Of a stretch of DNA of 64,000 nucleotides, positions 1-64,000 are shown one piece after another. Numbering within the stretch: position 1 is the first letter of the stretch; each line of letters starts with the position of its first letter. The notes under the pieces were generated by a model. It worked only from the letters and a program-made list of their open reading frames with translations. It had not been told where the DNA came from and made no database searches. The stretch covers positions 2,746 through 66,745 of the forward strand of contig JAFQHN010000015.1 of the NCBI GenBank assembly GCA_017397935.1, given 5' to 3'. The position numbers were made by a program, and so were the translations under genes. The stretch comes from Bacillota bacterium. GTDB lineage: Bacteria; Bacillota; Dehalobacteriia; UBA4068; UBA4997.

Positions 1-2
1 TT

Positions 3-1466
3 GTGGCCGGTATTGTGGCCGAACACGGCATGGACGGTTTGATTATGGCCACCCTGCTGGCCGGTGTAATGCTGATTTTGATGGGCCTGTTCCGCTTTGG
101 CAGCATGATTAGGTTTATTCCTTATACCATTACCACCGGTTTTACCGCAGGTATTGCGGTGACCATTTTAATTGGCCAATTCAAGGATTTTTTCGGTGTT
201 ACTTATGCCAATGGCGAGGCGCCGGTGGAAACGCTGGAAAAGCTGTCGGCATTTTTCGGCAATATTGGCAGCGTAAACACCACGGCCGTGCTGGTGGGCT
301 TGGGCAGCCTGCTGATTATGACGGTTTGGCCGAAGTTGAACGATAAAATTCCGCCTTCCCTGATTGCTGTTATCGTTGGTAGTCTGGTGGTACAGGTGCT
401 GGATTTGAATGTGAATACTATCGGTGATTTGTATACCATTACCAACCAGCCGCCCACCTTCCATATGCCCAATTTAAGCCTGGATTTGGCAAAAACCGTC
501 AGCAAAGACGCCTTTACCATTGCGGTGCTGGCTGCCATTGAATCGCTGCTTTCCTGCGTGGTGGCCGACAGTATGACCAATACCAAGCACCGCCCCAATG
601 TAGAGCTTATGGGCCAGGGCCTGGGTAATATTGCCTCGGCGCTGTTTGGCGGTATCCCTGCCACCGGTGCCATTGCCCGTACCGCTGCCAATATTAAAAG
701 CGGCGGCAGAACTCCTGTTTCCGGTATGATTCACGCAGTTGTGCTGTTGTTGATTTTGGTAATCTTTATGCCTTATGCGGCGCTTATCCCCATGCCGGTT
801 ATTGCTTCTATCCTGTTTATCGTTGCGTATAATATGTGCCAATGGCGGCCTTTTCTGCACCTGCTTAAAACCGCAGGCCGCAGCGACGTTATTGTGCTGA
901 TTTTAACCTTTATTCTAACCATTGTCTTTGACCTGGTGGTGGCGATTGAAACCGGCGTTTTGATGGCTTGTCTGCTGTTTATGAAGCGCATGAGTGACGA
1001 GACCAATGTTCGCAGCTGGAAGTATATGAAGGACGATGAATGGGACGACAGCGATAAATTCACCGAGGTACCCCGCCACATCCGTGTTTATGAGGTGAAT
1101 GGGCCGCTGTTCTTTGGTGCGGCCGGCAGCGTGGCTGAGATTAACGTTAAACAGTTCACCCGCTGTCTGATTATCCGTATGCGTAGTGTGCCCGATTTGG
1201 ATGCCACCGGCTTGAATGCCTTGGAGGAGCTTTATGACCGCTGCGCCAAGAAGGGTATTATCGTGCTGTTCTCGCACGTTAACGCCCAGCCGATGTATGT
1301 GATGAAACGCGCCGGCTTTGACCAAAAAGTTGGCCTGGACCACTTCTGCCCGCACATTGAGAACGCGCTGGAACTGGCCAAGCAGTTGACCGCAGGTACC
1401 GAAACCGACAAACATGGCCGCCCGCTGAAACCCAAGCACCATAAGCCGGAAAACGTTACTGCTTAA
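3..1466 (+). CDS. SulP-family anion (sulfate) permease with C-terminal STAS domain; 5' end lies outside the window (partial)
   Basis: Long hydrophobic N-terminal region with SulP-like TM segments, then STAS-like C-terminus (…YEVNGPLFFGAA…LDATGLNALEEL…); ORF runs from window edge; terminator hairpin follows. Confidence 0.8.
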   Translation: MAGIVAEHGMDGLIMATLLAGVMLILMGLFRFGSMIRFIPYTITTGFTAGIAVTILIGQFKDFFGVTYANGEAPVETLEKLSAFFGNIGSVNTTAVLVGLGSLLIMTVWPKLNDKIPPSLIAVIVGSLVVQVLDLNVNTIGDLYTITNQPPTFHMPNLSLDLAKTVSKDAFTIAVLAAIESLLSCVVADSMTNTKHRPNVELMGQGLGNIASALFGGIPATGAIARTAANIKSGGRTPVSGMIHAVVLLLILVIFMPYAALIPMPVIASILFIVAYNMCQWRPFLHLLKTAGRSDVIVLILTFILTIVFDLVVAIETGVLMACLLFMKRMSDETNVRSWKYMKDDEWDDSDKFTEVPRHIRVYEVNGPLFFGAAGSVAEINVKQFTRCLIIRMRSVPDLDATGLNALEELYDRCAKKGIIVLFSHVNAQPMYVMKRAGFDQKVGLDHFCPHIENALELAKQLTAGTETDKHGRPLKPKHHKPENVTA

Positions 1467-1488
1467 TCAAGTTACATAATAAATAAAA

Positions 1489-1524
1489 CCTCGGAGAGCA
1501 AACTGACTTTCCGGGGTTTTTTTA
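1489..1524 (+). terminator. Rho-independent terminator after SulP gene
   Basis: CCTCGGAGAG…CTTTCCGGGG stem (2 G-U) followed by TTTTTTT. Confidence 0.5.
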
Positions 1525-1641
1525 TTTCGCCTGTTTGGCGTTATTTCAGGCGTTTTCAGGCGATTATCAGCAGATGTGAGCATCCCTGCCTGCTGCTGAG
1601 TTAAACAGCCCAGGGGGCTTATTTGTGGCTTTAATAGACAA

Positions 1642-1681
1642 TAAAAAAGTGCGTTACACATTAAAATGCAACGCACTTAAT
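1642..1681 (-). terminator. Rho-independent terminator downstream of small minus-strand gene (hairpin AAGTGCGTT/AACGCACTT plus T-run on minus strand)
   Basis: 9-bp perfect stem with 14-nt loop; minus strand reads hairpin then TTTTTTATT. Confidence 0.55.
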
Positions 1682-1690
1682 TGGAATTGC

Positions 1691-1921
1691 TCAGTTAATT
1701 TTTTCACCACAATTAGGACAATACGTTATCCAAAGTGGCCCCAGGAGATTATCACATTTCGGACAACGCCAAAATTTGTAAAGGAAAATACCGTACACAG
1801 CTATCAGTGCAAGAGCCATATATCCAAAAAATGGATTGAGTGTAAGTGCCATTAACAGCATAAGAACTACAAAAATGCCAAGAAGTAATAAACAGATTTG
1901 TTTAATTTGCTTCAAATTCAT
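1691..1921 (-). CDS. Small membrane protein (two TM helices) with C-terminal CPxC…CPxC zinc-ribbon
   Basis: 76-aa ORF, hydrophobic N-terminus, C-terminal CPKCDN…CPNCGEKIN; own terminator. Confidence 0.45.
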   Translation of the reverse strand: MNLKQIKQICLLLLGIFVVLMLLMALTLNPFFGYMALALIAVYGIFLYKFWRCPKCDNLLGPLWITYCPNCGEKIN

Positions 1922-1968
1922 ACAATCACACTTTCACACTCTGTCGGCAAATCGCAATCCGGATTGTA

Positions 1969-3012
1969 TTAGTTGGCCGGAGTAACCTCGGTATCTGCTG
2001 TGGTATCGCCGTCCTCAGCGTTGGTTTCGGTATCTGCGGGAGCCTTGGCAGCATCAATCATGCTCTGAACATACTTAATGCTGTTATCGACATTGGCAGC
2101 ATTGGTGTCATCGTTAGCCATGGTGGCGCGGTAATTTTGCAGCAAGGTCAAGGCTTCGTCATAGCGTTCGCTGTTCAGCAGGAAGCTGGCCAGGCCAACA
2201 TTGGTGTTGTAATCATTGGGGGTAAGTTCCAGAGCAGCTTTGTAATACTGCTCGGCCAAATCTTTTTTGTCAATATTGAAGGCATAAGCAGCAGCTTTCT
2301 GATAATAATTGGACTTGGTAACAGCAGCTACATCATCACCGCAGTTTTCCAATGCCTGCATATACAGGTCGATAGCGGCCTGATAATCGGGGGTTAAATC
2401 AAATTTGTCATTCAGTTCACGGTGATAATAAGCCAGCGCAGCCTTGGCATCAGCCAAATCGGCCAGGATAGTCGGGTTGTTGGCATCATTAGCCAGTTCC
2501 AGGCCCAGCTCGGTTACGCGATGGTTCAAGGCGGTAATCATCCACTCGGTGGATTTAAGAGAAACACCGGTGCTGTCCGTGTCCATCAAAGCCTGTGCCT
2601 GTGCGCGCTGTGCCAGATAAGAAGCTACAATGTAAGCGTTGGCATAGGTCTTGTTTGCGTTATAGGTTTCGGTGGCCTCCAAGACCATCAAACCGTAATA
2701 TTCATCATAATATTCCAGCGCTTCATTATCAATGGCCTCAAACTCTTCTTTGGGAGCACCATCGGAACTCAAAAAAGCGGCATATTCACCCAAAATGGCG
2801 GCCAAAGCCTGAACATTAGCAGGGTCGGTCGGGTCAGCCTCATAAGCCTCGCGGGCAGAAGCAACCATTTTCTCGTAATCGGAAGCAGTATAAGTGGCGC
2901 TGCTGCCGAAGTTGCCGTAAGACATCAGCAAACCAACCAACAGCAATACAAAAACCACCAGCATTGCTACCCTGTTATTGTGTAACCATTCACGCATACC
3001 CATAATAGACAT
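1969..3012 (-). CDS. Tetratricopeptide-repeat (TPR) protein with N-terminal membrane anchor
   Basis: TPR-like repeats (AYxxLG…YxxAxxxY) through body; start placed at MSIMGM preceded by GGAGGAA RBS. Confidence 0.7.
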   Translation of the reverse strand: MSIMGMREWLHNNRVAMLVVFVLLLVGLLMSYGNFGSSATYTASDYEKMVASAREAYEADPTDPANVQALAAILGEYAAFLSSDGAPKEEFEAIDNEALEYYDEYYGLMVLEATETYNANKTYANAYIVASYLAQRAQAQALMDTDSTGVSLKSTEWMITALNHRVTELGLELANDANNPTILADLADAKAALAYYHRELNDKFDLTPDYQAAIDLYMQALENCGDDVAAVTKSNYYQKAAAYAFNIDKKDLAEQYYKAALELTPNDYNTNVGLASFLLNSERYDEALTLLQNYRATMANDDTNAANVDNSIKYVQSMIDAAKAPADTETNAEDGDTTADTEVTPAN

Positions 3013-3052
3013 CGAAAATTTCCTCCAAACAAAAAATAATTTGATAACTGAT

Positions 3053-3505
3053 TTATTTCTGCGCCGGCTCCTCATTTGAGCTTTCGGCTAAGCAATCATG
3101 GCAGATACCGAAGAAATCGGTGCGCTGACTAAAAAGTGCCCCGGGAATTTGCTCCTGTAACTCAGCGGTAAGCGGCGCAGCATAAGACGGAATATCATAG
3201 ACTCTGCCGCAGCTTTGGCAGAAGAAATGACTGTGCGGCTGTAAATTGGCATCAAAACGCGCCCCGGAACGGGTACGGGCAATTTCTCTGACCAAATCCT
3301 CCGCCAACAGCATTTGCAAATTGCGATACACCGTGCCAATGCTGATTTCGGGCAGATCCTGCCGCACAACCTCAAAAATTTCCTCGGCCGAGGGGTGGTC
3401 TTTGGAGTTTAGCAGCATATTGATAATGGCCTGCCGCTGTTTGGTCATTCTCTGAACCGAATGCGGCTTTATCGGCGGTACAGTTGGGGTGTTGGTAATA
3501 TCCAT
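3053..3505 (-). CDS. Fur-family metal-responsive transcriptional regulator (Fur/Zur/PerR; subtype not resolved)
   Basis: N-terminal winged-helix (…RQAIINMLL…HPSAEEIF…), HHFFCQSCG…CHDC metal-site motifs; RBS GAGGGA upstream of ATG. Confidence 0.75.
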   Translation of the reverse strand: MDITNTPTVPPIKPHSVQRMTKQRQAIINMLLNSKDHPSAEEIFEVVRQDLPEISIGTVYRNLQMLLAEDLVREIARTRSGARFDANLQPHSHFFCQSCGRVYDIPSYAAPLTAELQEQIPGALFSQRTDFFGICHDCLAESSNEEPAQK

Positions 3506-3515
3506 AATTCATCCC

Positions 3516-3941
3516 TCAATTTATGTATGTCGGTTCCGGCGGAGCAGATTTCTCCGGTGGGGCATCATTGGCCTCCACGATTTCCTCCTCCCCTTCCATC
3601 ATCGGGTCATAGGGGAAGATTTGTTCAAAAATCATACTCAACTGTTCAATTATGCGGCCAAAATTATATTCGGCATTCAAAAAATCATTGACTACCGGAT
3701 TCATGGCCACCGACATCATCATATCGTTGATAAAATTTTCCTGCTTTTGCAGCTCATCATCATTTTGGCAGATTTCCTGTAAATTAAACTGTTTGCGGCG
3801 GATATCCTGCAATACCTGCCTGTTGATTGGGTCATTTAACAGTCGTTCCTTGGCATCAAGATACTGATTGTATTCCGGGCAGGCACGCAACAGCTCTGCC
3901 AGATGATTGGCAGTTTGATAAATGTTTTCATGCTTGTTCAT
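3516..3941 (-). CDS. YlbF/YmcA-family (UPF0342) regulatory protein
   Basis: ~140-aa helical protein; start at MNKHENIYQ… after GAGG RBS; family-level resemblance only. Confidence 0.5.
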   Translation of the reverse strand: MNKHENIYQTANHLAELLRACPEYNQYLDAKERLLNDPINRQVLQDIRRKQFNLQEICQNDDELQKQENFINDMMMSVAMNPVVNDFLNAEYNFGRIIEQLSMIFEQIFPYDPMMEGEEEIVEANDAPPEKSAPPEPTYIN

Positions 3942-4178
3942 GCTTAAAACCTCATCACCACTATCCATAAAATTAAAACACATCTGGTTATACCGATAAA
4001 TAGTGATAACCATACATCAAATATTATACAGCATATTACTTGGTTTTGCAAATAAATTTAGTATTTTACCAAAAATTTATAAAAAATTATTCAAAAAATT
4101 GCTGTTGGCTATGTAACCAAACCCTGCCCTGCCAGATAAAATACTATATATTAAGTAAACGGCAAAAGGAGGATAAGC

Positions 4179-4757
4179 ATGAATTATCACATAATCCAGC
4201 CGGGTGACAGCCTGTGGTCAATCGCCCAAAATCATGGTTGCAGTTTGCAGGAGCTGCTGGCCGCCAATCCCCAAATCACCAATCCCAATAATATCAGCGT
4301 GGGCACCAGAATAATGCTGCCGGAGGGATGCTCGCCCGAAACCGTACCGCAGCCCCCAATGCGCCCCAATCCCATGCCCAGGCCCAATCACCAGCACGGC
4401 GGGCAAATGGGCGGGCAAAGCGGTTCGTGGCCGGCTATGCCGATGCAGGTGGAGCCTAATCAGGGGTTGACCGATATGGATGAAGCCGAGCGTGAGGAAT
4501 TGTGCGCTGAGCTTAGGAAGCTTCCCCGCCCGCTGATTTACGTTGTGAAGAAAAATGACAACATTTATCAGCTGGCCAAGTGCTTTGATTTGAGCATGAA
4601 GGAGTTGTTGCAGGTAAATCCGCAGATCCAAAATCCGGATATGATTTATCCGGGTGATAAAATCTTTGTGCCGCGCTCCCGCAGCAGCATCAATATGCAC
4701 AACCTGAATGAAGGGGGAATACGGTTTTGCCCCACCTGTGGCAGCAGGTTGAATTAA
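4179..4757 (+). CDS. Secreted/cell-wall protein with two LysM peptidoglycan-binding domains and C-terminal zinc-ribbon (CPTCGSRL)
   Basis: Two LysM motifs (GDSLWSIAQ…; NDNIYQLAK…), strong AAAGGAGG RBS. Confidence 0.75.
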   Translation: MNYHIIQPGDSLWSIAQNHGCSLQELLAANPQITNPNNISVGTRIMLPEGCSPETVPQPPMRPNPMPRPNHQHGGQMGGQSGSWPAMPMQVEPNQGLTDMDEAEREELCAELRKLPRPLIYVVKKNDNIYQLAKCFDLSMKELLQVNPQIQNPDMIYPGDKIFVPRSRSSINMHNLNEGGIRFCPTCGSRLN

Positions 4758-4812
4758 CCCAACAATGCAAAAACAAGCCGAGTGGATTCATTCGACTTGT
4801 TTTTTGCTTATA

Positions 4813-6126
4813 TTAAATTTTTTGAGAGAACTTGGCACCGCCCTCGCCAAACAGACGGTCCAGAATAATCGAAACGGCACTGCGGACAGAAAGATGGTTG
4901 TAAGCACCTGCTCCGTAAATGGGACGCAGAACATGGTCTGCTCTTGCCATCATCTCATCGGTAAGGCCCCAGCCGGTGCCGAAAAGTAAGAGATAAGGAC
5001 GGTCACTTTCGGCAATTTGGCGGCGCATTTCCGGGTAATCCACCATTTTGGGGCCGGCTTGGGCCGATGTAGCCACCAACAGCGGTTTTTGGCCGGTCTG
5101 GCGCTCAATATCAGCAATGGCCTGTTCTACGCTGTCGCAAAGCTGAATATGCCCCAATGCTTCGTGGCGGTCGGGGTTATAGCGCGCACCAAAGCCGTAC
5201 TCCCAATGCTTGACCAGAGAGCCGATAAGCTCCTTCTGGGCGGCGGCAGGCTGTACCAGATAATAACCGTCCAGCCCGAAAGTGGTGGCGGCACGGGCAA
5301 TATCGTGGATATCCAAATTGGTGACCGAGGTATTGATGACCTCATGCTTTTTGTTATAAACGGGATAATGCACCAGCGCTACCCACACACGGCTGTGGCC
5401 AGCTTTTTCGGCCTTGATACTGTCCAAAATCCGCAAATCCTCCTGCGTAAGCGGTGCTTTGGCCAGCAGCTCGGGGCGTCGCTCATAGGTACGGCGCAGG
5501 CTTTGCTCCCGGCGCCAGCGGCGGATCTCCTCATGGTTGCCGCCCTGCAAAACCTCGGGTACGGTCAGGCCGGCAAACTCCGGCGGACGGGTATACTGGG
5601 GATATTCCAGCAGACCTTCGCTGAAACTCTCCTCCTCGCTGGATTCATCATGGCCCAGGGCACCGGGCAGCAGGCGAATAATGGAATCAGCCATCACCAT
5701 GGCAGGCAGTTCTCCGCCCGTCAGCACAAAATCACCGATGGAGAAAACATCGGTGGCCAGCTGGTCTTCCACACGCTGGTCAATACCCTCATAGTGCCCG
5801 CAGATGAAAATAACCTGCTCTGCTTTGCTCAATTCCTGGGCTGCCTGCTGGTCAAAAACACGGCCGGCCGGGCTGGTGATGATAACCCGGGCGTTTTCGG
5901 TCTGCCGCAGGTCGGCAATCGCCTCAAACAGCGGCTCAGGCTTCATCACCATACCTGCCCCGCCGCCATACAGCTTATCATCGGTCAAGCCGTGTTTGGG
6001 GCCGGTGTAATCACGGATATTTTTTACATTCAAATCAATCAGTTGATTTTTTACGGCTCTGCCCACAATGCTTTGCTGCAAGGGTGCAAACATCTCCGGG
6101 AAGAGCGTCAAGATGTCGATACGCAT
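4813..6126 (-). CDS. trmD: tRNA (guanine37-N1)-methyltransferase TrmD fused to a C-terminal SpoU/TrmH-like SPOUT methyltransferase-like domain (437 aa)
   Basis: N-terminal ~245 aa is canonical TrmD (MRIDILTLFPEMF…GGGAGMVM…); C-terminal ~190 aa shows SPOUT-like motifs (LLFGTGWGLTDE…, NHLSVRSAVSIILDRL). Overlaps rimM stop; classic position after rimM. Confidence 0.85.
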   Translation of the reverse strand: MRIDILTLFPEMFAPLQQSIVGRAVKNQLIDLNVKNIRDYTGPKHGLTDDKLYGGGAGMVMKPEPLFEAIADLRQTENARVIITSPAGRVFDQQAAQELSKAEQVIFICGHYEGIDQRVEDQLATDVFSIGDFVLTGGELPAMVMADSIIRLLPGALGHDESSEEESFSEGLLEYPQYTRPPEFAGLTVPEVLQGGNHEEIRRWRREQSLRRTYERRPELLAKAPLTQEDLRILDSIKAEKAGHSRVWVALVHYPVYNKKHEVINTSVTNLDIHDIARAATTFGLDGYYLVQPAAAQKELIGSLVKHWEYGFGARYNPDRHEALGHIQLCDSVEQAIADIERQTGQKPLLVATSAQAGPKMVDYPEMRRQIAESDRPYLLLFGTGWGLTDEMMARADHVLRPIYGAGAYNHLSVRSAVSIILDRLFGEGGAKFSQKI

Positions 6127-6674
6127 TAGTCCAGCAAGCCCTCCGGAATTTTTACATCCATACGGCCGGCGGCGATGTCTACATTTAAGATGCAGCTTTT
6201 TAACGCAGGCAGCAGAATTTCGGGATACTTGGCATCCTTGGCGCCCTCGATGATGTAGACATCATTGGCACCGGTTTGCATGATCTCTGTGATAGTGCCC
6301 AACAAAACATCGTTCTCATAAACCGAGAGACCAATCAACTGGAAGTGATAATATTCGCCCTCCGGCAGCTCCGGCAGGGTGTCACGGGACACCTGCAAAT
6401 AAGTGTGCAGCAGGCTTTGCGCGGTATCGCGGTCCTCGATGCCGGAAAGTGTCAGCAGATACAGGCCTTTATGCTGGCTGCTGGCCAGAACCTCGACGGT
6501 ACGGCGCTGCTTTTCCAGATACAGTTCGGCCCCTTTAACAAAACGGGTCTCGGGGAAGTCTGTAAGAGCTGCCACCTTTACTTGGCCTTTAATACCATGG
6601 GCACCGGTAATCTCACCGACATTGATCATATCCTGCGGGGCAAATTTTTGACGGGCCAGCACTTTAATAGTCAT
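6126..6674 (-). CDS. rimM: Ribosome maturation factor RimM
   Basis: RimM N-terminal barrel plus PRC domain; between KH-protein gene and trmD. Confidence 0.9.
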   Translation of the reverse strand: MTIKVLARQKFAPQDMINVGEITGAHGIKGQVKVAALTDFPETRFVKGAELYLEKQRRTVEVLASSQHKGLYLLTLSGIEDRDTAQSLLHTYLQVSRDTLPELPEGEYYHFQLIGLSVYENDVLLGTITEIMQTGANDVYIIEGAKDAKYPEILLPALKSCILNVDIAAGRMDVKIPEGLLD

Positions 6675-6782
6675 ATAACTGCTCCTTTTTTATTATAAAT
6701 CAGCTAAAAATACAAACAGGAGAGCCTTGCGGACTCCCCTGCATGAAAAATCAATTTGTAAAATCGTCAGGGACAAGCGGCC

Positions 6783-7013
6783 TCAGACAATATCCAGATT
6801 GGCTTTTTTGCCTTCGGTCATGGCGGCAGCCTTCAAAACTGTACGCATGGCCTTGGCAATACGGCCCTGTTTGCCGATAACCTTACCCATATCTTCCTTG
6901 GCAGTATGCAGTTCCAGGTTGACGGTTTTGTTATCCTTAACGGTTTCCACAACTTCGACTGAATCAGGTTGAGTCACAAGAGATTTGGCTATGTGTTCAA
7001 TCAGTTCTTTCAT
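6783..7013 (-). CDS. KH-domain RNA-binding protein (YlqC/UPF0109 family)
   Basis: 76 aa, GKQGRIAKA KH motif; conserved position between rpsP and rimM. Confidence 0.8.
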   Translation of the reverse strand: MKELIEHIAKSLVTQPDSVEVVETVKDNKTVNLELHTAKEDMGKVIGKQGRIAKAMRTVLKAAAMTEGKKANLDIV

Positions 7014-7081
7014 TATAGGTCATCTCCCTTTGATTAGACTTGACTTTATTCAGACTTTACGGTATTGGTTTTGTGGCCAAA

Positions 7082-7339
7082 TTATTTTGCACGCTTTGCC
7101 CAGATACCGGTAGTTTTCAGCAGCTGTTTAACGGTCTCGGACGGTTCAGCACCGGTTTGCAGCCATTTCAGAGCCTTTTCCTCGTTGATGCAAATTTCGG
7201 TGGGTTCAGCAATCGGATTGTAGTAACCGATTTCTTCGATAAAACGACCGTCACGAGGGCTGCGGGAGTCAGCTACGATAACACGGTAGAAAGGAGCCTT
7301 CTTGGCGCCCATGCGACGCAGACGAATTTTAGTTGCCAT
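7082..7339 (-). CDS. rpsP: 30S ribosomal protein S16
   Basis: [35 protein letters not shown]… canonical S16; AGGAGG RBS. Confidence 0.95.
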
Positions 7340-7407
7340 AATTTTTCACCTCCTAATTAATCTAAACTATATATAAATATCATTAAAAATGAAAATGTAA
7401 TACCTGC

Positions 7408-8823
7408 TTATCGGCCTAAAAACTTGGAGAATACGCTTTCAATGGTGGTGCGTCTGCTCTTGGTTTTGGTATTGCTTTTGCCCTTTTTATTGCGGGGCTT
7501 GTGGATGCGATCTGTTTTCATCATGCCGGAATCGGTCAGCTTCTTCATCACCTTGCGCATCTCATCAAACTGCTTTAACAGGCGGTTGATTTGCATAACC
7601 TGCATACCGCAGCCCTTGGCAATACGCTTTTTGCGGGAAGCATTGATGATGGAAGGATTCTGACGCTCTTCCTTGGTCATCGAGAGCACGATGGCTTCTA
7701 CACGGCGGATTTCCTTCTCGTCAATCTGCAAATCTTTCAGCTGCTTGCCCATACCGGGAATCAGCGAGAGCATTTCGCGCATATCACCCATCTTGCGGAT
7801 CTGCTGCATCTGGTCCAGAAAGTCATCCAGAGTGTAGCTGGCGGTACGCATTTTGTTTTCCAGCTCTCTGGCTTTCTGCTCATCAACACTGGCCTGAGCT
7901 TTCTCAATCAGCGTCAGCATATCACCCATGCCGAGGATTCGGGAAGCCATACGGTCGGGATAGAACAACTCCATAGCGTCCAGCTTCTCACCCATGCCGA
8001 CAAATTTAATCGGTTTGCCGGTGACGGATTTAGCCGAAAGTGCCGCGCCGCCTCGGGTATCGCCGTCCATTTTGGTCAGCACCAGGCCGTCAATCTCCAA
8101 CTGCTCGTTGAAGGTTTCGGCCACTTTAATGGCGTCCTGACCGGCCATGGCGTCAACCACCAGCAAAATTTCATGCGGCTGTACGGTTTCTTTGATGTCC
8201 TTCAATTCCTGCATCAAGGCTTCATCAATATGCAGACGGCCGGCGGTGTCGATAAGCACCATGTCATTGTTGTGGGCCTTGGCGTGTTCAACAGCCTGGC
8301 GGGCAATTTCCACGGGGCTTACCTTATCACCCAGCGAGAAAACTGCAATATCCAACTGCTCGCCCAGCACCTGCAACTGCTTGATGGCGGCCGGACGGTA
8401 AATATCGGCGGCAACCAACAGCGGACGTTTATGTTTATTCTTATAGATGTTAGCAATTTTAGCAACAGAAGTGGTCTTACCGGAGCCTTGCAAACCGGCC
8501 ATCATGATAATCGTGGGCGGCTTGCTGGCCATATTGATGGAGGATTGCTCCGAACCCATCAGGATGGTCAATTCCTCCTGCACAATTTTTACAACCTGCT
8601 GTCCGGGAGTAAGACTCTCCAAAATATCAGCGCCAAGTGCGCGCTCTTTAACGGTGGCCACAAAATCCTTAACAACTTTGTAGCTGACGTCGGCTTCCAG
8701 CAGAGCCATACGCACGGTTCGCATTGCCTCGTTAATATCTGCCTCGGTCAGCTTGCCCTTGCCGGTCAGCTTCTTAAAAGTGTCCTGCAATTTATCTGCC
8801 AAGCTGCTGAAAACTGCCATCAT
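7408..8823 (-). CDS. ffh: Signal recognition particle protein Ffh (SRP54)
   Basis: N, G (GLQGSGKTT, DTAGR) and M domains; C-terminal basic tail. Confidence 0.95.
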   Translation of the reverse strand: MMAVFSSLADKLQDTFKKLTGKGKLTEADINEAMRTVRMALLEADVSYKVVKDFVATVKERALGADILESLTPGQQVVKIVQEELTILMGSEQSSINMASKPPTIIMMAGLQGSGKTTSVAKIANIYKNKHKRPLLVAADIYRPAAIKQLQVLGEQLDIAVFSLGDKVSPVEIARQAVEHAKAHNNDMVLIDTAGRLHIDEALMQELKDIKETVQPHEILLVVDAMAGQDAIKVAETFNEQLEIDGLVLTKMDGDTRGGAALSAKSVTGKPIKFVGMGEKLDAMELFYPDRMASRILGMGDMLTLIEKAQASVDEQKARELENKMRTASYTLDDFLDQMQQIRKMGDMREMLSLIPGMGKQLKDLQIDEKEIRRVEAIVLSMTKEERQNPSIINASRKKRIAKGCGMQVMQINRLLKQFDEMRKVMKKLTDSGMMKTDRIHKPRNKKGKSNTKTKSRRTTIESVFSKFLGR

Positions 8824-8852
8824 CTCACCTCTTTCAAAAATTCTGTTATGTT

Positions 8853-9203
8853 TTATGCGTTTTGGGGTTCATTATTGCCGTTTATCAGTTGGCCCAATTC
8901 ATCGCAGGCAGCCTTAACCAGCGCCCAGCTTTGTTCGGCCTCGGCCTGCTGCAAGTTCTGCAATATCAGGCGCTCCCGGCGGTTTTTGGCAATCAGCCCC
9001 AACTTCTCGTCGTAGTTTTGCAGCAATTCTTCTCCACGGCGGATAGAATCGAAAACGGCCTGACGGCTGATATTAAGCATGGCGGCAATTTCACCCAGAG
9101 AATAATCCTCATTATAAGTAAGTGCCAAAGCCTGCTGCTGCTTATCCGTCAGCAAGCAGCCGTAAACATCAAACAGCAAAAGCTTTATGCCCAGCTTATC
9201 CAT
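8853..9203 (-). CDS. ylxM: YlxM/UPF0122 small helix-turn-helix protein (SRP-operon associated)
   Basis: Sigma-70 region-4-like HTH (…LSLGEIAAMLNISRQAV…); immediately upstream of ffh; start set at MDKLG with GAGGT RBS. Confidence 0.75.
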   Translation of the reverse strand: MDKLGIKLLLFDVYGCLLTDKQQQALALTYNEDYSLGEIAAMLNISRQAVFDSIRRGEELLQNYDEKLGLIAKNRRERLILQNLQQAEAEQSWALVKAACDELGQLINGNNEPQNA

Positions 9204-9321
9204 GGTTTCAACCTCATTCCGTGCTATCAAGTTTTTCAACTTGACACATTCAACTTGCTTATTATACAACAGCCTCCATGTTCTGTCAAGGGTTTTTGCT
9301 TAACATCCAACATTTTTTTTC

Positions 9322-9765
9322 TTAAACCAAACCTTGGCGCAGCCAGCGCACCAGCCGCAGCAGGATAACCGATAAGGCAACCCAAATCAGCGTGTAATAC
9401 AGGCAAATTTGCCCTAGAAAATTAAACGGCAGCGCAGAATAATCCCATACCCCGGCATCTGCATAAAAATTAAACGCCATGCCGAAAAGTAACTCTACTG
9501 TTGTGATAATCAGCCCGCATAACAGCGCCTTAGCCAAATCCGGCAAACCGCCTGCCCTTCTGTCCAGATAATCCACCGCCCAAACGCAGATCGCACCGGC
9601 CATCAGCATTGACCAATGAGTATGCCCCCGCCAGAAAATCTCAACCAGACCATAGCCCAGGGCACCGGCCAACAGCAGCAGTATGTGCCCAAAAAACCTG
9701 CTCTCGGCCAGACTTTGCCAGTTTTTGATATATGCCGTGTGGGATAAATTGTGCAAAATCAACAC
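9322..9765 (-). CDS. Integral membrane protein of unknown function (4 predicted TM helices)
   Basis: Hydrophobic 147-aa ORF; GTG/TTG start ambiguity; no family assignment possible by eye. Confidence 0.5.
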   Translation of the reverse strand: MLILHNLSHTAYIKNWQSLAESRFFGHILLLLAGALGYGLVEIFWRGHTHWSMLMAGAICVWAVDYLDRRAGGLPDLAKALLCGLIITTVELLFGMAFNFYADAGVWDYSALPFNFLGQICLYYTLIWVALSVILLRLVRWLRQGLV

Positions 9766-9850
9766 CGCCTTCTAATAAAAATTATTATAAAAATAAACCC
9801 CGCCAGCCTGGGTAAGCTGTACGGGGTTATTATGAGCCAAATATTAAATT

Positions 9851-11281
9851 TTAACGCAGTTTATTGTTGTCGAAAACTCCCAGCTTGAATACCTGCTTCA
9901 ATTTCTTCATCTTATCATCGGTATAAGGCGGGAAACGCAAAGGATTGGGCGTGGCGTGAGCCTTAAACACCGAACGCTGATTGGAAAATTCCAGGAAGCC
10001 GGCCTCACCGTGATAACGGCCCATGCCGCTGGCACCGTTGCCGCCAAAGGGCAAGCCGGGGTGCAGCATATGCGTCAGCGTGTCATTGATGCACAGACCG
10101 CCGCTGCGCAGCTTATATTGCACCATGCGGTTGGTTTCATCAGATTCATTGAAAACATAGCAGGCCAAAGGTGTGGGATGATTATTGATAAAACGAACGG
10201 CGTTGATAACCTTGTCATAAGTTAAAACCACCAAAATAGGGCCAAAAATCTCCTCCTGCATAACCGGGTCATCCAGATTAACATCGGTTAAGATGGTGGG
10301 GGCAATCTTCAAAGCCTGTTCAACAACCTGCCCGCCAAAGAACAAACGGGCGCTGTCACGGTAGCGGTTGATATAAGAGTTCAGGCGGTCAAAATGCTGC
10401 TTGTTGACAATACGGCCGTAATCAGCAGATTTAAGCGGATTTTCACCGTAAAGCTCACGGATGGCAAACACCAGCGAGGACATAAATGCTTCCTTCTGCT
10501 CCTCGCAAACCAGCACATAATCAGGGGCCACACAGGTCTGGCCGGCATTTAACAGCTTGGCAGAGGCGATACTTTTGGCAGCTTTGTAGATGTTGGCGGT
10601 GTTGGTTACGATGCAGGGAGATTTGCCGCCCAACTCCAAAGTAACCGAGGTCAGGTTCTTGGCAGCGGCAGTCATAACTTCTCTGCCGACAGCCGGGCTG
10701 CCGGTGAAGAAAATATGGTCAAATTTCTCAGCTACCAGGGCCTTGGCCACATCAGGGCCGCCGGTAACCACATGGACATAGTTTTCGGCAAAGGTGCTGT
10801 TGATCATTTTTTCCAGCACGGCAGAGGTGTGCGGTGCATGCTCAGACGGTTTTACCACGCAGGTATTGCCGGCCAAGATAGCGGAAATCAACGGAATAAT
10901 CGTCAACTGCACAGGATAGTTCCACGGCGAGAGAATAAGAACACAGCCCTTGGGGTCATATTGCACATGAGCTTTGCCGTGCATGGTCATCTTGGTGGGC
11001 AGTAAATTCTTGTTTTTCATCCAGCCGCCGCCTTTCTGGAAGGCAAGGTCAAACTCCTGCATAACGGGCAGCAGCTCGGTGGTATAGGCTTCGTATTCAG
11101 ATTTCCCCAAATCCTGCTGCAAGGCGTACAGCAGCTGGGATTCGTAATTTTTCATGGCGTCACGCAAATCGGCCAGCGCATTGGTGCGGAATATCTTGCC
11201 CGACATATCGTGAGTGGTCTGGCTGGTTAAAAAATAGGCTTTCTGGGCGGCAACCAGCTCAGAATAAGCAGTTTTGCTCAT
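9851..11281 (-). CDS. NAD(P)+-dependent aldehyde dehydrogenase family protein (class-3-like)
   Basis: ALDH motifs (ELGGKSP, catalytic Cys region …GQTCVAPDYVLV…, FGP…); start at MSKTAY after GGAGGA RBS. Confidence 0.85.
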   Translation of the reverse strand: MSKTAYSELVAAQKAYFLTSQTTHDMSGKIFRTNALADLRDAMKNYESQLLYALQQDLGKSEYEAYTTELLPVMQEFDLAFQKGGGWMKNKNLLPTKMTMHGKAHVQYDPKGCVLILSPWNYPVQLTIIPLISAILAGNTCVVKPSEHAPHTSAVLEKMINSTFAENYVHVVTGGPDVAKALVAEKFDHIFFTGSPAVGREVMTAAAKNLTSVTLELGGKSPCIVTNTANIYKAAKSIASAKLLNAGQTCVAPDYVLVCEEQKEAFMSSLVFAIRELYGENPLKSADYGRIVNKQHFDRLNSYINRYRDSARLFFGGQVVEQALKIAPTILTDVNLDDPVMQEEIFGPILVVLTYDKVINAVRFINNHPTPLACYVFNESDETNRMVQYKLRSGGLCINDTLTHMLHPGLPFGGNGASGMGRYHGEAGFLEFSNQRSVFKAHATPNPLRFPPYTDDKMKKLKQVFKLGVFDNNKLR

Positions 11282-11424
11282 ATTATCCTCCAAAATATAT
11301 AGTTAAATTTATCTGCAATTATAATATTACAGAGAATATTATAGCGAAAAACCGCTGGGAAATCAATGCGAAATTGGTAAAAGACAAAAAATCAGCATTA
11401 CCGTTTAAGTGATAACGCTGATTT

Positions 11425-12006
11425 TCAGATTTTAACATAGGTTTTGATAATTTCCTCGGCAATAGCCAGCTTGGTCTCGCGGCGGTCCATGGCCAACCGT
11501 TCAATATAAGAGTGTGCTTCCGGCTCGGTCCAGCTGCGCTCGGCAATCAACAGGCATTTGGCGCGGGATACCAAACGCAGTTCGTCCAGCTTTCGGGTCA
11601 GCTTGCGGTTTTCGGCCTGCAATTTGGCCAGCCGTTGGTTGGTGATTGTTACCATTGACAAGGTTTGCTCAAATGTTATGCGGTTAAGCGGCTTTTGCAG
11701 TACAATTACGCCGTTTTCCTCCAAATGCGGCTGCAATAAGTTCAGTAAATCGCTTTTATACAGCAGAATAACATAGGCTGAGCTTTGCTGGGCCGCCATC
11801 ATGGCCAAATCCTGCCCGTTCTCATCCAGCAGCGGCGCGTTAATGATAATCAGCTCAAAATCCTGCGATGACATAATGCGTCGTGCTTCGTTGGCGCTGG
11901 TTGCCATCGTAATTGCAGGGGTGGCAAAGTTAATATTTATCATTTGTACCAGGGATTGCTGCCCCTTTTCACCGGAGATAATCAATATCGAATCCAGAAA
12001 AACCAC
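11425..12006 (-). CDS. ANTAR-domain response regulator (receiver-like domain plus ANTAR RNA-binding antitermination domain)
   Basis: C-terminal ANTAR signature (…RAKCLLIAERSWTEPEAHSYIERLAMDRR…); located directly downstream of glnA; start codon (GTG) uncertain. Confidence 0.75.
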   Translation of the reverse strand: MVFLDSILIISGEKGQQSLVQMININFATPAITMATSANEARRIMSSQDFELIIINAPLLDENGQDLAMMAAQQSSAYVILLYKSDLLNLLQPHLEENGVIVLQKPLNRITFEQTLSMVTITNQRLAKLQAENRKLTRKLDELRLVSRAKCLLIAERSWTEPEAHSYIERLAMDRRETKLAIAEEIIKTYVKI

Positions 12007-12031
12007 CCCCCTTTCAATTTACTAAAAAACT

Positions 12032-13348
12032 TTAATATACACCCAGATACATCTTTTCCTCAGCCGCAGTTTTATCCTCGGCCGCACAGTAATACTGCCA
12101 TTCATCACGCTTGGCGCTGACGAATAACTCCAAAATCTCCTCCGAGATTACCGATTTTACAAAATCGCTGTTTTCGGCAGCCTTAATCGCCTCTCCCAAA
12201 TTGCGAGGCAGCTGGGCAAATTTAGCCTGCTCGGTCGGCACATCATCACCTTGCAGCGGCTCACTAAGCGGCAGCTGCTGCTCTACACCCTCCAAACCGG
12301 CATTAAGCAGCAGAGCAAACGCCAGATAAGGGTTCAGGCAGGAATCCGGAGAGCGCAGCTCCATGTGGACGGAATTGATGGTGGAAACCGGAAAGCTGAC
12401 CAGCTGGAAACGGCTGGTGTCCGACCAACTGATATACGCAGGGGCTTCAAAGCTGCCAAAACGCGCATAAGAATTGGTGAGCGAATTAAGAAACAAAGTG
12501 ATTTCGCTGATGCGGTTAAGGATGCCGGCAATAAAATGGCGCGCTGTTGTCTGATGAGGACTGTCGGCACCAAAAATATTCTCGCCGTTACGATACATAA
12601 AGAAGTGCGTGTGCAGGCCGCAGCCATATTGGTCCGGGAAAGGTTTGGGCAGCATGGAAGCGTGCAGGCCGTTATAATTGGCCACCGTTTTTACCACCGT
12701 CTTAAAGCTGAGGAAATCATCGGCAGCGGTCATAGGGTCGCTGGGCTTGAAATCAATCTCATTCTGGCCGGGGCCGCGTTCATGCTGAGATGTTTGCGGC
12801 TGAATACCCATTTCTTCCAGATACAGGCAAATCTGGCGGCGCACATCCTCGCCTTTATCCAGCGGCGCAACATCCAGATAACCGGCATAATCATTGGGGC
12901 GATGCGAAATGCTGCCGTCCTCATTGAGTTCCAGCAGATAAAATTCACATTCGGTACCCAGTTTGCATTGTAGGTTGGCAGCCTGCAAACGTTGAATGGC
13001 CTGATTGAGCATAAAACGCCCATCGCCCAAAAAAGGACGGCCATCAGCATAACAGATATTGCAGAAAACCCGCACCACCTTGCCGGTGGAGGGGCGCCAG
13101 GGCAGAAAAGCGATACTGTTGGGGTCCGGGAAAAGCAGCAGCTCGGCGGATTCGTTGCTCATAAAGCCTTTTACTGCCGATGCCTCGAAGGGAATACCGT
13201 AAAGAAAGGCATGGGGCAGCTCATTGGGCATAATGGAAATGGTTTTTTGCACGCCAAAAACATCGCAGAAAAGCAGGCGGATAAATTTGACATCATTATC
13301 TTCAACAAATTGCAGAGCTTCTTCAACTGTACGCAGCATTTGTAACAC
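12032..13348 (-). CDS. glnA: Glutamine synthetase, type I
   Basis: 438 aa, GS beta-grasp and catalytic domain motifs; GGAGGTG RBS. Confidence 0.9.
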   Translation of the reverse strand: MLQMLRTVEEALQFVEDNDVKFIRLLFCDVFGVQKTISIMPNELPHAFLYGIPFEASAVKGFMSNESAELLLFPDPNSIAFLPWRPSTGKVVRVFCNICYADGRPFLGDGRFMLNQAIQRLQAANLQCKLGTECEFYLLELNEDGSISHRPNDYAGYLDVAPLDKGEDVRRQICLYLEEMGIQPQTSQHERGPGQNEIDFKPSDPMTAADDFLSFKTVVKTVANYNGLHASMLPKPFPDQYGCGLHTHFFMYRNGENIFGADSPHQTTARHFIAGILNRISEITLFLNSLTNSYARFGSFEAPAYISWSDTSRFQLVSFPVSTINSVHMELRSPDSCLNPYLAFALLLNAGLEGVEQQLPLSEPLQGDDVPTEQAKFAQLPRNLGEAIKAAENSDFVKSVISEEILELFVSAKRDEWQYYCAAEDKTAAEEKMYLGVY

Positions 13349-13423
13349 CTCCGGAGAGTTTATAATACATCATATTATAACATAACGCTGAAAAAAAACC
13401 AAGGCTGACAAGCCAAAAAAGTG

Positions 13424-13452
13424 TTGACAATACCCCGCCCTAATCATATAAT
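13424..13452 (+). promoter_or_regulatory. Near-consensus sigma-70-like promoter (TTGACA-17 bp-TATAAT) for the type III GS gene
   Basis: Exact TTGACA at 13424-13429, 17-bp spacer, exact TATAAT at 13447-13452. Confidence 0.6.
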
Positions 13453-13470
13453 AGTAAGGTAATCGGCAAA

Positions 13471-13508
13471 GGCGCTGTGGTAATTATCCGCAGTGCCCTT
13501 TTTATTTT
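13471..13508 (+). terminator. Terminator-like hairpin plus U-run in the 5' leader of glnN, ~15 nt after the predicted TSS (candidate attenuator)
   Basis: GGCGCUG…CAGUGCC stem (one G-U) followed by CUUUUUAUUUU; lies between promoter and the ATG ~110 nt downstream. Confidence 0.4.
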
Positions 13509-13616
13509 AACAGACTAACAGATTAGTTTGTTGGTGTAATATCATAGCAGTATGCTAAAATATTGTTGTGTGGGCCGTTGAGTTTGTTTAATAACCAATT
13601 TATGGAGGTAATAAAA

Positions 13617-15707
13617 ATGACAAATGTTCCCGAATTATTTGGCAGCAACGTCTTTAATGAAAATGTAATGAAGGAAAGACTGCCCAAGGCGGTTTATAAG
13701 GCGCTGAAAAAGACTATTCAGTCCGGCAATCCGCTTGACCCTTCGCTGGCCGAATCTGTGGCCACCGCTATGAAGGATTGGGCAATCCAGAAAGGTGTGA
13801 CCCATTATACCCATTGGTTTCAGCCGCTGACCGGCATTACCGCCGAAAAACATGACAGCTTTATCGAACCGACCGAGGGTGGTAATGTAATTATGGAGTT
13901 CTCCGGCAAAAACCTTATCCAGGGTGAGCCTGACGCCTCCTCTTTCCCCTCCGGCGGTCTGCGCTCCACCTTTGAGGCACGCGGATACACCACCTGGGAC
14001 CCTACCTCTTACGCTTTTATCAAAAATAATACCCTGTGTATCCCCACCGCTTTTTGCTCTTATGGCGGCGAGGTGTTGGATAAAAAAATTCCCCTGCTGC
14101 GCTCGATGGAGGCCATCAATAAGCAGGCGCTGCGTATTCTGCGGCTTTTCGGCAACAATGATGCCAGCCGTGTAACCACCACGGTAGGCGCAGAACAGGA
14201 ATATTTTCTGGTTGATGCCGATATGTTCAAAAAGCGCAAGGATCTGCGTTTTGTCGGCCGCACCCTGTTTGGCGCCATGCCGCCCAAGGGGCAGGAAATG
14301 GAAGACCATTATTTTGGTGCCATTCGCTCTCAGGTAATGTCTTTTATGCAGGATTTGGATGAGGAATTGTGGAAACTGGGTGTGCTTTCCAAAACCCGCC
14401 ACAATGAGGCCGCACCGGCCCAGCATGAGTTGGCCCCTATTTTTTCCTCCACCAATATATCCACGGATAACAACCAGCTGGTTATGGAAATGATGAAGAA
14501 ATTGGCTCCCAAGCATGGCCTTACTTGCCTGCTGCATGAGAAGCCTTTCGAGGGTGTAAACGGCAGCGGCAAGCATAACAACTGGTCTATGGGCACCGAT
14601 TTGGGCGAAAACCTGCTGGAACCCGGCAAAACCCCGCGCGAGAACAGACAGTTCCTTACTTATCTTACTGCGGTTATCAAGGCAGTTGACGATTACCAGG
14701 ATTTGCTGCGTATCTCGGTGGCCAGCGCCGGTAATGACCACCGCCTGGGTGGGCATGAAGCACCGCCGGCTATTGTTTCCATCTTCCTGGGTGATGAGCT
14801 GGAAGCTGTGCTGGATTCTATCACCGGAGACAAAACTTATGAAGAAGTCGGGCAGAGCATTTTGGATTCGGGCGTTAGTGTATTGCCGAATCTGCCCAAA
14901 GACAGCACTGACCGCAACCGTACCTCTCCCTTCGCCTTCACCGGCAATAAGTTTGAGTTCCGTATGCTGGGTTCCGGTTTCTCTATTGCCTGCGCCAACA
15001 TTATTTTGAACGCTATTGTCGCTGATACGCTGGGCAAATTTGCCGATGAACTGGAAAATGTGCCGGCCGAACAGTTTGATTCGGCGCTGAACGCTCTGCT
15101 GAAACGCGAATTGAAGGAGCACAAGCGGATTATCTTCAACGGCAACAATTACTCCGAAGAATGGGTTATCGAGGCTGAAAAGCGTGGCTTGCTGAACCTG
15201 AAAACCACTCCGGATGCGCTGCCCCACTACACCGATGCCAAAAATGTAGCGATGTTTGAGCGTCAGGGCATTTATAATTTGAAGGAAATTGAGGCCCGTC
15301 AGGACAGCATTTTGGAGGAATACTATAAAATTATCCGTATCGAAGCTTTAACGATGCTGGATATGGCCAGAACGGAAATTTTCCCTGCCGTTCTCAATTA
15401 TTCCGAGGAATTGGCCCGTACGATTATCGCCAAACAAGCGGTTGCAGGTATCACCACCAAAGCTGAGGAAAGATTGCTGGCCAAAATTTCCGCATTGAAC
15501 GAGCATCTGGCTGACACCATTGATGAGTTGGATGCTGCCCTGAACGGTGCCGCAGCTTGCAATACAGCTACCGAAACAGCCGTATATTATCGTGATGCGG
15601 TGTTGAGCAAGATGAACGAAATGCGTGCGGTCTCCGATAAATTGGAGCCGATGATTGCCGCCAAATACTGGCCCTTCCCCACTTACAGCGACTTGTTGTT
15701 TTACTAA
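13617..15707 (+). CDS. glnN: Glutamine synthetase, type III (GlnN-like, ~700 aa)
   Basis: Length and N-terminal region typical of GSIII; start MTNVPELFG after GGAGG RBS. Confidence 0.88.
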
Positions 15708-15731
15708 AATTACATATAAATAACATACAAA

Positions 15732-15777
15732 CAGGGCGTGTTTCCACCAAAGATGGACGGCACGCCCTGATTTTTTG
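15732..15777 (+). terminator. Rho-independent terminator after glnN
   Basis: CAGGGCGTG…CACGCCCTG 9-bp stem then ATTTTTTG. Confidence 0.7.
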
Positions 15778-15780
15778 TAA

Positions 15781-15806
15781 AAAAAACCGCCTTGCGGCGG
15801 CTGATA
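15781..15806 (-). terminator. Terminator downstream of tRNA-Gly (GCCGCC-GCAA-GGCGGC hairpin plus T-run on minus strand)
   Basis: ccgccttgcggcgg palindrome flanked by A/T runs. Confidence 0.55.
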
Positions 15807-15880
15807 TGGAGCGGGTGAAGGGAATCGAACCCTCGCTAAAAGCTTGGGAAGCTCTTGTTCTGCCATTAAACTACACCCGC
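15807..15880 (-). tRNA. tRNA-Gly (anticodon CCC)
   Basis: Minus-strand sequence GCGGGTGTAGTTTAATGGCAGAACAAGAGCTTCCCAAGCTCTTAGCGAGGGTTCGATTCCCTTCACCCGCTCCA folds as a cloverleaf; anticodon loop TTCCCAA; GTTCGATTC T-loop; CCA end encoded. Confidence 0.85.
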
Positions 15881-15996
15881 AAAATGTTTTATTATTATAT
15901 CATTTTGCCGTGGTTTTGTAAAGGGTTTGCCGAGAATAATTTCCAAAAAAAATACCCGAAGCTGCAAACCTCGGGTATTTTAATATGGCAAAATTA

Positions 15997-16773
15997 TTAT
16001 TTATCCAGGAAATTTTTAAGCACATAAGCATTGGCCTGGCGGTTCATGGCCGCAATATGGGCAGTCAGGTTGATATGCTTGGGGCAAACCTGCTTGCAGT
16101 TCTGCGAGTTGCCGCAATCCTGAATACCACCTTTGGCGGTCAGCGCCTCCAAACGCTCATCGGCCTGCGTTCTGCCAATGGCGTGCATATTAAACATACG
16201 CACCTGGGCAATGGCATTGGGGCCGACAAAATCAGACTTGGAGTTATAATTGGGGCAAGCCTCCAAGCAACAGCCGCAAGTCATACAATGCGAGATTTCA
16301 TAAGCAATGCTCTGGTCTTTCTCCGACAGTCTGGGGCCGCGGCCGATTGCCCAGGAACCATCTACCCGTACCCAAGCATGAACGCGCTTCAAGTTATCAA
16401 ACATCTTGCTGCGGTCGATCATCAAGTCACGGATAACGGGGAATTTGGTCAGCGGCTCCAACTGAATGGGGCGGTCACCGTATTTTTCAATCAATTTATC
16501 GGTCAAAGCAGCGCAAGCCTGACGCGGTACGCCGTTGATCAGCATGGTGCAGGCGCCGCAAACTTCTTCCAGACAGTTACATTCCCAAACAACAGGGTTT
16601 ACCTGCTGGCCGTCAGCGGTAACAGGATTTTTACGAATTTCCATCAATGCCGAAACAATATTCATGTTCGGGCGATACGGAATATGAAATTCCTGCCAGT
16701 AAGACGGCGAGGAGGGATTGTCACGGCGTTTGATTTTCAGTTTAATATATTTTACATTCTTCAAGTCTACCAT
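15997..16773 (-). CDS. sdhB: Succinate dehydrogenase/fumarate reductase iron-sulfur subunit
   Basis: 2Fe-2S and 4Fe-4S/3Fe-4S cysteine clusters (CxxxxCxxC…, CxxCxxCxxxCP). Confidence 0.9.
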   Translation of the reverse strand: MVDLKNVKYIKLKIKRRDNPSSPSYWQEFHIPYRPNMNIVSALMEIRKNPVTADGQQVNPVVWECNCLEEVCGACTMLINGVPRQACAALTDKLIEKYGDRPIQLEPLTKFPVIRDLMIDRSKMFDNLKRVHAWVRVDGSWAIGRGPRLSEKDQSIAYEISHCMTCGCCLEACPNYNSKSDFVGPNAIAQVRMFNMHAIGRTQADERLEALTAKGGIQDCGNSQNCKQVCPKHINLTAHIAAMNRQANAYVLKNFLDK

Positions 16774-16786
16774 TATTGTCCCCTCC

Positions 16787-18520
16787 TTAATATTTTCTTT
16801 CCACGGGTTTCAGCAGGCTGATGTCAACCTCTTCCCAGCTGAATTCCGGCGCACCGTTTTTATAGGTGGCCAGCGTAGTCTTCAAGAAGTTCTCGTCATC
16901 ACGCTTTGGGAACTCCGGTTTATAGTGAGAACCGCGGCTCTCGTTACGGCGCAGGGCACCGCCAACGATAACACGGGCCAAATCCATCATACCGCGCAGC
17001 TGACGAACATACATAACCGTCTGGTTGGAGTAGCCGCCAAAGTCGGTGATATTGATGTTGTGCCAGCGCTCCTGGAACTCTTGCAGCTTAACATCGGTTT
17101 CTTCCAGATTTTTGTTAATACGCACAATGGTAGCGTTGCGATACATAATATCGCTCATCTCATCATGCAGTTTGTAGGGATTCTCCTTGCCTTCCATCTT
17201 TGTCAGCTTTTCATGCTCGGCCTGCTGCTTTTTAACGGTCAATTCAGCCAGATTGCCGATGGTTTCAGCAGCAGTAGCATTAAGTCCGCTGACATATTTA
17301 ACAACAGACGGGCCGCAAACAGTACCGCTGTACATAGCAGAAAGCAGAGAGTTGGCACCCAAACGGTTGGCGCCGTGGTACATATAATCACATTCGCCGG
17401 CTGCAAACAGACCGGGAATTTTGGTTTGATGATTCCAGTCAACATGGATACCGCCCATAAAATAATGTACGGCGGGGAAAATCTTCATCGGTACTTTGCG
17501 CGGGTCGTCGCCATAGAAGGTCTGGTAAATATCCATAATACCTTTTAAGCGGCGGTCCAGATATTCGGTGGGCAGGTGGCTCAAATCCAGGTAAACCTGG
17601 TTTTTGCCGTCAACACCCAAGCCCATATTTACGCAAACATCATAAATCTCACGCGCGGCAATATCACGGGGCACCAAGTTGCCGTAGGTGGGATATCTTT
17701 CTTCCAGGAAATACCACGGTTTGCCGTCCTTATAAGTCCATACGCGGGCACCGTCACCACGGGCAGATTCGGACATCAGACGCAGTTTATCATCACCGGG
17801 CATGGCGGTGGGATGAATTTGCACAAACTCACCGTTGGCATAAGGTATGCCGTGCTGATACAAAATAGCGGCAGCCGAACCAGTATTGATGATGGAGTTG
17901 GTAGAACGACCGTAAATCATGCCTGCGCCGCCGGTTGCAATAACCACAGCGTCAGCCACAAAATCCTTAATCTCCATGGTGGCCAGATTCTGGGCAACCA
18001 CGCCCTTGCAGACGCCGTTGTCATCAATCAGCAGGTCAATCATTTCCCAGTTTTCATATTTGGTAACCAGGCCCAAAACTTCTTTGTAACGCACCTGCTC
18101 ATCCAGCGCATACAGCAGCTGCTGACCGGTGGTGGCACCGGCAAACGCGGTACGGCGATTCTTTACACCGCCGAAACGACGCAAGTCCAGCAGACCCTCG
18201 CTGGTACGGGTAAACATTACGCCCATGCGGTCCATAGCATAGATGATGCCGGGGGCGTTTTCCACCAAACCCTTTACCGGGGTCTGGTTGGCCAAAAAGT
18301 CGCCGCCGTAAATGGTATCATAAAAATGCTGGTCAACGCTGTCATGCTCACCCTTGGTATCCAGAGCCGCATTTACGCCGCCCTGCGCACAAACCGAGTG
18401 AGAACGCTTCACCGGTACCAAGGAAATCAAATCAACATGAATATCTTTTTCGGTAATTTTTAAGGTGGACATCAAACCGGCCAAACCGCCGCCGACAACC
18501 ACAACTCTGGTTTTTTCCAT
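16787..18520 (-). CDS. sdhA: Succinate dehydrogenase/fumarate reductase flavoprotein subunit
   Basis: N-terminal FAD-binding GxGxAG, histidine FAD-attachment region, 577 aa. Confidence 0.9.
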   Translation of the reverse strand: MEKTRVVVVGGGLAGLMSTLKITEKDIHVDLISLVPVKRSHSVCAQGGVNAALDTKGEHDSVDQHFYDTIYGGDFLANQTPVKGLVENAPGIIYAMDRMGVMFTRTSEGLLDLRRFGGVKNRRTAFAGATTGQQLLYALDEQVRYKEVLGLVTKYENWEMIDLLIDDNGVCKGVVAQNLATMEIKDFVADAVVIATGGAGMIYGRSTNSIINTGSAAAILYQHGIPYANGEFVQIHPTAMPGDDKLRLMSESARGDGARVWTYKDGKPWYFLEERYPTYGNLVPRDIAAREIYDVCVNMGLGVDGKNQVYLDLSHLPTEYLDRRLKGIMDIYQTFYGDDPRKVPMKIFPAVHYFMGGIHVDWNHQTKIPGLFAAGECDYMYHGANRLGANSLLSAMYSGTVCGPSVVKYVSGLNATAAETIGNLAELTVKKQQAEHEKLTKMEGKENPYKLHDEMSDIMYRNATIVRINKNLEETDVKLQEFQERWHNINITDFGGYSNQTVMYVRQLRGMMDLARVIVGGALRRNESRGSHYKPEFPKRDDENFLKTTLATYKNGAPEFSWEEVDISLLKPVERKY

Positions 18521-18541
18521 AGCAAATAATCCCCCTTTACA

Positions 18542-19150
18542 CTATGCCACAGCCAAGGCCAGCAAAATGCCGACAGCCCAAATGGAAATTACGATGAACA
18601 GGGCGGTTGCACAGATAGCAAAAATCTTCTGGGCACGGTCACCAACGCAAATACCCCAGGTAATGCAGAAGGTGAAAAGGCCGTTGGTAAAATGATAAAC
18701 TGTGGCGACCACGCCGATAACATACAGCACAAAGGTCAGCGGGTTTTGCAGCATAGAAAGCAAGGCGGCAAAGGTACCCTCGGCCGAAACCGGTGCAATA
18801 CGCAGGGTATAAACATGCCAGATAATAAACGCCAGAACAATCAAAGAGGTAAATCTTTGCAGATAAAAGGCCAGATTACGATAATACTTATATTTAAGTA
18901 CATTATTCTTGGCCAAATATACTATGTAAATACCGTAAATGCCGTGGAAGATAATCGGAATGGCAATCAAACCAATCTCCAACAGCTCAATAAATGGGAA
19001 GCTCTTCATGAAATTTACCATGGTCATGTAGGCTTCGTTGCCCAGAAAGATAGAGCTGTTCAGCATAAAATGCACACAAATGAACAGACCAATCGGAATC
19101 AGAGCAATTAAGGAATGAAATCTTCTGATGAAAAAACTAAGTTTCGACAA
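18542..19150 (-). CDS. sdhC: Succinate dehydrogenase/fumarate reductase cytochrome b membrane subunit
   Basis: 202-aa polytopic membrane protein with conserved His; TTG start with AAGGGGGA RBS; first gene of sdhCAB. Confidence 0.75.
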   Translation of the reverse strand: MSKLSFFIRRFHSLIALIPIGLFICVHFMLNSSIFLGNEAYMTMVNFMKSFPFIELLEIGLIAIPIIFHGIYGIYIVYLAKNNVLKYKYYRNLAFYLQRFTSLIVLAFIIWHVYTLRIAPVSAEGTFAALLSMLQNPLTFVLYVIGVVATVYHFTNGLFTFCITWGICVGDRAQKIFAICATALFIVISIWAVGILLALAVA

Positions 19151-19389
19151 CGTTTAATCCCCCTTTTTTTGTTCTTGAAAAATCCCCAAGATAAAAAATT
19201 AAATATTAAAAAACACAAATCAAGCTTTTTTTGCAGATTAAAAGTTTTTAGTCAATGCAAGTAATAAAAAGTCGATTGGTGTCTTAAATAAATAATCCTT
19301 ATTAACTTTCTATTTTATCATGCAAATTCCTGCCGCAGATTCAAAAAATATCAAAAAAATTCAATAATTTTTTATGAATATGCGGTTTA

Positions 19390-20268
19390 TTATCGAACAT
19401 GGTCACGGCAGGCGGCATCATATATTTGCTGAAAAGTTACCGCGTCAACATCCTGAGTACCGGCACTTTCACAGATTACGGTCGGTTTCCAGCCTTGTTC
19501 CGCCAAAATATCAGCCAATAACTCAAAATCCGGGCCAAATTCCTTCTCTGCCAGGATTCGATGACGGCGCTCGCCTGCTTTCGTATATTCAATAGGAGAA
19601 AAATGAATATGCAGCCTGTCCACCACATCTTCGCCCAATCTGCGCTCAATTTTGTGCAGAATATGCTCAAAATCTTCCCGCCGCTGCAAGCCGCCGCCCG
19701 TCAGCGCATGAATATGCGCAAAATCCACTGTGGGGCGTACGCTTTCGGCCACCTCGCACAGACGCAGTACCTCGCCCAGCGTGCCCAGCTGCCCCTTTTT
19801 ACCCATGGTTTCGGGGCAAAGATAAACCGCATCCAGCAAACCCTCGCGGTCGGCCAGCGTTACAATATCCTCCAACAGCATGGCGGCACTCTCCAAAGCC
19901 TGTTCCCGCGGCAAATCACCAACCGCACCGGGATGAAAAACCACACGGTCGGCGCCCATTTTCTCAGCCGCACGCAGGGATTTAAGCAGATGCTGGACGG
20001 ATTTTTCGCGTATTGCCTCATCCTGGCTGGCCAAATTGATGTAATACGGTGCATGAATGCTCAGCCCCATATCCAGCGCTTGGGCGGTTTTGCGCATCGA
20101 GGCACAAAAGGCATCGCTGATACGCACTCCGTGTGTACACTCGTACTCATAAGCCGAAAGTCCCATGCGATAAAGGTACTCGCAAGCGTCCAGAGAGCTT
20201 TTATATCCGGCGGCATAAAAACCGTCACTATTGCCGCCGGCGCCAAAACGGGGGCGGTTCAGAGCCAT
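19390..20268 (-). CDS. AP-endonuclease family 2 / xylose-isomerase-like TIM-barrel protein (endonuclease IV-like fold; function not resolved)
   Basis: Motifs HAPYYINLAS, VVFHPG, DFAHIHA resembling Nfo/sugar-phosphate isomerase TIM barrels; start MALNRP after GGAGGA RBS. Confidence 0.55.
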   Translation of the reverse strand: MALNRPRFGAGGNSDGFYAAGYKSSLDACEYLYRMGLSAYEYECTHGVRISDAFCASMRKTAQALDMGLSIHAPYYINLASQDEAIREKSVQHLLKSLRAAEKMGADRVVFHPGAVGDLPREQALESAAMLLEDIVTLADREGLLDAVYLCPETMGKKGQLGTLGEVLRLCEVAESVRPTVDFAHIHALTGGGLQRREDFEHILHKIERRLGEDVVDRLHIHFSPIEYTKAGERRHRILAEKEFGPDFELLADILAEQGWKPTVICESAGTQDVDAVTFQQIYDAACRDHVR

Positions 20269-20389
20269 AAAACATTCCTCCATCGGCAGGATAACCCCTG
20301 CTGTAATAATTACGCAGACGACAGCTAAAAAATTGCTCGGGTTACACAGCAAATTACTGCTTTTTTATCCAAAATCTTCTATATAAATA

Positions 20390-21718
20390 TTAAAATGCTT
20401 CCAGATGCCAGGTCTTGGCAGCGGTAATCTCCAACTCCACAATTTGGTTTATCATTTGCGGTTCACCGTGGAAGATGACGATTTTATTGCTGTCGGTGCG
20501 GCCGGTGTAACAATCAGGGTTATTTTTGCTCTCCCCCTCTACCAGCACCTTAACCTTGCGGCCCACATAAGCCAGGTTTTTTTCCAAGCTGATCTGGTTT
20601 TGCAGATTAGTCAGCCGCTGCAAGCGCTCTTTCTTTACGGCCAGCGGCACCTGGCCCGGCATTGTGGCGGCCACAGTACCGGAGCGCGGCGAATACAGGA
20701 AGGTATAGGCGGCATCAAAACGGCACTCGGCAATAAAATCCAGACATTCCCGGAAGTCTTCCTCGGTCTCACCTGGGAAGCCGACAATCAAATCGGTCGT
20801 GATAGCGGCATCCGGTGTAGTCGTACGAATTTGGCGAATAATTTCGGCGTAACGGGCGCGGTCATAACCACGGTTCATAGCTTTCAGCGTTTTGTCACAG
20901 CCGGATTGCAGCGGCAGATGATAATAAGAGCAAACTTTGCTCAGCCGGCTGATAGTATCCACCAGCGCAGGTGAGAAATCACGGGGATGAGAGCTCATAT
21001 AGCGGATGCGTTCAATTCCCTCAACAGCGTTGGCCGCTTCCAATACCGCCGCAAAATCCGGGGCATTTTCCACGCCGGCCTTGGCCAAATCCTTGCCGTA
21101 GGAGTTAACATTCTGGCCCAGCAGCATAATCTCTTTAATCCCCTGCCCCGCTACCTGCCTGATCTCATCAATAATGGCGTTGAAATCGCGGCTCCGCTCA
21201 CGGCCGCGCACATAAGGCACAATGCAGTACGAACAGAAGTTGTTGCAGCCGTAAATAATATTGATTTGGGCAGTGTGTATCGGCCCATCTCCGCGGTCAG
21301 ACGGCAGAACATCGGGGAAATCACGGTTGTCCTCGGAAATATCAACAATTCGGCGCTCGCCGCCCAGCACACGGCTGATATATTCCGGCAAACGGTGCTG
21401 CTGATAAGTTCCCAGCACAATATCCAGATGCTTACCCATGCGGTTCAGCATATCGCCAATATTTTGCTGCTGCATCATGCAGCCCAGCACCGCGATAATA
21501 ACGCCCGGCTTTTTATATTTGGCATTTTTCAGGTTACCTATGTATCCCCAGATTTTATTTTCAGCACTCTCACGGATACAGCAGGTGTTGACCACGATGA
21601 TGTCGGCCTCATCCAACTCATCGCACGGCTGATAACCGGTAGATTCTAGCACACCGGCAATAATTTCCGAATCATGCTCATTCATCTGGCAGCCAAAGGT
21701 TTTAATATAGAATTTCAT
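20390..21718 (-). CDS. miaB: tRNA-i6A37 methylthiotransferase MiaB (radical SAM, TRAM domain)
   Basis: MKFYIKTFGCQMNEHDSE…, radical SAM CxxxCxxC (CNNFCSYC), C-terminal TRAM. Confidence 0.9.
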   Translation of the reverse strand: MKFYIKTFGCQMNEHDSEIIAGVLESTGYQPCDELDEADIIVVNTCCIRESAENKIWGYIGNLKNAKYKKPGVIIAVLGCMMQQQNIGDMLNRMGKHLDIVLGTYQQHRLPEYISRVLGGERRIVDISEDNRDFPDVLPSDRGDGPIHTAQINIIYGCNNFCSYCIVPYVRGRERSRDFNAIIDEIRQVAGQGIKEIMLLGQNVNSYGKDLAKAGVENAPDFAAVLEAANAVEGIERIRYMSSHPRDFSPALVDTISRLSKVCSYYHLPLQSGCDKTLKAMNRGYDRARYAEIIRQIRTTTPDAAITTDLIVGFPGETEEDFRECLDFIAECRFDAAYTFLYSPRSGTVAATMPGQVPLAVKKERLQRLTNLQNQISLEKNLAYVGRKVKVLVEGESKNNPDCYTGRTDSNKIVIFHGEPQMINQIVELEITAAKTWHLEAF

Positions 21719-21743
21719 ATTATCTTCCCGTTAATTATGTAGA

Positions 21744-23540
21744 TTATTGGTTCTGGTGCAGGCGCAGGTCTTTAATTTGCAGTTGAACGTTGCGGCTGCC
21801 CTTAAACTCGTTAATTTCAATGGAATATACAATGTCCAGCGAGAGGTTGACCGGCTGGCCTTTAAGCAGTCGCTGCCACATTTCCTCACCGCCCTGCCCG
21901 CGTACGATTTGCTCAAACTCGTCCTTTTTGCGGAAGGAAATAGCACTGCAAAGTCCCTGGCGTATACGGTCAGCAAAGAAAAAACGAATAATTTGCTTAT
22001 CTGCCCCCATAAGCTGTATGCGTTTTACCTGCAAATCACGGTCACCAAACAGCGGAGCAGCGTTGCCGTGACCAAAAGGTGCCATATTGGCGATGAACTG
22101 GGCAAAACCCATACCGGAAAGCGCCCTTTCTACCGGCAGCGACATATCAATATAGATCACCGGCAGCATATCATCAGTTTCCATCTTGCAGTTTTCGTTC
22201 AGGCGGCGGCGAAGCTCATCAATGTTAGCGGCCGGAATCGTCAGCCCTGTTGCCATAAAATGCCCACCGTACATATCCAGCAAATCGGCACACTCCACCA
22301 ACGCCTTAAACATATTAAAGCCTTCCACCGAGCGCCCGGAGCCTTTTACCTGCTCTTTATTCCCGGCCAGCACAAAAGTCGGGCGGTTATAAATTTCTTT
22401 AATGCGCCCGGCCACAATACCGGCCACACTCTCAGGCAGCAGTGGCTGATGCACCACAATTACTTTGTTTTGGGCGTAACCGTTGGCTTCAATTTCAGCG
22501 CGGATCTTCTCCACACCCTCGGTGGATAAATCCTTGCGGCAAATATTCAGCTCAAACAGATGACGTGCCAACTCCATGGCACGGTCACAGTCCTCGGTTA
22601 TGAACAGCTCAACAGCCTGCGCGGCATTTTCCAAACGGCCGCTGGCGTTGATGCACGGGCCAATGGTAAAGCCGATGTGATAAGAACTCAAACTCTGCGG
22701 TTCCAGCGAGTTGACCTCCAACAGCGCACGCAAACCAAGGTTGGGAGATTCGGCAATATGTTCCAGAGCGTATTTTACCAGCTCACGGTTCTCATCCGTC
22801 AAGTCCATAATATCGCAGACGGTGGCAATGGCGGCAAAAATCAGGTATTCCAAATGCTCGCTCTGCCAATCACGGCCGGCCAGCTCATACATTCTCTCGG
22901 CCAGCTTATAAGCCAGCATACCCGCACAAATAGATTTGAAGGGGTACGGGCAATCACGCTGTTTGGGGTCAATAACGGCATCGGCCACCGGCACCTTATA
23001 CACGCTGCCGGTATCGACAATATCAAACGGTACCTCATGGTGGTCGGCAATAATTACCGTCATGCCCAAATCCTTGGCCAGCTGTACCTGCTCAAACGCC
23101 GCAATACCGTTATCCAGCGTCAGCAGAATTTTAACGCCCTCGGCCGCCAATTTCTCCACCGCCGAGCAATTTAGGCCGTAGCCCTCGGTATCACGCCGCG
23201 GAATATAATAGCGCACATCACCGCCAAGCCGCCGCAGCACCAATGTCATAATGCTGGTGGAGGTGATACCGTCAGCGTCATAATCACCGAAAACAGCAAT
23301 TTTTTGGCCGTCTTTAATGCCCTGCCATAAAATATCGCAGCCTTTGTTCAAATCCTTTAACTCTCCCGGCAGGTGCAGCAAATCCAGCGAGGAAGCAAAG
23401 TAATCCTCAATATCCTGCGGCTCAACCAGGCCGCGCACCGCCAGCAATCTTGCCGCCGAAACAGATATGCCCAGCTTTCTGGCAGTTGCCGATATTTGCT
23501 CGGCGCTGACCTTGCAGCCGCGTAAAACCCATTTTTTCAT
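21744..23540 (-). CDS. recJ: Single-stranded-DNA-specific exonuclease RecJ
   Basis: DHH and DHHA1 motifs (GDYDADGITS, DHHEVP…); start ambiguous (GTG at 23594 vs ATG at 23540). Confidence 0.85.
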   Translation of the reverse strand: MKKWVLRGCKVSAEQISATARKLGISVSAARLLAVRGLVEPQDIEDYFASSLDLLHLPGELKDLNKGCDILWQGIKDGQKIAVFGDYDADGITSTSIMTLVLRRLGGDVRYYIPRRDTEGYGLNCSAVEKLAAEGVKILLTLDNGIAAFEQVQLAKDLGMTVIIADHHEVPFDIVDTGSVYKVPVADAVIDPKQRDCPYPFKSICAGMLAYKLAERMYELAGRDWQSEHLEYLIFAAIATVCDIMDLTDENRELVKYALEHIAESPNLGLRALLEVNSLEPQSLSSYHIGFTIGPCINASGRLENAAQAVELFITEDCDRAMELARHLFELNICRKDLSTEGVEKIRAEIEANGYAQNKVIVVHQPLLPESVAGIVAGRIKEIYNRPTFVLAGNKEQVKGSGRSVEGFNMFKALVECADLLDMYGGHFMATGLTIPAANIDELRRRLNENCKMETDDMLPVIYIDMSLPVERALSGMGFAQFIANMAPFGHGNAAPLFGDRDLQVKRIQLMGADKQIIRFFFADRIRQGLCSAISFRKKDEFEQIVRGQGGEEMWQRLLKGQPVNLSLDIVYSIEINEFKGSRNVQLQIKDLRLHQNQ

Positions 23541-23637
23541 GCTCAAAGCAACACAAAACCTTTCTGATATTAAATATGCCGATAGAGCTTTCACCTTTTT
23601 GGCGGCAAAAGCTCCGGCAGATTAGATTGCTATTAGG

Positions 23638-24555
23638 TTATACCAAAATTTTCGGGTCATCTTTTTTAGTTTTCTGGCGGAATTCGGTTTTATCCACACC
23701 ACGCACCCGGGTAACATCCGAGAGAATGGAGCCGGCGATAAATACCGAAGAATAACCGCCGGCAATCACACCGATAACCAATGCCAGCGAGAATGCACGG
23801 GTGGTATCTCCACCCAGCACAAACAGGGCCACCACCAGCAGCAGCACCGCCACCGAGGTGTTAATGGAGCGCCCCAATGTCTGATTGATACTGTTATTTA
23901 CCAGCGCATCAAATTCCTGCTCAGGGTGAAGCTCGCGGTTTTCTCGGATACGGTCAAAAATTACAATCGTACTGTTGATGGAGTAACCGAGAATGGTCAA
24001 AATGGCAGCCACAAAGGTACTGTCCACCTCAAACTGCAAGATGGAGAACAGGCCAATCATCACCAGCGTGTCATGCATCAGCGGAACGATAGCCGAAACC
24101 GCAAAATTAAAGCGGAAACGCACGGTAATGTAAATCAACATCAAAACCAAAGCCAGACTCAGCGCAATAAGGGCATTGGTAATCAACTCTTTACCGATAA
24201 CCGGGCCGATATGCTCGTTACGCAAAATATCAAATGCGCTGAGGTTTTGCTCAATATTGGTTAACAAAGCGGCACTTTCTTCTTCATTCATATCCTCGGT
24301 GCGGATAAGGAAGGTATTGCCTTCACTCTCCTGGATGGTGGGGGTCGCCTCAACATATTCCGATACGGCAGCACGCAATTCTTCGGCAGTTACAGTTTGC
24401 TCAAATTGCAGCTGGAAGATATTGCCGCCGGTAAAGTCAATGCCAAAATTTAGGCCCTGAATAAACAACGAAACAAAACCGGACAAAATAATAATAGTTG
24501 AAATGGCATACCAAATTTTGCGTTTGCTGATAAAATCAAAATGGAAATTAGCCAC
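23638..24555 (-). CDS. secF: Protein translocase subunit SecF
   Basis: SecF family; GTG start overlapping secD stop. Confidence 0.9.
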   Translation of the reverse strand: MANFHFDFISKRKIWYAISTIIILSGFVSLFIQGLNFGIDFTGGNIFQLQFEQTVTAEELRAAVSEYVEATPTIQESEGNTFLIRTEDMNEEESAALLTNIEQNLSAFDILRNEHIGPVIGKELITNALIALSLALVLMLIYITVRFRFNFAVSAIVPLMHDTLVMIGLFSILQFEVDSTFVAAILTILGYSINSTIVIFDRIRENRELHPEQEFDALVNNSINQTLGRSINTSVAVLLLVVALFVLGGDTTRAFSLALVIGVIAGGYSSVFIAGSILSDVTRVRGVDKTEFRQKTKKDDPKILV

Positions 24556-25792
24556 GGTTCACGCCTCCCTTCTTATTGGAGAAAAGTGCGGGATGCTTGG
24601 CAAAAGCAGGTACATCAACGCACCACTTCAACAGCCATTGGGTGATTACCAGCGCCGTAAACATACTTACGATAATGCCGACAGCCAAGGTTACCGCAAA
24701 ACCCTGTACCGAGCCTGTACCAAACTCAAACAGCACAAAGGTGGCCAGCAAGGTGGTAATATTAGAGTCCATAATCGTCAGCAGAGCACGCTTAAAGCCG
24801 GAGGCCACCGAGGCTGCCAACGATTTCTCATTAGCAATTTCCTCGCGCAGACGTTCATAGATAATAATGTTGGCGTCAACAGCCATACCGATACTCAGCA
24901 GGAAGCCGGCAATACCGGGCAGCGTCAGCGTAATGTTCAGCCAGCACATCAGCCACAGCAGCATCAGCGTATAAACCACAATGGAAATGCCGGCCACAAC
25001 ACCGGGCAAACGATAATAAACAATCAAAAAGGTCATCAGCAATGCCATACCGATAATACCGGCATTCAGGCTTTTTTCCAGAGAATCGGCACCCAAGGAG
25101 GGGCCAACGGTACGCTTGCTCATCACCTCTACATCAACAGGCAGGGCGCCGCCCTTCAAAATAGCAGCCTCGGCCACAGCTTCTTCCAGCGTATAGCCGC
25201 CGGTAATCTGTGCCTCGCCGTTGCTGATAACACTGTTAACGGTGGGCGACATAATCAGTTCGCCGTCAATGTAAATGGAAATATACTGATGCAGATATTT
25301 GCTGGTTGCCTCGGCAAATTTCTTGGTGCCCTCCTCGTTAAATTTCAAGGAAATCGCATTTTCCTGCGAGGGGTCCATGGCACCGGTATTGCGTACACCC
25401 TTGGCATCAACCAAATCCGCACCGGTCAGCACCACATTACCGCGTGGGTCTACAAATTCCAGCTTGGCGGTACGGCCCAAAATATCAATGGCGTCGTCGG
25501 GGTTATCCACGCCGGCCAACTGGATGATAATGCGGTCATCACCCTCCAACTGAATAATCGGTTCGGATACACCAATATTATCTACACGGTTACGCATAAT
25601 TTCTTTCAGCGCCTCCATGTCCTCAGGCGCAACTGTCTGTCCTTCCTCCGGTACAGCCTGCAAAACCACCTCGGCGCCGCCCTGCAAGTCCAGGCCCAGG
25701 TTGATGTTATCTTTCAGGTGCCCGAAGGAGCCGGCCACAGCGCCGGCCAGCAGCAGCACAAACAGGGTCAGCCATAACCCTCCCTTTTTCAT
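24548..25792 (-). CDS. secD: Protein translocase subunit SecD
   Basis: SecD periplasmic and TM domains; AAGGAGG RBS. Confidence 0.9.
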   Translation of the reverse strand: MKKGGLWLTLFVLLLAGAVAGSFGHLKDNINLGLDLQGGAEVVLQAVPEEGQTVAPEDMEALKEIMRNRVDNIGVSEPIIQLEGDDRIIIQLAGVDNPDDAIDILGRTAKLEFVDPRGNVVLTGADLVDAKGVRNTGAMDPSQENAISLKFNEEGTKKFAEATSKYLHQYISIYIDGELIMSPTVNSVISNGEAQITGGYTLEEAVAEAAILKGGALPVDVEVMSKRTVGPSLGADSLEKSLNAGIIGMALLMTFLIVYYRLPGVVAGISIVVYTLMLLWLMCWLNITLTLPGIAGFLLSIGMAVDANIIIYERLREEIANEKSLAASVASGFKRALLTIMDSNITTLLATFVLFEFGTGSVQGFAVTLAVGIIVSMFTALVITQWLLKWCVDVPAFAKHPALFSNKKGGVNRG

Positions 25793-25906
25793 CGGTAAAA
25801 AGCCTCCTTATTAAATATCACAAAAATTTCCAAAACACAAAAGCTGCTGTGGCAAATTTCGCAAGAAAATTCTTACAGAAAATCCCACAGTCAGCGTTAA
25901 ATTGCG

Positions 25907-26185
25907 TTATTTATCCCGGTTGTTATCTCTGGCCAAATCAGCAATGCCGGATTTTTTAACCTCAATTTCAATACCGTCACAAACTTCCAGCCAAACGCTG
26001 TTGTCCATAATCTCGGTAATGATGCCGACGATACCGCCGACAGTTACCACCTTATCATCAACTTTCAGCGAGTTCAGCATCTCGTTGCGTTTCTTCTGGA
26101 TTTTCTGCTGGGGACGGATAAGCAGAAAGTAAAACAACGCTACCATCATCACCAGATAACCGACAGTATACAGAGTTTCCATCAT
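25907..26185 (-). CDS. yajC: Preprotein translocase subunit YajC
   Basis: Single TM plus conserved …FLLIRPQQK…VVTVGGIVG…; start at MMETLY after AAAGGTGG RBS. Confidence 0.85.
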   Translation of the reverse strand: MMETLYTVGYLVMMVALFYFLLIRPQQKIQKKRNEMLNSLKVDDKVVTVGGIVGIITEIMDNSVWLEVCDGIEIEVKKSGIADLARDNNRDK

Positions 26186-26308
26186 CTCTAAAAAACCACC
26201 TTTTCTTAAAAAATTCATTAACGATTAAATTTGGTTTACATCCCGGCCCAAATGTCGGGATAACATCACAACCTATTTATTATTCGGCCTTAACAGAAAA
26301 ATTCCTGC

Positions 26309-27439
<1,131 letters not shown>

Positions 27440-28462
27440 TTATATAATCAACATGGCGTCACCAAAGCTGAAAAAGCGGTATTTCTCCTCAACAGCGGTG
27501 GCATAAGCCTGCATAATCTGCTCTCGTGTGGCAAAGGCCGACACCAACATCATCAGCGTACTGCCGGGCAGGTGGAAGTTGGTAATCAACGAATCCACTG
27601 CCTTATAATGATAACCGGGGTAGATGAATTTTTGCGTCCAACCGCTGCCGGCGTGCACGATGCCATCCTCGGTGCTGACGGTTTCCAGAGTGCGGGTGCT
27701 GGTGGTGCCCACGCTGATTATCCGCCCACCACGGGCACGGCAATCATTGATGATTTTAGCGGTTGCTTCGTCAATCTCATAATACTCCGAGTGCATCTCA
27801 TGGTCCTCGATATTTTCCACCTTAACGGGGCGGAAGGTGCCAAGGCCCACATTCAACAGTACCTCGGCCACCGTCACACCCTTGGCGCGGATTTTATCCA
27901 GCAATTCCTCGGTAAAATGCAGACCTGCGGTGGGGGCAGCAGCCGAGCCGGGGTCTTTGGCATAAACGCATTGGTAGCGGCTCTGGTCCTCCAATTTCTC
28001 GTGGATATAAGGCGGCAGCGGCATAGTGCCCAGCTCGTCCAAAATTGCCATAAAATTGCCCTTGTAATCAAAGCGGATAAGGCGCATACCCTCCTCCACC
28101 ACCTCCATCACTTCGGCAGTCAGCAGGCCCTCCTTAAAAATCAGCTTCTCGCCGGGGCGGGCCTTGCGGCCGGGGCGCACCAATGCCTTCCAATGGTGCA
28201 AATCCACCTGCTGTACCAGCAGCACCTCAATCACGGCGCCGCTTTCACGGTGGGCCCAAAGTCTGGCCGGCAACACCTTGGTATGGTTGATGACCAGCAC
28301 ATCACCGGCGTTCAGATAATCCACCACATCATAAAAATGCTTGTGCTCAATCGTGCCGTCGGCCCTGTTCAACACCAACAGACGAGAGGAATCACGCGGT
28401 TCCACCGGGGTTTGGGCAATCAATTCCTCGGGCAGGTCATAGACAAAATCTTCCAGTTTCAT
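27440..28462 (-). CDS. queA: S-adenosylmethionine:tRNA ribosyltransferase-isomerase QueA
   Basis: [19 protein letters not shown]… canonical QueA N-terminus. Confidence 0.95.
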
Positions 28463-28539
28463 CAGCAAAAACCTCAATACATCATAATTTATTTTATCAG
28501 CATATTTTTAACATAATATCAACAAAATTATTTATGAAC

Positions 28540-29937
28540 TTAATCTATAAAATCCAGTTCCAGCAGGCGCTCGTCGTCGCCGCCGTAATAGTGCGTCAGG
28601 ATTTCCTCGGCGGTATAGCCGTCCTCAGCCATACCAATGGCACCGTACTGGCTTAACCCCACGCCGTGGCCGTAGCCGTGGCCAGTCAGCGATACGCCTT
28701 CTCCCTGCACATCGGCAGCTGCACCGCCATTAAAGGCTTTGATTTCGGCTGCGCTGCGCATATAGGACGCGGCAAGCTCACCAAGCTGCTGCACCACGCC
28801 TCCTGCGCCCACCGCATAAAGCTCATACCACGGGCGCTCAACCAGATTACCGGCTGCGTTCAGCACATAAACCGTGTCTATATTTTCAGAAATTTCAACC
28901 TCATTTTCTTGTGTAAACAAGCTGCTCTTTATGCCCAGCAAGGTGCGTACGGCATCCCTTTCGGCGCTTACTGTGCAGCCCGTGCCGATAATTTTGGCCT
29001 CGGTTACCCGCCCTGATGCGGTTTTGCCGCCATCCTCAGCTTCATAAGATAATTCCAGCCGAACAAACCTGCCAAAGCTGTCATCCCGGCCCAGGCGCTC
29101 CATATAAGCCTCAGCCAAATCCTTCATCTGCTTGGGGGTATATGATACCGTCCACTCATAAAAGCTGTAATCCTCGTCATAGGGCGATTTTACACCGCGC
29201 AGATAGGGCAGCGCCTTTCCACCCCAGACATTCTCGTTATTCTCGGTGTGGCCGCCGGCGCTGCTGCAAAAAACAGCCTCCACCGGTTTGCCGTCATAAT
29301 ATAAAATCTGTCCTGCCGTATCGTCCACCGCACGGATGATCACATCGGCGCCGATTTCACTCTCAGCTGTGTAACCGCCGTAAACCTGGCTGGCTGTGCT
29401 GGCCGAAACATCATAATAGGTGCCGCCCATATTAAAATAAGCATAACTACGGGCCACAATAGCCTGCGCCCGCAAGGCCTCGGTCGGCGCTTTATAGCCG
29501 ATTTCCTCGCCCACCACGCCGTACAGGTAATACTCTAAATCCAGCACATTTACCACATAGCCGTTGGTGTAGACGGAAAAGCTGTCGCGGTATTTTTTGC
29601 CGCGGAACTCCACAATGCCTTCCTCGGAATCCTCAGCCACCAGCGAAATATTTGCCGCCGATGTACCGATTTTCTGCCCGTTAAGATAAGCCGTAAAGCT
29701 GCTGCTGCCCTTAACCAGCCGCACCACATCACCCTCGGTCGGCTCGGCCAGAGTTTCTGCCACCAGCTTGCCGCCGGACAATGTGTAATCACCCTGCATT
29801 ATCTCAAACTCAACCTCGGCTGCACCGGTTTGCAGACAAACACGAATATCGGTGGCCCAAGCTGCCGAGGGTACTGCCAGACACAGTACGGCCAGCATTA
29901 TCAGCACCAACCGCTTAAATTTATTACCCTTAAACAT
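28540..29937 (-). CDS. SpoIID/LytB-domain protein (secreted amidase-enhancer family)
   Basis: Signal peptide, SpoIID-family core (…ARSYAYFNMG…FCSSAGGHTEN…). Confidence 0.8.
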   Translation of the reverse strand: MFKGNKFKRLVLIMLAVLCLAVPSAAWATDIRVCLQTGAAEVEFEIMQGDYTLSGGKLVAETLAEPTEGDVVRLVKGSSSFTAYLNGQKIGTSAANISLVAEDSEEGIVEFRGKKYRDSFSVYTNGYVVNVLDLEYYLYGVVGEEIGYKAPTEALRAQAIVARSYAYFNMGGTYYDVSASTASQVYGGYTAESEIGADVIIRAVDDTAGQILYYDGKPVEAVFCSSAGGHTENNENVWGGKALPYLRGVKSPYDEDYSFYEWTVSYTPKQMKDLAEAYMERLGRDDSFGRFVRLELSYEAEDGGKTASGRVTEAKIIGTGCTVSAERDAVRTLLGIKSSLFTQENEVEISENIDTVYVLNAAGNLVERPWYELYAVGAGGVVQQLGELAASYMRSAAEIKAFNGGAAADVQGEGVSLTGHGYGHGVGLSQYGAIGMAEDGYTAEEILTHYYGGDDERLLELDFID

Positions 29938-29989
29938 ACTTAAAAACCCATTTTAATCTCATCTTACTGCCTATACCTATAACAAAAAT

Positions 29990-30598
29990 TTACTCAGCCT
30001 TTTTGGCCGCCTTTTGCCGCAGATTTTCGGCCTTCTGCCATTTGTTATCCAAAATCAACGGCTGTACCTTGGGCTTAAAATAACGGTCTTTTTCGCTGTA
30101 AACGCAGCCGCAATAACCCTGCATATACATTTCCAGCTCTCTCGCCCGTTCCTGCCCCTCCTGAAAATACGGCCGAAAATCACGGTAATAAAACTCAATG
30201 CCAAATTCGGCCGCAGCTTTCTCACCCTCATATTTAATCAGCTCATGCTTTTGATACGGACTGACTAAAAGGCTGGTCGAAATCGCATCAAACCCCTGCT
30301 CTGCCGCAAAACGCGCCACCTCTCGCAGGCGTATGCGATAACAAAAACCGCAGCGTGCAGCCGGCTGCCCGGCCACACCGGCCAGAAAACTCTCCATATC
30401 GTAGTCATCCAGCATGGCAAAGGAAAGATGCAGACTCTCCATATACTCACGGAAGGTGTTGCGGCGTTTCTTATATTCCCGGTACGGATGAATGTTGGGA
30501 TTATAAAAGAAGGTAGCCGGCTGAATCCCCTCATCTTGCAGCAAACGGATGGGCATAATGCTGCACGGGGCACAGCAACAATGCAGCAGCAGCTTCAT
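29990..30598 (-). CDS. queH: Epoxyqueuosine reductase QueH (DUF208)
   Basis: MKLLLHCCCAPCS… Cys-rich N-terminus and CGFCYRIRL…, C-terminal CGCVYSE typical of QueH. Confidence 0.8.
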   Translation of the reverse strand: MKLLLHCCCAPCSIMPIRLLQDEGIQPATFFYNPNIHPYREYKKRRNTFREYMESLHLSFAMLDDYDMESFLAGVAGQPAARCGFCYRIRLREVARFAAEQGFDAISTSLLVSPYQKHELIKYEGEKAAAEFGIEFYYRDFRPYFQEGQERARELEMYMQGYCGCVYSEKDRYFKPKVQPLILDNKWQKAENLRQKAAKKAE

Positions 30599-30645
30599 TA
30601 CAAATCCCTCCTTATAATCTATCAGAAAATAATCCCAAAGAAAAG

Positions 30646-31749
30646 TTACGTATTATTAAACAGGTTGCCCTCAAACGATTTGCCCTGCGGCGGCTCGATC
30701 CCCAAATACCGATATGCCTCGGCGGTGGCCATGCGTCCACGCGGAGTACGGTTTAAGAAGCCCAGCTGCAACAGATAAGGCTCGCACATATCATAAATAG
30801 TATCAACAGACTCGCTGATGGTGGCGGCAATAGTATCTAAGCCCACCGGCCCTCCGCCAAAAGTTTCAATCAGCGTGGTCAGCACCTTTTGGTCGGTTTT
30901 ATCCAGCCCGCGGCCGTCAATTTCCAGCAGTTCCAGCGCATACCGGGCCATATCACGGTCAATAATGCCGTTGCCTTTTACACAGGCAAAATCTCGCACA
31001 CGCCGCAGCAGGCGGTTGGCAATACGCGGCGTACCACGGCTGCGGCCGGCAATCTCCGCCGCCCCCTCATCGGTAATGTCGATTTTCAGCAGCACGGCAC
31101 TGCGTTTTACAATCTTAAAAAGCTCATCGGGGTTATAATATTCCAGCCGGCTGATAACACCAAAACGGTCACGGAGAGGTGCCGTCAGCATACCCACACG
31201 GGTGGTGGCGCCGACCAGCGTAAACGGCGCCAGCGGCAGATGAATAGTCTGCGCACCCGGTCCTTTGCCCATCATAATGTCGATATGAAAATCCTCCATC
31301 GCCGGGTACAATACTTCCTCTACCGCCCGGTTCAGACGATGAATTTCGTCGATAAACAGCACATCATTGGGGGCCAGGCTGGTAAGGATAGATGCCAGAT
31401 CACCGGCGTGTTCAATGGCCGGGCCGGAGGTAACTTTTAAGGAAACTCCCAGCTCATTGGCAATAATGTTGGCCAGCGTGGTTTTGCCGAGACCGGGCGG
31501 CCCGTACAGCAGAATATGGTCCAGCGCCTCTCCGCGGGCCTTGGCAGCCTGAATAAAAATCTCCATATTATCCTTCACACGCTGCTGGCCAATATAATCA
31601 GCAAAGGTTTGCGGCCGAAAGGTCGGCTCTGCGGCAGCGTCCTCAATGTTGGAGCGTGCCGAAACCACCCGCTGTGCCGCAAAATCATCATTATTGGGTT
31701 TTAACAGCTGTTTATTAGAAAAAACATTTTTACCGATTTCCTTTTCCAA
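30646..31749 (-). CDS. ruvB: Holliday junction branch-migration helicase RuvB
   Basis: AAA+ Walker [10 protein letters not shown], sensor regions; TTG start with AAGGAGG RBS. Confidence 0.95.
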
Positions 31750-31788
31750 GCCTCAAAACCTCCTTAAATATCAAATCAAAATATAATC

Positions 31789-32415
31789 TCAGCCTTTGGC
31801 GGCCAATTTCAGCGCTGCGGTGATAATATCCTCCAATGCGGTATCGTCGGGCAAATCCTCACAAACCGCGTCCACATATTGCTGAGCCACGGCCTGCGGA
31901 TAACCAAGCTGCGAGAGTGCCAGCGCCGCCGTGCGTTTCAGGTTATCAGCCAGCGAATTTTGCCTGGGCTGCGGTGTGGGGGCAACAAATTCAGGCTCCA
32001 GCTTCATAATCTTATCTTTCAACTCCAACAAAATGCGTTCGGCTGATTTTTTGCCCACTCCCGGTATGCGTGTTAATGCAGCGGCATTACCCATCTGCAC
32101 CGCCGACACCAAATCGGCATAGCCAACGCTGTTAAGTGCGGCCAGAGCTGTTTTGGCGCCAATGCTGCTGACACCCAGCAACAACGTAAAAAGCTGCAAA
32201 TCCCGCTTATCGGCAAAACCAAACAGGGCCAGAGCCTCGGCACGGGGTTGGGTATTGATTTGCAGATAAGTGTAAAGGGCCAGCTCATCGCCCGGCTGCG
32301 GCAGAGAGGTAAAGCTGTTAAACGGTACATAAACCTGATAGCCTACACCGCCCACCAATAATATCAGCGAGTCCTCGGTTAACTCCAAAACCTCGCCTTT
32401 AAGATATGCAATCAT
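31789..32415 (-). CDS. ruvA: Holliday junction DNA-binding protein RuvA
   Basis: OB-fold N-terminus, HhH motifs (GIGKKTAERI). Confidence 0.9.
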   Translation of the reverse strand: MIAYLKGEVLELTEDSLILLVGGVGYQVYVPFNSFTSLPQPGDELALYTYLQINTQPRAEALALFGFADKRDLQLFTLLLGVSSIGAKTALAALNSVGYADLVSAVQMGNAAALTRIPGVGKKSAERILLELKDKIMKLEPEFVAPTPQPRQNSLADNLKRTAALALSQLGYPQAVAQQYVDAVCEDLPDDTALEDIITAALKLAAKG

Positions 32416-32451
32416 CAAATTCCCTCCTAAACAGCCTCATTAGCCTCAATA

Positions 32452-32961
32452 TCACACCAGGTTGTCATCAGAATTTTTCTGCCAATGGTTGGCCTGCTGC
32501 CAGTTGCTGTGGCACACCGCCACCGCCAGGGCATCGGCCGCATCATCGGGTTTGGGCACCGCCTCCAAATTCAGCAGATTTTTTATCATATACTGCACCT
32601 GTTTTTTCTCGGCACGGCCATAACCGGTTACCGCCTGTTTTATTTGCAGCGGTGTATACTCAAAAACCGGCACACCTCGCTGGGCCGCCGCCAAAATCAA
32701 CACACCCCTGGCCTGCCCCACGCTGATAACCGTGGTGCTGTTGCGATTGAAAAATAACTCCTCAATGGCCATCACATCGGGTTCAAACTCTTGCAGCAGC
32801 AGTTGTATGCCGTCATAAATCTCACACAAACGCTTTTGGTTAAGCTGGTGGGCAGGTGTGCGGATGCAGCCGTAATCAACCACGGTAAGCTGATTGTAAT
32901 TTTTATCAATCACGCCCCAGCCGGTAATCCCGGTGCCGGGGTCAATGCCCAAAATACGCAC
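32452..32961 (-). CDS. ruvC: Holliday junction resolvase RuvC
   Basis: MRILGIDPGTGITGWG…, GTG start with GGGAGGA RBS. Confidence 0.9.
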   Translation of the reverse strand: MRILGIDPGTGITGWGVIDKNYNQLTVVDYGCIRTPAHQLNQKRLCEIYDGIQLLLQEFEPDVMAIEELFFNRNSTTVISVGQARGVLILAAAQRGVPVFEYTPLQIKQAVTGYGRAEKKQVQYMIKNLLNLEAVPKPDDAADALAVAVCHSNWQQANHWQKNSDDNLV

Positions 32962-33325
32962 TCTGCTTTATCCTCCCACCCAAATTTCTGCCATAAAGCA
33001 CAAATATTCAACTTTATAAAATTCTCCGCCTAATTGCTTTTCCCTGCCGTTATTTACAGTATAAAATATAAAAATAGCATTTAATATCACACAGATTATT
33101 TTTACGCAAAATTATCGCCATTTTCCATCAAAACAGTTTTATTATAGCATATCGGCCCGGACTTGCCAATAAAAAAGCATATAGTGTTTTGTACTGCCAT
33201 CTTCCACACCTTTTTATATAAAGAATATAAATTATTGCAGGTTTTTTGCCCATAAATGCAGAAATACAATATATGCCAATAATAGCCTTAAACAGGCAGC
33301 AATAATATCAAAGGAGCGAGAAATA

Positions 33326-34006
33326 ATGGAAGCATACAAACAAGAGTTTATTGAATTTATGGTTGAGTGCGATGTTCTGAAATTTGGTGAATTTACCCTG
33401 AAAAGCGGCCGCAAATCGCCGTTTTTTATGAACGCCGGCGGTTATGTTACCGGTTATCAGCTTAAAAAACTGGGCGAATATTACGCCAAAGCCATCCATG
33501 ACAAATACGGTGATGATTTCGATGTTCTGTTCGGCCCTGCCTACAAGGGTATCCCGATTGCGGTGGTAACTGCGCTGGCATACAGCGAGCTTTACGGCAA
33601 AGAGATTCGTTATTGCTCTGACCGCAAAGAAGAAAAAGACCATGGCGCCGATAAGGGCAGCTTCCTGGGCAGCACCTTACAGGACGGTGACCGTGTAATT
33701 ATGATTGAGGACGTAACCACCTCCGGCAAATCTATGGAAGAAACCGTACCCAAGGTAAAAGGCGCTGCCGATGTTACCATTGTCGGCCTGATGGTTTCTC
33801 TGGACCGTATGGAGGTTGGCAAGGGCGGCGAAAAATGCGCTCTGGATGAGGTTAAAGACCTGTACGGCTTTGATACCAACGCCATCGTAACCATGGGCGA
33901 GGTTACCGAACATCTTTATAATAAGGAATGTAACGGCAGGGTGGTTATTGATGACACCATTAAAGCCGCCATTGATGCCTACTATGAGCAGTACGGCGCC
34001 AAATAA
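33326..34006 (+). CDS. pyrE: Orotate phosphoribosyltransferase
   Basis: PRPP-binding motif VIMIEDVTTSG; OPRTase N-terminus. Confidence 0.9.
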   Translation: MEAYKQEFIEFMVECDVLKFGEFTLKSGRKSPFFMNAGGYVTGYQLKKLGEYYAKAIHDKYGDDFDVLFGPAYKGIPIAVVTALAYSELYGKEIRYCSDRKEEKDHGADKGSFLGSTLQDGDRVIMIEDVTTSGKSMEETVPKVKGAADVTIVGLMVSLDRMEVGKGGEKCALDEVKDLYGFDTNAIVTMGEVTEHLYNKECNGRVVIDDTIKAAIDAYYEQYGAK

Positions 34007-34018
34007 ATTGTTAACAGC

Positions 34019-34045
34019 ATAATAATAAATAATAATAATAATAAT
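34019..34045. repeat. Trinucleotide microsatellite (AAT)3-A-(AAT)5
   Basis: ataataataaataataataataataat read directly after pyrE stop. Confidence 0.8.
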
Positions 34046-34085
34046 CGGAGTACACAGTTGGCCGTGCGCTCCGGTTATTTTTTTG
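34046..34085 (+). terminator. Weak terminator candidate after pyrE (CGGAG…CTCCG stem plus TTATTTTTTT)
   Basis: Short stem, long loop, strong T-run. Confidence 0.35.
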
Positions 34086-34141
34086 CCTATTCTGTTTGTT
34101 ATCTGGCCTGCTGCCGGTACATTTCCACCGTAACAAGCCTT

Positions 34142-35089
34142 CTATAATTCCGGCAGCATCTGCACCAAAAGCTCCTTATCCTCCTGCTGACTGACGATGA
34201 TACGGGGCGGATTCGCCAATGCCCACTCCGGATCCACTGTCGCCAGCACCGCATATCGCTCATAGAATTTCGCCGCTTGCTCAAAAAGCACACTCTCTGC
34301 CCGCTGCCGAGCTTCCACCGCCTGCTCCATAGTATCAAAACTTCCCAACTCAAATGTCCGCTTCTGAAAAGTTATCTTTGCAACATACCGTCCGCGTATC
34401 AAATACACTCCACGCGTTCCGGTAGTGCTGTTCTTGGGCACCTTACGGCTGCGTATCCTTTCCAAAGAGGTTCCGTCTACATGCGTCAGGTAAGTATGCA
34501 AACTTTGTTCATGTTCCCTCTTGCGGCATCCACAGCTCTGCATAGCACTATACATCAGGTTATTATAACTGACATCTGCTTCATTCCCACAATCACAAAC
34601 GCAGTGCCATATTACTGATCCTCGCTCACCTCGCTTATCTGTTGCAAAAAGTGCCGTCAGCCGTCCAAACCTCTGCCCGGTAATATCCGTATGCGCATAG
34701 TGTCCACCATGCACCTTAGACGCACAATGAGTCCGTTTGCCGGTCAGCAGCAGCGTAGCCGGCACCTCATACTCCCCACCGCAGGCACACCGGCAACGCC
34801 ACCAGACCCCACCGTTTCTATCCTGTCGCTCTGCCCGGCTAAGCACTGTCAATTCTCCGAAAACCTGTCCGGTCAGTTCACGTGTATTTACCGCTGCAAC
34901 ATTATCCCGCCGCAGGCAGCCGCAGCTAAGTGAGCCTCCATACAGCAAACTACGCTCCAATACCGCACGCTCGGTACCACATTCACAGCGGCACCACCAT
35001 TTCCGTTCGCCCTTATCTGTCAAAATGCTGTCATCCAGCACTGTCCACCGTCCAAAGGTCTTACCTTTCAAATCATGCTTTGCCGCCAC
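34142..35089 (-). CDS. Protein with three tandem Cys-rich zinc-ribbon-like repeats and a C-terminal AP2-like DNA-binding domain (315 aa)
   Basis: Repeats at aa ~9-60, ~73-130, ~139-195 share G-x-x-FG-x-(L/W)T-(V/A)L…W-(W/H)-C-x-C-x-CG-x-E…(S/H)C(G/A)(C/S); C-terminus …TTGTRGVYLIRGRYVAKITFQKRTFELGSFDTMEQAVEARQRAE resembles AP2/HNH-associated DNA-binding domain. GTG start, weak RBS. Confidence 0.6.
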   Translation of the reverse strand: MAAKHDLKGKTFGRWTVLDDSILTDKGERKWWCRCECGTERAVLERSLLYGGSLSCGCLRRDNVAAVNTRELTGQVFGELTVLSRAERQDRNGGVWWRCRCACGGEYEVPATLLLTGKRTHCASKVHGGHYAHTDITGQRFGRLTALFATDKRGERGSVIWHCVCDCGNEADVSYNNLMYSAMQSCGCRKREHEQSLHTYLTHVDGTSLERIRSRKVPKNSTTGTRGVYLIRGRYVAKITFQKRTFELGSFDTMEQAVEARQRAESVLFEQAAKFYERYAVLATVDPEWALANPPRIIVSQQEDKELLVQMLPEL

Positions 35090-35195
35090 TAAACATCACC
35101 GCCTGTCGGTACGGCCTTATAATCTGCCAATCGTTTATTTCTGTACTGCAATCACAGTTATGATTTTGCTCTGCCGGGTGTGTCGCAGCTTTTTG

Positions 35196-35215
35196 TGACA
35201 TAATTCATATTATGT
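35196..35215. repeat. Inverted repeat, left arm (tgacataattcatattatgt); perfect reverse complement of 35459-35478
   Basis: Read directly; each arm is itself an imperfect palindrome (acataat-N-attatgt) with an asymmetric core that is inverted between the two copies. Confidence 0.9.
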
Positions 35216-35380
35216 TGTATTTTTATATCATAGCCCAAAACCCGACCGATTTTTGAACATACCAAAACACACCCTCCTAACAATTACTTAAAAAATTGTC
35301 CAGAGGGTGTTATTGTGCTGCCTGCCTATAAGAGTGCAGTCATAAGAGAACATAAAATATGCTTATGCTTATATTATAAG

Positions 35381-35409
35381 TTGATTTTTTTTGCTATGCT
35401 TGCTACAAT
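35381..35409 (+). promoter_or_regulatory. Sigma-70-like promoter inside the IR-bounded segment (TTGATT-17 bp-TACAAT), currently pointing away from the AP2-like gene and into the 3' end of the recombinase gene
   Basis: -35 TTGATT 35381-35386, 17-bp spacer containing T8 tract, -10 TACAAT 35404-35409. Confidence 0.5.
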
Positions 35410-35458
35410 AGAGATGGTTAAAACTCGATAAACATACATACTGATAGTGTGCACCTTG

Positions 35459-35478
35459 ACATAATATGAATTATGTCA
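35459..35478. repeat. Inverted repeat, right arm (acataatatgaattatgtca); 15 bp from recombinase stop codon
   Basis: Exact reverse complement of 35196-35215. Confidence 0.9.
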
Positions 35479-35493
35479 TGATTTTTTTGCTGC

Positions 35494-36333
35494 CTATATC
35501 ACCAATCCCAGGCGCTCAATTTTTCTGCGGTGCTCCACGCCGGTGGTCATAATATAAATGCGGGTGGTGTTAATGCTGCTGTGCCCCAAAATATCGGCCA
35601 GCTTGGCAATATCCTTTTCGATACCGTAGAAGGTGCGGGCAAACAGTTTGCGCAGGTTGTGCGGAAATACCTTGCCGGCCTCAACACCGGCTTGCTCGCA
35701 CAAAGCCTTCATCTGCGCCCAGATACGGCTTCTGTTCAAGGGTTTTCCGCTTCGGGTGAGAAATATCACGCCGGAGCGGATTTTTTCTTTTCGGGCATAA
35801 TCCAACAGCAGCTTTCTAAGTTTTCCCGGTATCAAGACGGTTCGGGTTTTGCCTTTACAGTTAACCGTCACCTCACCGCGGGCCACATTTTCCACCGTGA
35901 AACAGCGCAGTTCTGAAACACGAATGCCCGTACCGCAAATCGTTTTCATCACCAGTTGCAGCTGCGGTTTTCTTTTGGCTGCGTCCAGCAAGCGCATATA
36001 TTCCGCCTTGGTCAGCTCCTGTTCCTCAGCACAATATACCTGCTTCTGCTGTTTAATAGCTTTTACCCTGCAATCCGCCCAGCCGAGAAAGTCCAGCAGA
36101 CTATTCAAGCTGGCCAGCATGGAGTTGATTGAACGCACCGCATACTCTCTCATCTGCAAATACTTTTTGTAGGCCATCACTATCTCCTTCGTAACAACCT
36201 CATTACCAACATAAACTACAAAAGCACGGACATCACGGAGATATTTCTCCACAGTTGCCGTGCTTTTTTCTTCCCTTATTAAATATTGGCGATATGATAA
36301 AATCTGGTTTTGTGTGATTTTCCTTTCTTCCAT
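35494..36333 (-). CDS. Tyrosine-type site-specific recombinase (phage-integrase/XerC-D family, 279 aa, no N-terminal arm-binding domain)
   Basis: Catalytic-domain signature R…HxLR…(H/Y)…Y: …TGIRVSEL…, …HNLRKLFA…, …GHSSINTTRIY…. Confidence 0.85.
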   Translation of the reverse strand: MEERKITQNQILSYRQYLIREEKSTATVEKYLRDVRAFVVYVGNEVVTKEIVMAYKKYLQMREYAVRSINSMLASLNSLLDFLGWADCRVKAIKQQKQVYCAEEQELTKAEYMRLLDAAKRKPQLQLVMKTICGTGIRVSELRCFTVENVARGEVTVNCKGKTRTVLIPGKLRKLLLDYARKEKIRSGVIFLTRSGKPLNRSRIWAQMKALCEQAGVEAGKVFPHNLRKLFARTFYGIEKDIAKLADILGHSSINTTRIYIMTTGVEHRRKIERLGLVI

Positions 36334-36457
36334 TTTGGGTACCCTCCTGATGGTTATAAGCTGATTTGTGTTGTATCATTATTGTACCCATTTTCCAAAT
36401 AAAATTTGCTGCAAATCACCAAAAAGCAGTTTTTTAGCTGTTTGTGGCATAAAAAAA

Positions 36458-36493
36458 CACCCTGTTCTCATTACAAACAGGGTGCTTTTATTC
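36458..36493 (-). terminator. Terminator downstream of tRNA-Thr (GCACCCTGTT/AACAGGGTG hairpin plus T-run on minus strand; also hairpin plus U-rich on plus strand)
   Basis: aacaccctgttctcattacaaacagggtgc flanked by A7 and TTTTATT. Confidence 0.6.
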
Positions 36494-36569
36494 TGGAGCT
36501 GGAGACGTGACTTGAACACGCGACCTGCTGATTACGAATCAGCTGCTCTACCAACTGAGCTACACCAGC
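36494..36569 (-). tRNA. tRNA-Thr (anticodon CGU)
   Basis: Minus strand GCTGGTGTAGCTCAGTTGGTAGAGCAGCTGATTCGTAATCAGCAGGTCGCGTGTTCAAGTCACGTCTCCAGCTCCA; anticodon loop TTCGTAA; one U-U mismatch in acceptor stem. Confidence 0.8.
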
Positions 36570-36656
36570 AAGACGGCCTTGATATTGTTATCAAAACCGA
36601 CTATGACATTTTAACATAAATTTACTTTATCTGCAAGACCTTGCTCAAAATTTATT

Positions 36657-38354
36657 TTATTCCCGGGCAGGCGTATTGTTACTCTCCACCACCATATCAT
36701 CAAGGCCATGGCCGCTTAAAACCATCGGGTAAACCATTTCCTCCTTGGGGATAATACATTCCACCAGCGTCAGCCGCCCGTTTGCCAGCGCATCTGCCAG
36801 CACGGCATCAATGTCTTGCGGATTTTCCAGACGGTAATAGGCCATATCATAGGCCTCGGCAATTTTCTCAAAGTTCGGGTTGCCTTCCAAATCAATGCCA
36901 AAATAATTGTTATCCACATAATATTTTTGCAGCTGGCGTACCATGCCCAAATTGCTGTTGTTGGAGAGGATAACCTTAATCGGCAGATTATGCGCCTTGG
37001 CCGTGGCCAGTTCATTCATCGTCATCTGGAAGCTGCCGTCGCCGGTAACGCAGACCACCAATTCATCGGGTGCAGCCAACTGTGCACCCACCGCCGAGGG
37101 AAGACCGTAGCCCATGGTGCCCAAACCGCCGCTGCTGATAAACCCACGCCTGCGATGAGAATTAAAAAACTGTGCCGCTACCATTTGGTGCTGGCCAACG
37201 TCGGTGGTGACAACTACCTTGCCGCGGGTGAGGCTGTTCAGCCTGCCAATAACATCACGGAACCGTAAACTGTCAGTTATCTCTCCGTAAGCGTCGCTGG
37301 TCAGCGGACGCCAGCTTTCAATGCGGGCCCGCCATGCCTCATGCTCGGCCGGCTGCAAAAATTCCAGCATATCCCGGATAATTGCCGCTGCATCACCAAC
37401 GATCGGTACATCGCTGGGCACATTCTTGCCGATTTCCGCCGGGTCAACATCCACATGGATAATGGTCGCCTCCTGCGCAAACTTAGCCACATTAGCCGTT
37501 ACGCGGTCATCAAAACGCGCACCAATGGCCAGCAGCACATCACACTCCGTCACCGCCAGGTTGGCAGCCGGCGCACCGTGAATACCCAGCATACCGATGA
37601 AATAACCGTCACGGAAGGGATAAGCAGACTTGCCCATAAGTGTTACCGCCACCGGTGCATCTAAACGGTGGGCCAGCTCATGCAGCAGCTCCTCGGCGCC
37701 GGCACTTACCACACCGCCGCCGGCATAGATAAGCGGCTTTTTGGCCTCTTGCAGCACCTTGCAGGCGTTTTTGATCTTCAATTTATGCCCCTTAAAGGTC
37801 GGCTTATAACCTGGCAGATTGATGGTACCGGGGATTTCCGCCGTACACTCCATGTCGCTGATGTTTTTGGGCACATCAATCAACACGGGGCCGGGGCGGC
37901 CGGTGGTGGCCAGATAAAAGGCCTCTTTAATAACCTGCGGCAGCTCGTTTACATCCGTCACCAAATAGCTGTGCTTGACAATGGGGCGGGTAATGCCGGT
38001 AATGTCGATCTCCTGGAAGGCATCGGTGCCGATCATCGTGCTGGCAACCTGCCCCGTAATGGCAATAACCGGCAGAGAATCCATATAAGCAGTCGCCAGA
38101 CCCGTCACCAGGTTGGTTGCACCGGGGCCGGAGGTAGCAATACAAACGCCGGCCTTGCCGCTGACTCTGGCATAACCGCTGGCCGCATGGGTAGCACCCT
38201 GCTCAGTACGCGTAAGCACATTTTTTATTTGCTTGGAGTTTCGCAGAGCCTCAAAAATTCCCAGCACAGCGCCGCCCGGATAACTGAAAACTGTATCACA
38301 GCCGGCCTCCTCCAAACAGGCAATAATTGCCTCTGCACCATTCATTTTAGCCAT
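36657..38354 (-). CDS. ilvB: Acetolactate synthase large (catalytic) subunit
   Basis: ThDP-enzyme domains, GDGSFQM ThDP motif, 565 aa. Confidence 0.9.
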   Translation of the reverse strand: MAKMNGAEAIIACLEEAGCDTVFSYPGGAVLGIFEALRNSKQIKNVLTRTEQGATHAASGYARVSGKAGVCIATSGPGATNLVTGLATAYMDSLPVIAITGQVASTMIGTDAFQEIDITGITRPIVKHSYLVTDVNELPQVIKEAFYLATTGRPGPVLIDVPKNISDMECTAEIPGTINLPGYKPTFKGHKLKIKNACKVLQEAKKPLIYAGGGVVSAGAEELLHELAHRLDAPVAVTLMGKSAYPFRDGYFIGMLGIHGAPAANLAVTECDVLLAIGARFDDRVTANVAKFAQEATIIHVDVDPAEIGKNVPSDVPIVGDAAAIIRDMLEFLQPAEHEAWRARIESWRPLTSDAYGEITDSLRFRDVIGRLNSLTRGKVVVTTDVGQHQMVAAQFFNSHRRRGFISSGGLGTMGYGLPSAVGAQLAAPDELVVCVTGDGSFQMTMNELATAKAHNLPIKVILSNNSNLGMVRQLQKYYVDNNYFGIDLEGNPNFEKIAEAYDMAYYRLENPQDIDAVLADALANGRLTLVECIIPKEEMVYPMVLSGHGLDDMVVESNNTPARE

Positions 38355-38369
38355 TTCTGCTCACTCCCT

Positions 38370-38864
38370 TCAATCTTTTCTCGGTAATTTCTCGCCGCGG
38401 GTCATGGCGATAAGACCGGTTCTCTTCATTTCCTGGATACCAAAAGGACGGAAGGCCTCCTCAATGGCGGCCAGCTTGCTGTGTGTACCGGTGGCTTCGA
38501 TAACAAAGCTCTTGCGCTGAATATCCACAATTTTAATGCGGAAGATCTCACAAAGGTGCATAATTTCCAGTCTGTCCTCTTTGTTGGCCTGCACCCGCAG
38601 CATCAGCAGCTCTCTCCCCACAAACTCATCGTTGGTAACATCCTGAATTTTCAGCACCTCCACAATTTTGTAAAGCTGTTTGGTTACCTGCTCGATAACA
38701 CGGTCATCGCCCTCCACCACAATGGTCATGCTGGAAATCCCGGGAGTTTCGGTAGCGCCCACCGTCAGCGTGTCAATGTTGTAACCGCGGCGGCTGAAAA
38801 GACCTGCCACCCGCACCAGAACACCGGAATGGTCCTGTACCTGCACATTCAAGATATGTTTCAT
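38370..38864 (-). CDS. ilvN: Acetolactate synthase small (regulatory) subunit
   Basis: ACT domain N-terminus MKHILNVQVQDHSGVLVRVAGLFSRRGYNI…. Confidence 0.9.
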   Translation of the reverse strand: MKHILNVQVQDHSGVLVRVAGLFSRRGYNIDTLTVGATETPGISSMTIVVEGDDRVIEQVTKQLYKIVEVLKIQDVTNDEFVGRELLMLRVQANKEDRLEIMHLCEIFRIKIVDIQRKSFVIEATGTHSKLAAIEEAFRPFGIQEMKRTGLIAMTRGEKLPRKD

Positions 38865-38905
38865 ATTGACCTCCGTCCACCCAAAATTTTATTATCTAAA
38901 TTTTA

Positions 38906-40588
38906 TTATCTAACGGTTACTGCGCCGGTAGATGCCGAGGTTACGCGCTTGGCGTATTTGGCCAGATAACCCTTTTTAATCTTCGGCTCCGGCTGGTTCC
39001 AGGCAGCTTTGCGCTCGGCCAGCACTTCATCAGCCACCGCCAAATTCAAACGGCCCTCGTTAATGTCGATTTCAATGATGTCGCCATCCTCAACCAGACC
39101 AATCAGACCACCCTCGGCAGCCTCAGGCGAAACATGGCCAATGGCCGCACCGCGGGTCGCACCGGAGAAGCGGCCGTCAGTAATAAGTGCCACACACTCA
39201 CCCAGGCCCATGCCCTGAATTGCCGAGGTGGGAGTCAGCATCTCACGCATACCGGGGCCGCCCTTGGGGCCTTCATAACGGATAACCACCACATCACCGG
39301 CCTTGATCTGCCCGCCGGTAATTGCTTCAACTGCCTCTTCCTCGCCGTCAAACACACGGGCAGGGCCGCTGTGCACCATCATCTCGAGCGCTACGGCAGC
39401 ACGCTTAACCACCGCGCCGTCTACTGCCAGATTACCCTTCAAAATCTTCAAGCCACCCTTTTGGCTGTAAGCGGTTTCCTTGTTGCGGATAACATTACCG
39501 TCCAGCACACAGGCGCCCTTAATATTCTCACCCAGAGTTTTGCCGGTAACCGTCATAGCGGTGGTGTCCAGCAAATCCAGCTTGGCCAACTCAGCCATCA
39601 GCGCTCTCATGCCGCCTGCTGCGTGCAAATCTTCAATATGATGTTCACCGGCAGGAGCCAGCTTGCACAGGTGCGGAGTAACCTCGCTCAGCTCGTTGAT
39701 CATATCCAAATTCAGTTCAACGCCTGCTTCATGGGCGATGGCCGGCAAATGCAGTACCGTGTTGGTGGAACAGCCCATCGCCATATCAGCAATCAGAGCA
39801 TTCTTAAAGGCAGCCGCAGTCATAATATCATGCGGGCGAATATCCTCGGCCAGCAGCTGCATAACCTGCATACCTGCCTGCTTGGCCAAACGCAAACGGC
39901 CGCTGTCCACCGCAGCCACCGTGCCGTTACCGGCCAGGCCCATACCCAAAACCTCGGTCAGACAGTTCATGGAGTTGGCAGTAAACATACCAGAGCAAGA
40001 ACCGCAGGTGGGACAAGCGTGCTGTTCAATAGCCTCCAAAGCTGCGGCATCCAGTTTACCGGCCGCATAAGCACCGCTGGCCTCAAAATTAGAGTTCAAA
40101 TCCAGCACCTTGCCGTTCAGTTTGCCGGCCAGCATGGGGCCGCCGCTGACAAAAACACAGGGCAGATCCAGACGGGCTGCTGCCATCAGCATACCGGGTA
40201 CAACCTTATCACAGTTGGGAATAAACACCAGTGCGTCAAAAGCGTGTGCCAAGGCCATTGTCTCGGCCGAATCAGCAATCAACTCACGGCTGGCCAGAGA
40301 ATATTTCATACCAACGTGGCCCATGGCAATACCGTCACAAACTGCAATCGCCGGGAATTCCAGCGGAGTACCGCCGGCCAGACGCACACCGGCCTTTACA
40401 GCCTCGGTAACAGTGCGCAGGTGCATATGCCCGGGCACAACCTCATTAAAAGAGTTTACAATACCAATCAGCGGGCGCTCAATTTCCTCTTTGGTAAGGC
40501 CCAGCGCATACAGCAGAGAACGCTGCGGAGAACGCATATAACCTTCCTTCATAACTTTACTTTTGCAATCAATATTTTTTTCCGTCAT
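38906..40588 (-). CDS. ilvD: Dihydroxy-acid dehydratase
   Basis: IlvD/EDD family motifs ([19 protein letters not shown]); start MTEKNI after GGAGTGA RBS. Confidence 0.9.
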
Positions 40589-40660
40589 TTTTATCACTCC
40601 AAATATTATGCTGTATATAATATTTCAACAAAAAATATTAACCAATATTATAACATAAAA

Positions 40661-40691
40661 CGGCTGATAACACCAGCCGTTTTGTTAAATT
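40661..40691. terminator. Bidirectional terminator hairpin (AAAA-CGGCTG-ATAACAC-CAGCCG-TTTT)
   Basis: Perfect 6-bp stem flanked by A4 and T4; sits between the orphan gene 40727-41389 and ilvD. Confidence 0.5.
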
Positions 40692-40726
40692 TCACACAAT
40701 GATATTGTATACATTTTTAATCACAC

Positions 40727-41389
40727 TTACCAAGGCATAACAACAGCACCCCAGGCATTACGCTGAAAAGGAGGAAGCGGCGTCAGATGATTCAGCATTT
40801 TTACCTGCTCATCAGAGCCAAAATACAACAACACCGTTTGGTCCGGTGCAGATAAGAAAAATGACCCCGAACGTTTTGCTGCATGAATGACCGTATTAAG
40901 GTGTGAGATAAGCCATGGGTAAAACCAGCCATCACTTTTATAAATCATATGCTCCTCATGCTTTCCCCAAATATCATAGCTAATACCAACACCATTTTTG
41001 ATTTTCTTGTGCTTTACATCCCAGTTGATTTGCAAGTTTTGCAGCGGAAAACCACCGTAGGCAATACGCGACAAATCAGCCAACAGCTCTTCATATCGTT
41101 CTGCACATTCAAAATCCTCAGTATCAATAAGCAAAAGAAGATCTGAACATGGCTGCCATTCATCCAATATTTTCCTTTTGCCACCAAGGGCTGTAAGGAT
41201 AACGTTATACGGGTTAGCCTCAACATATTCCCGGCCAAATTCCCGGCAAAGATAGTCAACGAAGTCCGGGAAATTAGGATGAATACCATGCTTTTCGGCC
41301 AGCACACGCAGTTGTTCCTCAACAGAAATTGGGCCTGCCGGCGCTGCTGGATATGCCGGCCGCTGGGAAATATATCCATAATCCCACAT
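40727..41389 (-). CDS. Hypothetical protein (220 aa), no recognisable domain
   Basis: Clean ORF between priA and ilvD; Trp/Tyr-rich, no TM; cannot assign family by inspection. Confidence 0.5.
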   Translation of the reverse strand: MWDYGYISQRPAYPAAPAGPISVEEQLRVLAEKHGIHPNFPDFVDYLCREFGREYVEANPYNVILTALGGKRKILDEWQPCSDLLLLIDTEDFECAERYEELLADLSRIAYGGFPLQNLQINWDVKHKKIKNGVGISYDIWGKHEEHMIYKSDGWFYPWLISHLNTVIHAAKRSGSFFLSAPDQTVLLYFGSDEQVKMLNHLTPLPPFQRNAWGAVVMPW

Positions 41390-41404
41390 AGCGATTCTCC
41401 TCTA

Positions 41405-43600
41405 TCAAATCAAATTCAGAGGCTCCACATCTATGGCCAAATTGGTGTCCGGCGGCAGACGCAAGCTCTCCGTAGCACGGCTAAGCACCGTCCGCAGCAG
41501 CGCCAAATCCCGGCCTTTCAGCATAATTTGCAGGCGATAACGGTTTTTAATTTTAACCCTGGGGCAAGGTTTGGGGCCAAAATAACGCATTTTATCCTCT
41601 GCCTGCATATTTTCCAGTGTGCGTTGCAGGTTTATGGCCAGCTTGCGCCCCACCTCCACCGCCGAATCCATACTGCCGGCGCTGATAACCACCCGTATCA
41701 TCGAAGAAAACGGCGGATATTCAGCCAACCTGCGCTGCAAAATCTCTCGGCGATAGAAAGACTGATAATCATTCCGTACGGCCGCCTGCAAGATCTCGGA
41801 AGTCGGCTGGTAGGTCTGCACGATAACCTCGCCGCTTTGATGCCGGCCTGCCCTGCCTGCCACCTGCGTGGTCAGCTGAAAGGCCCTCTCGCCGCTGCGT
41901 AAATCCGGCACATTCAATGCCAAATCAGCCGCCACCACGCCCACCAGTGTCAGATTAGGGAAGTCCAACCCCTTGGCAATCATCTGTGTGCCCACCAGAA
42001 TGTCCACATCTCCGCGCCGCATGGCTTGGTAAATCTGCTCAAAGCTGCCGCGTTCGGTGGCTGTATCCCTGTCCATACGGGCAATTCGGGCCTCGGGCAG
42101 CAAGTTTTGCACCGCCTCCACGATTTTCTGCGTACCGGCGCCAAAGTAGCGGATAGCGTGAGAGCCACATTCCGGGCAGAGCTGTGGCAAGGGTGCTGTC
42201 TGGCCGCAATAATGGCATTTCAGCACATTCTCCCCCTGATGATAAGCCATGGCCACCGAACAATGCGGGCACTGTACCACAAACCCACAATGGCGGCAGG
42301 ACACAAACGATTCATAGCCGCGGCGGTTAAGGAACAGCAGACTTTGGTGCCCTGCCTGCCAATTCTCACGCAGTTTTTGCTGCAACAGGCGGCTGAGGAC
42401 GCTGTTATTGCCCTCCTTAAACTCGCGGCTCATATCCACCAGCCGCATTTTGGCCTGCTCCCGGCCGCCAATACGCTTGGGCATCTCACACAGCAGATAC
42501 TCCCCCTGCTCCGCCTTATAATAGCTCTCTATATCGGGGGTGGCGCTGCCCAGCAGCAGGCTTGCCCCCGTCAAACGGCAGCGCTCCTGCGCCAGCACAC
42601 GGGTATGGAAGCGCGGCGCATTATCCTGTTTATAGGTCGATTCGTGCTCCTCGTCAATCACGATCAAACCCAAATTGGGTGTCGGGGCAAAAATGGCAGA
42701 GCGCGCACCGATAACCAAATCATAATGGCCGGAGGCTATCCCCAGCCAGGCCGCCCGCCGTTCTGCGCCCGTTAAGCCGGAATGTAAAACCGCCACACCG
42801 CCGCCCAGCCGCTGCCGAAAAATCCATACCGTCTGCGGCGTCAACGCAATCTCCGGCACCAGAATAATCACCTGCTGCCCTTGCCTCCGAAATTCCTCGG
42901 CTAGCCGCAGGTAAATTTCCGTTTTGCCGCTGCCGGTTACGCCATGCAGCAGCACGGGTTTGTTATCGCCCTCAAAATTCTCTTTTATCTTCGCCAAAAC
43001 CTGCCGCTGTGCCGCCGATAACTCACGGTTGTCTGCTTCGGGCTGCAAATTCTGCCCATCCCAAATTTCTTCCTCAATTATCGCCACAATACCCTGCTCT
43101 TGCAGGCGTTTTACGGTGGGCAGCTGTGCTTCCGCCAGGGCCAGCAGCTCATGCAAAGGCAGCTCACCCTGAGCTTTCAGCAAATCAATTACACGCCGCT
43201 GCTTGGCACCGGTCGGCTTGGCTTCATTATTCAACAGCTGCACCACACGGCGAATCTGCGAGCGCGGCATGGTGCCCGTCAAATGCATTCCGCTGGGCAG
43301 CATGGCCTGCAATACGCTGGCCCGGCTGCACAAATAATAATCGGCCGCAAATTGAGAAAGCGCCAGCAAATCCGCACCAAAAAGCTGCTGCGGATTCACC
43401 AGACGCTTAATCGACTTCAACTTTTCCGGCAGTATTTGAGCGTTATCGGTCAGCTCCACCACGATGGCCTCCAATGTCTGGCGGCCAAATTCCACCTCCA
43501 CAATCTGCCCGGGCAGAACCGGCAAATCAGCAGGCACAATATAATGAAAAATGCGGTTTAATGCTGCCGTTTTCTTGTTAATGATAACGCCGGCCAGCAT
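41405..43600 (-). CDS. priA: Primosomal protein N' (replication-restart helicase PriA)
   Basis: Walker A GVTGSGKT, DEEH box, Cys-rich zinc-binding insertion (CRHCG…CPHC…CHYCG…CPECG). Confidence 0.9.
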   Translation of the reverse strand: MLAGVIINKKTAALNRIFHYIVPADLPVLPGQIVEVEFGRQTLEAIVVELTDNAQILPEKLKSIKRLVNPQQLFGADLLALSQFAADYYLCSRASVLQAMLPSGMHLTGTMPRSQIRRVVQLLNNEAKPTGAKQRRVIDLLKAQGELPLHELLALAEAQLPTVKRLQEQGIVAIIEEEIWDGQNLQPEADNRELSAAQRQVLAKIKENFEGDNKPVLLHGVTGSGKTEIYLRLAEEFRRQGQQVIILVPEIALTPQTVWIFRQRLGGGVAVLHSGLTGAERRAAWLGIASGHYDLVIGARSAIFAPTPNLGLIVIDEEHESTYKQDNAPRFHTRVLAQERCRLTGASLLLGSATPDIESYYKAEQGEYLLCEMPKRIGGREQAKMRLVDMSREFKEGNNSVLSRLLQQKLRENWQAGHQSLLFLNRRGYESFVSCRHCGFVVQCPHCSVAMAYHQGENVLKCHYCGQTAPLPQLCPECGSHAIRYFGAGTQKIVEAVQNLLPEARIARMDRDTATERGSFEQIYQAMRRGDVDILVGTQMIAKGLDFPNLTLVGVVAADLALNVPDLRSGERAFQLTTQVAGRAGRHQSGEVIVQTYQPTSEILQAAVRNDYQSFYRREILQRRLAEYPPFSSMIRVVISAGSMDSAVEVGRKLAINLQRTLENMQAEDKMRYFGPKPCPRVKIKNRYRLQIMLKGRDLALLRTVLSRATESLRLPPDTNLAIDVEPLNLI

Positions 43601-43601
43601 C

Positions 43602-44768
43602 TTACAACGCCAACCGATACACGGCTTCTACATCGGCAGGGGTCAGCTTCTTAAAGTAGCCGATGGTGCTGCCGCCGGGTGCAAAGGCCAGCTCAACCAA
43701 CTGCGGGATAGCCTCCTCCGGCACATCCAGCTGCGCCAGATTGGTGGGCATACCAATGCCGCGCAGGAACTTCTCATAAGCGGCAATACCGTCCAGCGCC
43801 ATCTGCTTCTTATCGTCACTCATCGCCACACCCCAAACATTATGGGCAATACGGGCGAACAGCTCCACATCCTCATCAACCACATACTTCATCCAGGCCG
43901 GGAACACAACAGCCAGCGCCGCACCGTGTGCCGCATCAAACAGGGCAGAAAGCTGATGTGCCAGGGCATGGCTGCCCCAATCCTGCTCACGGCCCACACC
44001 GCAGATATTGTTATGTGCCAGCATACCTGCCCACATAATTGCCGCCTGTGCCTCGTAATCCTCGCGGTCGATAATAACATCCATGGCCTTCTCCGTGATA
44101 GCCAGCAGCAGGCCCTCGCAAATGCGGTCAGTTACGGCATTATCCTTGGTCTTGGTAAAATATCTCTCAAAAATATGCGCCATCATATCAGAAATACCAC
44201 AGGCACTCTGATAAGCGCTCAGCGTGAAGGTCAGCTCAGGGTTCAAAATTGCAAACTGCGGACGCAGACATTCACCGGTTGCACCTTTTTTAATCTTGGT
44301 TTCCTCATCGGTGATAACCGTGTTGGGAGAACCTTCGCTGCCGGCTGCGGCAATCGTCAGCACCACGCCCACGGGCAGAGCCTCTTTGACACCTTTGCCG
44401 CGGTAGAAGTCCAGAAAATCGCCGTCATAAGGCACACCGGCCGCCACTGCCTTGGCAGTATCAATTACCGAGCCGCCGCCAACGGCCAGCATAAAGTCCA
44501 CCTTCTCCTCGCGGGCAGCTTCAATGGCCTGATAAACATAAGAGCTTACGGGGTTGGGCTGCACACCGCCGGCCACAATAAAATCCAAACCGGCTGCATC
44601 CAAAGATTCTACCACCGTCTGCAAAACGCCATTGGTAATAACCGAACCGCCTCCGTAAAGCACCATAACCTTCTTGGCGCCGCAGCGTGCGGCATATTTG
44701 CCGGCCTGGGCATGGGTGCCGCGGCCAAAAATAAACTGAGTCGGGCTCTTAAAAGTAAAATTATCCAT
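43602..44768 (-). CDS. Iron-containing (group III) alcohol dehydrogenase
   Basis: Fe-ADH signatures (GGGSVIDTAK, His-rich metal site); AAAGGAG RBS. Confidence 0.85.
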   Translation of the reverse strand: MDNFTFKSPTQFIFGRGTHAQAGKYAARCGAKKVMVLYGGGSVITNGVLQTVVESLDAAGLDFIVAGGVQPNPVSSYVYQAIEAAREEKVDFMLAVGGGSVIDTAKAVAAGVPYDGDFLDFYRGKGVKEALPVGVVLTIAAAGSEGSPNTVITDEETKIKKGATGECLRPQFAILNPELTFTLSAYQSACGISDMMAHIFERYFTKTKDNAVTDRICEGLLLAITEKAMDVIIDREDYEAQAAIMWAGMLAHNNICGVGREQDWGSHALAHQLSALFDAAHGAALAVVFPAWMKYVVDEDVELFARIAHNVWGVAMSDDKKQMALDGIAAYEKFLRGIGMPTNLAQLDVPEEAIPQLVELAFAPGGSTIGYFKKLTPADVEAVYRLAL

Positions 44769-44795
44769 ATTATTTGCTCCTTTGCAATTTTTTCA

Positions 44796-46412
44796 TTATT
44801 CTGTCATGTAAGCGTCTGCATAAGCAGCGCTGTTCAGCCAACGATAAATAATTGCCGCACCCTCGCCGCGTGTCATCAGCTGCTCCGGTGCAAAAACAGC
44901 ATCAGCCACACCGCGCATGATTTGTTTATCACGCAGGTTGGCAATAGCCGGTACCGCCCAGGCATACTGCTCCGGGCCCACATCATCATAAGACGAAACC
45001 GCAGTTATATCCTCGCCGCCGATAATTCGGCTGAGCATAACCGCTGCTTCGGCACGGCTGATTTTGGCATTGGGGTGCACGCCGCCGTCGGGATACCCCT
45101 TCAACAAGCCGCGGGAAACGCCCTTGATGATTTCATTGTACGCCCAATGGTCAGGCGATAAGTCATTATAAGCAATACTGCCGGTCTGGCCGTCACTCAG
45201 AGGCTGAGAAATATCCAGCACACGGTTCAGCAAGGTCACCATCTCGGCTCTGGTCAGGTATTCATTAACACCGAAATATTTATCGGATACCCCCTGCACC
45301 AGCCGCGGTGTTTGATAATACAGGTGAAGCACCTCATCGGCCGCCCAATGATTTACCACATCCGCAAAAGGCGAAATCAATGAGTACAAAGCCAACTCCG
45401 AGCTGTAAGAAATTATCGGCGCCGGTCCCTGATAGCTGTATTTAATGCTGTTGTTGTTCGCCCAATAATCACCGGTATAAATCAGCCGGTTATCCTCGTC
45501 TATGTGGGCAAAACGGCTCCAATCCGCCAGTCCGTCAGCATTTTTATCCTCGCCGGAGGTAGGGTCAGCCACCACCCAGCCAACGCTGTCAATATAAAAC
45601 ATCGCCCAGCTATGCCGGATTTTATCCGCATTGATATGGCCGGCAGGGCTTAGATAAGTGCTGTCAGTCTGGGCGTCCTGCCCGTAAAGATAACCGCTGC
45701 AAACCCGCGCCGGTATCCCCAAAGAACGCAGGCAGGCAACATACAGGTTGGCGTAATCCTCGCAGTTGCCGCGCTGTGTATAATAAGCGGTGGCAGCAGA
45801 ATGACTTGCCCGTTCATCGTTGTCATAAGTCATGTAACTGCTTACCGCCGCAAAAAGCAGGCGTGCCTTCAAATAATTGTTGGCAGTTGATGAGGTAGCC
45901 TGGGCGGCAAAATCAACAATCTCCGGCATATCCGAGTTTATATCCTCGGTCGGCTGCAAATACTGCGCCAAATCCTCCGTCGGCTCTCCCCCTGCCATAC
46001 CGGAGACATCATAGGTAATGCAGAAGTTATTTATCGCAGTTTTATGTATAAGCTGTATTTTCTCGCCCACATCCAGCCGCTTGATAAAATAATGTGCAGT
46101 TCGGCGGCCGGACTCATCCTCGGTGATCTTCTGCGGCTGTGGAGAAAACTCCTCATCCAGATGATCCTGCCAAACCGTACTTTCATTAGCTGCCAGCGGT
46201 ACCGCCACATTGATGTTATAAATGGGGTTTAAGCTGCGGTTTTGCAAATTTACGGTGTTTAGAACCGTGTAAATGTCACCGTTATCTCTGGTTATTGCTT
46301 CGTGCCGCTTCAACACATCATCAGCCAATGCCATTCCCGCCCCCAAAGCAATAAACAGCACAGCCAGCAGCCACATCGCCAACCAACGCTTTCCGGTTAC
46401 AGCATTTCTCAT
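44796..46412 (-). CDS. Secreted transglutaminase-like cysteine-protease-fold protein with three C-terminal S-layer-homology (SLH) domains
   Basis: Signal peptide; transglutaminase core Cys (…GNCEDYANLYVACLRSLGIP…); three SLH-like repeats in last ~170 aa. Confidence 0.75.
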   Translation of the reverse strand: MRNAVTGKRWLAMWLLAVLFIALGAGMALADDVLKRHEAITRDNGDIYTVLNTVNLQNRSLNPIYNINVAVPLAANESTVWQDHLDEEFSPQPQKITEDESGRRTAHYFIKRLDVGEKIQLIHKTAINNFCITYDVSGMAGGEPTEDLAQYLQPTEDINSDMPEIVDFAAQATSSTANNYLKARLLFAAVSSYMTYDNDERASHSAATAYYTQRGNCEDYANLYVACLRSLGIPARVCSGYLYGQDAQTDSTYLSPAGHINADKIRHSWAMFYIDSVGWVVADPTSGEDKNADGLADWSRFAHIDEDNRLIYTGDYWANNNSIKYSYQGPAPIISYSSELALYSLISPFADVVNHWAADEVLHLYYQTPRLVQGVSDKYFGVNEYLTRAEMVTLLNRVLDISQPLSDGQTGSIAYNDLSPDHWAYNEIIKGVSRGLLKGYPDGGVHPNAKISRAEAAVMLSRIIGGEDITAVSSYDDVGPEQYAWAVPAIANLRDKQIMRGVADAVFAPEQLMTRGEGAAIIYRWLNSAAYADAYMTE

Positions 46413-46550
46413 AAAATTCCTTCTCTCACTACAATTTGCCACAAATATACATCACAAAAACATCAATATACACTTTGTTTTATTATAACATATCTTAATA
46501 AGAAATTCAATCTCTCCAAGGCGTTCTGCCGTTTATCGTTTTTATGGCCT

Positions 46551-46600
46551 TGTAGTAAAAATAACCTCCCTTCGTAGAAATTACGGAGAGAGGTTATAAT
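46551..46600 (-). terminator. Terminator downstream of 46639-47049 gene (long imperfect hairpin plus T-run on minus strand)
   Basis: ataacctcccttcgtagaaattacggagagaggttat; minus strand followed by TTTTTAC. Confidence 0.5.
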
Positions 46601-46638
46601 CAAGCCGGCAGCAGTCCGGAAAATTGGAGTATACCGGC

Positions 46639-47049
46639 TTACTCAGCAGGCCGTTTCCATTCGCCGGTATCAATGTTTTTTTGCAAAACAAGTGCATATC
46701 CACCATTTGGACGATTGAAATATATCTCTGTATCATTTTCGCCCAAGTCCAATTCATATTCATATTTTGCCCCGAACGAACTATTGAGACCACCAAAGGT
46801 AGAATAAAATGTAAGGTAATGGGGCTTCACTCCGCCACCTTTATCATCAAAGCCTCGAATATATCCCATAGAGGTCGGAATAGATGTTGTAAATGTCAGC
46901 TTTGTGCCATCCTCTGAAACAGAATAGTCAACCAAAACCACATCTGTTCTTTCGACAAAACCTGTTCCAATTAAAAAGAACATAATCAAAGACGCAATCA
47001 GTACAGCTATAATTGAAATCCAAGTTACAACCGTGCGTTTTGTCTTCAT
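46639..47049 (-). CDS. Hypothetical membrane-anchored secreted protein (136 aa)
   Basis: N-terminal TM/signal anchor, start MKTKRT after AAAGGAG RBS; lower GC than neighbours. Confidence 0.5.
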   Translation of the reverse strand: MKTKRTVVTWISIIAVLIASLIMFFLIGTGFVERTDVVLVDYSVSEDGTKLTFTTSIPTSMGYIRGFDDKGGGVKPHYLTFYSTFGGLNSSFGAKYEYELDLGENDTEIYFNRPNGGYALVLQKNIDTGEWKRPAE

Positions 47050-47249
47050 GGTCCGGCACTCCTTTCTGTTCTTAAATATCACTTCTTATTTATAGTTGCA
47101 TTTATTGTATCATATTTTTCTTCCTACTTCAACTCATGCAGTAAAAAGCCGCATTATTTACCCAAAAACAGGCTGGATTTTACTGCCAAAATGTGTTATG
47201 CTGTTATCTGATTAAAAAATGTAAACTATAAATACAGGAGCATAACCCC

Positions 47250-47474
47250 ATGAGCAGAAAAAATAAAGAGAAACGCCTGCGGCAAGCTGCCGGCACCCCC
47301 AAAAAAACCAATAATAAGCATAAGGAAGAAACCGCCTGGGATGTCATCAAAGATCTTTTTACCAACCCCTTTGAGTATCGCAGTAAAAATCCTTATCTCG
47401 GAAAAATTTTGGGTGGTTTGTGTTTGTTTGCGGCACTTTGCCTGCTGTTTTACATCACCGGTCATAATATGTAG
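47250..47474 (+). CDS. Small basic protein with C-terminal TM helix (74 aa), hypothetical
   Basis: ORF with AGGAG RBS; Lys-rich N-terminus, hydrophobic C-terminus. Confidence 0.4.
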   Translation: MSRKNKEKRLRQAAGTPKKTNNKHKEETAWDVIKDLFTNPFEYRSKNPYLGKILGGLCLFAALCLLFYITGHNM

Positions 47475-47560
47475 AAAATAAATTTTCTCCCCTTACATAC
47501 CAACAGCGAGACGCTTTCGGCAATCCACCAAAGCTTCCCGCTGTTTTTTCTTTTTATTTC

Positions 47561-49438
47561 TTATTCCAGCTCAAACAGACCGTTATAAAGCTGATAATAA
47601 CGCCCCTTCTGCCGCAGCAAATCGGCGTGGTCGCCGCGCTCCACCACCCGGCCGTTTTCCAGCACCAAAATAGCGTTGGCATTACGCACGGTGGATAATC
47701 GGTGGGCAATCACAAACACAGTGCGGTTATCCATCAGGCGGTCCATCGCCTTTTCAATCAACTGCTCTGTTCTGGTGTCCACCGAACTGGTCGCCTCATC
47801 CAACACAATCACCGGCGTATCGGCCAACATCGCACGGGCAATCGTCAAAAGCTGCCGCTGACCCTGGGATAAATTGCCGCCGTTTCCGCTGATAACAGTA
47901 TCATAACCCTGCGGCAGGTGGCGGATAAACCCATCAGCATTGGCCAGCTTGGCCGCCGCCTCCACCTCGGCATCGGTGGCATTTAAGCGGCCGTAACGGA
48001 TATTCTCCCTGACAGTACCGCTGAACAGGTGGCTGTCTTGCAGGACAAATGCCATAGAACGGCGTAAATCCGTCTTGCTTATCTGCTTAATATCAATGCC
48101 GTCATAAATAATCTGCCCATTTTCCACCTCATAAAAGCGGTTGATGAGATTGGTAATGGTGGTCTTGCCGGACCCCGTACTGCCCACCAGCGCAATTTTC
48201 TGGCCGGGCTTGGCATAAAAACTGACATTATGCAGCACGGTTTTCTCCGGCAGGTAACCAAAGCTGACATTCTCCAACCGCACATCGCCTTTAACCTCGG
48301 TGTAGATAACGCCGTCAGCAGCCTGCCGCTTCCACAGCCAATATTTGCCGTTTGCCGCTTCCTGCCAGCCGTCGGCGGTTTTTTCCGCCCTCACCAGCTT
48401 AACCTCGCCCTCATCATTCTCCGGCATTTCATCCAACACGGCAAAAATACGCTCCGCACCGGCCAGGGCCAGCAGCACACCGTTAAATTGCTGCGAAATC
48501 TGGCTTATCGGTTGGCCAAACTGCCGTGTAAGCTGCAAAAATGAGGCCAAAGACCCCAAATCCAGCAGGCCGCCAACCCCCAAAATGGCGCCCAGCACCG
48601 CCGTCAGCGCATAATTAACATAAGACAAATTCATCATCACCGGCATCATAATATTGGCAAAGGTATTGGCATTGGTGGCCGCCGCACACAAATCATCATT
48701 GATGGTGGTAAAATCACGGGCCGCCTGCTGTTCACGGCCAAAAACCCGTACCACCTTCTGTCCCTCAATCATCTCCTCCAAATAGCCGTTTACCCTGCCG
48801 ATGGCCTGCTGCTGTTTTTTGAAGTAAAAACCGCTTTTTCGGCCAATCAGCTTGACAGATAGGAACATTACCCCCAGCATCACCACAATCAGCAGAGTAA
48901 GCAGCGGGCTTAACACCAGCATGGCACCAAACACGCCGATTACCGTCATCGAGCAGGAAAGCAGCGTGGGCAAACCCATACCCAGCGCATCGTGCAATGC
49001 GTCGGTATCGCTGGTATAGCGGCTCATCAACTCTCCGTGGGGGTGTTTATCAAAGTAAGACAAGGGCAGCTTTTCCATGTGGGCAAACATATCCTTGCGG
49101 ATAACCGCCAGCGTTTTGCTGGATATCACCACCATCAGCCTGTTATAAATATAAGTTGCGGCCACGCCCACCAGATAAATCACCGCCATCACCGCTATCA
49201 ATGAGATAAAACCGGAGAGGTCGGGGTTTTGCTGCCCGATAAACGGCACCACATAATCATTAAACAAGGGTTTAAGAAACAAACTGCCTGCTACCGCCGC
49301 CGCAGAGGATAACATAATCATCGGCAGCACAATCAACAGCAGCATTTTTTGCGGCGCCAGATATGCCAACAGGCGTTTCAGAGTTTGGCGCACATTTTGT
49401 GGGCGGGCAGGCATTCGTCCCATACCGTGCTTAGGCAT
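47561..49438 (-). CDS. ABC exporter fused permease/ATPase subunit (heterodimer partner B)
   Basis: Six-TM region plus NBD with Walker A GSTGSGKTT, signature LSQGQRQ; start MPKHG after AAGGGAGG RBS, overlapping upstream stop (ATGCCTAA). Confidence 0.85.
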   Translation of the reverse strand: MPKHGMGRMPARPQNVRQTLKRLLAYLAPQKMLLLIVLPMIMLSSAAAVAGSLFLKPLFNDYVVPFIGQQNPDLSGFISLIAVMAVIYLVGVAATYIYNRLMVVISSKTLAVIRKDMFAHMEKLPLSYFDKHPHGELMSRYTSDTDALHDALGMGLPTLLSCSMTVIGVFGAMLVLSPLLTLLIVVMLGVMFLSVKLIGRKSGFYFKKQQQAIGRVNGYLEEMIEGQKVVRVFGREQQAARDFTTINDDLCAAATNANTFANIMMPVMMNLSYVNYALTAVLGAILGVGGLLDLGSLASFLQLTRQFGQPISQISQQFNGVLLALAGAERIFAVLDEMPENDEGEVKLVRAEKTADGWQEAANGKYWLWKRQAADGVIYTEVKGDVRLENVSFGYLPEKTVLHNVSFYAKPGQKIALVGSTGSGKTTITNLINRFYEVENGQIIYDGIDIKQISKTDLRRSMAFVLQDSHLFSGTVRENIRYGRLNATDAEVEAAAKLANADGFIRHLPQGYDTVISGNGGNLSQGQRQLLTIARAMLADTPVIVLDEATSSVDTRTEQLIEKAMDRLMDNRTVFVIAHRLSTVRNANAILVLENGRVVERGDHADLLRQKGRYYQLYNGLFELE

Positions 49439-51209
49439 CAGCCTCGCCTCCCTTCTGCTGAGAATAATAAATCTCACGGTAAATTGCACAGCTCTCCAAC
49501 AGCTCGTCATGCTTGCCGCAATCTATCAGCCGGCCGTCATCCAGCACCGCAATTTTGTCGGCATCCATCACCGAGGTTATACGCTGGGCCACAATAATGG
49601 TGGTGATGCCGTGCAAATCCTCACGCAGAGTTTTGCGGATAGCCTTATCCGTGGCGGTATCCACCGCGCTGGTGCTGTCATCCAGAATAATAATGTCCGG
49701 CCTTTTCAGCAAGGCACGGGCAATACAAAGCCGCTGGCGTTGACCGCCGGAAAGGTTGACACCACCCTGCCCCAGCACCGTATCATAGCCTTGGGGGAGG
49801 GTGCTGATGAAGTCATGGGCGGCGGCAGCACGGCAGGCAGCTTCAATTTCCGCCTGAGTGGCATTGGCATTACCCCAACGCAGGTTATCTGCCACCGTAC
49901 CGGAGAATAACAGGTTTTTTTGCAGAACCATCGCCACTTTGTTGCGCAAATCGGCCAGATTTTGTTCTCTTACATCCACTCCGCCCACCAGCACACGGCC
50001 GGAGGTCACATCATAAAGCCTGGGGATCAGCTGCACCAGCGTGGATTTTCCGCTGCCGGTACCGCCGATAATGCCAACTGTTTCCCCGACCTTTATGCTC
50101 AGGTTAACATTTGACAGAACATCGGCCCGCTTTTCCTGCCCGTTTTGGCTGTTATCATAAGCAAAACATACATCCTCAAAAACAATGTCGGCCTTGCCCG
50201 TTTCCTTGGTGTTTTGCGGTTCGGTCAAATCAATTTCCTCATCCAGCACCTCGCCGATACGGTTGATAGAAGCCTTGGACAAAATAAGGTTGACCGAAAT
50301 CATCGCAATCATCATTACCGACATTAAAATCTGCGAGATATAGCTGATAAAGCTCATCAAATCACCCACCAGCATTTCTCCGGCAATAATCGTGTTGCCG
50401 CCAAACCAGGCCACCGCCAGCATACAGGTATACATCCCCAGCTGCATGATCGGCATGGTCGTGGCCATCAGGCTCTCGGCACGGAAGGCAGCCTGCTGCA
50501 TCTCATCCACACTGTTGTTGAACAGGTCGGTTTCGTAATCACCGCGCACAAAGGCCTTAACCACACGGATAGCCGTCAAATTCTCCTGCGTGCGGGTATT
50601 CAGCGAGTCATATTTGCTCATAAGCTGACGAAAACGCGGAAAAGCCATAATAAAAATGCCGAAAATAACCACGCTGAGCAGCGGTAATGCCACCAGCAAA
50701 ATCATGGCCAGATTGCTGTTGATATAAAAAGCCATGGCCGCACCGCACAGCAGCATTAACGGCGCACGGAACAGCATTCTCAGCCCCATCATCAGCGCCA
50801 TCTGGGTGTTGGTGACATCGGTGGTCAGTCTGGTTATCAATGATGCGGTACTGAATTTGTCCAGCGAGCGAAAGGAAAACTGCTGAATTTTATCAAACAG
50901 CGCCGCCCGCAGGTTTTTGGCAAAGCCCACACCCGCCACCGATGATGAACGCCCGGCCAGCACGCCCAAAGCCAGCGAGCAAAGCGCCATCAGCAGCATG
51001 AGCGCACCAAGCTTACAAATATACGGAACATCCTGCTGAGCCAGGCCCACATTGATGATTGAGGCCATAACCAGCGGTATACCAATATCCAGGGCAACCT
51101 CTCCCACAATGAACAACGGCGTTAATACCGCAGGCAGCCTGTACCCCTGCATACAGGCCGCAACTTTTTTGGATACCAATATCAACACTCCCCCAGGCAA
51201 TATACACAA
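49431..51209 (-). CDS. ABC exporter fused permease/ATPase subunit (heterodimer partner A)
   Basis: TM domain plus NBD (GGTGSGKST, LSGGQRQ); true start uncertain (weak RBS at annotated ATG; internal TTG/ATG alternatives). Confidence 0.8.
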   Translation of the reverse strand: MCILPGGVLILVSKKVAACMQGYRLPAVLTPLFIVGEVALDIGIPLVMASIINVGLAQQDVPYICKLGALMLLMALCSLALGVLAGRSSSVAGVGFAKNLRAALFDKIQQFSFRSLDKFSTASLITRLTTDVTNTQMALMMGLRMLFRAPLMLLCGAAMAFYINSNLAMILLVALPLLSVVIFGIFIMAFPRFRQLMSKYDSLNTRTQENLTAIRVVKAFVRGDYETDLFNNSVDEMQQAAFRAESLMATTMPIMQLGMYTCMLAVAWFGGNTIIAGEMLVGDLMSFISYISQILMSVMMIAMISVNLILSKASINRIGEVLDEEIDLTEPQNTKETGKADIVFEDVCFAYDNSQNGQEKRADVLSNVNLSIKVGETVGIIGGTGSGKSTLVQLIPRLYDVTSGRVLVGGVDVREQNLADLRNKVAMVLQKNLLFSGTVADNLRWGNANATQAEIEAACRAAAAHDFISTLPQGYDTVLGQGGVNLSGGQRQRLCIARALLKRPDIIILDDSTSAVDTATDKAIRKTLREDLHGITTIIVAQRITSVMDADKIAVLDDGRLIDCGKHDELLESCAIYREIYYSQQKGGEADA

Positions 51210-51366
51210 ATTTTATATCATCCAATTTTATATCATCTTCGTAATATCATTCAAACCAAAAACACCGGCAAACATTGACAAATGCCGCTGTTTTATATTA
51301 TTATAAAATAATTATACCATAAAAAATAAAATCATAGCAAGCAATAAGCCAAGGAGGTTTTGACTT

Positions 51367-52281
51367 ATGCCGATTAAAATTCCCAATGATTTACCTGCCC
51401 GTCCCGTGTTGGAGAATGAGCATATCTTTGTGATGACCGAAACCCGTGCGCTGTCGCAGGATATTCGTCCGCTGAAAATCGGTCTGGTTAATCTTATGCC
51501 CACCAAAATTGCCACCGAAACGCAAATTCTGCGCTGTTTGGCCAACACGCCCCTGCAAATTGAGATTGACCTTATCCACACCCAAAGTTATCACTCCAAA
51601 AACACCTCGGATGAACACCTTTCGGCCTTTTACCAAACCGTGGATGATGTTATGGATGTAAACTATGACGGCATCATCATCACCGGCGCACCGGTGGAGA
51701 ATATGGCTTTTGAAGAAGTGGAATATTGGCCGGAGCTTTGCCGCATTATGGAATGGACCAAAACCCACGCCCACAGCACCATGCACATCTGCTGGGCGGC
51801 GCAGGCAGGTCTTTATTATCATTACGGCGTGCCTAAGCGGCAGTTGGCCGGTAAATTAAGCGGCGTTTATCATCACTATATGTTAAACCCCAAGGCCCGT
51901 TTGTTCCGCGGCTTTGATGAGAATTACTGTGCGCCGCACTCCCGTCACACCGAGTCTGACCCTGAGGCGATTGCCAAGGTGCCGGAGCTTCGGGTGCTTT
52001 CCTGTTCGCCGCAGGCCGGTATTCACATCGTCAGCGACAATGACAGCAAGATGTTTTTTGTCAGCGGCCATTCGGAGTATGACCTGTATACCCTTAGTGA
52101 TGAATATTACCGTGATTTGAACAAAGGCCTGGATGTAAAAGTCCCCTTCAATTACTTCCCCGGGGATGACCCGCAGCAAAAGCCGGTAAATAATTGGCGG
52201 GCACACGGACAGCTGCTGTTTACCAACTGGCTTAACTATTATGTTTACCAGACCACGCCTTATGATTTGCAGCAGCTTTAA
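51367..52281 (+). CDS. metA: Homoserine O-acyltransferase MetA (MetAA-type)
   Basis: MPIKIPNDLPAR…LKIGLVNLMP… canonical MetA; catalytic Cys region present. Confidence 0.9.
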   Translation: MPIKIPNDLPARPVLENEHIFVMTETRALSQDIRPLKIGLVNLMPTKIATETQILRCLANTPLQIEIDLIHTQSYHSKNTSDEHLSAFYQTVDDVMDVNYDGIIITGAPVENMAFEEVEYWPELCRIMEWTKTHAHSTMHICWAAQAGLYYHYGVPKRQLAGKLSGVYHHYMLNPKARLFRGFDENYCAPHSRHTESDPEAIAKVPELRVLSCSPQAGIHIVSDNDSKMFFVSGHSEYDLYTLSDEYYRDLNKGLDVKVPFNYFPGDDPQQKPVNNWRAHGQLLFTNWLNYYVYQTTPYDLQQL

Positions 52282-52326
52282 GGCACTAAATTTAACACAG
52301 TAATATAAACCTAATATTAAACAGCA

Positions 52327-52368
52327 AAAGCTCTCACCCTGCCGCCGTGGCTGATGAGAGCTTTTTAC
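52327..52368. terminator. Bidirectional terminator between metA and the convergent minus-strand gene
   Basis: AGCTCTCA…TGAGAGCT 8-bp stem flanked by AAA and TTTT. Confidence 0.65.
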
Positions 52369-52369
52369 T

Positions 52370-52747
52370 TTAATTATTCTCGCCTTCGCCGGCGTTATAC
52401 ACGGCCTCGGCACCGAAAATTTCAATGCGGTTTACCATCTCGGGCGTCACTTTGTTGATTTCGGCAGCGCTGTCACTCATCGGCATCTGCGGTGCGGCTG
52501 CCGTAGTCTGCTGGTTAGTCTTGGGCTGTGTCCGGGCAATAATCGGCTGAGGCTGCTGCAATTTCTCCGGCTTATGCGGCCTGGTGGCATTGGATGTGGC
52601 GTTGCCGCCGTTTTGGGTGGGCGGATTAACCGTCATATCCGGCAAACCCGGCTTTAAGGGGCGGCCGTCCGGCAAATAATCAGGGTTGCCTGCGGCGGTG
52701 GCCTGCTCCAAATTACGCATCAAAGCGTTTTCTGCATTGGTATCCAT
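52370..52747 (-). CDS. Hypothetical low-complexity (Pro/Gln/Thr-rich) protein, 125 aa
   Basis: ORF with terminator; no domain recognised. Confidence 0.4.
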   Translation of the reverse strand: MDTNAENALMRNLEQATAAGNPDYLPDGRPLKPGLPDMTVNPPTQNGGNATSNATRPHKPEKLQQPQPIIARTQPKTNQQTTAAAPQMPMSDSAAEINKVTPEMVNRIEIFGAEAVYNAGEGENN

Positions 52748-52978
52748 AATTTATCCTCCAAATATCTGTTTATAACCGTTGCTTGGTTTAATTAACTGTT
52801 ACAAGCATAGTTTGGGCGCTTACACATAAGCTTATGCAGCCATTTTATACCGCCGCAAAATATAGATAATCCGTAGATAATCAATGGATAAAAAAGGATT
52901 TTGCCGTATTATGTAGAAATATATTTTTTCGGATAAAATAAAGTGAATAGTTGTGCAGAATTTTGTGAGGAGTTAAAA

Positions 52979-54121
52979 ATGAGATTAAAATGTAATGCAA
53001 AAAAACACTTATGCCGTAAAATTGCCGCAGCCCTGCTGCTGGTTTTGCCCTGCGCCCTGCCGGCTTATGCCGATGATATTCAAATCATGGTGAACGGTCA
53101 GCCCCTAAACAGCGATGTTGCCCCCATTATCCGTGACAGCCGTGTGCTGCTGCCAATACGCGCCTGTGCCGAAGCGCTTGACGCGGCCGTGAATTATGAG
53201 CCGGGTACCGGGCAAATCACCATTTTGCGTGGTGATGACACCGTGCTGCTGACGCTTAACTCCACCGAGGCTGTTATCAATGAGCAAACCAGACAGCTGG
53301 ATGTGGTACCCCAGGTTATCAACAGCCGTACTCTTGCGCCGCTGCGTTTTGTGGGCGAAGCGCTGAATTGTCAGGTTAATTGGCAGTCTGAAACGCAAAC
53401 CGTAACCATCCAGACCAACAGCCAAACCGAGGCCGAAAGTTATGAGCCGGTAACCGTGCCCGCTGTTGAAACCATTGTCAACCAGGCTTTACAGCAGCTT
53501 AACAGTATTCGCCTGCAAAAACAGCTGGACACCTTGATCAGCGCCGAAGAATTAAACCGTTTGGCCGCTGAACATAGCCGTGATATGGCCGAAAACGGCT
53601 TTTTAAGCAATATTTCACCCACTTTGGGCAGTATAGGGCACCGCGCTGCTGCTGAAAATCTACCTACCCCATCGGAAATTATCGCCAAAATTGATTACCG
53701 CCAGGCCAATGTTTATCAGGCTGTCACCGCCTGGTTCAGCAACGAGGAAACACGCAGGCTGCTGCTTGACCCCTCGGCCGGTTATATCGGACTAAGTGCT
53801 CATTATCTGCCTGACAGCACCGAGGTTTATCTGACAGCGGAGATTATGCCGTCTCACGCTTATTTTACCGATTTGCCGGATAATTCTACGGTACACATCG
53901 CCGGCATGGCCCTGCGCGGCCGCAGCCAGAATATCCCGGAAACTGTTACGGTTTATAAGGTTTCGGACATAAACCCGCAGATGTATAGCAGCAAGCAAAC
54001 TTATACCGCTGCCGGTGACGGCGTTTACTTCTTTACCAACATTGAGTTTGCCGAGCCGGGCACTTATGTGTTGCAAGTGGGCAGCTGTATGGTGCGTGTA
54101 AAATACATCCCGGGGGCATAA
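52979..54121 (+). CDS. Secreted protein with copper-amine-oxidase-like N-terminal (stalk) domain and CAP (SCP/PR-1, YkwD-like) domain
   Basis: Signal peptide after MRLK; …DSRVLLPIRACAEAL…LAPLRFVGEAL… stalk motif; CAP-like …GYIGLSAHY…. Confidence 0.65.
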   Translation: MRLKCNAKKHLCRKIAAALLLVLPCALPAYADDIQIMVNGQPLNSDVAPIIRDSRVLLPIRACAEALDAAVNYEPGTGQITILRGDDTVLLTLNSTEAVINEQTRQLDVVPQVINSRTLAPLRFVGEALNCQVNWQSETQTVTIQTNSQTEAESYEPVTVPAVETIVNQALQQLNSIRLQKQLDTLISAEELNRLAAEHSRDMAENGFLSNISPTLGSIGHRAAAENLPTPSEIIAKIDYRQANVYQAVTAWFSNEETRRLLLDPSAGYIGLSAHYLPDSTEVYLTAEIMPSHAYFTDLPDNSTVHIAGMALRGRSQNIPETVTVYKVSDINPQMYSSKQTYTAAGDGVYFFTNIEFAEPGTYVLQVGSCMVRVKYIPGA

Positions 54122-54151
54122 AATCATCTCCACCAAAGGAGGCAGCCAGCC

Positions 54152-54673
54152 TTGTTGACATCTTTTTGGAATTTTTTGGTCAGATTGGACACTTTCTTTT
54201 TTAATATCTTCAACCAGAGTATCAAATGCCGTTTTCTGGATATTCTTATGCAGCTTTTTACCCATCTGGCGGGGTTTTCCTCGGTGGTTGGCATCTGCCT
54301 GTTTTTAACGCTGTTTTTGCCCGACATCCCCGGCCCCAATGTGCTGGGTGCGGTATTTTTTGCCCAACTGGCGGCGCAGAGCATTAAGTTTATCATCCGC
54401 AGAATCCGTCCGCACATCAAGCTGCCCAATGTTAATATTTTTGCCAAGCTGATGCAGTATGACCCGTCCTTCCCCAGCGCCCATACGGCTACTATTACGG
54501 CACTTGGCGGCGTTATTGCCATTATGGAACCAAGCACCGAGGATGTGATGGCGGCGATTTGTACCTGCGTGGGAATTTCTCGCATTTATTTGGGCCAGCA
54601 TTATCCCAGCGATGTTTTGGTGGGTGCGGTTATCGGTATACTCTCGGCCAAGCTGTCCTGTATGATTTTCTAA
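54152..54673 (+). CDS. PAP2-family membrane phosphatase (undecaprenyl-diphosphatase/PA-phosphatase-like)
   Basis: KxxxxxxRP (KFIIRRIRP), PSAH (PSGH-like), SRIYLGQHYPSD motifs; TTG start after AAGGAGG RBS. Confidence 0.75.
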   Translation: MLTSFWNFLVRLDTFFFNIFNQSIKCRFLDILMQLFTHLAGFSSVVGICLFLTLFLPDIPGPNVLGAVFFAQLAAQSIKFIIRRIRPHIKLPNVNIFAKLMQYDPSFPSAHTATITALGGVIAIMEPSTEDVMAAICTCVGISRIYLGQHYPSDVLVGAVIGILSAKLSCMIF

Positions 54674-54753
54674 AAAAAACGGAAAATAACTTGCATTGGC
54701 CGGTTTAATGTGCTACAATTTTTATATTGTGGCAGATATGTCACTATATATGT

Positions 54754-54842
54754 GGAGCGGTATCGAAGTGGTCATAACGAGCCTGACTCGAAATCAGGTG
54801 TACCTCACGGTACCGTGGGTTCGAATCCCACCCGCTCCGCCA
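54754..54842 (+). tRNA. tRNA-Ser (anticodon CGA), long variable arm, encoded CCA
   Basis: GGAGCGG…anticodon loop CTCGAAA…long variable arm GTACCTCACGGTACCGT…GTTCGAATC…CCGCTCCGCCA. Confidence 0.85.
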
Positions 54843-54846
54843 TGGT

Positions 54847-54888
54847 AGCGTGATGATATTACTGTCAGTAGTGTCATCACGCTTTTTC
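54847..54888 (+). terminator. Terminator after tRNA-Ser (10-bp stem AGCGTGATGA/TCATCACGCT plus TTTTT)
   Basis: Read directly. Confidence 0.65.
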
Positions 54889-54991
54889 ATGCGGTTTTTC
54901 AGGATCAAAAAAAGGGTTACTCTGATGACTGACCAATGCCCTCTATAAGCTATATCAGAGATTTGATGCTAACTATATAAGGAGAAGGCTT

Positions 54992-55384
54992 ATGAAAAGA
55001 GTATGTGAATTTTTGAAAAATGCAGAGGTATATTATTTGGCAACGGTTGAGGGAGATCAGCCGAGAGTGCGTCCGTTAAGAACGGTAAACGAGTTCGATG
55101 GAAAACTCTACATACAGACCGGCAAGGTTAAGCCAACGAGCCGGCAGCTTGCAGCTAACCCCAAAGCTGAGATTTGTGCATTTAAGGACGGTGCGTGGAT
55201 TAGGATCGCTTGCGAGCTTATTGAAGATGACCGCTTTGAAGCAAAAAAATCCATGCTTGATGCGTATCCCAATCTTCGAAATATGTATGATGAAAACGAT
55301 GGTAATACGCAGGTGTTTTATATGAAAAATGCTGCCGCAACTATCAATTCCTTTGGCGGCGAACCTGTTGTTATTGAGTTTTAA
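54992..55384 (+). CDS. Pyridoxamine-5'-phosphate-oxidase-like FMN-binding split-barrel protein (130 aa)
   Basis: …YLATVEGDQPRVRPL… pattern typical of PNPOx-like family; AAGGAGAAGG RBS; low-GC codon usage. Confidence 0.55.
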   Translation: MKRVCEFLKNAEVYYLATVEGDQPRVRPLRTVNEFDGKLYIQTGKVKPTSRQLAANPKAEICAFKDGAWIRIACELIEDDRFEAKKSMLDAYPNLRNMYDENDGNTQVFYMKNAAATINSFGGEPVVIEF

Positions 55385-55467
55385 TGAATATACATAAAAA
55401 ATTAAAGCCGAATTTTCGTGGTTTTCAGAATTCTAAAAAAGAAAAATATAAAATTTATCCAAAATTA

Positions 55468-55496
55468 TTGACTTTTTTCTTAATAAGTGATATAAC
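55468..55496 (+). promoter_or_regulatory. Promoter for T-box leader (TTGACT-17 bp-TATAAC)
   Basis: Read directly upstream of structured leader. Confidence 0.45.
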
Positions 55497-55519
55497 ATAC
55501 AACATAAATTGAATATCAT

Positions 55520-55801
55520 CTGACTAAATGCGGTGAGCAGAACTAAGTAAGCTTGGAAAGAGCTTGAAGAGAGTTGCCGGATGGTGCAAGGCAATGGCGA
55601 TGACCATGACGAATTCCTTCTGTTAGCAGTGCGCTGAACAAGAGAAATCTTAAGTAGGAGGCAACGGGAGTTCCCGTTACAGAACTAGGGTATGTTAGTA
55701 CCTGATAAGGTTGCTGTCGTGAGGTAGTGACAAACTGAGGTGGTACCACGGAAATGTTTTTTCGTCCTCTGTATCTTGTTTAAGATGCAGAGGATTTTTT
55801 T
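55520..55801 (+). promoter_or_regulatory. T-box-like riboswitch (tRNA-sensing leader) ending in intrinsic terminator
   Basis: AGAGAG stem-I-like element at 55566-55573; T-box-like box AAACUGAGGUGGUACCACGG at 55731-55750 (consensus AAUUAGGGUGGNACCGCGG); terminator CCUCUG…CAGAGG plus U7 at 55765-55801 overlapping the box. Confidence 0.6.
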
Positions 55802-55954
55802 ATCCGCAAATAAAGCGAAAGTATTAAATGTTAGGCTTATACATAGGTATGCTGTTCAAAAAAGAATTCCCGAAAAATTAACATGACTGCGTAAGCACTT
55901 AATTATCAGAGATTTATGCTCTGCGGAGCATGAATAAATAAATTATTAAAGGAG

Positions 55955-56893
55955 TTGTACACTATGAAAAAAATGTTATCCATCGTACTTGCACTTACCC
56001 TTTGCGTAAGCACATGTCTCTCGCTCTCAGGCTGCGGGGGCAAAAATTACAGCTATCAGGTAGGCATTTGTCAGCTTATGGTCCATGATTCACTGGATCA
56101 GGCAACACAAGGTTTTCAGGATGGTTTGAAAGCCGCTCTTGAAAAAGAAGGCAAAACAGTAGAGTTTGATACACAGGTTGCAGGCGAAGCAAACCTTTGC
56201 ACAACTGTTATCAACACATTCACAGCAAAGAATGTTGACCTTATTATGGCTAACGCAACCCCTGCACTTTTGGCTGCTGCTAATGCAACAACAAAGATTC
56301 CTGTGCTCGGTACTTCTGTAACAGACTATGCTGATACATTCTCCGGTAATATTCCTGAAAATGTAACAGGTACATCTGATGCGGTTCCTTTCGATGAACA
56401 GGCAAAAATGATGATTGAAAGCCTCAACCTTGTTGAAGGCGATAAAGTTGGCGTTATTTACTGCACAAACGAATCCAACTCTCTTATCCAGTATAACGCT
56501 GTAAAAGAACTCTTTGAAGCAGAAGGTATCGTAGTAACAGCATACACATTCTCTGAAACAACAGAGCTTCAAGCACTCGTTACAAAGGCTGCATCTGAAT
56601 CAAAGGCAATCTATGTTCCTTCTGATAACACAGTTGCACAGAACGATACAGTAGTTGGAACAATCTGCACAGATAAGAATGTTCCTGTATTCACAAGTTA
56701 TGGCGGTGGAATCTGCTATGCAAGCCTTGCAATCGACTACTATCAGCTTGGCCACAGAACAGGTGAACAGGCTGCCGAAATCCTTCTTGGCAACAAGAAA
56801 CCTTCTGACATTAAGGTAGAAACCCTTACACCTTCTGTTATTTACAACGAAGAACTTTGCGCGCAACTTGGAATCGAGGTTCCGCAGAACTAA
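55955..56893 (+). CDS. ABC transporter substrate-binding lipoprotein, PF04392 (ABC_sub_bind) family (TrpX-like, putative aromatic amino acid/tryptophan uptake)
   Basis: Lipoprotein signal (…LSGCGG), family resemblance; T-box leader upstream. Confidence 0.7.
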   Translation: MYTMKKMLSIVLALTLCVSTCLSLSGCGGKNYSYQVGICQLMVHDSLDQATQGFQDGLKAALEKEGKTVEFDTQVAGEANLCTTVINTFTAKNVDLIMANATPALLAAANATTKIPVLGTSVTDYADTFSGNIPENVTGTSDAVPFDEQAKMMIESLNLVEGDKVGVIYCTNESNSLIQYNAVKELFEAEGIVVTAYTFSETTELQALVTKAASESKAIYVPSDNTVAQNDTVVGTICTDKNVPVFTSYGGGICYASLAIDYYQLGHRTGEQAAEILLGNKKPSDIKVETLTPSVIYNEELCAQLGIEVPQN

Positions 56894-56917
56894 TCAAAAA
56901 ATACGAGGTACTGCAAA

Positions 56918-57838
56918 ATGGCTTTTTTGAATGTTTTACCCGGAGCAATCGCGGAAGGGCTGATATGGGGACTTATGGCAATCGGTGTCTATATCTCCTA
57001 TAAGATTTTAGATATTGCAGACCTATCGGTAGATGGCTCTATTTGCACAGGTGCGTGTGTATGCGTTGTGATGCTTGCCGCAGGAAATCCGATTTGGCTT
57101 TGTATGCTCGCGTCGGTTATTGCCGGTGCTTTGGCAGGTGTATTGACGGGACTGTTTCATACTGCACTTGGAATACCGGCTATTCTTGCAGGTATCCTGA
57201 CTCAGCTTATTCTCTATTCGGTAAATCTGTCTATACTTGGCGGTAAATCCTTAATCGCTATTGATATTCGTTCAACGAACCTTATTATGCACATGAGCGA
57301 TAACCCAATGGCGATTGTATCGGCAGGATTGATTATTGTGGCAACTATTATTGGGCTTTGGTTGTTCTTCTATACAGAGACAGGATTGACCATTAAATCG
57401 ACAGGTGATAATCCGCATATGAGCCGCGCACAAGGTGTCAATGTTGATCTTAACAAGGTTATCGGTCTTGCAATATCAAACGGTATTGTAGCTTTGGCAG
57501 GCTCTCTTTTAGCTCAGTACAAAGGTTCTGCCAATATCAATGACGGCAGAGGTGCTATCGTAATCGGACTTGCAGCTATATTTATCGGTCTTTCGGTATC
57601 ACTTAAAATCAAACCGAATTTTGTTTGCAGTTTGATAGGCGTAATCGGCGGCGGTATTGTGTATTACATAATCTATAACTTTGTAATTCTTTTGGGACTT
57701 AAAACCGATTATCTTAAAATGCTGTCGGCAATTATAGTTGCTTTATTCATTGCTGTGCCATATCTAAAAACAAAATATTTCACAAAGCAAAAGCCTATAC
57801 CGATAGTGCAAAATAATGGAGGTGATGAAGATGCTTAA
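56918..57838 (+). CDS. ABC transporter permease (TrpY-like)
   Basis: Polytopic membrane protein with branched-chain-type permease fold; operon position. Confidence 0.75.
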   Translation: MAFLNVLPGAIAEGLIWGLMAIGVYISYKILDIADLSVDGSICTGACVCVVMLAAGNPIWLCMLASVIAGALAGVLTGLFHTALGIPAILAGILTQLILYSVNLSILGGKSLIAIDIRSTNLIMHMSDNPMAIVSAGLIIVATIIGLWLFFYTETGLTIKSTGDNPHMSRAQGVNVDLNKVIGLAISNGIVALAGSLLAQYKGSANINDGRGAIVIGLAAIFIGLSVSLKIKPNFVCSLIGVIGGGIVYYIIYNFVILLGLKTDYLKMLSAIIVALFIAVPYLKTKYFTKQKPIPIVQNNGGDEDA

Positions 57839-58628
57839 AATTAAAAACCTCCAAAAAACATTTAATCCCGGAACAGTTAATGCAAAAACTGCTTTGGCAG
57901 GTCTTAATTTAACTCTTAACAACGGAGATTTTGTTACCGTTATAGGCGGTAACGGTGCAGGTAAATCCACTATGCTCAATGCTATATCAGGTGTGTGGAA
58001 GCCTGACTACGGCACAATCGAAATTGACGGTGTGGATGTAACCAATATGCCCGAATACAAAAGAGCAAAGTTTTTGGGCAGAGTTTTTCAGGACCCGATG
58101 ATGGGAACTGCACCTGATATGGAAATTGCCGAGAATTTGGGAATTGCCAGAAGACGTGGCACAAAGCGTAGACTTCGCTGGGGTATCAGAAAGGCGGAGC
58201 GGCAGGAATATAAGGAACTGCTTGCTACATTAGAGCTTGGTCTGGAAAACAGACTTTCAAGCAAGGTCGGTCTTTTGTCCGGCGGACAAAGACAGGCGGT
58301 AACGCTTCTTATGGCAACGCTTAACCGTCCGAAGCTTCTTCTCCTGGATGAACACACTGCTGCACTTGATCCGAAAACTGCGGCAAAGGTGCTTGAAATA
58401 ACTAATAAAATAGTTACGGAAAATAACCTGACAACACTTATGATTACTCATAATATGCATGATGCAATCGAATACGGCAACCGCCTCATTATGATGCACG
58501 AAGGCAAAGTGATTGTTGACGTCTCCGGCGAAGAAAAGAAAAAACTGACAATTTCTCAGCTTCTTGAATTGTTTGAAAAAGCAAGCGGAAGCGAATTCGC
58601 AAACGATAAGGTTATGTTATCTAAATAA
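57831..58628 (+). CDS. ABC transporter ATP-binding protein (TrpZ-like)
   Basis: Walker A GGNGAGKST, signature LSGGQRQ, Walker B LLLDEHTAALD; start MLKIKN after GGAGGTG RBS. Confidence 0.85.
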   Translation: MLKIKNLQKTFNPGTVNAKTALAGLNLTLNNGDFVTVIGGNGAGKSTMLNAISGVWKPDYGTIEIDGVDVTNMPEYKRAKFLGRVFQDPMMGTAPDMEIAENLGIARRRGTKRRLRWGIRKAERQEYKELLATLELGLENRLSSKVGLLSGGQRQAVTLLMATLNRPKLLLLDEHTAALDPKTAAKVLEITNKIVTENNLTTLMITHNMHDAIEYGNRLIMMHEGKVIVDVSGEEKKKLTISQLLELFEKASGSEFANDKVMLSK

Positions 58629-58636
58629 GAATTATT

Positions 58637-58677
58637 GTTAAGTGGCTGCCAAATGACAGCCACTTAACTTGTTTTAT
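58637..58677 (+). terminator. Strong terminator after ABC operon (12-bp perfect stem GTTAAGTGGCTG/CAGCCACTTAAC plus TTGTTTTAT)
   Basis: Read directly. Confidence 0.7.
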
Positions 58678-58907
58678 AAAAATACATTCCCAAATTCCTG
58701 CATAAAATATGATATACAGTAAACCAGACAAGAATTATCAAAAGGAAAATTAAAAATTTGGGGAGAAAAATTGTATAACAAAATAGACCGGCAAGCAGAA
58801 AAATTTTTTGTCGCCCGGTGAAAAAGATTAAAAGTTAAATTTAATTATCCGAATTTAATTGTTCTTCATTTAGCAAAATATGAAATATGGAAGCTGAGGT
58901 GTGAATA

Positions 58908-59966
58908 ATGCCATTACAAATAGTAAGAAATGACATCACAAAAATGAAAGTAGACGCCATCGTTAACGCTGCCAACACATCGCTTCTCGGCGGCGGCGGT
59001 GTTGACGGCTGTATCCACCGTGCCGCCGGCCCGTCTCTTCTTACCGAGTGCAAAATGCTTGGCGGCTGTGAAACCGGCAGTGCCAAAATTACCGGTGCAG
59101 GAAATCTGCCTTGTAAACATGTTATTCATGCCGTGGGGCCCCGGTGGCTGGGAGGCGGTCACGGAGAGCGAGAACAGCTCATTTCCTGTTATCGGACGAG
59201 TCTGGCGCTGGCCGGGGATAAGGAATGTGAGACAGTTGCTTTTCCGCTGTTTTCTTCCGGTATCTACGGCTACCCCAAGGATAAAGCGTTGAGAATAGCC
59301 ATAGATACGATAAGTGAGTTTTTGCTTGATAACGATATGACCGTCTATATTGTTATCTTTGATAAAACAGCATACCAAATCAGCGAAAAACTGTTTGCAG
59401 ATATTACCGAATACATTGATGACAACTATGTGAATGAACATACTGGTACCTGCCCTAACCGTCTGTGCAGAAATGACAGAATGTACGAAGAAGACATTAT
59501 TTACAGGGCAAACATCGAAGTAGCTATTGATGATGATACCGATGACTTGATTCCGGTTTGTGCATCGGCAGCAAAAGCGGAATACAAATCAAATAAGGAC
59601 TCATTGGAATATATCCTTAAACAGATTGATGAGAGTTTTTCTGAAATGCTGCTGCGCAAGATTGACGAGTGCGGTATTACAGATGCTGAATGCTACAAGA
59701 AAGCAAACATTGACCGCAAGCTGTTCTCCAAAATCCGCAGTGATAAGCTGTATAAGCCGAGCAAACCTACTGTTATTGCCTTTGCTATCGCCCTTAAACT
59801 GTCTTTGGAGGAAACGAAGGATATGCTGATGAAGGCCGGTTTTGCACTCTCCCACTCCAATAAATTCGACATAATTATTGAGTATTTTATCGAAAACGAA
59901 AATTACAATGTCTTTGAAATAAATGAGGCCCTGTTTGCCTTTGACCAAAGTTTGCTGGGAGCATAA
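58908..59966 (+). CDS. Macro-domain (MacroD/YmdB-like ADP-ribose-binding/hydrolase) protein fused to a C-terminal extension containing an XRE-like helix-turn-helix (352 aa)
   Basis: N-terminal ~175 aa: …[27 protein letters not shown]…VIHAVGPRW…[13 protein letters not shown]…; C-terminal region …[19 protein letters not shown]…[28 protein letters not shown] resembles Cro/C1-type HTH. Confidence 0.7.
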
Positions 59967-60010
59967 AACTGTTGATATTCTCACAATAAAAGGATTGATT
60001 AAGCCAACCG

Positions 60011-60034
60011 GATTTGTCGCCTGCCATGCGACCA
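60011..60034 (+). repeat. Direct repeat copy 1 (ATTTGTCGCCTGCCATGCGACCA), 80 bp upstream of the HD-domain gene
   Basis: Shares 19/23 positions, including 14-bp perfect core CTGCCATGCGACCA, with 61438-61460. Confidence 0.6.
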
Positions 60035-60113
60035 AAACAAATATCTCTGACTGTATAATGATAGTGTCAGTTAAATCGGGCAGATGTCAGCAAGCTATCA
60101 GGAGGGATAAATT

Positions 60114-61433
60114 ATGAATCAACAATTTACTGCTGAGGATATTCTTAATGCGAAACAAATTTATTTCTATAACAACGAAACACTTTACATCATAGACCAT
60201 GATGATGAGGCATACGGATACAGCAAAGGATGTTCCGGCTGGTATCATAAAGAAAACTTCTGGGATTATTTTGAGTCTGAGCTGATGATGACCTACTTTA
60301 CCCACATCACCAAAGAAGAAGCCGTTCAGCTTTATCTTGGCTGGGCAGATGATTACAACGCTGATAATTGCCGGCTTGACAAAGCAATTATTTTTGCTGT
60401 GGAACATCATGCCGGCCAGTTCCGTAAAAGTACGGTACTCCCCTACATCACCCACCCTATTGAAACAATGCAGATTCTTTATTCCATGAGAGCAGACATC
60501 AACCTGCTGATAGCCGGTGTGCTTCATGACACGATTGAGGACACCGAAGCAACAGAGCAAGACATTCGGGAACTGTTTGGAGATGATGTTGCAGGGCTTG
60601 TTACTGCCCACAGCGAGGACAAAAGCAAAACATGGCAGGAACGCAAAACCCACGCCATTGAAGAACTGGCGAAGGCTGACAAGCGTTTGAAGATGCTGAT
60701 TATGGCTGATAAAGTATCTAACCTTAGAAACATGGTATCCGATTACTCTCTGGTTGGTGATGAGCTATGGAACAGATTTAACGCACCGGTCAACAAGCAA
60801 TCCCGGTATTACAGCGACATTCAGGATGCGCTCTGTGATATGCAAAAATATCCGGAATGTGCTGCCGTGTATTGGGAAATGGTTGGTCTGTATAAAGACT
60901 TGTTCGTAAGATACTATCTCGATAAAAGAACAAATACGCTGTACCGGTTCTGCTTAGGTATTGCTATCTATGCTCTGCAAAAAGGAACTCCCCAATGGAC
61001 GGAGTACCAAGAAAAGCATATTCCTGAAAATGCAGAACCCATAGAGCGCTTAGCAGCTGAACACATGGAAGATGATTGGAAATCTGCTTTTCAGCATCAA
61101 CATGAAATGGATATTTCCAATGCGTCATATTCTGTATATGGCTCAATAAGACGCTGCATTGACTTTCGCATTTCCGATGGAAAGCTGACAGTCGCTTGTG
61201 AGGACTTCGGGCCTGAATGTCAAAATATGACCGGCAATAATATGTACGAGTTCTTTTATCAGTTGGATGAGGACAATACCCTTCGCTTGTTAACCGGACT
61301 CCGCATCGAATACGGACTTGAAACCGATTTGATTGATTTGCTTAAAGAGGCTTTTGGCTCGGATGACGGAACAACCCTGTTCACAAATTTCTGCAAGAAA
61401 AATCGCATTAAATACAAGTTTTTCTCAATGTAA
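60114..61433 (+). CDS. 439-aa protein with central RelA/SpoT-type HD domain (small alarmone hydrolase-like) flanked by uncharacterised N- and C-terminal regions
   Basis: HD motif set …AVEHHAGQFRKS…PYITHPIE…AGVLHDTIEDT… as in SpoT/Mesh1 hydrolase domains; no synthetase domain; ~220-aa C-terminal part unassignable. Confidence 0.65.
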   Translation: MNQQFTAEDILNAKQIYFYNNETLYIIDHDDEAYGYSKGCSGWYHKENFWDYFESELMMTYFTHITKEEAVQLYLGWADDYNADNCRLDKAIIFAVEHHAGQFRKSTVLPYITHPIETMQILYSMRADINLLIAGVLHDTIEDTEATEQDIRELFGDDVAGLVTAHSEDKSKTWQERKTHAIEELAKADKRLKMLIMADKVSNLRNMVSDYSLVGDELWNRFNAPVNKQSRYYSDIQDALCDMQKYPECAAVYWEMVGLYKDLFVRYYLDKRTNTLYRFCLGIAIYALQKGTPQWTEYQEKHIPENAEPIERLAAEHMEDDWKSAFQHQHEMDISNASYSVYGSIRRCIDFRISDGKLTVACEDFGPECQNMTGNNMYEFFYQLDEDNTLRLLTGLRIEYGLETDLIDLLKEAFGSDDGTTLFTNFCKKNRIKYKFFSM

Positions 61434-61437
61434 TATA

Positions 61438-61460
61438 AATTTAGTGTCTGCCATGCGACC
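61438..61460 (+). repeat. Direct repeat copy 2 (ATTTAGTGTCTGCCATGCGACCA), 5 bp after the HD-domain gene stop
   Basis: See copy 1. Confidence 0.6.
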
Positions 61461-61543
61461 ATGCAAAGTGCAATTTAAGATACAATATGACTGTAAGGTA
61501 AAAACCGAGCAGTCATATTTCTATTTGCGTTGGTATATAAAAA

Positions 61544-61580
61544 GGAGCAAGGCATATTTCAGTCTTGCTCCTATTATAAT
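61544..61580 (+). terminator. Terminator after HD-domain gene (GGAGCAAG…CTTGCTCC plus U-rich tail)
   Basis: 8-bp perfect stem, 12-nt loop. Confidence 0.5.
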
Positions 61581-61877
61581 TTATATGCTGCTTAGTTTAA
61601 CAAATCAGCAATTTGATTACTTGTCTCTTGCCAGGCAGCCAACAATGGCCAAAATTAAACCAATAAGCGCGCTGCCTGCTGCAAACAGATCATTTGTCGA
61701 TAGAGCGATACCGAGTAAACTTACACATACACCAACAATACTTATTTTAATCCCCTTCATACAATCGTACTACTTCGGCCCATTTAAGAAGCAACTCTTA
61801 AACTGTCTGCATAGTTTGGTTTATTTGTCCAAATCAGTAAACAAATCTGCCTGGTTATAAAATTTTTTATGCGATTT

Positions 61878-62951
61878 TTACAGCCATGCCTGGCCTTCGG
61901 TTAATTTTTGAGTAAAAATACGGTTTTCATCCTTGACATCTTTGGCCTGATGATACTTAAACAGAAACTCCCCATTGGCCAGCTCACCGATAATTTCAAT
62001 CTTGCCGGTATAGTGCGACATCGCATAGCGAATACATTTGCCCTGCCCGTTTTGCAGAGCCTTGGCACCGTCCACAATTTTGTAACCCTCGGCCAGCGGT
62101 ACCTGAAAATGATTAAGAACACCGCGCACCGGACGGCATTGAAAAACATAATACGGCACCACACCGCAGGCTGTAAGCTTGTCCAGCAGCTCGCCCAGCA
62201 CCTCGGCCGAATCATTGATACCGCGCAACAGCACGGTTTGATTTTTAACCAGCAGACCGCAATTCATCAACGCCTTTACCGCTTTGATAGCCTCCGGCGT
62301 AACTTCTCTGGGGTGGTTAAATTGGGTGATAATGTAAAGCTGTTTCTTTTGACAATATTCACGCAGCATATCCAACAGTTCGGCATCATCGTAAATGCGC
62401 TGCGGATAAACCACCGGCACACGGGTGCCAAAACGAATCAAATCCAACTGCTGCATATCCGCAAAATGGTCAAGATATTGACGGATAATGGCATTACTGT
62501 TGGCAAAAGAATCGCCGCCGGTAATCAAAATATTGTTGATCTCCGGGTGTTCCTGCACATAGACAGTCATCAATTCCAGACGCTTGGCGGTTTCTTCATC
62601 GGTGATACCCACCATACGCTTGCGAAAACAATGCCGACAATACATATAGCAGGCATTGGAGGATAAAATGAGTGCAGTTTGTCTGTATTTGTGCTGCATA
62701 CCGGGCACAACGGTGTTATCACCCTCGCCGCTGGTATCCACATCGCCGCCCTCCTCAATCTCCCACGCCGAGGGAATGGAAAGCTTGCGTATTGGGTCAT
62801 CCGGGTCAGTTGGGTCAATCAATGATAGATAATAATCATTGGTCAGCATGGGGTATTGTTCGGCAATTTTGTCCATTACCTCTGCTTCATCACCATGCAG
62901 CTGCAAATAATCTTTAACTTGATGTCCGTTAGCATAAAATTTAACAGTCAT
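61878..62951 (-). CDS. KamA-family radical SAM aminomutase (lysine 2,3-aminomutase-like; EpmB/KamA type not resolved)
   Basis: CxxxCxxC cluster (CYMYCRHC) plus PLP-binding-region resemblance; GGGAGGA RBS. Confidence 0.75.
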   Translation of the reverse strand: MTVKFYANGHQVKDYLQLHGDEAEVMDKIAEQYPMLTNDYYLSLIDPTDPDDPIRKLSIPSAWEIEEGGDVDTSGEGDNTVVPGMQHKYRQTALILSSNACYMYCRHCFRKRMVGITDEETAKRLELMTVYVQEHPEINNILITGGDSFANSNAIIRQYLDHFADMQQLDLIRFGTRVPVVYPQRIYDDAELLDMLREYCQKKQLYIITQFNHPREVTPEAIKAVKALMNCGLLVKNQTVLLRGINDSAEVLGELLDKLTACGVVPYYVFQCRPVRGVLNHFQVPLAEGYKIVDGAKALQNGQGKCIRYAMSHYTGKIEIIGELANGEFLFKYHQAKDVKDENRIFTQKLTEGQAWL

Positions 62952-63063
62952 TATTATCCTCCCTTCAAATTCAGAATGGTTAATTATATTAAAAGATGTA
63001 ATTAGCCCTTACATCCTATTACAAATAACATATAAATATTAACTGCTGATTAACAGCCATAAC

Positions 63064-63621
63064 CTATTCCACCGGGTTGCCATGGCCGTCAAACAGCGGC
63101 AGCTTACCCAGCACAATATAATCGGGATTATCGGCAGCAGCGCCCTCGGCCAAAATAGCCATCCGGGCCACCACAATGCCCCCTGCCTGCTCCACCAGAT
63201 TACCCACAGCTTTAATTGAGCCGCCGGTGGAGATTACATCATCCAGAATAACCACGCGTTTGCCCTTAATTTTGGCGGCATCATCACCGTCCATATACAG
63301 TTTTTGGTCACCAATGGTGGTAATGGAACGGTCCTGGGTTTCCAGCACATTTTTCATATACAGTTTGTGGCCTTTGCGCACCAAAATATACTCGTTGCGG
63401 CCACTTTGGCGTGCCATCTCATGCACCAGCGGGATAGCCTTGGCCTCGGGTGCCACCATATAATCAAACTCGGGCAATTTCTCCACCAGCGCGGCAGCGC
63501 AGGCACAGGTCAGCTCCACATCACCGAAAATCACAAAAGCGGCAATCATGGCATCATCATTCAGCGGGCACAGCGGCAAATCACGGGTTACACCGGCCAC
63601 CGTCATCGGATATGTATTCAT
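63064..63621 (-). CDS. Type I phosphoribosyltransferase (adenine/purine PRTase-like)
   Basis: PRPP-binding motif VVILDDVISTGGS; 185 aa. Confidence 0.65.
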   Translation of the reverse strand: MNTYPMTVAGVTRDLPLCPLNDDAMIAAFVIFGDVELTCACAAALVEKLPEFDYMVAPEAKAIPLVHEMARQSGRNEYILVRKGHKLYMKNVLETQDRSITTIGDQKLYMDGDDAAKIKGKRVVILDDVISTGGSIKAVGNLVEQAGGIVVARMAILAEGAAADNPDYIVLGKLPLFDGHGNPVE

Positions 63622-63648
63622 AGATTCTCCTTAAATATATCTTAGCAA

Positions 63649-64000
63649 TTATTTAATCACTTTCAGCGAGGCATACTTCTGGATAAGCACTTTAATGCCC
63701 TGACCGGGGAAGGCAATAGAAAGAGCCGTTTCCTCGCCGGTTCCCTCTACCTTAACCACCATGCCCTGGCCAAACTTGGCGTGCTGCACCTTATCACCAA
63801 CATTGATAAGCTGGCGTCCGCTGTTCGGCTGCGGCTCAAAGCTGCGCTTGGGGCGGCTGACAAACAGAGATGTCGGCCTGGGGGCAGCCTCCTGTTTAAC
63901 CTCCGGTCTGCGATAGCTGAGGGTATGGGCGTTGATCAGCTCCACCGGCACCTCACCGATAAAACGGCTGGGCGGCAGGCTGACATATTGACCAAACAGA
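63649..64000 (-). CDS. C-terminal end of a UvrD/PcrA-type DNA helicase (gene continues beyond window end)
   Basis: Reading frame open to the window edge (…LFGQYVSLPPSRFIGEVP…); terminal Tudor-like motif …GDKVQHAKFGQGMVVKVEG…IAFPGQGIKVLIQKYASL… typical of PcrA/UvrD C-termini. Confidence 0.6.
   Translation of the reverse strand, partial: LFGQYVSLPPSRFIGEVPVELINAHTLSYRRPEVKQEAAPRPTSLFVSRPKRSFEPQPNSGRQLINVGDKVQHAKFGQGMVVKVEGTGEETALSIAFPGQGIKVLIQKYASLKVIK

Follow-up and report, generated by a model that had tools for sequence, protein, structure and literature searches.

The locus examined here raises the question of whether a trmD gene that encodes 437 amino acids instead of the usual ~240 is real and, if so, what its additional C-terminal region does. 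The gene lies in a 64-kb stretch of DNA, the whole of which we refer to as the window, from an uncultured Peptococcaceae-like member of the Bacillota. An earlier note, made from the letters of this DNA, had described it as TrmD fused in frame to a second SPOUT-like methyltransferase domain. The open reading frame has exactly the length and position given there (4813 to 6126, minus strand). It begins with ATG and continues in a single frame without an internal stop, as seen both in the list of open reading frames and by reading the sequence, and its translation contains all four of the motifs that had been quoted (VALVHYPVYN, TSVTNLDIHDIAR, LLFGTGWGLTDE, and NHLSVRSAVSIILDRL). The start codon agrees with that of homologs, which open with MRIDILTLFP. 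We conclude that the product is very probably a genuine TrmD-Tm1570 (PF01746-PF09936) doubly knotted SPOUT methyltransferase, a reading that includes a proposed 2'-O-methyltransferase activity of the C-terminal domain.

This architecture is catalogued in Pfam and was described in 2007. In that year, TrmD was reported to be fused to a COG4752 SPOUT domain in three deltaproteobacterial sources (Desulfovibrio vulgaris, Lawsonia, and one described only as a deltaproteobacterium), and a conserved Arg and a conserved Ser, at positions typical of 2'-O-methyltransferases, led to the prediction that COG4752 is a 2'-O-ribose methyltransferase (Tkaczuk et al. 2007, PMC1829167). For D. vulgaris DVU0836 and Lawsonia LI0220, a literature search for functional or fitness data returned only that 2007 bioinformatics paper. 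Later work counted 66 TrmD-Tm1570 proteins in Pfam and distinguished four arrangements of the two genes: distant, adjacent, overlapping, and fused (Perlinska et al. 2024, PMC11187310). Since 2022-2024, the fusion has been a model doubly knotted protein. The crystal structure of the Calditerrivibrio nitroreducens protein (PDB 8B1N) has a trefoil knot in each domain (3_1#3_1), with knot cores at residues 85-129 and 352-397, and contains SAM and Mg2+ in the TrmD site and SAM in the Tm1570 site (da Silva et al. 2023, bioRxiv 10.1101/2023.03.13.532328). The protein is a homodimer that methylates tRNA-Leu(CAG) in vitro in a G37-dependent manner (PMC11187310), and in the dimer the TrmD interface is antiparallel while the Tm1570 interface is perpendicular (PMC11187310; bioRxiv 10.1101/2023.03.13.532328). 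The interpretation given in the earlier note is supported. Because the fusion has already been described, crystallized, and partly assayed, the gene in the window is an ordinary new example of it.

The two domains form a single unbroken polypeptide in which TrmD is N-terminal. The parts of the gene are as follows:

4813 to 6126, minus strand: trmD-Tm1570 fusion gene, 437 codons plus the stop codon at 4813-4815 (list of open reading frames)
5407 to 6126, minus strand: TrmD part, residues 1-240, comprising the SPOUT catalytic domain and the C-terminal tRNA-binding helical domain (Pfam, NCBIfam)
5746 to 5880, minus strand: putative first trefoil knot core, residues ~83-127, with the cover loop S85-G88 and the wall loop G110-I115 (alignment to 8B1N residues 85-129)
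5389 to 5463, minus strand: poorly conserved interdomain linker, residues ~222-246 (alignment identity, dN/dS)
4846 to 5388, minus strand: Tm1570-type SPOUT domain (PF09936), residues 247-427
4933 to 5079, minus strand: putative second trefoil knot core, residues ~350-398, with SAM-site residues S354, A355, G383, and L388 (alignment to 8B1N residues 352-397)

The N-terminal half is assigned to the TrmD family by curated equivalog cutoffs over the full length of the model. It scored 317 bits against the NCBIfam equivalog NF000648 (cutoff, 220; profile positions 1-221 of 221) and 304 bits against TIGR00088 (cutoff, 195), and residues 22-218 (positions 5473..6063) matched Pfam PF01746, tRNA_m1G_MT, with 212 bits (cutoff, 27.3; E = 7e-63). 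The N-terminal 240 residues also match canonical TrmD structures from Escherichia coli (1P9P), Haemophilus influenzae (4YVI), and Staphylococcus aureus (3KY7), with E values of 1e-70 to 3e-88. When aligned with HMMER to 8B1N, the Mg2+ ligands E113, E165, E166, and E174 are identical to their counterparts (E115, E167, E168, and E176) at all four positions. The SAM contacts, among them G110, I130, G131, F133, L135, and S167 (G112, I132, G133, F135, I137, and S169 in 8B1N), are identical at six of seven positions, and the remaining one is a conservative replacement. The SAM-binding loops S85-P-A-G88, G110-H-Y-E-G-I115, and S129-I-G-D-F-V-L-T-G137 map one to one onto those of 8B1N; the cover, wall, and bottom loops are conserved, and most of the knot-loop and acidic residues are invariant in 60 homologs. 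One departure is in the tRNA-contacting motif, where SGNH is replaced by GGNH, with G196 and H198 invariant.

What sets the protein apart from canonical TrmD is a C-terminal SPOUT domain of about 195 residues. The earlier note had proposed a second SPOUT-like domain after TrmD, and Pfam bore this out: residues 247-427 matched PF09936, Methyltrn_RNA_4, with E = 6e-79 and 264.6 bits (cutoff, 22.6) over profile positions 2-182 of 182. This score and those of the TrmD half are well outside what chance would give. By this match above the gathering score, the C-terminal half is classified as a full-length member of PF09936/COG4752, a family with the Pfam title "SAM-dependent RNA methyltransferase." Alignment to 8B1N places S354, A355, G383, L388, I403, N410, L412, and I421 at the SAM contacts T356, A357, G382, F387, I402, residue 409, L411, and Y420. 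Five of these eight are identical and the rest are conservative changes, plus the replacement of Y420 by I421. For residue 409, the paper prints I409, and the deposited chain has N. Among 60 fused homologs, the SAM-pocket residues A355, G383, and L412 are invariant, as are N270, D272, H274, D275, R278, G383-T-G385, P402, Y404, G405, and H411-L-S-V-R415 in the domain as a whole. From motif comparison and the description in PMC1829167, R278 (in HDIAR) and S413 (in NHLSVRSA) are likely candidates for the equivalents of the catalytic Arg (R41 of TrmH) and the motif 3 Ser, respectively.

The domain is related to the SpoU class without belonging to it by sequence. Matches to SpoU_methylase PF00588 (E = 2.6e-5; 24.8 bits against a cutoff of 29.7), to the TrmJ/YjtD subfamily TIGR00050 (E = 2.9e-5; 24 bits against 167), and to the TrmJ equivalogs (12-19 bits against 280-350) all fell below the curated cutoffs. 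Scores so far below those of the SpoU and TrmJ models indicate a separate family, related but not a member, and in this respect the domain differs from TrmJ, TrmH, and TrmL.

Structural comparisons agree with these assignments. The best match of the whole protein among solved structures was 8b1n_A (436 residues), collinear over residues 2-425 (E = 1.6e-130), and the two proteins are 46% identical in each domain. They share domain order and are of nearly equal length (433-436 versus 437 residues), but identity is limited to that 46% and the hosts belong to different phyla, Deferribacterota for C. nitroreducens and Bacillota for the window. The SAM pocket of the C-terminal domain also differs at three positions (T356 to S354, F387 to L388, and Y420 to I421), besides the SGNH-to-GGNH change. 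The C-terminal half alone matched Thermotoga maritima TM1570 (3DCM) over its full length (E = 2e-56). That protein is the founding stand-alone member of PF09936/COG4752, in contrast to the fused counterpart in the window; its gene is distinct from trmD, the two overlapping by 7 nt (PMC11187310). In a Foldseek search, an AF2 model of the full protein as a monomer (60-sequence alignment; pLDDT, 81.9) came closest to 8b1n, the match extending over 426 columns. The AF2 models can be superposed on 8B1N and 3DCM and so contain two SPOUT alpha/beta folds; by analogy with the ortholog, we infer a deep trefoil knot in each domain (3_1#3_1). The presence of two knotted SPOUT domains per chain is a feature shared with tandem-SPOUT proteins (PF00588-PF00588 and Nep1-Nep1). 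Those proteins, however, are products of duplication and are able to form a pseudo-dimer within one chain, whereas TrmD-Tm1570 combines domains from two different families and functions as a homodimer, its monomer adopting an "open" conformation.

A long reading frame of this kind could also be an artifact, in which a frameshift from sequencing or assembly, or the loss of a stop codon, has made one gene of trmD and an adjacent TM1570-like gene. The idea draws on real arrangements: many other lineages keep trmD and the Tm1570 gene apart, as neighbors or with an overlap (17 of 80 loci), and in two loci (L006 and L007) a single in-frame TAG parts trmD from the Tm1570 gene. Against it, the identical 437-residue protein is encoded, with the same neighbors, on seven separately assembled Logan and ENA contigs, one of which is a 117.6-kb ENA scaffold and another of which comes from a Logan assembly. 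The best 120 clusters of homologs (clustered at 90% identity; 55-99% identical to the window protein; 382-466 residues) share the fused length, and all 120 carry both Pfam domains. Five orthologs in reference genomes, including the complete chromosome of Ca. Formimonas warabiya, have an uninterrupted full-length frame, and in a sixth (L008), which lies on a truncated contig, the frame is open as far as the contig reaches. GC content is even across the domain junction, and a fused ortholog has been expressed and crystallized (8B1N). The earlier note had named a frameshift or sequencing error as what would undo its claim; we looked for one and excluded it, as far as sequence allows, on the evidence of the homologs, the open frames, the contigs, and the GC content, so that a chimera has next to no chance of being the explanation.

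Selection acts on both parts of this genuine fusion. Compared with the two closest orthologs, dN/dS was about 0.05-0.06 in the TrmD core and 0.10-0.15 in the Tm1570 domain, ratios that are rough because dS is saturated, although pN was still far below pS in both domains. On these estimates, both domains are under purifying selection. The 25-residue linker between them, with a dN/dS of 0.2-0.8, is far less constrained than the domains, and its mean identity in the alignment (A2) is 0.36, compared with 0.69 and 0.61 in the two domains.

The distribution of arrangements was obtained by a frame check of 80 reference-genome loci that had been retrieved with the window protein:

6 of 80 loci: true single-frame fusion, all in Bacillota (Peptococcaceae-like MAGs with about 80% identity, Ca. 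Formimonas, and a Clostridiales MAG)
17 of 80 loci: trmD and Tm1570 gene adjacent or overlapping as separate open reading frames (Pelosinus, Sporomusa, Orenia, Geobacterales, Nitrospiraceae, Cloacimonadota, Desulfobacterota, Methylomirabilota, Syntrophomonadaceae, BRC1, and Nitrospinota)
3 of 80 loci: Tm1570 gene farther off in the flank (Ilyobacter and Cetobacterium; L052, L060, and L061)
54 of 80 loci: trmD only

A count of 24 fusions, based on tblastn matches to residues 1-428, was rejected when the frame check reduced it to the six listed. The series agrees with the evolutionary series of Perlinska et al. Within a broad Peptococcaceae-like clade of Bacillota, the fusion is fixed, over the 55-99% identity range of the homolog clusters, and is subject to purifying selection. 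In the BRC1 MAG (L006, positions 4730-4741) and the Nitrospinota MAG (L007, positions 3224-3226), a lone TAG codon divides trmD from a Tm1570 gene that is in frame with it, and in L006 an ATG comes 6 nt after the TAG. One point mutation would fuse the genes, and these arrangements look like natural intermediates. At the three fusobacterial loci (L052, L060, and L061), the Tm1570-type gene is on the strand of trmD but 0.5-1 kb downstream, a distance at which another open reading frame probably lies between the two; the linkage to trmD has been loosened in some lineages.

With 46% identity and conserved active-site residues, the functions of the C. nitroreducens ortholog can be transferred provisionally to the window protein. 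It would form a homodimer with antiparallel TrmD domains and perpendicular Tm1570 domains. With SAM and Mg2+, the N-terminal domain would methylate G37 at N1 in tRNAs with G36-G37, which would be the essential frameshift-suppressing function of TrmD, and the C-terminal domain would bind another SAM molecule within the trefoil knot that it forms. As for what it does with this SAM, the model of the C-terminal domain is structurally similar to the SpoU/TrmH/TrmJ catalytic domain, and its characterized structural neighbors are all 2'-O-ribose methyltransferases (TrmJ, 16.3; TrmH, 15.3; AviRb, 14.0; TrmL, 13.1; RlmB, 12.8), with two TrmJ structures among them (4cnf, 16.3; 5gra, 15.0). The weak SpoU_methylase and TrmJ/YjtD sequence matches point in the same direction. 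SpoU-class enzymes modify tRNA at several positions: TrmJ makes Cm32/Um32, TrmH makes Gm18, and TrmL makes Nm34. The C-terminal domain may be an active SpoU-class RNA 2'-O-ribose methyltransferase whose substrate is most probably tRNA, and its fusion or tight adjacency to TrmD may couple its expression, and perhaps the delivery of substrate, to that of TrmD. We suggest tentatively, as a possibility held with low confidence, that the Tm1570 domain adds an as yet unassigned modification, most plausibly a 2'-O-methyl group in or near the anticodon loop, to the tRNAs handled by TrmD.

Two other roles can be set against this proposal. One is that the Tm1570 domain is not an enzyme but an accessory module that modulates TrmD through RNA binding, dimer stabilization, or SAM sensing. 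When assayed in vitro without Tm1570, the TrmD domain of the C. nitroreducens protein retained 86% of the activity of the fusion, while the isolated Tm1570 domain, tested on a tRNA-Leu transcript, reached 18 +/- 9% of the fusion signal, a level regarded by the authors as comparable to the no-SAM control; they suggested that Tm1570 may aid substrate binding or stability (PMC11187310). Our literature search returned no assigned function or catalytic activity for PF09936, COG4752, or TM1570, and a preprint of February 2026 still calls the function unclear. However, the SAM-pocket residues and the Arg and Ser motifs (R278 and H411-L-S-V-R415) are invariant in the 60 homologs, dN/dS of the domain is about 0.1, and SAM is bound in the crystal (8B1N). 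Stand-alone Tm1570 genes also exist, some of them away from trmD (L052, L060, and L061; Aquifex, PMC11187310), which argues for an autonomous function. A purely accessory role is, in our judgment, quite unlikely.

The other is a variant of our main model, in which the domain is an active 2'-O-methyltransferase whose target is rRNA (e.g., 16S rRNA during 30S maturation) and not tRNA. The gene sits within an rpsP-khpA-rimM cluster of 30S-assembly genes, and several close structural neighbors of the domain are rRNA 2'-O-methyltransferases (AviRb, NHR, RlmB, YsgA, and MRM3). Yet its top characterized neighbors, TrmJ and TrmH, are tRNA enzymes, the fusion partner is itself a tRNA enzyme, and the activity of the fusion on G37-mutated tRNA was reportedly at least twice that of the control, a weak hint of activity on tRNA (PMC11187310). 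An rRNA target is a minority possibility that we consider rather improbable. If modification of tRNA by the Tm1570 domain is borne out, TrmD-Tm1570 would be a two-step modification machine, one dimer passing a tRNA between two knotted active sites, and the Bacillota clade, in which the fusion is fixed over wide divergence, would be a promising group in which to look for the target. What interest remains lies in the function of PF09936/Tm1570, a conserved SAM-binding, SpoU-like methyltransferase domain that several phyla tie genetically to the essential TrmD; the window offers no special handle on the question of its substrate. The tRNA genes of the window were considered as TrmD substrates and rejected, because none of them (Gly-CCC, Thr-CGT, and Ser-CGA) is relevant.

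As with canonical trmD, the gene is downstream of rimM. The rimM-trmD arrangement proposed in the earlier note was confirmed by Pfam and by the sequence, and upstream of the fusion gene is the standard trmD neighborhood:

6126 to 6674, minus strand: rimM, immediately upstream (Pfam RimM and PRC barrel)
6783 to 7013, minus strand: khpA-type KH gene (Pfam)
7082 to 7339, minus strand: rpsP (Pfam)
7408 to 8823, minus strand: ffh (Pfam)
8853 to 9269, minus strand: ylxM (Pfam)
4779 to 4804, plus strand: terminator-like hairpin and T-run on the other side of the fusion gene (consensus scan and sequence; a pattern match only)

Read directly, positions 6124-6128 are TAATG, in which the TAA stop codon of rimM overlaps the ATG of the fusion gene, an overlap that suggests translational coupling of the two genes. 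Before the GTG codons at residues ~245-247, inspection by eye found no convincing Shine-Dalgarno sequence for an internal start that would yield a separate Tm1570 product. Between the khpA-type KH gene and rimM there is a strong terminator-like hairpin (6716..6742, minus strand; 11 pairs, 6 of them GC, then a T-run), which could, as a pattern match, be an internal attenuator that lowers expression of rimM-trmD relative to rpsP. An antisense open reading frame of 370 residues with a TTG start (5017..6129, plus strand) spans nearly the whole fusion gene and is most likely a noncoding shadow of a GC-rich coding region.

The other flank departs from the usual order. The gene for ribosomal protein L19, rplS, normally comes directly after trmD, but it was not found anywhere in the 64-kb window. 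Its place downstream of the fusion gene is taken by a convergent gene that encodes two LysM domains (4179..4757, plus strand), beyond which lies a ylbF/ymcA-like gene (3516..4013, minus strand). The hairpin at 4779..4804 falls within the 55 nt that separate the LysM gene from the fusion gene, and it could serve both strands, given the A-run on its 5' side. This rearrangement without rplS is common to the two closest relatives (L001 and L002, about 80% identity), while rplS is kept right after the gene in more distant carriers of the fusion or operon (L003, L004, L012-L014, L016, and L077). Beyond the ylbF-like gene, a Fur-family regulator gene (3053..3505, minus strand) overlaps by 23 nt the start of a gene for a 368-residue TPR-repeat protein (1969..3075, minus strand); both appear unrelated to the fusion. 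Elsewhere in the window, a T-box leader (55524..55772, plus strand) scored 104 bits in Rfam, above the gathering score, and lies ~700 nt downstream of the tRNA-Ser(CGA) gene (54754..54842, plus strand).

Follow-up and report, generated by a model that had tools for sequence, protein, structure and literature searches.

A putative ANTAR-type transcription attenuator in the leader of a type III glutamine synthetase gene of a Bacillota bacterium

The window analysed here, a 64-kb stretch of DNA from a Bacillota bacterium, carries two glutamine synthetase (GS) genes of different types in divergent orientation, with a gene coding for an ANTAR-domain protein beside one of them (Table 1). This arrangement had been proposed in an earlier reading of the sequence, hereafter the original prediction, and is confirmed by Pfam matches and coordinates. 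The product of glnN contains the N-terminal (GSIII_N), catalytic (Gln-synt_C) and C-terminal (Gln-synt_C-ter) domains of a type III GS, for which about 700 amino acids are expected (Pfam, E 2e-82), and a protein from a Bacillota MAG that is 100% identical to it carries the name glutamine synthetase III. The glnA ORF is open as far as a GTG at 13348 (12032-13348, minus strand) and matches Gln-synt_N and Gln-synt_C (Pfam, E 1e-87); its start was placed at the ATG that follows a GGAGG. In the PDB its product is closest to GSI-alpha enzymes, among them 8ufj and 4lnf (E 1e-98 to 1e-90), and the catalytic motifs align; its score against the NCBIfam equivalog TIGR00653 is 335 bits for a cutoff of 429.

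The ANTAR gene lies downstream of glnA on the same strand, and no terminator is predicted in the gap of 25 nt between them, an arrangement consistent with co-transcription of the two genes. The pair is kept in four related loci (L085-L088) and in 11 glnN loci, the ANTAR orthologue shares a contig in close relatives, and clusters of GOGAT, glnA and ANTAR genes also occur in relatives.

Table 1. Genes and predicted regulatory features around glnN, with positions counted from the first nucleotide of the window.
Feature	Position	Strand	Details
Terminator-like hairpin and T-run, end of the glnA-ANTAR unit	11387-11426	-	Consensus scan, 16 pairs; putative function
ANTAR regulator gene	11425-12006	-	193 aa; Pfam PF03861 match
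Type I (alpha-type) glutamine synthetase gene glnA	12032-13339	-	435 aa from ATG 13339; Pfam match
glnN promoter, TTGACA-17-TATAAT	13424-13452	+	12/12 match to the sigma-70 consensus
Candidate ANTAR-binding antiterminator hairpin, CGGC-AAAGGC-GCUG	13464-13477	+	4 bp and hexaloop
Intrinsic terminator	13471-13508	+	Stem 13471-13480/13488-13497, loop 13481-13487, U-run 13499-13508
Remaining leader	13509-13616	+	108 nt, from U-run to ATG
Type III glutamine synthetase gene glnN, proposed regulated gene	13617-15707	+	696 aa; Pfam match

Upstream of glnN, the predicted sigma-70-like promoter holds up, and a scan of positions 10500 to 16500 found no other site in which both hexamers match completely. 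It would place the start of the glnN transcript near G13459. The hairpin and U-run that had been predicted downstream of this promoter are also borne out: the sequence GGCGCUGUGG-UAAUUAU-CCGCAGUGCC (13471-13497), followed by CUUUUUAUUUU, forms a stem of 10 pairs, 7 of them G-C, with a folding energy of -18.6 kcal/mol.

A second, much smaller hairpin can be drawn immediately upstream, beginning about 5 nt from the predicted 5' end of the RNA. Its loop, AAAGGC, carries the A1 (13468) and G4 (13471) that define an ANTAR target in Ramesh et al. 2012, and with its one stem it also has the features of the minimal single-hexaloop site of Walshe et al. 2022. The two tandem hexaloop hairpins of at least 3 bp in the definition of Ramesh et al. 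2012 are not found at this locus, where only one hairpin is present, and across instances of the module a second A1/G4 hexaloop hairpin within 45 nt occurs at chance level (5 of 35, against 4.0 expected). The dual-hexaloop target that the original prediction could not cleanly identify is thus replaced by a single hexaloop; since the hairpin starts so close to the 5' end, there would be no possibility of an upstream P1 hairpin. The 3' half of the hairpin is also the 5' strand of the terminator, so that the 7 nt held in common (13471-13477) make the two structures mutually exclusive. The hairpin alone folds at just -3.0 kcal/mol, and forcing it to form leaves a fold of -5.0 kcal/mol, against -18.6 kcal/mol with the terminator; from these energies, the hairpin would need a stabilising factor.

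Comparison with other genomes shows that both helices are maintained. The module composed of promoter, hairpin and terminator recurs before glnN orthologues that are just 60-83% identical in protein, and is retained in the relatives with 79-83% GlnN identity; these orthologous loci keep the promoter hexamers and the distance of 10-11 nt between the -10 hexamer and the hairpin. Of 80 loci, 33 carry it; shuffled upstream regions gave 1.75, and a control made with coding regions gave 3. A covariance model gave 33 matches in the loci at E<=1e-3, mostly directly upstream of glnN, and its single match in the 64-kb window is the glnN leader, with 50.3 bits. Lack of the leader hairpin in orthologous loci, which had been named as an observation that would speak against the proposed control, is therefore not what we see.

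In the alignment, the small hairpin is paired in 100% of 31 instances with compensatory changes at two of its four pairs, while 95.8% of cells are paired in the terminator, where six of the ten pairs show compensatory changes; RNAalifold independently returned a consensus structure of 15 pairs for the terminator region. When instances were anchored on the terminator only, the 5' complement stood in register 53 times, against 3, 1 and 0 at control shifts, and did so with at least 8 different stem sequences. Within the hexaloop G4 never varies, and A1 is found in 30 of the 31 instances; loops among independently anchored instances include AAAGGC (27), AACGGC (6), AAAGGG (4) and AAUGGC (3). Positions 2, 5 and 6 of the loop could owe part of their conservation to their role in the terminator stem and not to protein contacts.

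The module is restricted to nitrogen-assimilation genes. Many Clostridia retain it before glnN, asnA and amt-PII genes, and both helices show compensatory changes there; in Acutalibacteraceae it also precedes an operon whose last gene codes for an ANTAR protein. An ANTAR homologue lies within 4 kb of glnN in 15 of the 80 loci: nine of these have the module by covariance model or generic scan, a diverged hexaloop-terminator was recognised by eye in five more, and one (L080) has no module. In the window, glnA itself is not preceded by the module.

The protein encoded behind glnA is made up of a degenerate receiver-like N-terminal domain, a coiled coil and a C-terminal ANTAR domain. The latter matches PF03861 at residues 135-187 (E 1e-13; 51.1 bits for a gathering cutoff of 27.3), and a search of PDB sequences aligned residues 38-189 with Rv1626, AmiR and EutV. 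Of the proposed designation as an ANTAR-domain response regulator, the first part is thus upheld whereas the second is not strictly right. The phospho-acceptor column is occupied by Asn in the motif IINAPL, aligned with the Asp of Rv1626 (eliiiN against dlvimD), and the same Asn is present in all 35 homologues that cover the column and in most locus orthologues. The acidic pair after beta-1 is replaced by S-G, S-S or S-A in the ANTAR homologues, so both the acceptor Asp and the acidic pair by which two-component response regulators are recognised are missing from the protein. Pfam Response_reg gave no match to it at E<=0.001, and no kinase gene was found in the neighbourhood of its gene. With Asn in place of the phospho-acceptor Asp, the protein is not a classical response regulator. 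AmiR of Pseudomonas aeruginosa is a comparable case, its receiver-like domain having no conserved phosphorylation residues and its activity being controlled by the partner protein AmiC. The two proteins share the pseudo-receiver and a His where EutV has Tyr164, which stacks on G4; they differ in that no AmiC-like gene lies nearby here, the conserved neighbour being a glutamine synthetase gene.

The closest parallel for the RNA is found in Geobacter sulfurreducens, in which the ANTAR protein GnfR binds CAGGCAANGGCGCC in gel shifts, in the leader terminators of nif, glnK and amtB (Ueki & Lovley 2010, PMC2995071). This conserved sequence, which the authors reported as such and not as a hexaloop hairpin, is located immediately before the terminator stem, with which it overlaps (PMC2995071). 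Both systems combine an ANTAR protein with leader terminators of nitrogen genes and place AANGGC between complementary GGC and GCC; the conserved clostridial CAGCAANGGCGCUG is nearly the same as the GnfR site. Set against that site as printed in PMC2995071, the window sequence UCGGCAAAGGCGCUG and the family consensus ACAGCAANGGCGCUG are both of GnfR type, and GGC-AAAGGC-GCU in the window is identical to the core GGC-AANGGC-GCC at 11 of 12 positions. In Geobacter the kinase GnfK activates GnfR, a true response regulator, and the promoters depend on sigma-54 (PMC2995071), whereas at the present locus Asn replaces the acceptor Asp, no kinase gene is nearby, the promoter is of consensus sigma-70 type and the target is a type III GS gene.

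With respect to gene arrangement, the locus resembles that of nitR in Clostridium saccharobutylicum. According to the summary of Stutz et al. 2007 in PMC6316151, nitR is an ANTAR gene directly downstream of glnA in a cluster with GOGAT genes, and NitR reportedly acts by antitermination to induce GS/GOGAT genes when nitrogen is limiting. The ANTAR gene described here likewise follows a co-oriented glnA; the visible target is, however, glnN and not glnA. The EutV (eut), NasR (nasF) and AmiR (amiE) systems resemble this one in having an A1/G4 hexaloop on a short stem, overlap between the 3' part of that stem and an intrinsic terminator, a nearby regulator gene and a theme of nitrogen metabolism. 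Their classical target consists of two hexaloop hairpins, both of which EutV needed for induction (Ramesh et al. 2012, PMC3369931), while the glnN leader has only one, with a loop (AANGGC) tighter than the A1 and G4 signature, A..G.., of ANTAR hexaloops (PMC3369931, PMC8934654). An EutV dimer contacts one hexaloop at a time, with G4 flipped onto an aromatic residue, and single-hexaloop ANTAR sites have been predicted mainly where the transcribing polymerase imposes no time limit (Walshe et al. 2022, PMC8934654); in contrast, the single hairpin described here sits directly at a terminator.

Taken as a whole, the leader of glnN is probably a nitrogen-responsive transcription attenuator of the ANTAR (NitR/GnfR) type, as judged from sequence and its conservation, and overriding of the leader terminator by the adjacent ANTAR protein, as first proposed, is supported by the A1/G4 hexaloop, the covariation, the likeness to the GnfR site and the ANTAR linkage. 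We infer where transcription starts, its termination, binding by the protein, and the direction and signal of the regulation as follows. RNA polymerase starting near 13459 at the consensus promoter would meet the strong terminator within about 50 nt, so that a short abortive RNA would be the default and glnN would be off. The first 19 nt of the RNA (GUAAUCGGCAAAGGCGCUG) may alternatively form the weak 4-bp hairpin. An active ANTAR protein, encoded 1.4 kb away behind glnA, would bind and stabilise this hairpin, the terminator could then not form, and transcription would read into glnN. The switch most likely reports nitrogen limitation, since related Clostridia have this module before asnA, amt-PII and further genes for the use of ammonium or glutamine. 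As the usual site of the ANTAR protein is not phosphorylatable, a ligand or a partner protein would have to do the switching. Points against this reading are the single hexaloop where EutV needed two, the setting in which Walshe et al. 2022 expected such sites, the His in place of EutV Tyr164, the many loci that have the module but no ANTAR gene in the 4 kb covered, and a loop conservation that could in part stem from the terminator.

That the same switch is read by another factor, for instance a PII-type protein, GS itself, a CsrA-like protein or a small RNA, is unlikely. Covariation of the hairpin and the terminator proves an RNA switch and not the identity of its reader, and in many module-bearing loci the 4 kb examined contain no ANTAR gene. 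CsrA sites contain GG (GGA), and a GG is present in the loop; the invariant A1 and G4, with G or A at position 5, are nevertheless the signature of an ANTAR target and not of the GGA of CsrA. Near-identity with a site bound by GnfR, the repeated linkage of ANTAR genes to glnN, glnA and GOGAT genes, and the module before the ANTAR-ending operon of Acutalibacteraceae also argue against a different reader. It is a good deal less probable that promoter and terminator make up a stand-alone RNA of about 45-50 nt, such as a decoy titrating the ANTAR protein, with the promoter of glnN located in the 108-nt spacer. The anatomy would be that of a small RNA gene (a consensus promoter and then an immediate strong terminator), the spacer is unusually long and structured in the window, and EutX/Rli55 is a decoy RNA that titrates EutV (PMC8934654). 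The scan, however, found no promoter-like site on the plus strand of 13509-13616, and the module is in every case directed into a nitrogen gene and also occurs without a promoter inside operons, between glnN and amt. In many orthologues the start codon lies 15-40 nt past the terminator, which leaves no room for a second promoter.

Terminator-like sites are common in the scanned region (12 found, 8.1 expected), and the glnN terminator might do no more than damp or insulate a very strong promoter, constitutively and with some leakage, the upstream complementarity having no regulatory role. This we regard as highly improbable, because changes in the 5' segment are matched by changes in the terminator's 5' strand in at least 8 different stem sequences while the loop stays AANGGC, and because the module is confined to nitrogen-assimilation genes. 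The poorest candidate is a metabolite-binding riboswitch, for example for glutamine: although the whole leader folds well (z = -4.5) and glutamine riboswitches are known in cyanobacteria (PMC6316151), a search of the leader against Rfam gave no match even at E<=10, and the conserved part is restricted to the 14-nt hairpin and the terminator.

That ANTAR proteins override terminators in the leaders of nitrogen genes, GS genes in Firmicutes among them, is as a principle already established or predicted; Table S2 of PMC3369931 lists predicted ANTAR hits at glutamine synthetase and ANTAR genes in this phylum. The attenuator proposed for glnN is thus probably a further example of a known control and not a new type. 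It provides a model of how uncultured gut and rumen Clostridia may turn on their main ammonium-assimilation genes (glnN, asnA and amt-PII) by means of a 14-nt hairpin and an ANTAR protein. Two features take it slightly past the standard view. A single hexaloop located at a terminator is relevant to an issue raised in 2022, namely whether ANTAR sites with one hexaloop work in antitermination. Additionally, a regulator subfamily with an invariant Asn, habitually encoded behind glutamine synthetase, points to some form of nitrogen-sensing input. More speculatively, and with considerable doubt on our part, these loci might represent a distinct class of ANTAR switch in which one 5'-terminal hexaloop defeats the terminator, the regulator has a non-phosphorylatable pseudo-receiver (invariant Asn, INAPL) and the nitrogen signal comes by direct contact from the co-transcribed type I GS or from PII. 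Such a class would be an RNA-level counterpart of the GS-TnrA/GlnR circuit of Bacillus, where the nitrogen status is sensed by one GS, which determines how much there is of the other.

Finally, the further leader of about 110 nt noted in the original prediction is present downstream of the U-run. It lies outside the proposed switch and shows no conservation in the closest relatives (L081-L084). This part folds at -26 kcal/mol (z = -3.1), contains two strong lineage-specific hairpins (13509-13532 and 13543-13570) and includes the ribosome-binding site of glnN, GGAGG, at 13604-13608.

The likely best explanation of the locus is an attenuator that acts on glnN and depends on an ANTAR protein; the conserved RNA switch on which it is built is itself well supported by sequence covariation. 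By default the terminator of the glnN leader would form and the gene would be off; under nitrogen limitation, an ANTAR protein holding a small overlapping hairpin would permit read-through. We infer which protein reads the switch, that it is off by default, that nitrogen limitation is the signal and where transcription starts. GnfR, NitR and the ANTAR regulons described by Ramesh et al. already represent this kind of system, and two features are of specialist interest: the single 5'-terminal hexaloop and the glutamine synthetase-linked pseudo-receiver with an invariant asparagine.

Genes and transcription signals of the glutamine synthetase locus and the adjacent tRNA unit.
Feature	Coordinates	Strand	Basis
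ANTAR-domain protein gene, 193 aa	11425-12006	-	ORF list and Pfam; C-terminal ANTAR domain, E 1e-13
Terminator-like hairpin 3' of ANTAR gene	11426-11387	-	Scan prediction
Type I glutamine synthetase gene (glnA)	12032-13348	-	Pfam Gln-synt_N and Gln-synt_C, E 1e-87
glnN promoter, TTGACA-17-TATAAT	13424-13452	+	12/12 sigma-70 match
Candidate ANTAR-protein target RNA of glnN leader (predicted), GUAAUCGGCAAAGGCGCUG			
Terminator hairpin of glnN leader, 10 bp	13471-13497	+	
Type III glutamine synthetase gene (glnN), 696 aa	13617-15707	+	Pfam GSIII_N, Gln-synt_C, Gln-synt_C-ter
Terminator-like hairpin directly after tRNA-Gly(CCC)	15802-15785	-	
tRNA-Gly(CCC) gene	15807-15880	-	
Promoter-like site of tRNA-Gly(CCC), with TG extension	15922-15894	-	11/12 match

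The original prediction of a promoter followed by a hairpin with U-run and about 110 nt of further leader proved accurate. The promoter lies in the divergent intergenic region and is the sole 12/12 sigma-70 match in 10500-16500; 19 bases past it begins the G+C-rich terminator hairpin, followed by CUUUUUAUUUU, and a further 108 nt lead from the U-run to the glnN start codon. Transcription would start at about G13459, at the usual distance from the promoter. A conserved 14-mer in this leader can fold into a hexaloop-capped stem of 4 bp, which in the window is C13464-G-G-C / A-A-A-G-G-C / G-C-U-G13477, and a hexaloop with A at position 1 and G at position 4 is the signature of ANTAR targets (PMC3369931; PMC8934654). 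The terminator stem begins with the loop's G4, so that 13471-13477 are common to both structures. Since the calculated energies are -18.6 kcal/mol for the terminator, -3.0 kcal/mol for the small hairpin alone and -5.0 kcal/mol for the optimal structure of the initial 50 nt once the small hairpin is enforced, the terminator would be thermodynamically favoured unless some factor holds the small hairpin.

Similarity of the intergenic region to 80 glnN loci of other genomes (protein identity only 60-65%) spans the -10 box to the terminator and not the coding flank. The aligned instances read TTGACA-17-TATAAT, 10-11 nt, CAGC-AANGGC-GCUG; next come an upper stem and loop that vary, the strand that complements the stem, and a U-run. 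In relatives with 79-83% GlnN identity the promoter and module are nearly unchanged. The hairpin is thus kept in orthologous loci, and the objection that had been reserved for its lack of conservation falls away. In alignment A1, comprising 31 sequences selected for similarity to the 14-mer, every cell of all four pairs of the small hairpin holds a standard pair, with compensatory changes at two pairs (CAAC/GUUG four times, AAGC/GCUU and UAGC/GCUA once each); the window's own hairpin contains one G-U pair. Sliding the register by one to three columns gave pairing of 7-60%. In the terminator helix 95.8% of cells are paired and 6 of the 10 pairs show compensatory changes; RNAalifold independently predicted the helix, extended by loop A residues pairing with the U-tract.

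Because similarity to the 14-mer had selected these instances, a test was run without using the 5' stem. All A..G.. hexamers with G4 as the first base of a perfect 7-bp terminator stem, and with a T-run behind that stem, were taken, giving 232 anchors in 88 loci and the window; in 53 of them the tetranucleotides on either side of the hexamer are complementary. The counts were 3, 1 and 0 at shifts of 1, 3 and 4, and a shift of 2 gave 28, which by our own reading of the registers are largely the same hairpins one base on, an extra A-U pair extending the stem. The same loop consensus is carried on at least eight stem sequences (CAGC/GCUG, ACAC/GUGU, GAAC/GUUC, CAAC/GUUG, AGGC/GUCU and others). 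Of the 80 loci, 33 satisfied a generic module definition in the 300 nt before glnN, against 1.75 in shuffled upstream regions and 3 in a coding control. Within the 64-kb window, searches by pattern, covariance model and generic scan found only the glnN copy convincing.

The classical ANTAR target comprises two hexaloop hairpins, the second overlapping the terminator (PMC3369931), and such a tandem target had not been cleanly identified in the original prediction. We found one hexaloop hairpin only and rejected the dual reading. The hairpin follows the -10 hexamer by 10-11 nt in all instances and a start near G13459 leaves about five bases before the stem, so that an upstream hairpin has no room; downstream, 5 of the 35 instances have a second A1/G4 hexaloop hairpin within 45 nt, where 4.0 would be expected by chance. 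Module copies inside operons, between glnN and amt and with no promoter (loci L081, L083 and L084 of other genomes), are unconstrained by a start site, yet also have one hairpin. Two complete modules in series do occur in amt-PII leaders (L005, L007, L037, L052, L058) and glnN leaders (L006, L075), and these tandem hairpin-terminator units imply multi-step attenuation in some lineages. Stems such as ACAC/GUGU are found in the intra-operon modules. According to Walshe et al., the EutV dimer touches one hexaloop at a time, and the minimal site was redefined as a single hexaloop expected mainly outside co-transcriptional settings, whereas the module appears to use its single hexaloop at a terminator (PMC8934654).

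A known riboswitch or leader family was likewise rejected, as an Rfam search of 9000-18000 at E<=10 left the leader unmatched and returned only a tRNA and sub-threshold chance matches. One of these, to L10_leader (11377-11510, -; 27 bits against a gathering score of 44), stems from the terminator hairpin that follows the ANTAR gene and is regarded as spurious. A separate glnN promoter is argued against by the scan of the 108-nt spacer, which contains no promoter-like site. The spacer has two strong hairpins (13509-13532 and 13543-13570; z = -3.1), which we set outside the switch as lineage-specific, the spacers of the closest relatives (79-83% GlnN identity) being unrelated to that of the window and the hairpins not conserved. 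Of the two (13509-13576, +), the first can form an ACAGAU loop (A1, G4) when its closing A-U pair is open.

Four lines, namely linkage, sequence, regulon and precedent, point to the neighbouring ANTAR protein as the reader of the switch. In 15 of the 80 loci an ANTAR homologue is encoded no more than 4 kb from glnN, and in 11 its gene follows a glnA, the arrangement of the window. Nine of these 15 glnN leaders have the module by covariance model or generic scan and five more (L024, L075, L077, L079 and L035, the last outside the scan criteria) have a hexaloop-terminator by eye; at L080, model, scan and eye found no module. Closer relatives have an ANTAR orthologue (64-67% identical) on the glnN contig, after glnA at the end of a GOGAT-like operon. 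An abundant Acutalibacteraceae lineage has the module GGGC-AAAGGU-GUUC with a terminator before its GOGAT-like/glnA/ANTAR operon. Autoregulation of glnA-ANTAR through the module, seen in that lineage, is not supported in the window organism, where covariance model and generic scan found no module in the glnA leader (13340-13423, -). As to sequence, the Geobacter sulfurreducens ANTAR regulator GnfR binds RNA containing CAGGCAAGGGCGCC (PMC2995071), which reads GGC-AANGGC-GCC, the loop of the module closed by a short stem of complementary bases; in GGC-AAAGGC-GCU of the window one base is different, which turns a G-C into a G-U pair. In Clostridium saccharobutylicum, the ANTAR protein NitR, encoded next to glnA, is a reported inducer of GS/GOGAT genes under nitrogen limitation (PMC6316151), and in several Firmicutes Ramesh et al. 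predicted ANTAR leaders for genes of glutamine synthetases and of ANTAR proteins (PMC3369931).

The glnA and ANTAR genes probably form a single transcription unit, since the 25-nt gap from the glnA stop to the ANTAR gene start contains no predicted terminator and a terminator-like hairpin follows the ANTAR gene. The glnA start was assigned to ATG 13339, with GGAGG eight bases before it. The product is of GSI-alpha type, and looks catalytically intact from its motifs, which align with 8ufj; with NCBIfam TIGR00653 it reaches 335 bits, short of the equivalog cutoff of 429 bits. The enzyme (12032-13339, -) is a somewhat divergent GSI-alpha, with 8ufj, 8s59 and 8tfb as nearest solved relatives.

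Of the earlier description of the neighbouring gene's product as an ANTAR-domain response regulator, the ANTAR domain stands and the classical response regulator does not. The N-terminal region can be aligned to the Rv1626 and EutV receiver domains; it has asparagine at the phospho-acceptor aspartate position (IINAPL, residue 56) and lacks the acidic pair after beta-1. This asparagine is present in 35/35 database homologues covering the column (34-100% identity), which also lack the acidic pair, and predominates among the locus orthologues. Pfam analysis of the neighbourhood found an aldehyde dehydrogenase, a CmpB-like protein and no kinase gene. Like AmiR, which also has a histidine at the site of EutV's G4-stacking Tyr164, the protein presumably responds to a partner protein or ligand. 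As the glnA-ANTAR pairing is conserved, the type I glutamine synthetase is, speculatively, a candidate partner; the GS-TnrA/GlnR circuit of Bacillus provides an analogy for glutamine synthetase in such a role.

Modules were found upstream of glnN, asnA (L048, L065, L009, L018) and amt-PII fusions (L005, L037, L052, L058, L007), and at L034 (1943-1996) 267 nt upstream of pyrG (CTP synthase). Among cultured relatives, Ruminococcus flavefaciens, Herbinix hemicellulosilytica and Allofournierella massiliensis have the module. A metagenome scan with the pattern ACAGCAANGGCGCTG gave 80 matches, of which the 60 without a terminator were dropped as chance or coding matches. Among the 20 with a terminator, 12 precede glnN and 2 asnA, and L115 and L150 look spurious too; single cases before an ArgG-like (L100) and a GatC-like ORF (L156) were identified by eye. 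The module-linked enzymes all use ammonium, glutamine or aspartate nitrogen. The pyrG, ArgG-like and GatC-like targets lie outside core ammonium assimilation, and the GatC-like case echoes the note "just downstream of gatB" in Table S2 of Ramesh et al. (PMC3369931). Contigs L007, L052, L061 and L080 are labelled Alistipes, Spirochaetaceae or Bacteroidaceae, yet their glnN is Clostridia-like, and a Firmicute-type promoter and module are found on L007 and L052 (before amt) and L061 (before glnN); all four are probably mis-binned in those MAGs.

Searched by blastn against plasmids, the intergenic region had no match. On its minus strand, a small G+C hairpin (GGCU-UGUC-AGCC, then UUGG and eight U; 13391-13414) can be read between the glnN -35 box and a possible glnA extended -10, TGTTATAAT (13382-13374, -); it might stop antisense transcription into glnA, or be nothing. 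The closest relatives (L082, L085, L086) have a split archaeal-type glutamate synthase operon (GATase_2, Glu_synthase, Fer4, Pyr_redox_2, GXGXG) between glnN and glnA-ANTAR. These genes are missing from 9322-13340 of the window while downstream synteny is kept (ANTAR, aldehyde dehydrogenase, CmpB-like), which suggests local deletion or relocation. Palindromes containing TGTATACA, such as TGTATACAGTGTATACA, recur upstream of the GOGAT-like operon (L081 ~3300-3400, L082 ~3725-3755, L083 ~3760-3790), and the intergenic region of the window has none; they resemble the operator of a DNA-binding regulator. The tRNA-Gly(CCC) gene is convergent with glnN, and the region originally delimited ends, at 15777, between the glnN stop and this tRNA unit.

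Follow-up and report, generated by a model that had tools for sequence, protein, structure and literature searches.

A gene for a 315-aa protein with three Cys-rich repeats and an AP2-fold domain was found behind an invertible promoter in the 64-kb stretch of DNA analysed here (the window; features are collected in Table 1), next to a gene for a Xer-like tyrosine recombinase. As judged from gene neighbourhoods, members of the protein's family appear usually to stand last in fibre or pilus operons of the sortase/SipW/TasA-like type. We rate as an even chance the reading in which the protein is a cytoplasmic, sequence-specific DNA-binding regulator of fibre/pilus clusters and the sole cargo of the invertible promoter, which is OFF in this assembly. 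Switches of this logic are already known; what is new is the protein family together with its connection to fibre operons. The locus joins two common and uncurated elements, a recombinase-plus-inverton module and the Cys-repeat/AP2 family of sortase fibre operons.

Table 1. Coordinates of the gene, its protein domains and the neighbouring switch in the window
Feature	Position	Strand	Remarks
315-aa protein gene	34142..35089	minus	GTG start, stop codon included; three Cys-rich repeats and AP2-fold domain
Family-specific C-terminal tail	34145..34234	minus	residues 286-315; predicted short helix with conserved W289, A290, N293, then beta-hairpin
AP2-fold DNA-binding domain (predicted)	34235..34420	minus	residues 224-285; strands 226-231, 234-241, 244-251; helix 254-285
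Repeat 3	34508..34690	minus	residues 134-194; C163, C165, C167, C186, C188
Repeat 2	34703..34879	minus	residues 71-129; C99, C101, C103, C122; H-C ... H127 instead of distal CxC
Repeat 1	34904..35068	minus	residues 8-62; three strands and short helix (predicted); C33, C35, C37, C56, C58
Fixed leader	35090..35195	minus	from gene-proximal site to GTG; carries Shine-Dalgarno-like GGCGGTGA
Gene-proximal inverted repeat	35196..35215		core ACATAAT-TCAT-ATTATGT at 35198-35215, plus strand reading
Invertible segment	35216..35458		243 nt
Strong hairpin	35269..35310	minus	in segment; dG -26.7 kcal/mol, z = -5.5; then GUUUUGG in gene direction
Promoter TTGATT-17 nt (ending TGC)-TACAAT	35381..35409	plus	in segment, faces away from gene
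Recombinase-proximal inverted repeat	35459..35478		core ACATAAT-ATGA-ATTATGT at 35459-35476
Xer-like tyrosine recombinase	35494..36333	minus	279 aa

Cys-rich repeats and the C-terminal domain of the 315-aa protein

The GTG start proposed in an earlier sequence-only reading of this DNA agrees with the homologues, which begin at the matching position (e.g. MAKHDL... in P0002, the nearest relative, with 86% identity). The ribosome-binding site was described there as weak, which we did not find to be especially so, since 6 nt separate the Shine-Dalgarno-like GGCGGTGA from the GTG. The gene is intact. Neither a signal peptide nor a membrane segment was found in the protein sequence, and the product is predicted to be cytoplasmic.

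The same reading had described three Cys-rich repeats, and these are indeed homologous to each other in pairwise BLASTP (E=2e-12 and 4e-12). Their motif is CxCxC-G ... (S/H)-C-x-C, with five Cys per repeat, and paired CxxC knuckles, which are typical of zinc ribbons and treble clefs, are absent; the earlier label of zinc-ribbon or treble-clef modules is thus a tentative one. Among 21 full-length homologues (53-86% identity), residues C33/35/37/56/58, C99/101/103 and C163/165/167/186/188 were invariant and C122 and H127 were conserved in at least 90%; the Cys pattern, on whose conservation the earlier reading depended, holds in this set. In a joint alignment of 24 repeat copies, the W, the C-x-C-x-C-G and an L were invariant, and the distal Cys nearly so. 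Given the invariance of the Cys residues, the repeats probably bind zinc or metal. Each repeat was modelled as three strands and a short helix by AlphaFold2 with the family alignment (mean pLDDT 77). No sequence match was found for the repeats in Pfam or for the repeat profile among PDB sequences, and no entry in Pfam, NCBIfam or PDB covers them; the homologues gave weak, sub-threshold Pfam matches to Zn_ribbon_CSL (12/21) and Acetone_carb_G (15/21). The repeats were also considered as cryptic AP2 domains, and this was ruled out since the repeat profile and the AP2 profile proved unrelated in hhalign.

The C-terminal segment, noted earlier as AP2-like, is predicted to form a three-stranded antiparallel beta-sheet followed by an alpha-helix, the arrangement that defines the AP2/ERF-integrase fold. 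Modelled alone, the domain again gave three strands and a long helix (pLDDT 80, pTM 0.63), and the top structural matches of the segment were DNA-bound plant AP2 domains; Foldseek with the model of the whole protein was uninformative. Pfam and NCBIfam gave no significant match for the 315-aa protein, so that neither places it in a family, and no nuclease or recombinase domain was detected by either, in line with the absence of a catalytic domain claimed before. The Pfam AP2 profile (PF00847, gathering score 33.3 bits) did not match the protein even at E<=10. The same profile matched five of the 21 homologues below threshold (best E=7.8e-4), the phage relative gp28 at 26.4 bits, which is under the cutoff, and a distant relative, P0125, at 57.3 bits, which is well above it; another relative, P0121, carries HTH_3. 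Against PDB sequences, phmmer with the 315-aa protein returned noise such as MamM, and the profile of the C-terminal domain had a single weak match, to the AP2 domain of WRI1 (E=0.33). The AP2 fold is therefore one supported by predicted structure, the protein itself lying outside formal Pfam membership. The 315-aa product is a probable DNA-binding protein.

Family distribution and the link with fibre operons

The protein had been called unusual, and in the sense of rare it is not. At least 2,900 relatives were found in a word-indexed search, and an exhaustive search, which covered 1.84 billion cluster representatives, found the module in 52,548 of them at E 1e-3, in 15,290 at E 1e-10 and in 1,038 at E 1e-30, the proteins being as long as ~900 aa and containing 1-7 matched stretches each. 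The family is very large and uncurated, and is found in gut Clostridia. Some relatives pair the repeats with HTH_3 or with a bona fide AP2 domain, and a protein identical to the 315-aa product bears the name 'transcriptional regulator' in an NCBI Firmicutes MAG. The literature that we searched holds no description of the Cys-repeat/AP2 protein family or of the switch family.

Sortase, SipW, TasA-like or FctA genes were located within 6 kb of the family gene in 45 of 80 family loci. A sortase gene was present in 35 of the 80; it shared the strand of the family gene in every case and lay just upstream of it in 32. In annotated contigs of three family members (L168, L169 and L171) the family gene is placed inside operon-like clusters with gaps down to 3 nt, which encode a SipW-like peptidase, an FctA-type pilin, TasA-like small secreted proteins, LPXTG-like proteins and sortases. 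This fibre-operon home had not figured in the sequence-only reading. The 3' end of its own operon is an unusual place for a regulator gene, which counts against a regulatory role. In the window itself we found no target gene for the 315-aa protein, because the 64 kb hold no SipW, TasA-like, sortase or pilin gene (tblastn).

Tandem paralogues of family members were noticed in about 12 of the 80 loci (L001, L002, L003, L005, L007, L171 and others). In L171 (8001-9968) the tandem copies are followed by a gene for a 468-aa protein with two DUF4379 (probable zinc-ribbon) domains. The neighbour-joining tree of the family was star-like, and the four switch-linked copies formed no clean clade.

A protein tied to fibres or pili could also act otherwise than as a transcription factor, by RNA binding at the post-transcriptional level or as a cytoplasmic partner of the secretion or sortase machinery. 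We consider this unlikely, since the best structural matches are plant AP2 domains bound to DNA, HTH_3 and AP2, both of them DNA-binding domains, accompany the repeats in relatives, and a signal peptide or membrane segment is missing from the 315-aa sequence.

The best PHROG matches of the protein are labelled 'HNH endonuclease' (phrog_374, E=3e-53, four stretches), relatives occur in 143 phage records, and a genome often has several copies or tandem ones. Such features would suit a decayed or domesticated DNA-binding scaffold of a homing endonuclease, or some other selfish-element gene, with no regulatory role in the host. However, an HNH domain is absent both from the 315-aa protein (Pfam and NCBIfam) and from three phage relatives that carry the label (Pfam), the family is conserved over its full length with invariant Cys across species, and its synteny with sortase genes is strictly co-directional; we therefore hold a selfish origin of this kind to be quite improbable. 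As the three labelled phage relatives have no HNH domain, the label is probably a mis-annotation propagated by annotation transfer.

These three phage proteins, annotated as 'HNH endonuclease', are built from the Cys-rich repeats. Their best Pfam matches at E<=0.01, all below the curated cut-offs, were AP2 in phiCDHM11 gp28, Sigma70_r4 in PORT_117 of Enterococcus phage Porthos (L174) and Acetone_carb_G in EVB98_006 of Rhizobium phage RHph_N3_2 (L175). The context of gp28 (L173), after the lysis genes, gave no functional clue.

The invertible switch, its recombinase and its cargo

The inverted repeat and the adjacent recombinase gene that had been reported earlier are both present. The repeats are perfect, 20 nt long and 243 nt apart. 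The ACATAAT-N4-ATTATGT core occurs twice in the 64-kb window, against 0 occurrences expected by chance, and the 4-nt spacers of the two sites are reverse complements of each other. The recombinase was recognised by Pfam and NCBIfam as XerA/XerD-like (Phage_integrase, E=2e-25), and candidate catalytic residues R, K, H-x-x-R, H and Y were located in the motifs GIRVSEL, KGKTR, HNLRK, GHSS and RIY. The locus has the elements of an invertible promoter, namely repeats flanking a short segment with an outward promoter and a cognate tyrosine recombinase of the catalytic type. The sequence spanning the junction after inversion of 35196-35478 would be ...CTGATAGTGTGCACCTTG joined to ACATAATATGAATTATGTCACAAAAAGC.

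Since the promoter faces away from the 315-aa gene, towards the 3' end of the recombinase gene, the assembled orientation is OFF for the 315-aa gene. The hairpin in the segment is terminator-like and could block read-through from the recombinase gene. On the other side, pyrE converges on the 3' end of the 315-aa gene, and in the orientation opposite to ON the promoter is antisense to the recombinase gene, so the 315-aa gene is the only one that the switch could control in the sense direction, as was claimed before.

Several other elements were noticed in the vicinity. The recombinase gene is closely preceded by a tRNA-Thr(CGT) gene (36494-36569, minus strand) and a terminator-like hairpin (36453-36489). 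In the gap where pyrE and the 315-aa gene converge there is an A/T-rich simple repeat of AATAAT type (34014-34046), adjoined by a terminator-like hairpin (34059-34077).

In the window's species, all four assemblies that reach into the segment have the OFF orientation. In two independent contigs of this species (L085 and L087), the assembly begins precisely where the gene-proximal repeat borders on the segment. A population of mixed orientation breaks the assembly graph at such repeat edges, and for this reason inversion in the window's own species is likely.

The same order of recombinase, switch and 315-aa-type gene was found in three other species (L021, L025 and L081). Here the site arms are conserved and the spacers vary (TCAT, GTGG, TTGC), being always reverse-complementary between paired sites, which is the mark of sites at which inversion works. 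The promoter of L025 and that of L081 face the family gene. An exact-arm search for inverted repeats upstream of 71 family loci found a switch in L081 only, and none in 67 controls; it missed L021, where the interior is N-masked, and L025, where the repeat arms are shorter, and a short repeat with 14-nt arms in L046 is probably due to chance.

Two of these loci show peculiarities of their own. In L021 (5726-5914, a UBA6418 genome) the entire switch interior between the sites reads as N, which could result from database masking or from a scaffolding gap caused by mixed orientation. In L025 (483-1139, Oscillospiraceae SIG573) a 218-aa protein, whose N-terminal hydrophobic segment with AYLT resembles a TasA-like signal, is encoded between the switch and the family gene, and the switch drives a two-gene unit.

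Hundreds of metagenome loci carry this recombinase together with such sites. We compared the 80 closest metagenome loci with relatives of the recombinase (L088-L167, 62-86% identity). The site pair was found 210-320 nt apart in 58 of them, and most of the remainder were incomplete loci. Within single species groups the segment is assembled in both orientations in different metagenomes: with the spacer TCGC (L101-L147) most loci are forward and five (L104, L106, L117, L119 and L147) are inverted, and with the spacer TCTT L092 and L093 are forward and L094 is inverted. The conserved promoter TTGATT-17-TATAAT flips along with the segment. Sister switches of the same recombinase family thus invert naturally. 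Three copies of ACATAAT-N4-ATTATGT were seen in the switches of L089, L092, L096, L097 and L144, with the extra copy 42-51 nt off, and this third site could allow alternative inversions or deletions.

The single orientation in 4/4 assemblies would also be expected if the switch in the window's species were a fossil locked OFF, with the gene effectively silent. We give this possibility little credence: the two 20-nt repeats match perfectly, the recombinase ORF is unbroken and retains its catalytic residues, the 315-aa gene is undamaged and still 86% identical to P0002, the two contigs break where mixed orientations would break them, and the sister switches invert. Expression of the 315-aa gene probably alternates between on and off in a random manner.

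DNA homology between the window and other recombinase loci is limited to the recombinase gene and the switch, which suggests that these two form a generic module with varying cargo. The homology sets in ~80 nt before the recombinase gene and stops at the first site or soon beyond it, so the unit may be an inserted, portable module. The housekeeping genes around it differ between the window, L025 and L081. In 30 of 54 recombinase loci the first cargo gene encodes a SipW-type signal peptidase and is followed by several TasA/camelysin-like genes; other first cargo genes encode surface proteins of 1,150-1,320 aa and helicase-like, XRE-type HTH and methyltransferase-like proteins. Fibre genes (SipW, TasA-like (Peptidase_M73), sortase or pilin) are situated co-directionally downstream in 43 of the 80 recombinase loci, and a sortase gene is directly upstream of the recombinase in 10.

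Some of the remaining cargo deserves separate mention. In L163 the ORF after site 2 resembles an N6-adenine DNA methyltransferase (motif EPACGNGNFL), and this switch could be a true phasevarion. In L157 and L159 the cargo is a small XRE-type HTH protein. As for the 315-aa protein, the proposal of a phasevarion-type regulator fails in the strict sense, for want of a methyltransferase domain, but the protein could work like a phasevarion in that one switch would govern many genes.

The sequence-only reading had further offered an accessory or directionality factor, with the AP2 domain binding near the sites and biasing inversion, which is very improbable even if the AP2 fold is also found in integrase arm-binding domains and the family gene adjoins the recombinase in four species: tblastn (E<=1e-3) found no family member within 5 kb in any of the 80 closest recombinase-relative loci, and these keep their site pairs and invert; the recombinase accompanies just 2 of the 80 family loci from species genomes (L021 and L025), so that homologue and recombinase show no consistent pairing; and the gene, being cargo downstream of the switch, would be absent as a product in the OFF state.

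Proposed function and comparison with known systems

As the protein combines the repeats with an AP2-like domain and is the sole sense gene of the switch, a phase-variable DNA-binding protein is its natural reading, as was first suggested. In the regulatory mechanism that we favour, a stand-alone copy of the family would have been captured behind an invertible promoter. The Xer-like recombinase would recombine the two inverted ACATAAT-N4-ATTATGT sites and flip the 243-nt segment with its promoter and hairpin. In the OFF state the promoter would read antisense into the recombinase gene and the hairpin would insulate the cargo gene; after inversion, in the ON state, the promoter would transcribe the 315-aa gene through a leader of ~180 nt. 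The AP2 domain of the protein would then bind DNA, to which the repeats would contribute specificity or oligomerisation, and the protein would act in trans as an activator or repressor of fibre/pilus genes located elsewhere, giving phase-variable fibres. We infer a regulatory function for the protein, along with metal binding, DNA binding and inversion in this species.

A wider interpretation, which we put forward tentatively and regard as doubtful, is that the ~60-aa CxCxC...CxC unit may be a new and widespread modular DNA-reading repeat of bacteria and phages, its three-repeat version with AP2 being a master regulator of the sortase/SipW fibre clusters of gut Clostridia that is wired here to an inverton. 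If so, an entire surface-fibre regulon would be phase-variable through a single transcription factor.

Gut Clostridia (Oscillospiraceae, Lachnospiraceae, Christensenellales) are abundant and, to our knowledge, their surface structures and the regulation of these are almost unstudied. Should the 315-aa protein be a fibre regulator, the locus would open the ON/OFF control of adhesion or biofilm fibres of commensals to testing, and would also give access to a DNA-binding module that tens of thousands of protein clusters contain and that has no annotation. Otherwise, a likely widespread mis-annotation as 'HNH endonuclease' is still corrected.

The protein was compared with AP2/ERF domains (Pfam PF00847; PDB 2gcc AtERF1, 7et4 TEM1 and 7wq5 WRI1) and with bacterial and phage AP2 domains fused to HNH endonucleases. 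It differs in lying below the Pfam threshold, in the much longer predicted helix (~32 residues), which is followed by the family-specific tail, in having no HNH domain, and in the three Cys-rich repeats before the AP2-fold domain, which are outside curated families.

Gram-positive pilus islands encode regulators such as RlrA, RofA/Nra and EbpR. In these islands a dedicated regulator gene is carried along with genes for sortases, pilins and signal-peptidase-like proteins, as the putative regulator gene is in the family loci. However, the protein families are unrelated, the Cys-repeat/AP2 gene is at the 3' end of the operon whereas the regulators of pilus islands are upstream or divergent, and the regulatory role of the 315-aa protein is one that we infer. 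Among related gene clusters, the FCT pilus loci of Streptococcus pyogenes have SipA/LepA-type peptidases (PMC7900414), and Clostridium perfringens has a sipW-bsaA matrix operon (PMC7395162).

The closest working counterpart of the window switch is cmrRST of Clostridioides difficile, with cwpV and fimS of E. coli also close. In E. coli, fimS is an invertible promoter of ~300 bp beside the FimB/FimE recombinase genes and drives fimbriae ON/OFF. It resembles the window switch in being next to its own tyrosine recombinase gene and in the orientation-dependent transcription into that gene. The sequences of the two are unrelated, and the fim promoter drives the fibre subunit directly, as in the sister SipW-operon loci, whereas the window's cargo is a putative regulator.

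The cmrRST switch is inverted by the tyrosine recombinase RecV and controls transcription regulators, so that a single inversion alters a whole set of surface and behaviour traits (10.1101/690230 / PMC6837544); the cwpV switch (PMC2784873) and the flgB switch of C. difficile are likewise inverted by RecV. The window's recombinase is encoded beside its own switch, whereas RecV acts from elsewhere; the window's site has a distinct ACATAAT-N4-ATTATGT core, its cargo is an AP2-type protein instead of a response regulator, and its system is known from sequence alone. Common to both are a short segment between inverted repeats, a tyrosine recombinase and a host of the Clostridium class.

What the first reader, a model, noticed from the sequence alone, without database searches (positions are those of the whole stretch)
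35196..35478. Candidate recombinase-controlled invertible promoter switch: perfect 20-bp inverted repeats around a 243-bp promoter-bearing segment
Two perfect 20-bp inverted repeats (35196-35215 tgacataattcatattatgt; 35459-35478 acataatatgaattatgtca) bound a 243-bp AT-rich segment. Each arm is an imperfect palindrome (acataat / attatgt half-sites) around an asymmetric core (ttcat vs atgaa). That is the layout expected for tyrosine-recombinase core sites in inverted orientation, which gives inversion rather than excision. The right arm sits 15 bp from the stop codon of a small tyrosine recombinase (35494-36333) that lacks an arm-binding domain, much as FimB/FimE sit beside fimS or RecV-type invertases beside their switches. 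Inside the segment is a near-consensus promoter (TTGATT-17-TACAAT, 35381-35409). In the present orientation it fires away from the downstream gene 34142-35089 and antisense into the recombinase 3' end. After inversion it would fire toward the AP2-like/Cys-repeat gene. I therefore read this as an OFF-state phase-variation switch. No feature of ordinary gene structure explains perfect 20-bp inverted repeats at this spot.
Basis: partly seen in the sequence, partly recalled or inferred. Interest (0 to 1): 0.85.

Follow-up and report, generated by a model that had tools for sequence, protein, structure and literature searches.

The report
Recombinase-driven invertible promoter switch, OFF
A 283-bp DNA segment carrying a promoter can be flipped by the small recombinase encoded next to it, turning a neighbouring DNA-binding regulator gene on or off; it belongs to a very large, barely described family of such switches in gut Clostridia.

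Summary
Two perfect 20-nt inverted repeats (35196-35215 and 35459-35478) bound a 243-nt AT-rich segment. The segment begins 15 nt after the stop of a 279-aa Xer-like tyrosine recombinase.

In about 65 homologous loci from other Clostridia, the same site (ACATAAT-NNNN-ATTATGT) follows the recombinase stop. A second, inverted copy lies 220-430 nt further on. The four central bases differ between loci (17 variants), but the distal copy carries their reverse complement in 63 of 66 loci.

In eight orthologous pairs, and in this locus's sister species, the flanks are colinear and the segment is reversed exactly at the sites. Contigs of the window's own species end at the graph nodes expected if both orientations coexist.

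The segment has a conserved anatomy. An outward-firing promoter sits about 48 nt from one site, and a palindromic terminator-like hairpin sits near the other. Here the promoter points into the recombinase gene, so the switch is OFF for the cargo. The cargo is a Cys-repeat/AP2-like probable regulator.

The sites resemble dif. This is a known kind of system (an inverton). The family may already be catalogued as hCom2 "group 139", which I could not verify.

The parts
35494..36333 (-). Xer-like tyrosine recombinase (279 aa), the presumed invertase of the adjacent switch
   Evidence: Pfam Phage_integrase 2.2e-25 plus Phage_int_SAM_1. The best NCBIfam matches are XerA/XerD/XerC, all below their cut-offs. 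The closest solved structures are XerC-like 4a8e, XerA 5hxy and XerD 1a0p. The catalytic residues R138, K160/162, H225, R228, H251 and Y260 align with those of XerD. More than 8000 homologues exist, and in the 80 loci retrieved a switch follows the stop codon in nearly every locus with enough downstream DNA.
35459..35478 (.). Recombinase-proximal core site (right inverted repeat); conserved core 35459-35476, ACATAAT-ATGA-ATTATGT on the + strand
   Evidence: Perfect inverted repeat. Equivalent sites lie 3-38 nt after the recombinase stop in nearly all homologous loci. The layout is dif-like: CATAA, 6 nt, TTATG.
35196..35215 (.). Cargo-proximal core site (left inverted repeat); conserved core 35198-35215, ACATAAT-TCAT-ATTATGT
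   Evidence: Perfect inverted repeat. In 63 of 66 loci the distal site carries the reverse complement of the proximal site's central tetranucleotide, and 17 different tetranucleotides are seen.
35216..35458 (.). Invertible segment (243 nt, 32% G+C), here in state A (OFF for the cargo)
   Evidence: In eight orthologous locus pairs, and in the sister-species loci L093/L094, this segment is reversed while both flanks stay colinear. Contigs of the same species break at the IR-defined graph nodes. It holds no credible ORF and no Rfam family.
35381..35409 (+). Sigma-70-type promoter TTGATT-17-TACAAT (with TG extension), firing outward through the proximal site into the 3' end of the recombinase gene. 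After inversion it would fire through the distal site toward the cargo.
   Evidence: Found by the promoter scan. The motif cTTGATTTTT-17-TATAAT is conserved, with its -10 hexamer ending 30-56 nt (mode 48) from one site in 48 of 63 loci. The same test at the other end of the segment scores 2 of 63.
35250..35324 (-). Conserved palindromic stem-loop (GCAgCACAAnnACACCCTC ... GAGGGTGTGnTTTTGnnn), read here as a bidirectional intrinsic-terminator-like insulator
   Evidence: It is the most conserved block of the segment in 63 loci, found by nhmmer. RNA fold is -26.7 kcal/mol with z = -3.2. The core helix is paired in 90.6% of cells, and 5 pairs show compensatory changes. Terminator function is inferred.
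35090..35195 (-). Fixed leader between the switch and the cargo start codon
   Evidence: No promoter-like site on the minus strand in this stretch. It is colinear with the sister-species locus.
34142..35089 (-). Cargo gene: a 315-aa protein with three CxCxCG...SCGC zinc-ribbon-like repeats and a C-terminal AP2-like domain; probable DNA-binding regulator
   Evidence: No Pfam or NCBIfam hit. PHROG 374 ('HNH endonuclease' annotation) scores 3e-53 over the repeats. At least 2658 homologues share invariant Cys patterns, and NCBI names one of them 'transcriptional regulator'. The AlphaFold model has mean pLDDT 80, and its C-terminal domain matches the Arabidopsis TEM1 AP2 domain locally (rmsd 0.9 A over 43 columns, probability 1.00). 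Homologues again sit directly behind a recombinase and switch in L035, L039 and L095, and inside pilus or adhesin operons in L096-L098.

Best explanation
This is a site-specific DNA inversion switch (an inverton). The recombinase encoded at 35494-36333 is Xer-like. It is proposed to bind as dimers to the two dif-like core sites (ACATAA|TNNNNA|TTATGT), which lie in inverted orientation. It would synapse them, exchange strands at the edges of the asymmetric 6-bp centre, and so invert the 243-bp segment.

The segment carries one outward-firing sigma-70-type promoter near one end and a palindromic, terminator-like hairpin near the other. In the orientation sequenced here the promoter fires into the 3' end of the recombinase gene, antisense to it. 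The hairpin then lies between the recombinase gene and the cargo, so the cargo is OFF.

After inversion the promoter fires through the left site and a leader of about 170 nt into gene 34142-35089. That gene encodes a Cys-repeat/AP2-like probable DNA-binding regulator. The hairpin would then insulate the promoter from recombinase read-through.

Shown here: the repeats; conservation of site, promoter and hairpin; covariation of the site centres; both orientations at orthologous loci; and an intact catalytic set.

Inferred: that this recombinase is the catalyst, the cleavage positions, promoter and terminator activity, and the cargo's function.
For: The repeats are perfect and unique in the window.

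In the 80 loci retrieved with the recombinase, from Lachnospiraceae, Oscillospiraceae, Holdemania and Peptococcaceae, a site ACATAAT-NNNN-ATTATGT lies 3-38 nt after the stop. An inverted partner lies 220-430 nt further on. Seventeen different central tetranucleotides occur. The partner carries the reverse complement in 63 of 66 loci, which is what strand exchange between inverted sites requires.

In eight orthologous pairs the flanks are colinear and the segment is reversed, with breakpoints at the sites. One example is L060 versus L067, at 99.3% identity over 298 nt. The orthologous sister locus L094 has a recombinase of about 90% aa identity (its cluster representative), a cargo of 87% aa identity and pyrE of 97% nt identity. 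Its segment is reversed relative to the window.

Among 63 loci, 42 are in the window's state and 21 in the opposite state.

Contigs of the window's own species stop at the nodes predicted for coexisting orientations. L004, L091 and L092 end at the inner end of the proximal repeat. L007 starts at the repeat plus 10 nt, and L090 ends at the repeat plus 35 nt.

Promoter and hairpin are conserved in position and polarity. All catalytic residues are present.

Cargo genes in other loci are typical phase-variable functions: signal peptidase and pilus operons, adhesins, polysaccharide synthesis, and TetR regulators.
Against: There is no read-level evidence of both orientations at this exact locus. All full-length assemblies of this species (the window, L001, L002, L005, L006, L088, L089) show the same OFF orientation.

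The inverted-junction pattern was not found in JGI metagenome contigs, but neither was the non-inverted junction, so that test says nothing.

Promoter and terminator matches are consensus matches only. The hairpin is conserved mostly by sequence and shows only modest covariation, so it could instead be a protein-binding palindrome.

The cargo's function is unknown.
Confidence: 0.85

Rival explanations
1. The segment does invert, but its main output is control of the recombinase itself. In this reading the cargo gene is expressed from another promoter, or by read-through, whatever the orientation. Control of the recombinase would come from antisense transcription or transcriptional interference in state A.
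For: In the sequenced state the promoter points straight into the recombinase's 3' end, and no + strand terminator is predicted beyond it. Roughly a fifth of the switch-bearing related loci yielded no co-directional ORF of at least 100 aa starting within 700 nt downstream.
Against: About 50 loci have a co-directional gene starting shortly after the distal site. The cargo classes are typical phase-variable surface functions. No minus-strand promoter is found in the fixed leader 35090-35195. The two readings are not exclusive, because antisense feedback could add to cargo control.
Confidence: 0.08
2. The recombinase is the integrase of a small island inserted at tRNA-Thr, and the repeats are remnants of attachment sites or the ends of a mobile element (MITE/IS).
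For: tRNA-Thr (36494-36569) lies 160 nt upstream of the recombinase gene with its 3' end facing it. The recombinase is 80-90% identical across distant families, which implies horizontal spread.
Against: No repeat of the tRNA 3' end occurs anywhere in the window. Both sites lie on the same side of the recombinase gene, 243 nt apart and inverted, which is not the direct-repeat att layout. The homologous modules sit in many unrelated contexts without a tRNA. Matches on plasmids and phages are few and distant. No target-site duplication flanks the repeats.
Confidence: 0.03
3. The sites are a chromosomal dif locus, or an element exploiting Xer, used for chromosome dimer resolution rather than for gene control.
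For: The core matches dif: E. coli GGTGCGCATAA|TGTATA|TTATGTTAAAT against ACATAA|TTCATA|TTATGT here. The recombinase's best family matches are XerA/XerD/XerC.
Against: There are two sites in inverted orientation. Several modules occur in one genome, for example L056 and L078, or L063 and L084. GC skew is uniformly negative from 16 to 52 kb and does not change sign at 35 kb. All Xer equivalog scores fall far below their cut-offs. A conserved promoter lies between the sites.
Confidence: 0.02
4. The repeats are a static regulatory palindrome, or a chance feature, and never recombine.
For: All complete assemblies of this species show a single orientation.
Against: Zero matches are expected by chance. 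The site centres covary in 63 of 66 loci. Orthologous loci carry reversed segments with breakpoints at the sites. Assemblies break at the predicted graph nodes.
Confidence: 0.02

Closest known systems
hCom2 'inverton group 139' with 'invertase group 35' (Microbiome 2025, PMC11892184)
   Same: That group holds 33 read-verified invertons, 32 of them from Clostridia, spread over 17 strains. Nearly all have a tyrosine recombinase next to them. Repeats of 13-25 nt and interiors of 206-228 nt match the dimensions seen here.
   Different: The repeat motif and the invertase sequences are not in the text that was held, so identity with this family could not be checked. That paper is a catalogue and does not describe the site anatomy, the dif likeness, the promoter-plus-hairpin layout or the cargo found here.
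E. coli fimS with FimB/FimE
   Same: Tyrosine recombinases are encoded beside a roughly 300-bp invertible promoter segment. Orientation of the element can feed back on recombinase expression (established knowledge of the fim system).
   Different: FimB/FimE are about 200 aa and lack the N-terminal core-binding domain. The NCBIfam tyrosine-type DNA invertase models score 23.9 and 17.8 bits against cut-offs of 221 and 222. The fimS repeats are 9 bp, unrelated in sequence, and need IHF and Lrp.
Clostridioides difficile RecV switches (cwpV, flgB, cmrRST and others)
   Same: It is a Firmicutes tyrosine recombinase that inverts short promoter or leader segments. Sites are two binding motifs around a 6-bp spacer, and a switch-specific 'spacer code' prevents cross-recombination (PMC12282940). 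The varied but matched centres seen here fit the same logic.
   Different: RecV lacks an N-terminal DNA-binding domain and acts in trans on six distant switches. Here each switch has its own two-domain recombinase encoded 15 nt away, and the sites are dif-like.
Xer/dif dimer-resolution systems (XerCD, XerA, XerH, XerS)
   Same: The recombinase's best sequence and structure matches are Xer proteins. The site shares the CATAA-6 nt-TTATG core with dif, and its palindromic arms resemble single-recombinase dif sites.
   Different: Sites come in inverted pairs, several modules can occur per genome, the locus is not at a skew switch, and the scores are below the equivalog cut-offs. The output is promoter inversion, not dimer resolution.
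Mycoplasma agalactiae Xer1 and the vpma locus
   Same: A Xer-like tyrosine recombinase encoded beside the locus drives inversions for phase or antigenic variation (PMC2268961, listed).
   Different: Xer1 shuffles a single promoter among several vpma genes through multiple sites. It is not a two-site promoter cassette with a terminator, and I did not compare sequences.
Bacteroides invertible promoters with adjacent tyrosine invertases (Tsr family)
   Same: An invertible promoter is followed by surface-structure operons whose first gene is often a regulator, and a recombinase is encoded nearby (PMC11892184).
   Different: The phylum, promoter type (Bacteroides sigma-ABfr consensus), repeat motifs and recombinase clade all differ.

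Membership tests
Tyrosine recombinase superfamily (Pfam PF00589) | Catalytic-domain match above the Pfam gathering score | tested here: met
   89.8 bits against a cut-off of 27.1.
Tyrosine recombinase superfamily (Pfam PF00589) | Catalytic set R-K-H-R-H/W-Y | tested here: met
   R138, K160/162, H225, R228, H251 and Y260 align with XerD R148, K172, H244, R247, H270 and Y279 (XerD numbering from my own knowledge, not printed by the tool). The alignment is and the positions.
Inverton / invertible promoter switch | Inverted repeats bounding a short segment that contains a promoter | tested here: met
   The promoter is conserved in 48 of 63 loci, against 2 of 63 at the control end.
Inverton / invertible promoter switch | Both orientations exist in nature, with breakpoints at the repeats | tested here: met
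   Shown at family level in eight orthologous pairs, and in the sister-species orthologue of this locus. Among 63 loci the split is 42 to 21.
Inverton / invertible promoter switch | Both orientations coexist within one population of this organism | tested here: inconclusive
   Five contigs from independent assemblies end at the graph nodes predicted for coexisting orientations. No contig or read with an inverted junction was recovered.
Inverton / invertible promoter switch | A site-specific recombinase that catalyses the inversion | not testable with these tools
   An intact recombinase is encoded 15 nt away and its linkage to the switch is conserved in about 65 loci. Catalysis needs an experiment.
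XerC / XerD / XerA (NCBIfam equivalogs) | Score above the curated equivalog cut-off | tested here: not met
   XerA 137.9 against 220; XerD 106 against 329.6; XerC 99.6 against 335.15.
XerC / XerD / XerA (NCBIfam equivalogs) | dif-type target: 11-nt arms around a 6-nt centre with the CATAA / TTATG inner arms | tested here: met
   ACATAA|TTCATA|TTATGT compared with the dif table of PMC2731167. The consensus over 66 loci is.
XerC / XerD / XerA (NCBIfam equivalogs) | A single site at the replication terminus | tested here: not met
   The sites are a pair of inverted copies. GC skew does not change sign at 35 kb. Several modules occur in one genome.
FimB/FimE-type DNA invertases | Match to NF007370 / NF007371 above the cut-off; about 200 aa, catalytic domain only | tested here: not met
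   23.9 and 17.8 bits against cut-offs of 221 and 222. The protein is 279 aa and has a SAM-like N-terminal domain.
RecV-type (C. difficile) | No N-terminal DNA-binding domain; one recombinase serves several distant switches | tested here: not met
   An N-terminal SAM-like domain is present. The site occurs only at this switch within the 64-kb window, but the rest of the genome was not available. The RecV properties are taken from PMC12282940.
hCom2 inverton group 139 / invertase group 35 | Shared repeat motif and shared recombinase cluster | not testable with these tools
   Neither the motif nor the sequences are in the held text or supplements. Taxon range, dimensions and recombinase adjacency agree.
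AP2-domain DNA-binding proteins (cargo) | Pfam PF00847 match or an AP2 fold | tested here: inconclusive
   No Pfam hit at E <= 0.01. There is a local Foldseek match to the TEM1 AP2 domain (rmsd 0.9 A, 43 columns, probability 1.00, but E = 0.19). A neighbouring paralogue in L098 has a faint PF00847 hit.

The most novel reading that the evidence does not exclude
The module of recombinase gene, two dif-like sites, outward promoter and bidirectional terminator is about 1.2 kb. It may be a self-contained, horizontally spreading 'plug-in' phase-variation cassette derived from a Xer/dif system. It has been placed in front of hundreds of different operons across gut Clostridia. Its varied spacer could keep paralogous cassettes in one genome from recombining with each other. 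Its OFF-state promoter could feed back on its own recombinase by antisense transcription. At this locus it would put a zinc-ribbon/AP2-like regulator, and through it a distant regulon linked to pili or adhesins, under stochastic ON/OFF control.
Probability: 0.4. Interest if true: 0.65.

Novelty: new member of a known kind. Interest (0 to 1): 0.5.

Why it matters
Phase variation by promoter inversion is well studied in Bacteroides, E. coli and C. difficile, but hardly at all in the Lachnospiraceae and Oscillospiraceae that dominate gut communities.

This locus is a clean example of one conserved switch design. Its parts can be read directly from sequence: a dif-like site with a free 4-nt code, a fixed promoter position and an insulating hairpin.

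That has three practical consequences. ON/OFF state can be called from any assembly or read set. The design explains a recurrent cause of contig breaks in these genomes. It also offers a compact one-gene inversion module with naturally varied spacers.

The cargo here, an uncharacterised Cys-repeat/AP2-like regulator family that recurs behind such switches and inside pilus and adhesin operons, is a testable candidate for a phase-variable regulon in gut commensals.

Tried and rejected
1. I scanned JGI metagenome contigs for the inverted-state junction, and then for the orientation-neutral cargo-side junction. Both scans found nothing. The species is simply absent from that collection, so there is no information either way.

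2. I tried to confirm that hCom2 inverton group 139 is this family. The repeat motif and sequences are not in the held main text or supplements. Jiang et al. 2019 (PMC6543533) is not held. Literature searches for the site sequence, and for Clostridia invertons linked to pili, found no specific description.

3. tRNA-island hypothesis: no repeat of the tRNA-Thr 3' end occurs in the window.

4. Chromosomal dif hypothesis: GC skew does not change sign at the locus.

5. Known RNA family in the segment: none was found. No credible ORF was found either.

6. Plasmid or phage carriage of the module: only six plasmid or chromid records and one phage record matched, all at 54% identity or less.

7. A whole-model Foldseek search of the cargo was uninformative because the model is multi-domain (pTM 0.34). 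Only the local AP2 hit is usable.

8. RNAalifold supported only the 7-bp core of the hairpin. The outer A-tract/T-tract pairing is 74% paired with little covariation. The terminator reading therefore rests on form, not on covariation.

9. My first site regex used a 5-nt spacer and found nothing. The spacer is 4 nt.
Full report
**Observation.** The window holds two perfectly complementary 20-nt arms, 35196-35215 (TGACATAATTCATATTATGT) and 35459-35478, separated by 243 nt. The 20-mer occurs nowhere else in the window, even with three mismatches, and never in 100 shuffles. The segment is 32% G+C against 49% for the window.

The right arm ends 15 nt before the stop codon of a 279-aa ORF (35494-36333, minus strand). 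That ORF matches Pfam Phage_integrase and the N-terminal SAM-like domain, and nothing else. A TTGATT-17-TACAAT promoter with a TG extension lies at 35381-35409 on the + strand.

The next gene on the minus strand, 34142-35089, encodes a 315-aa protein with no Pfam or NCBIfam match. The neighbourhood reads, in minus-strand gene order, ilvD-ilvN-ilvB-tRNA-Thr-recombinase-[segment]-315-aa gene, followed by a convergent pyrE and then ruvC, ruvA and ruvB.

**The recombinase.** Its best NCBIfam matches are XerA, XerD and XerC, all far below their equivalog cut-offs. The FimB/FimE-type invertase models barely register. The closest solved structures are a XerC-like protein (4a8e), XerA (5hxy) and XerD (1a0p). 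The alignment to XerD shows the full catalytic set: R138, K160/162, H225, R228, H251 and Y260.

More than 8000 homologues pass E <= 1e-20. Many are 80-90% identical yet come from MAGs assigned to different families, and a striking number sit on contigs of only 1-2 kb.

**Comparative anatomy.** A scan of one genome per species returned 80 loci at 66-86% identity. They came from Lachnospiraceae, Oscillospiraceae (many Faecousia), Holdemania, Peptococcaceae and others.

In almost every locus with downstream DNA, a site ACATAAT-NNNN-ATTATGT begins 3-38 nt after the recombinase stop. A second copy lies 220-430 nt further on, in inverted orientation. The four central bases take 17 different values across loci. 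In 63 of 66 loci the distal site carries exactly the reverse complement of the proximal one. Two of the three exceptions are truncated contigs, and the third (L055) differs by one base.

This covariation is what a tyrosine recombinase needs, because strand exchange requires identical crossover regions. Inverted polarity of those regions gives inversion rather than excision.

**Direct evidence of inversion in nature.** I compared the segments between the sites all-against-all. Close relatives often match over the full length in reverse orientation.

For eight orthologous pairs I checked the flanks. Both the recombinase side and the cargo side are colinear, while the stretch bounded by the sites is reversed. 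Examples are L060/L067 (99.3% over 298 nt), L082/L085, L034/L036, L008/L012, L011/L012, L064/L071, L055/L064 and L053/L065.

The locus under study also has a syntenic orthologue in a sister taxon, L093/L094. Its recombinase cluster is about 90% aa identical, its cargo 87% aa, and its pyrE 97% nt. Window 35196-35477 aligns to it in reverse while all flanks align forward.

**Evidence within the window's own species.** Six full-length assemblies show the window's orientation. Five shorter contigs from independent samples, however, stop exactly where a de Bruijn graph must branch if both orientations coexist.
- L004, L091 and L092 end at the last base of the proximal repeat.
- L007 (Logan, k = 31) begins with 10 interior nt plus the 20-nt repeat, which is k-1.
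- L090 ends 35 nt into the interior, so repeat plus 35 equals 55, the usual largest SPAdes k.

These observations come; the k values are from my own knowledge of those assemblers. Likewise, 14 of the 80 genome loci end within 160 nt after the stop codon. This evidence is indirect, and no contig with an inverted junction was recovered. Both JGI metagenome scans were empty because the species is not in that collection.

**Inside the segment.** Two elements are conserved in sequence, position and polarity.

The first is a promoter, cTTGATTTTT-17-TATAAT. Its -10 hexamer ends 30-56 nt (mode 48) from one site, and it fires outward through that site. It is found in 48 of 63 loci, against 2 of 63 when the same test is applied to the other end.

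The second is a 75-nt palindromic stem-loop, GCAgCACAAAnnACACCCTC-(AT-rich, with its own inner stem)-GAGGGTGTGcTTTTGTGCGCCCAAA. It lies about 45 nt from the other site. In the window it is 35250-35324. As RNA it folds at -26.7 kcal/mol with z = -3.2. Its core helix is paired in 90.6% of cells across 44 sequences, and five pairs show compensatory change. An A-tract before the stem and a T-tract after it is the form of a bidirectional intrinsic terminator. That function is inferred, and a protein-binding palindrome is not excluded.

Using the polarity of these elements, 42 loci are in the window's state, with the promoter pointing toward the recombinase. The other 21 are in the opposite state.

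**Reading the state.** In the window the promoter points right, into the 3' end of the recombinase gene. The hairpin lies between the recombinase gene and the cargo, and no minus-strand promoter is found in the fixed leader 35090-35195. The cargo is therefore predicted to be OFF.

Inversion would place the promoter about 42 nt from the left site and about 170 nt upstream of the GTG start at 35089. The hairpin would then sit upstream of the promoter as an insulator. Antisense transcription into the recombinase gene in the OFF state may bias switching. That idea is speculative, but it would fit the 2:1 excess of this state among assemblies.

**The sites are dif-like.** A literature search for the half-sites led to the dif compilation (PMC2731167). 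E. coli dif is GGTGCGCATAA|TGTATA|TTATGTTAAAT. The site here reads ACATAA|TTCATA|TTATGT, with the same inner arms and a 6-nt centre whose outer two positions are fixed as T...A.

Together with the Xer-like protein, this suggests a Xer/dif system recruited for inversion. It is not the chromosomal dif, for four reasons. The sites come in inverted pairs. Several modules occur per genome (L056 and L078; L063 and L084; L012 and L075). GC skew does not change sign at 35 kb. The Xer equivalog cut-offs are not met.

**Cargo.** Across loci, the first co-directional gene after the switch is most often one of the following:
- a signal peptidase S26, which typically heads a pilus operon (10 loci);
- a TetR regulator (9 loci);
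- an S24 peptidase (3 loci);
- large surface proteins (Flg_new, DUF7601, cohesin/dockerin, collagen);
- polysaccharide synthesis genes.

The window's cargo belongs to a family of at least 2658 proteins of about 315-330 aa. It has three invariant CxCxCG...SCGC modules and a C-terminal domain with a local structural match to a plant AP2 domain. PHROGs files the shared modules under 'HNH endonuclease', but I saw no nuclease motif. NCBI names one member 'transcriptional regulator'.

Homologues sit directly behind a recombinase and switch in L035, L039 and L095; in L095 the promoter faces the cargo. Others lie inside an adhesin operon (L096, L097) and at the end of a sortase-pilin operon (L098). 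The most likely role is a DNA-binding regulator tied to surface structures, which is an inference.

**Rivals.** A tRNA-integrated island is not supported. There is no repeat of the tRNA 3' end, both sites lie on one side of the gene, and homologous modules sit in unrelated contexts. A MITE/IS reading, a static palindrome and chance are each contradicted by the covariation and by the reversed orthologues. A reading in which the switch mainly regulates its own recombinase cannot be excluded, and it may coexist with cargo control.

**Relation to known systems.** The system works like fimS with FimB/FimE, like the C. difficile RecV switches and like Bacteroides invertible promoters. It is not a member of the FimB/FimE family. 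It also differs from RecV, which lacks an N-terminal domain and serves six distant switches with a 'spacer code' (PMC12282940).

A survey of a defined gut community (PMC11892184) reports 'inverton group 139'. That group has 33 read-verified invertons, 32 from Clostridia, in 17 strains. Nearly all have an adjacent tyrosine recombinase, 'invertase group 35', and their dimensions resemble this one. This is probably the same family, but the motif is not in the held text, so I could not test it.

A more distant homologue on the Pusillibacter faecalis replicon pMM59_01 is 54% identical. It shows the same layout with unrelated 26-nt repeats, an internal hairpin and an S-layer-homology protein downstream. 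The design therefore extends beyond the ACATAAT site family.

**Verdict.** The locus is an OFF-state invertible promoter switch with its own Xer-like recombinase. It is a new member of a known kind, and it belongs to a very large, conserved family in gut Clostridia that has been little characterised. My confidence that the segment inverts and gates the downstream gene is about 0.85. The missing piece is read-level or experimental proof at this locus.

Noticed in passing
L012 (sites at +21, +304, +354, +397 after the recombinase stop); L041 (+19, +59, +331, +371); L053, L061, L065-L067, L081, L082, L085, L008, L011, L058: Many related switches have three or four core sites, with extra copies 40-53 nt from the proximal or distal site and in the same polarity. 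These could allow nested or alternative inversions, or small deletions, so those loci would have more than two states.
   Followed up: partly
L010 4858-4875; L016 4856-4873: Two loci have a recombinase followed by a single core site and then directly a gene, with no invertible segment. In L010 the lone site carries the distal-type centre (ATGA). They may be remnants of segment loss, or an ancestral state.
   Followed up: partly
L055 (sites at +14 TCAC and +276 GAGA): This is the only complete switch whose two centres are not exact reverse complements; they differ by one base. It may be a naturally locked switch. Its orthologues L064 and L071 have matched centres.
   Followed up: no
(for example L011 Holdemania 85%, L016 Peptococcaceae 81%, L008 Lachnospiraceae 86%): The recombinase is 80-90% identical across bacterial families and classes. 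That is far more than expected for vertical descent and implies recent horizontal spread of the module. Yet it is rare on plasmids and phages, and the vehicle is unknown.
   Followed up: partly
L056 and L078 (SVLT01, centres TCGT and CAGC); L012 and L075 (JBGVLR01, TCAT and CCGC); L063 and L084 (JAZRMH01, both CTGC): Single genomes carry two or more modules. These usually, but not always, have different central tetranucleotides. That fits a spacer code separating the modules, with one counter-example.
   Followed up: no
L034 versus L036: The flanks are 99.5% and 97.6% identical, but the reversed segment is only 91.8% identical. In this pair the invertible segment has diverged faster than its surroundings, or has been exchanged.
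   Followed up: no
L093 1527-1955 and 2210-2539, against L094 1517-2518: In one sample of the sister taxon the cargo gene is called as two ORFs (142 and 109 aa). In the other sample it is intact (333 aa). This could be a frameshift or pseudogene of the cargo in a population whose switch is in the ON orientation.
   Followed up: no
L096 3001-3972 and 3997-4968; L098 3001-3945 and 3987-4820: The Cys-repeat/AP2-like protein family occurs as tandem paralogues inside adhesin and sortase-pilin operons. In L096 it lies near a DUF4379 zinc-ribbon protein.
   Followed up: no
L099 3839-3864 / 4133-4158 (Pusillibacter faecalis pMM59_01): A recombinase 54% identical to the window's has the same layout with unrelated 26-nt repeats (TCCTATAGACAAAAACAACATTTCGT). 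It also has a second proximal copy, an internal hairpin (4037-4087) and an S-layer-homology protein downstream.
   Followed up: partly
window 52000-62000; tRNA-Ser 54754-54842: G+C drops to 0.41-0.46 and GC skew turns positive just where a tRNA-Ser gene lies. This may be an island or prophage boundary unrelated to the switch.
   Followed up: no
window 36453-36489: A strong hairpin (AAAAACACCCTGTT / AACAGGGTGCTTTT) lies between tRNA-Thr and the recombinase gene. It probably terminates the tRNA transcript, so the recombinase would need its own promoter in 36334-36450.
   Followed up: no
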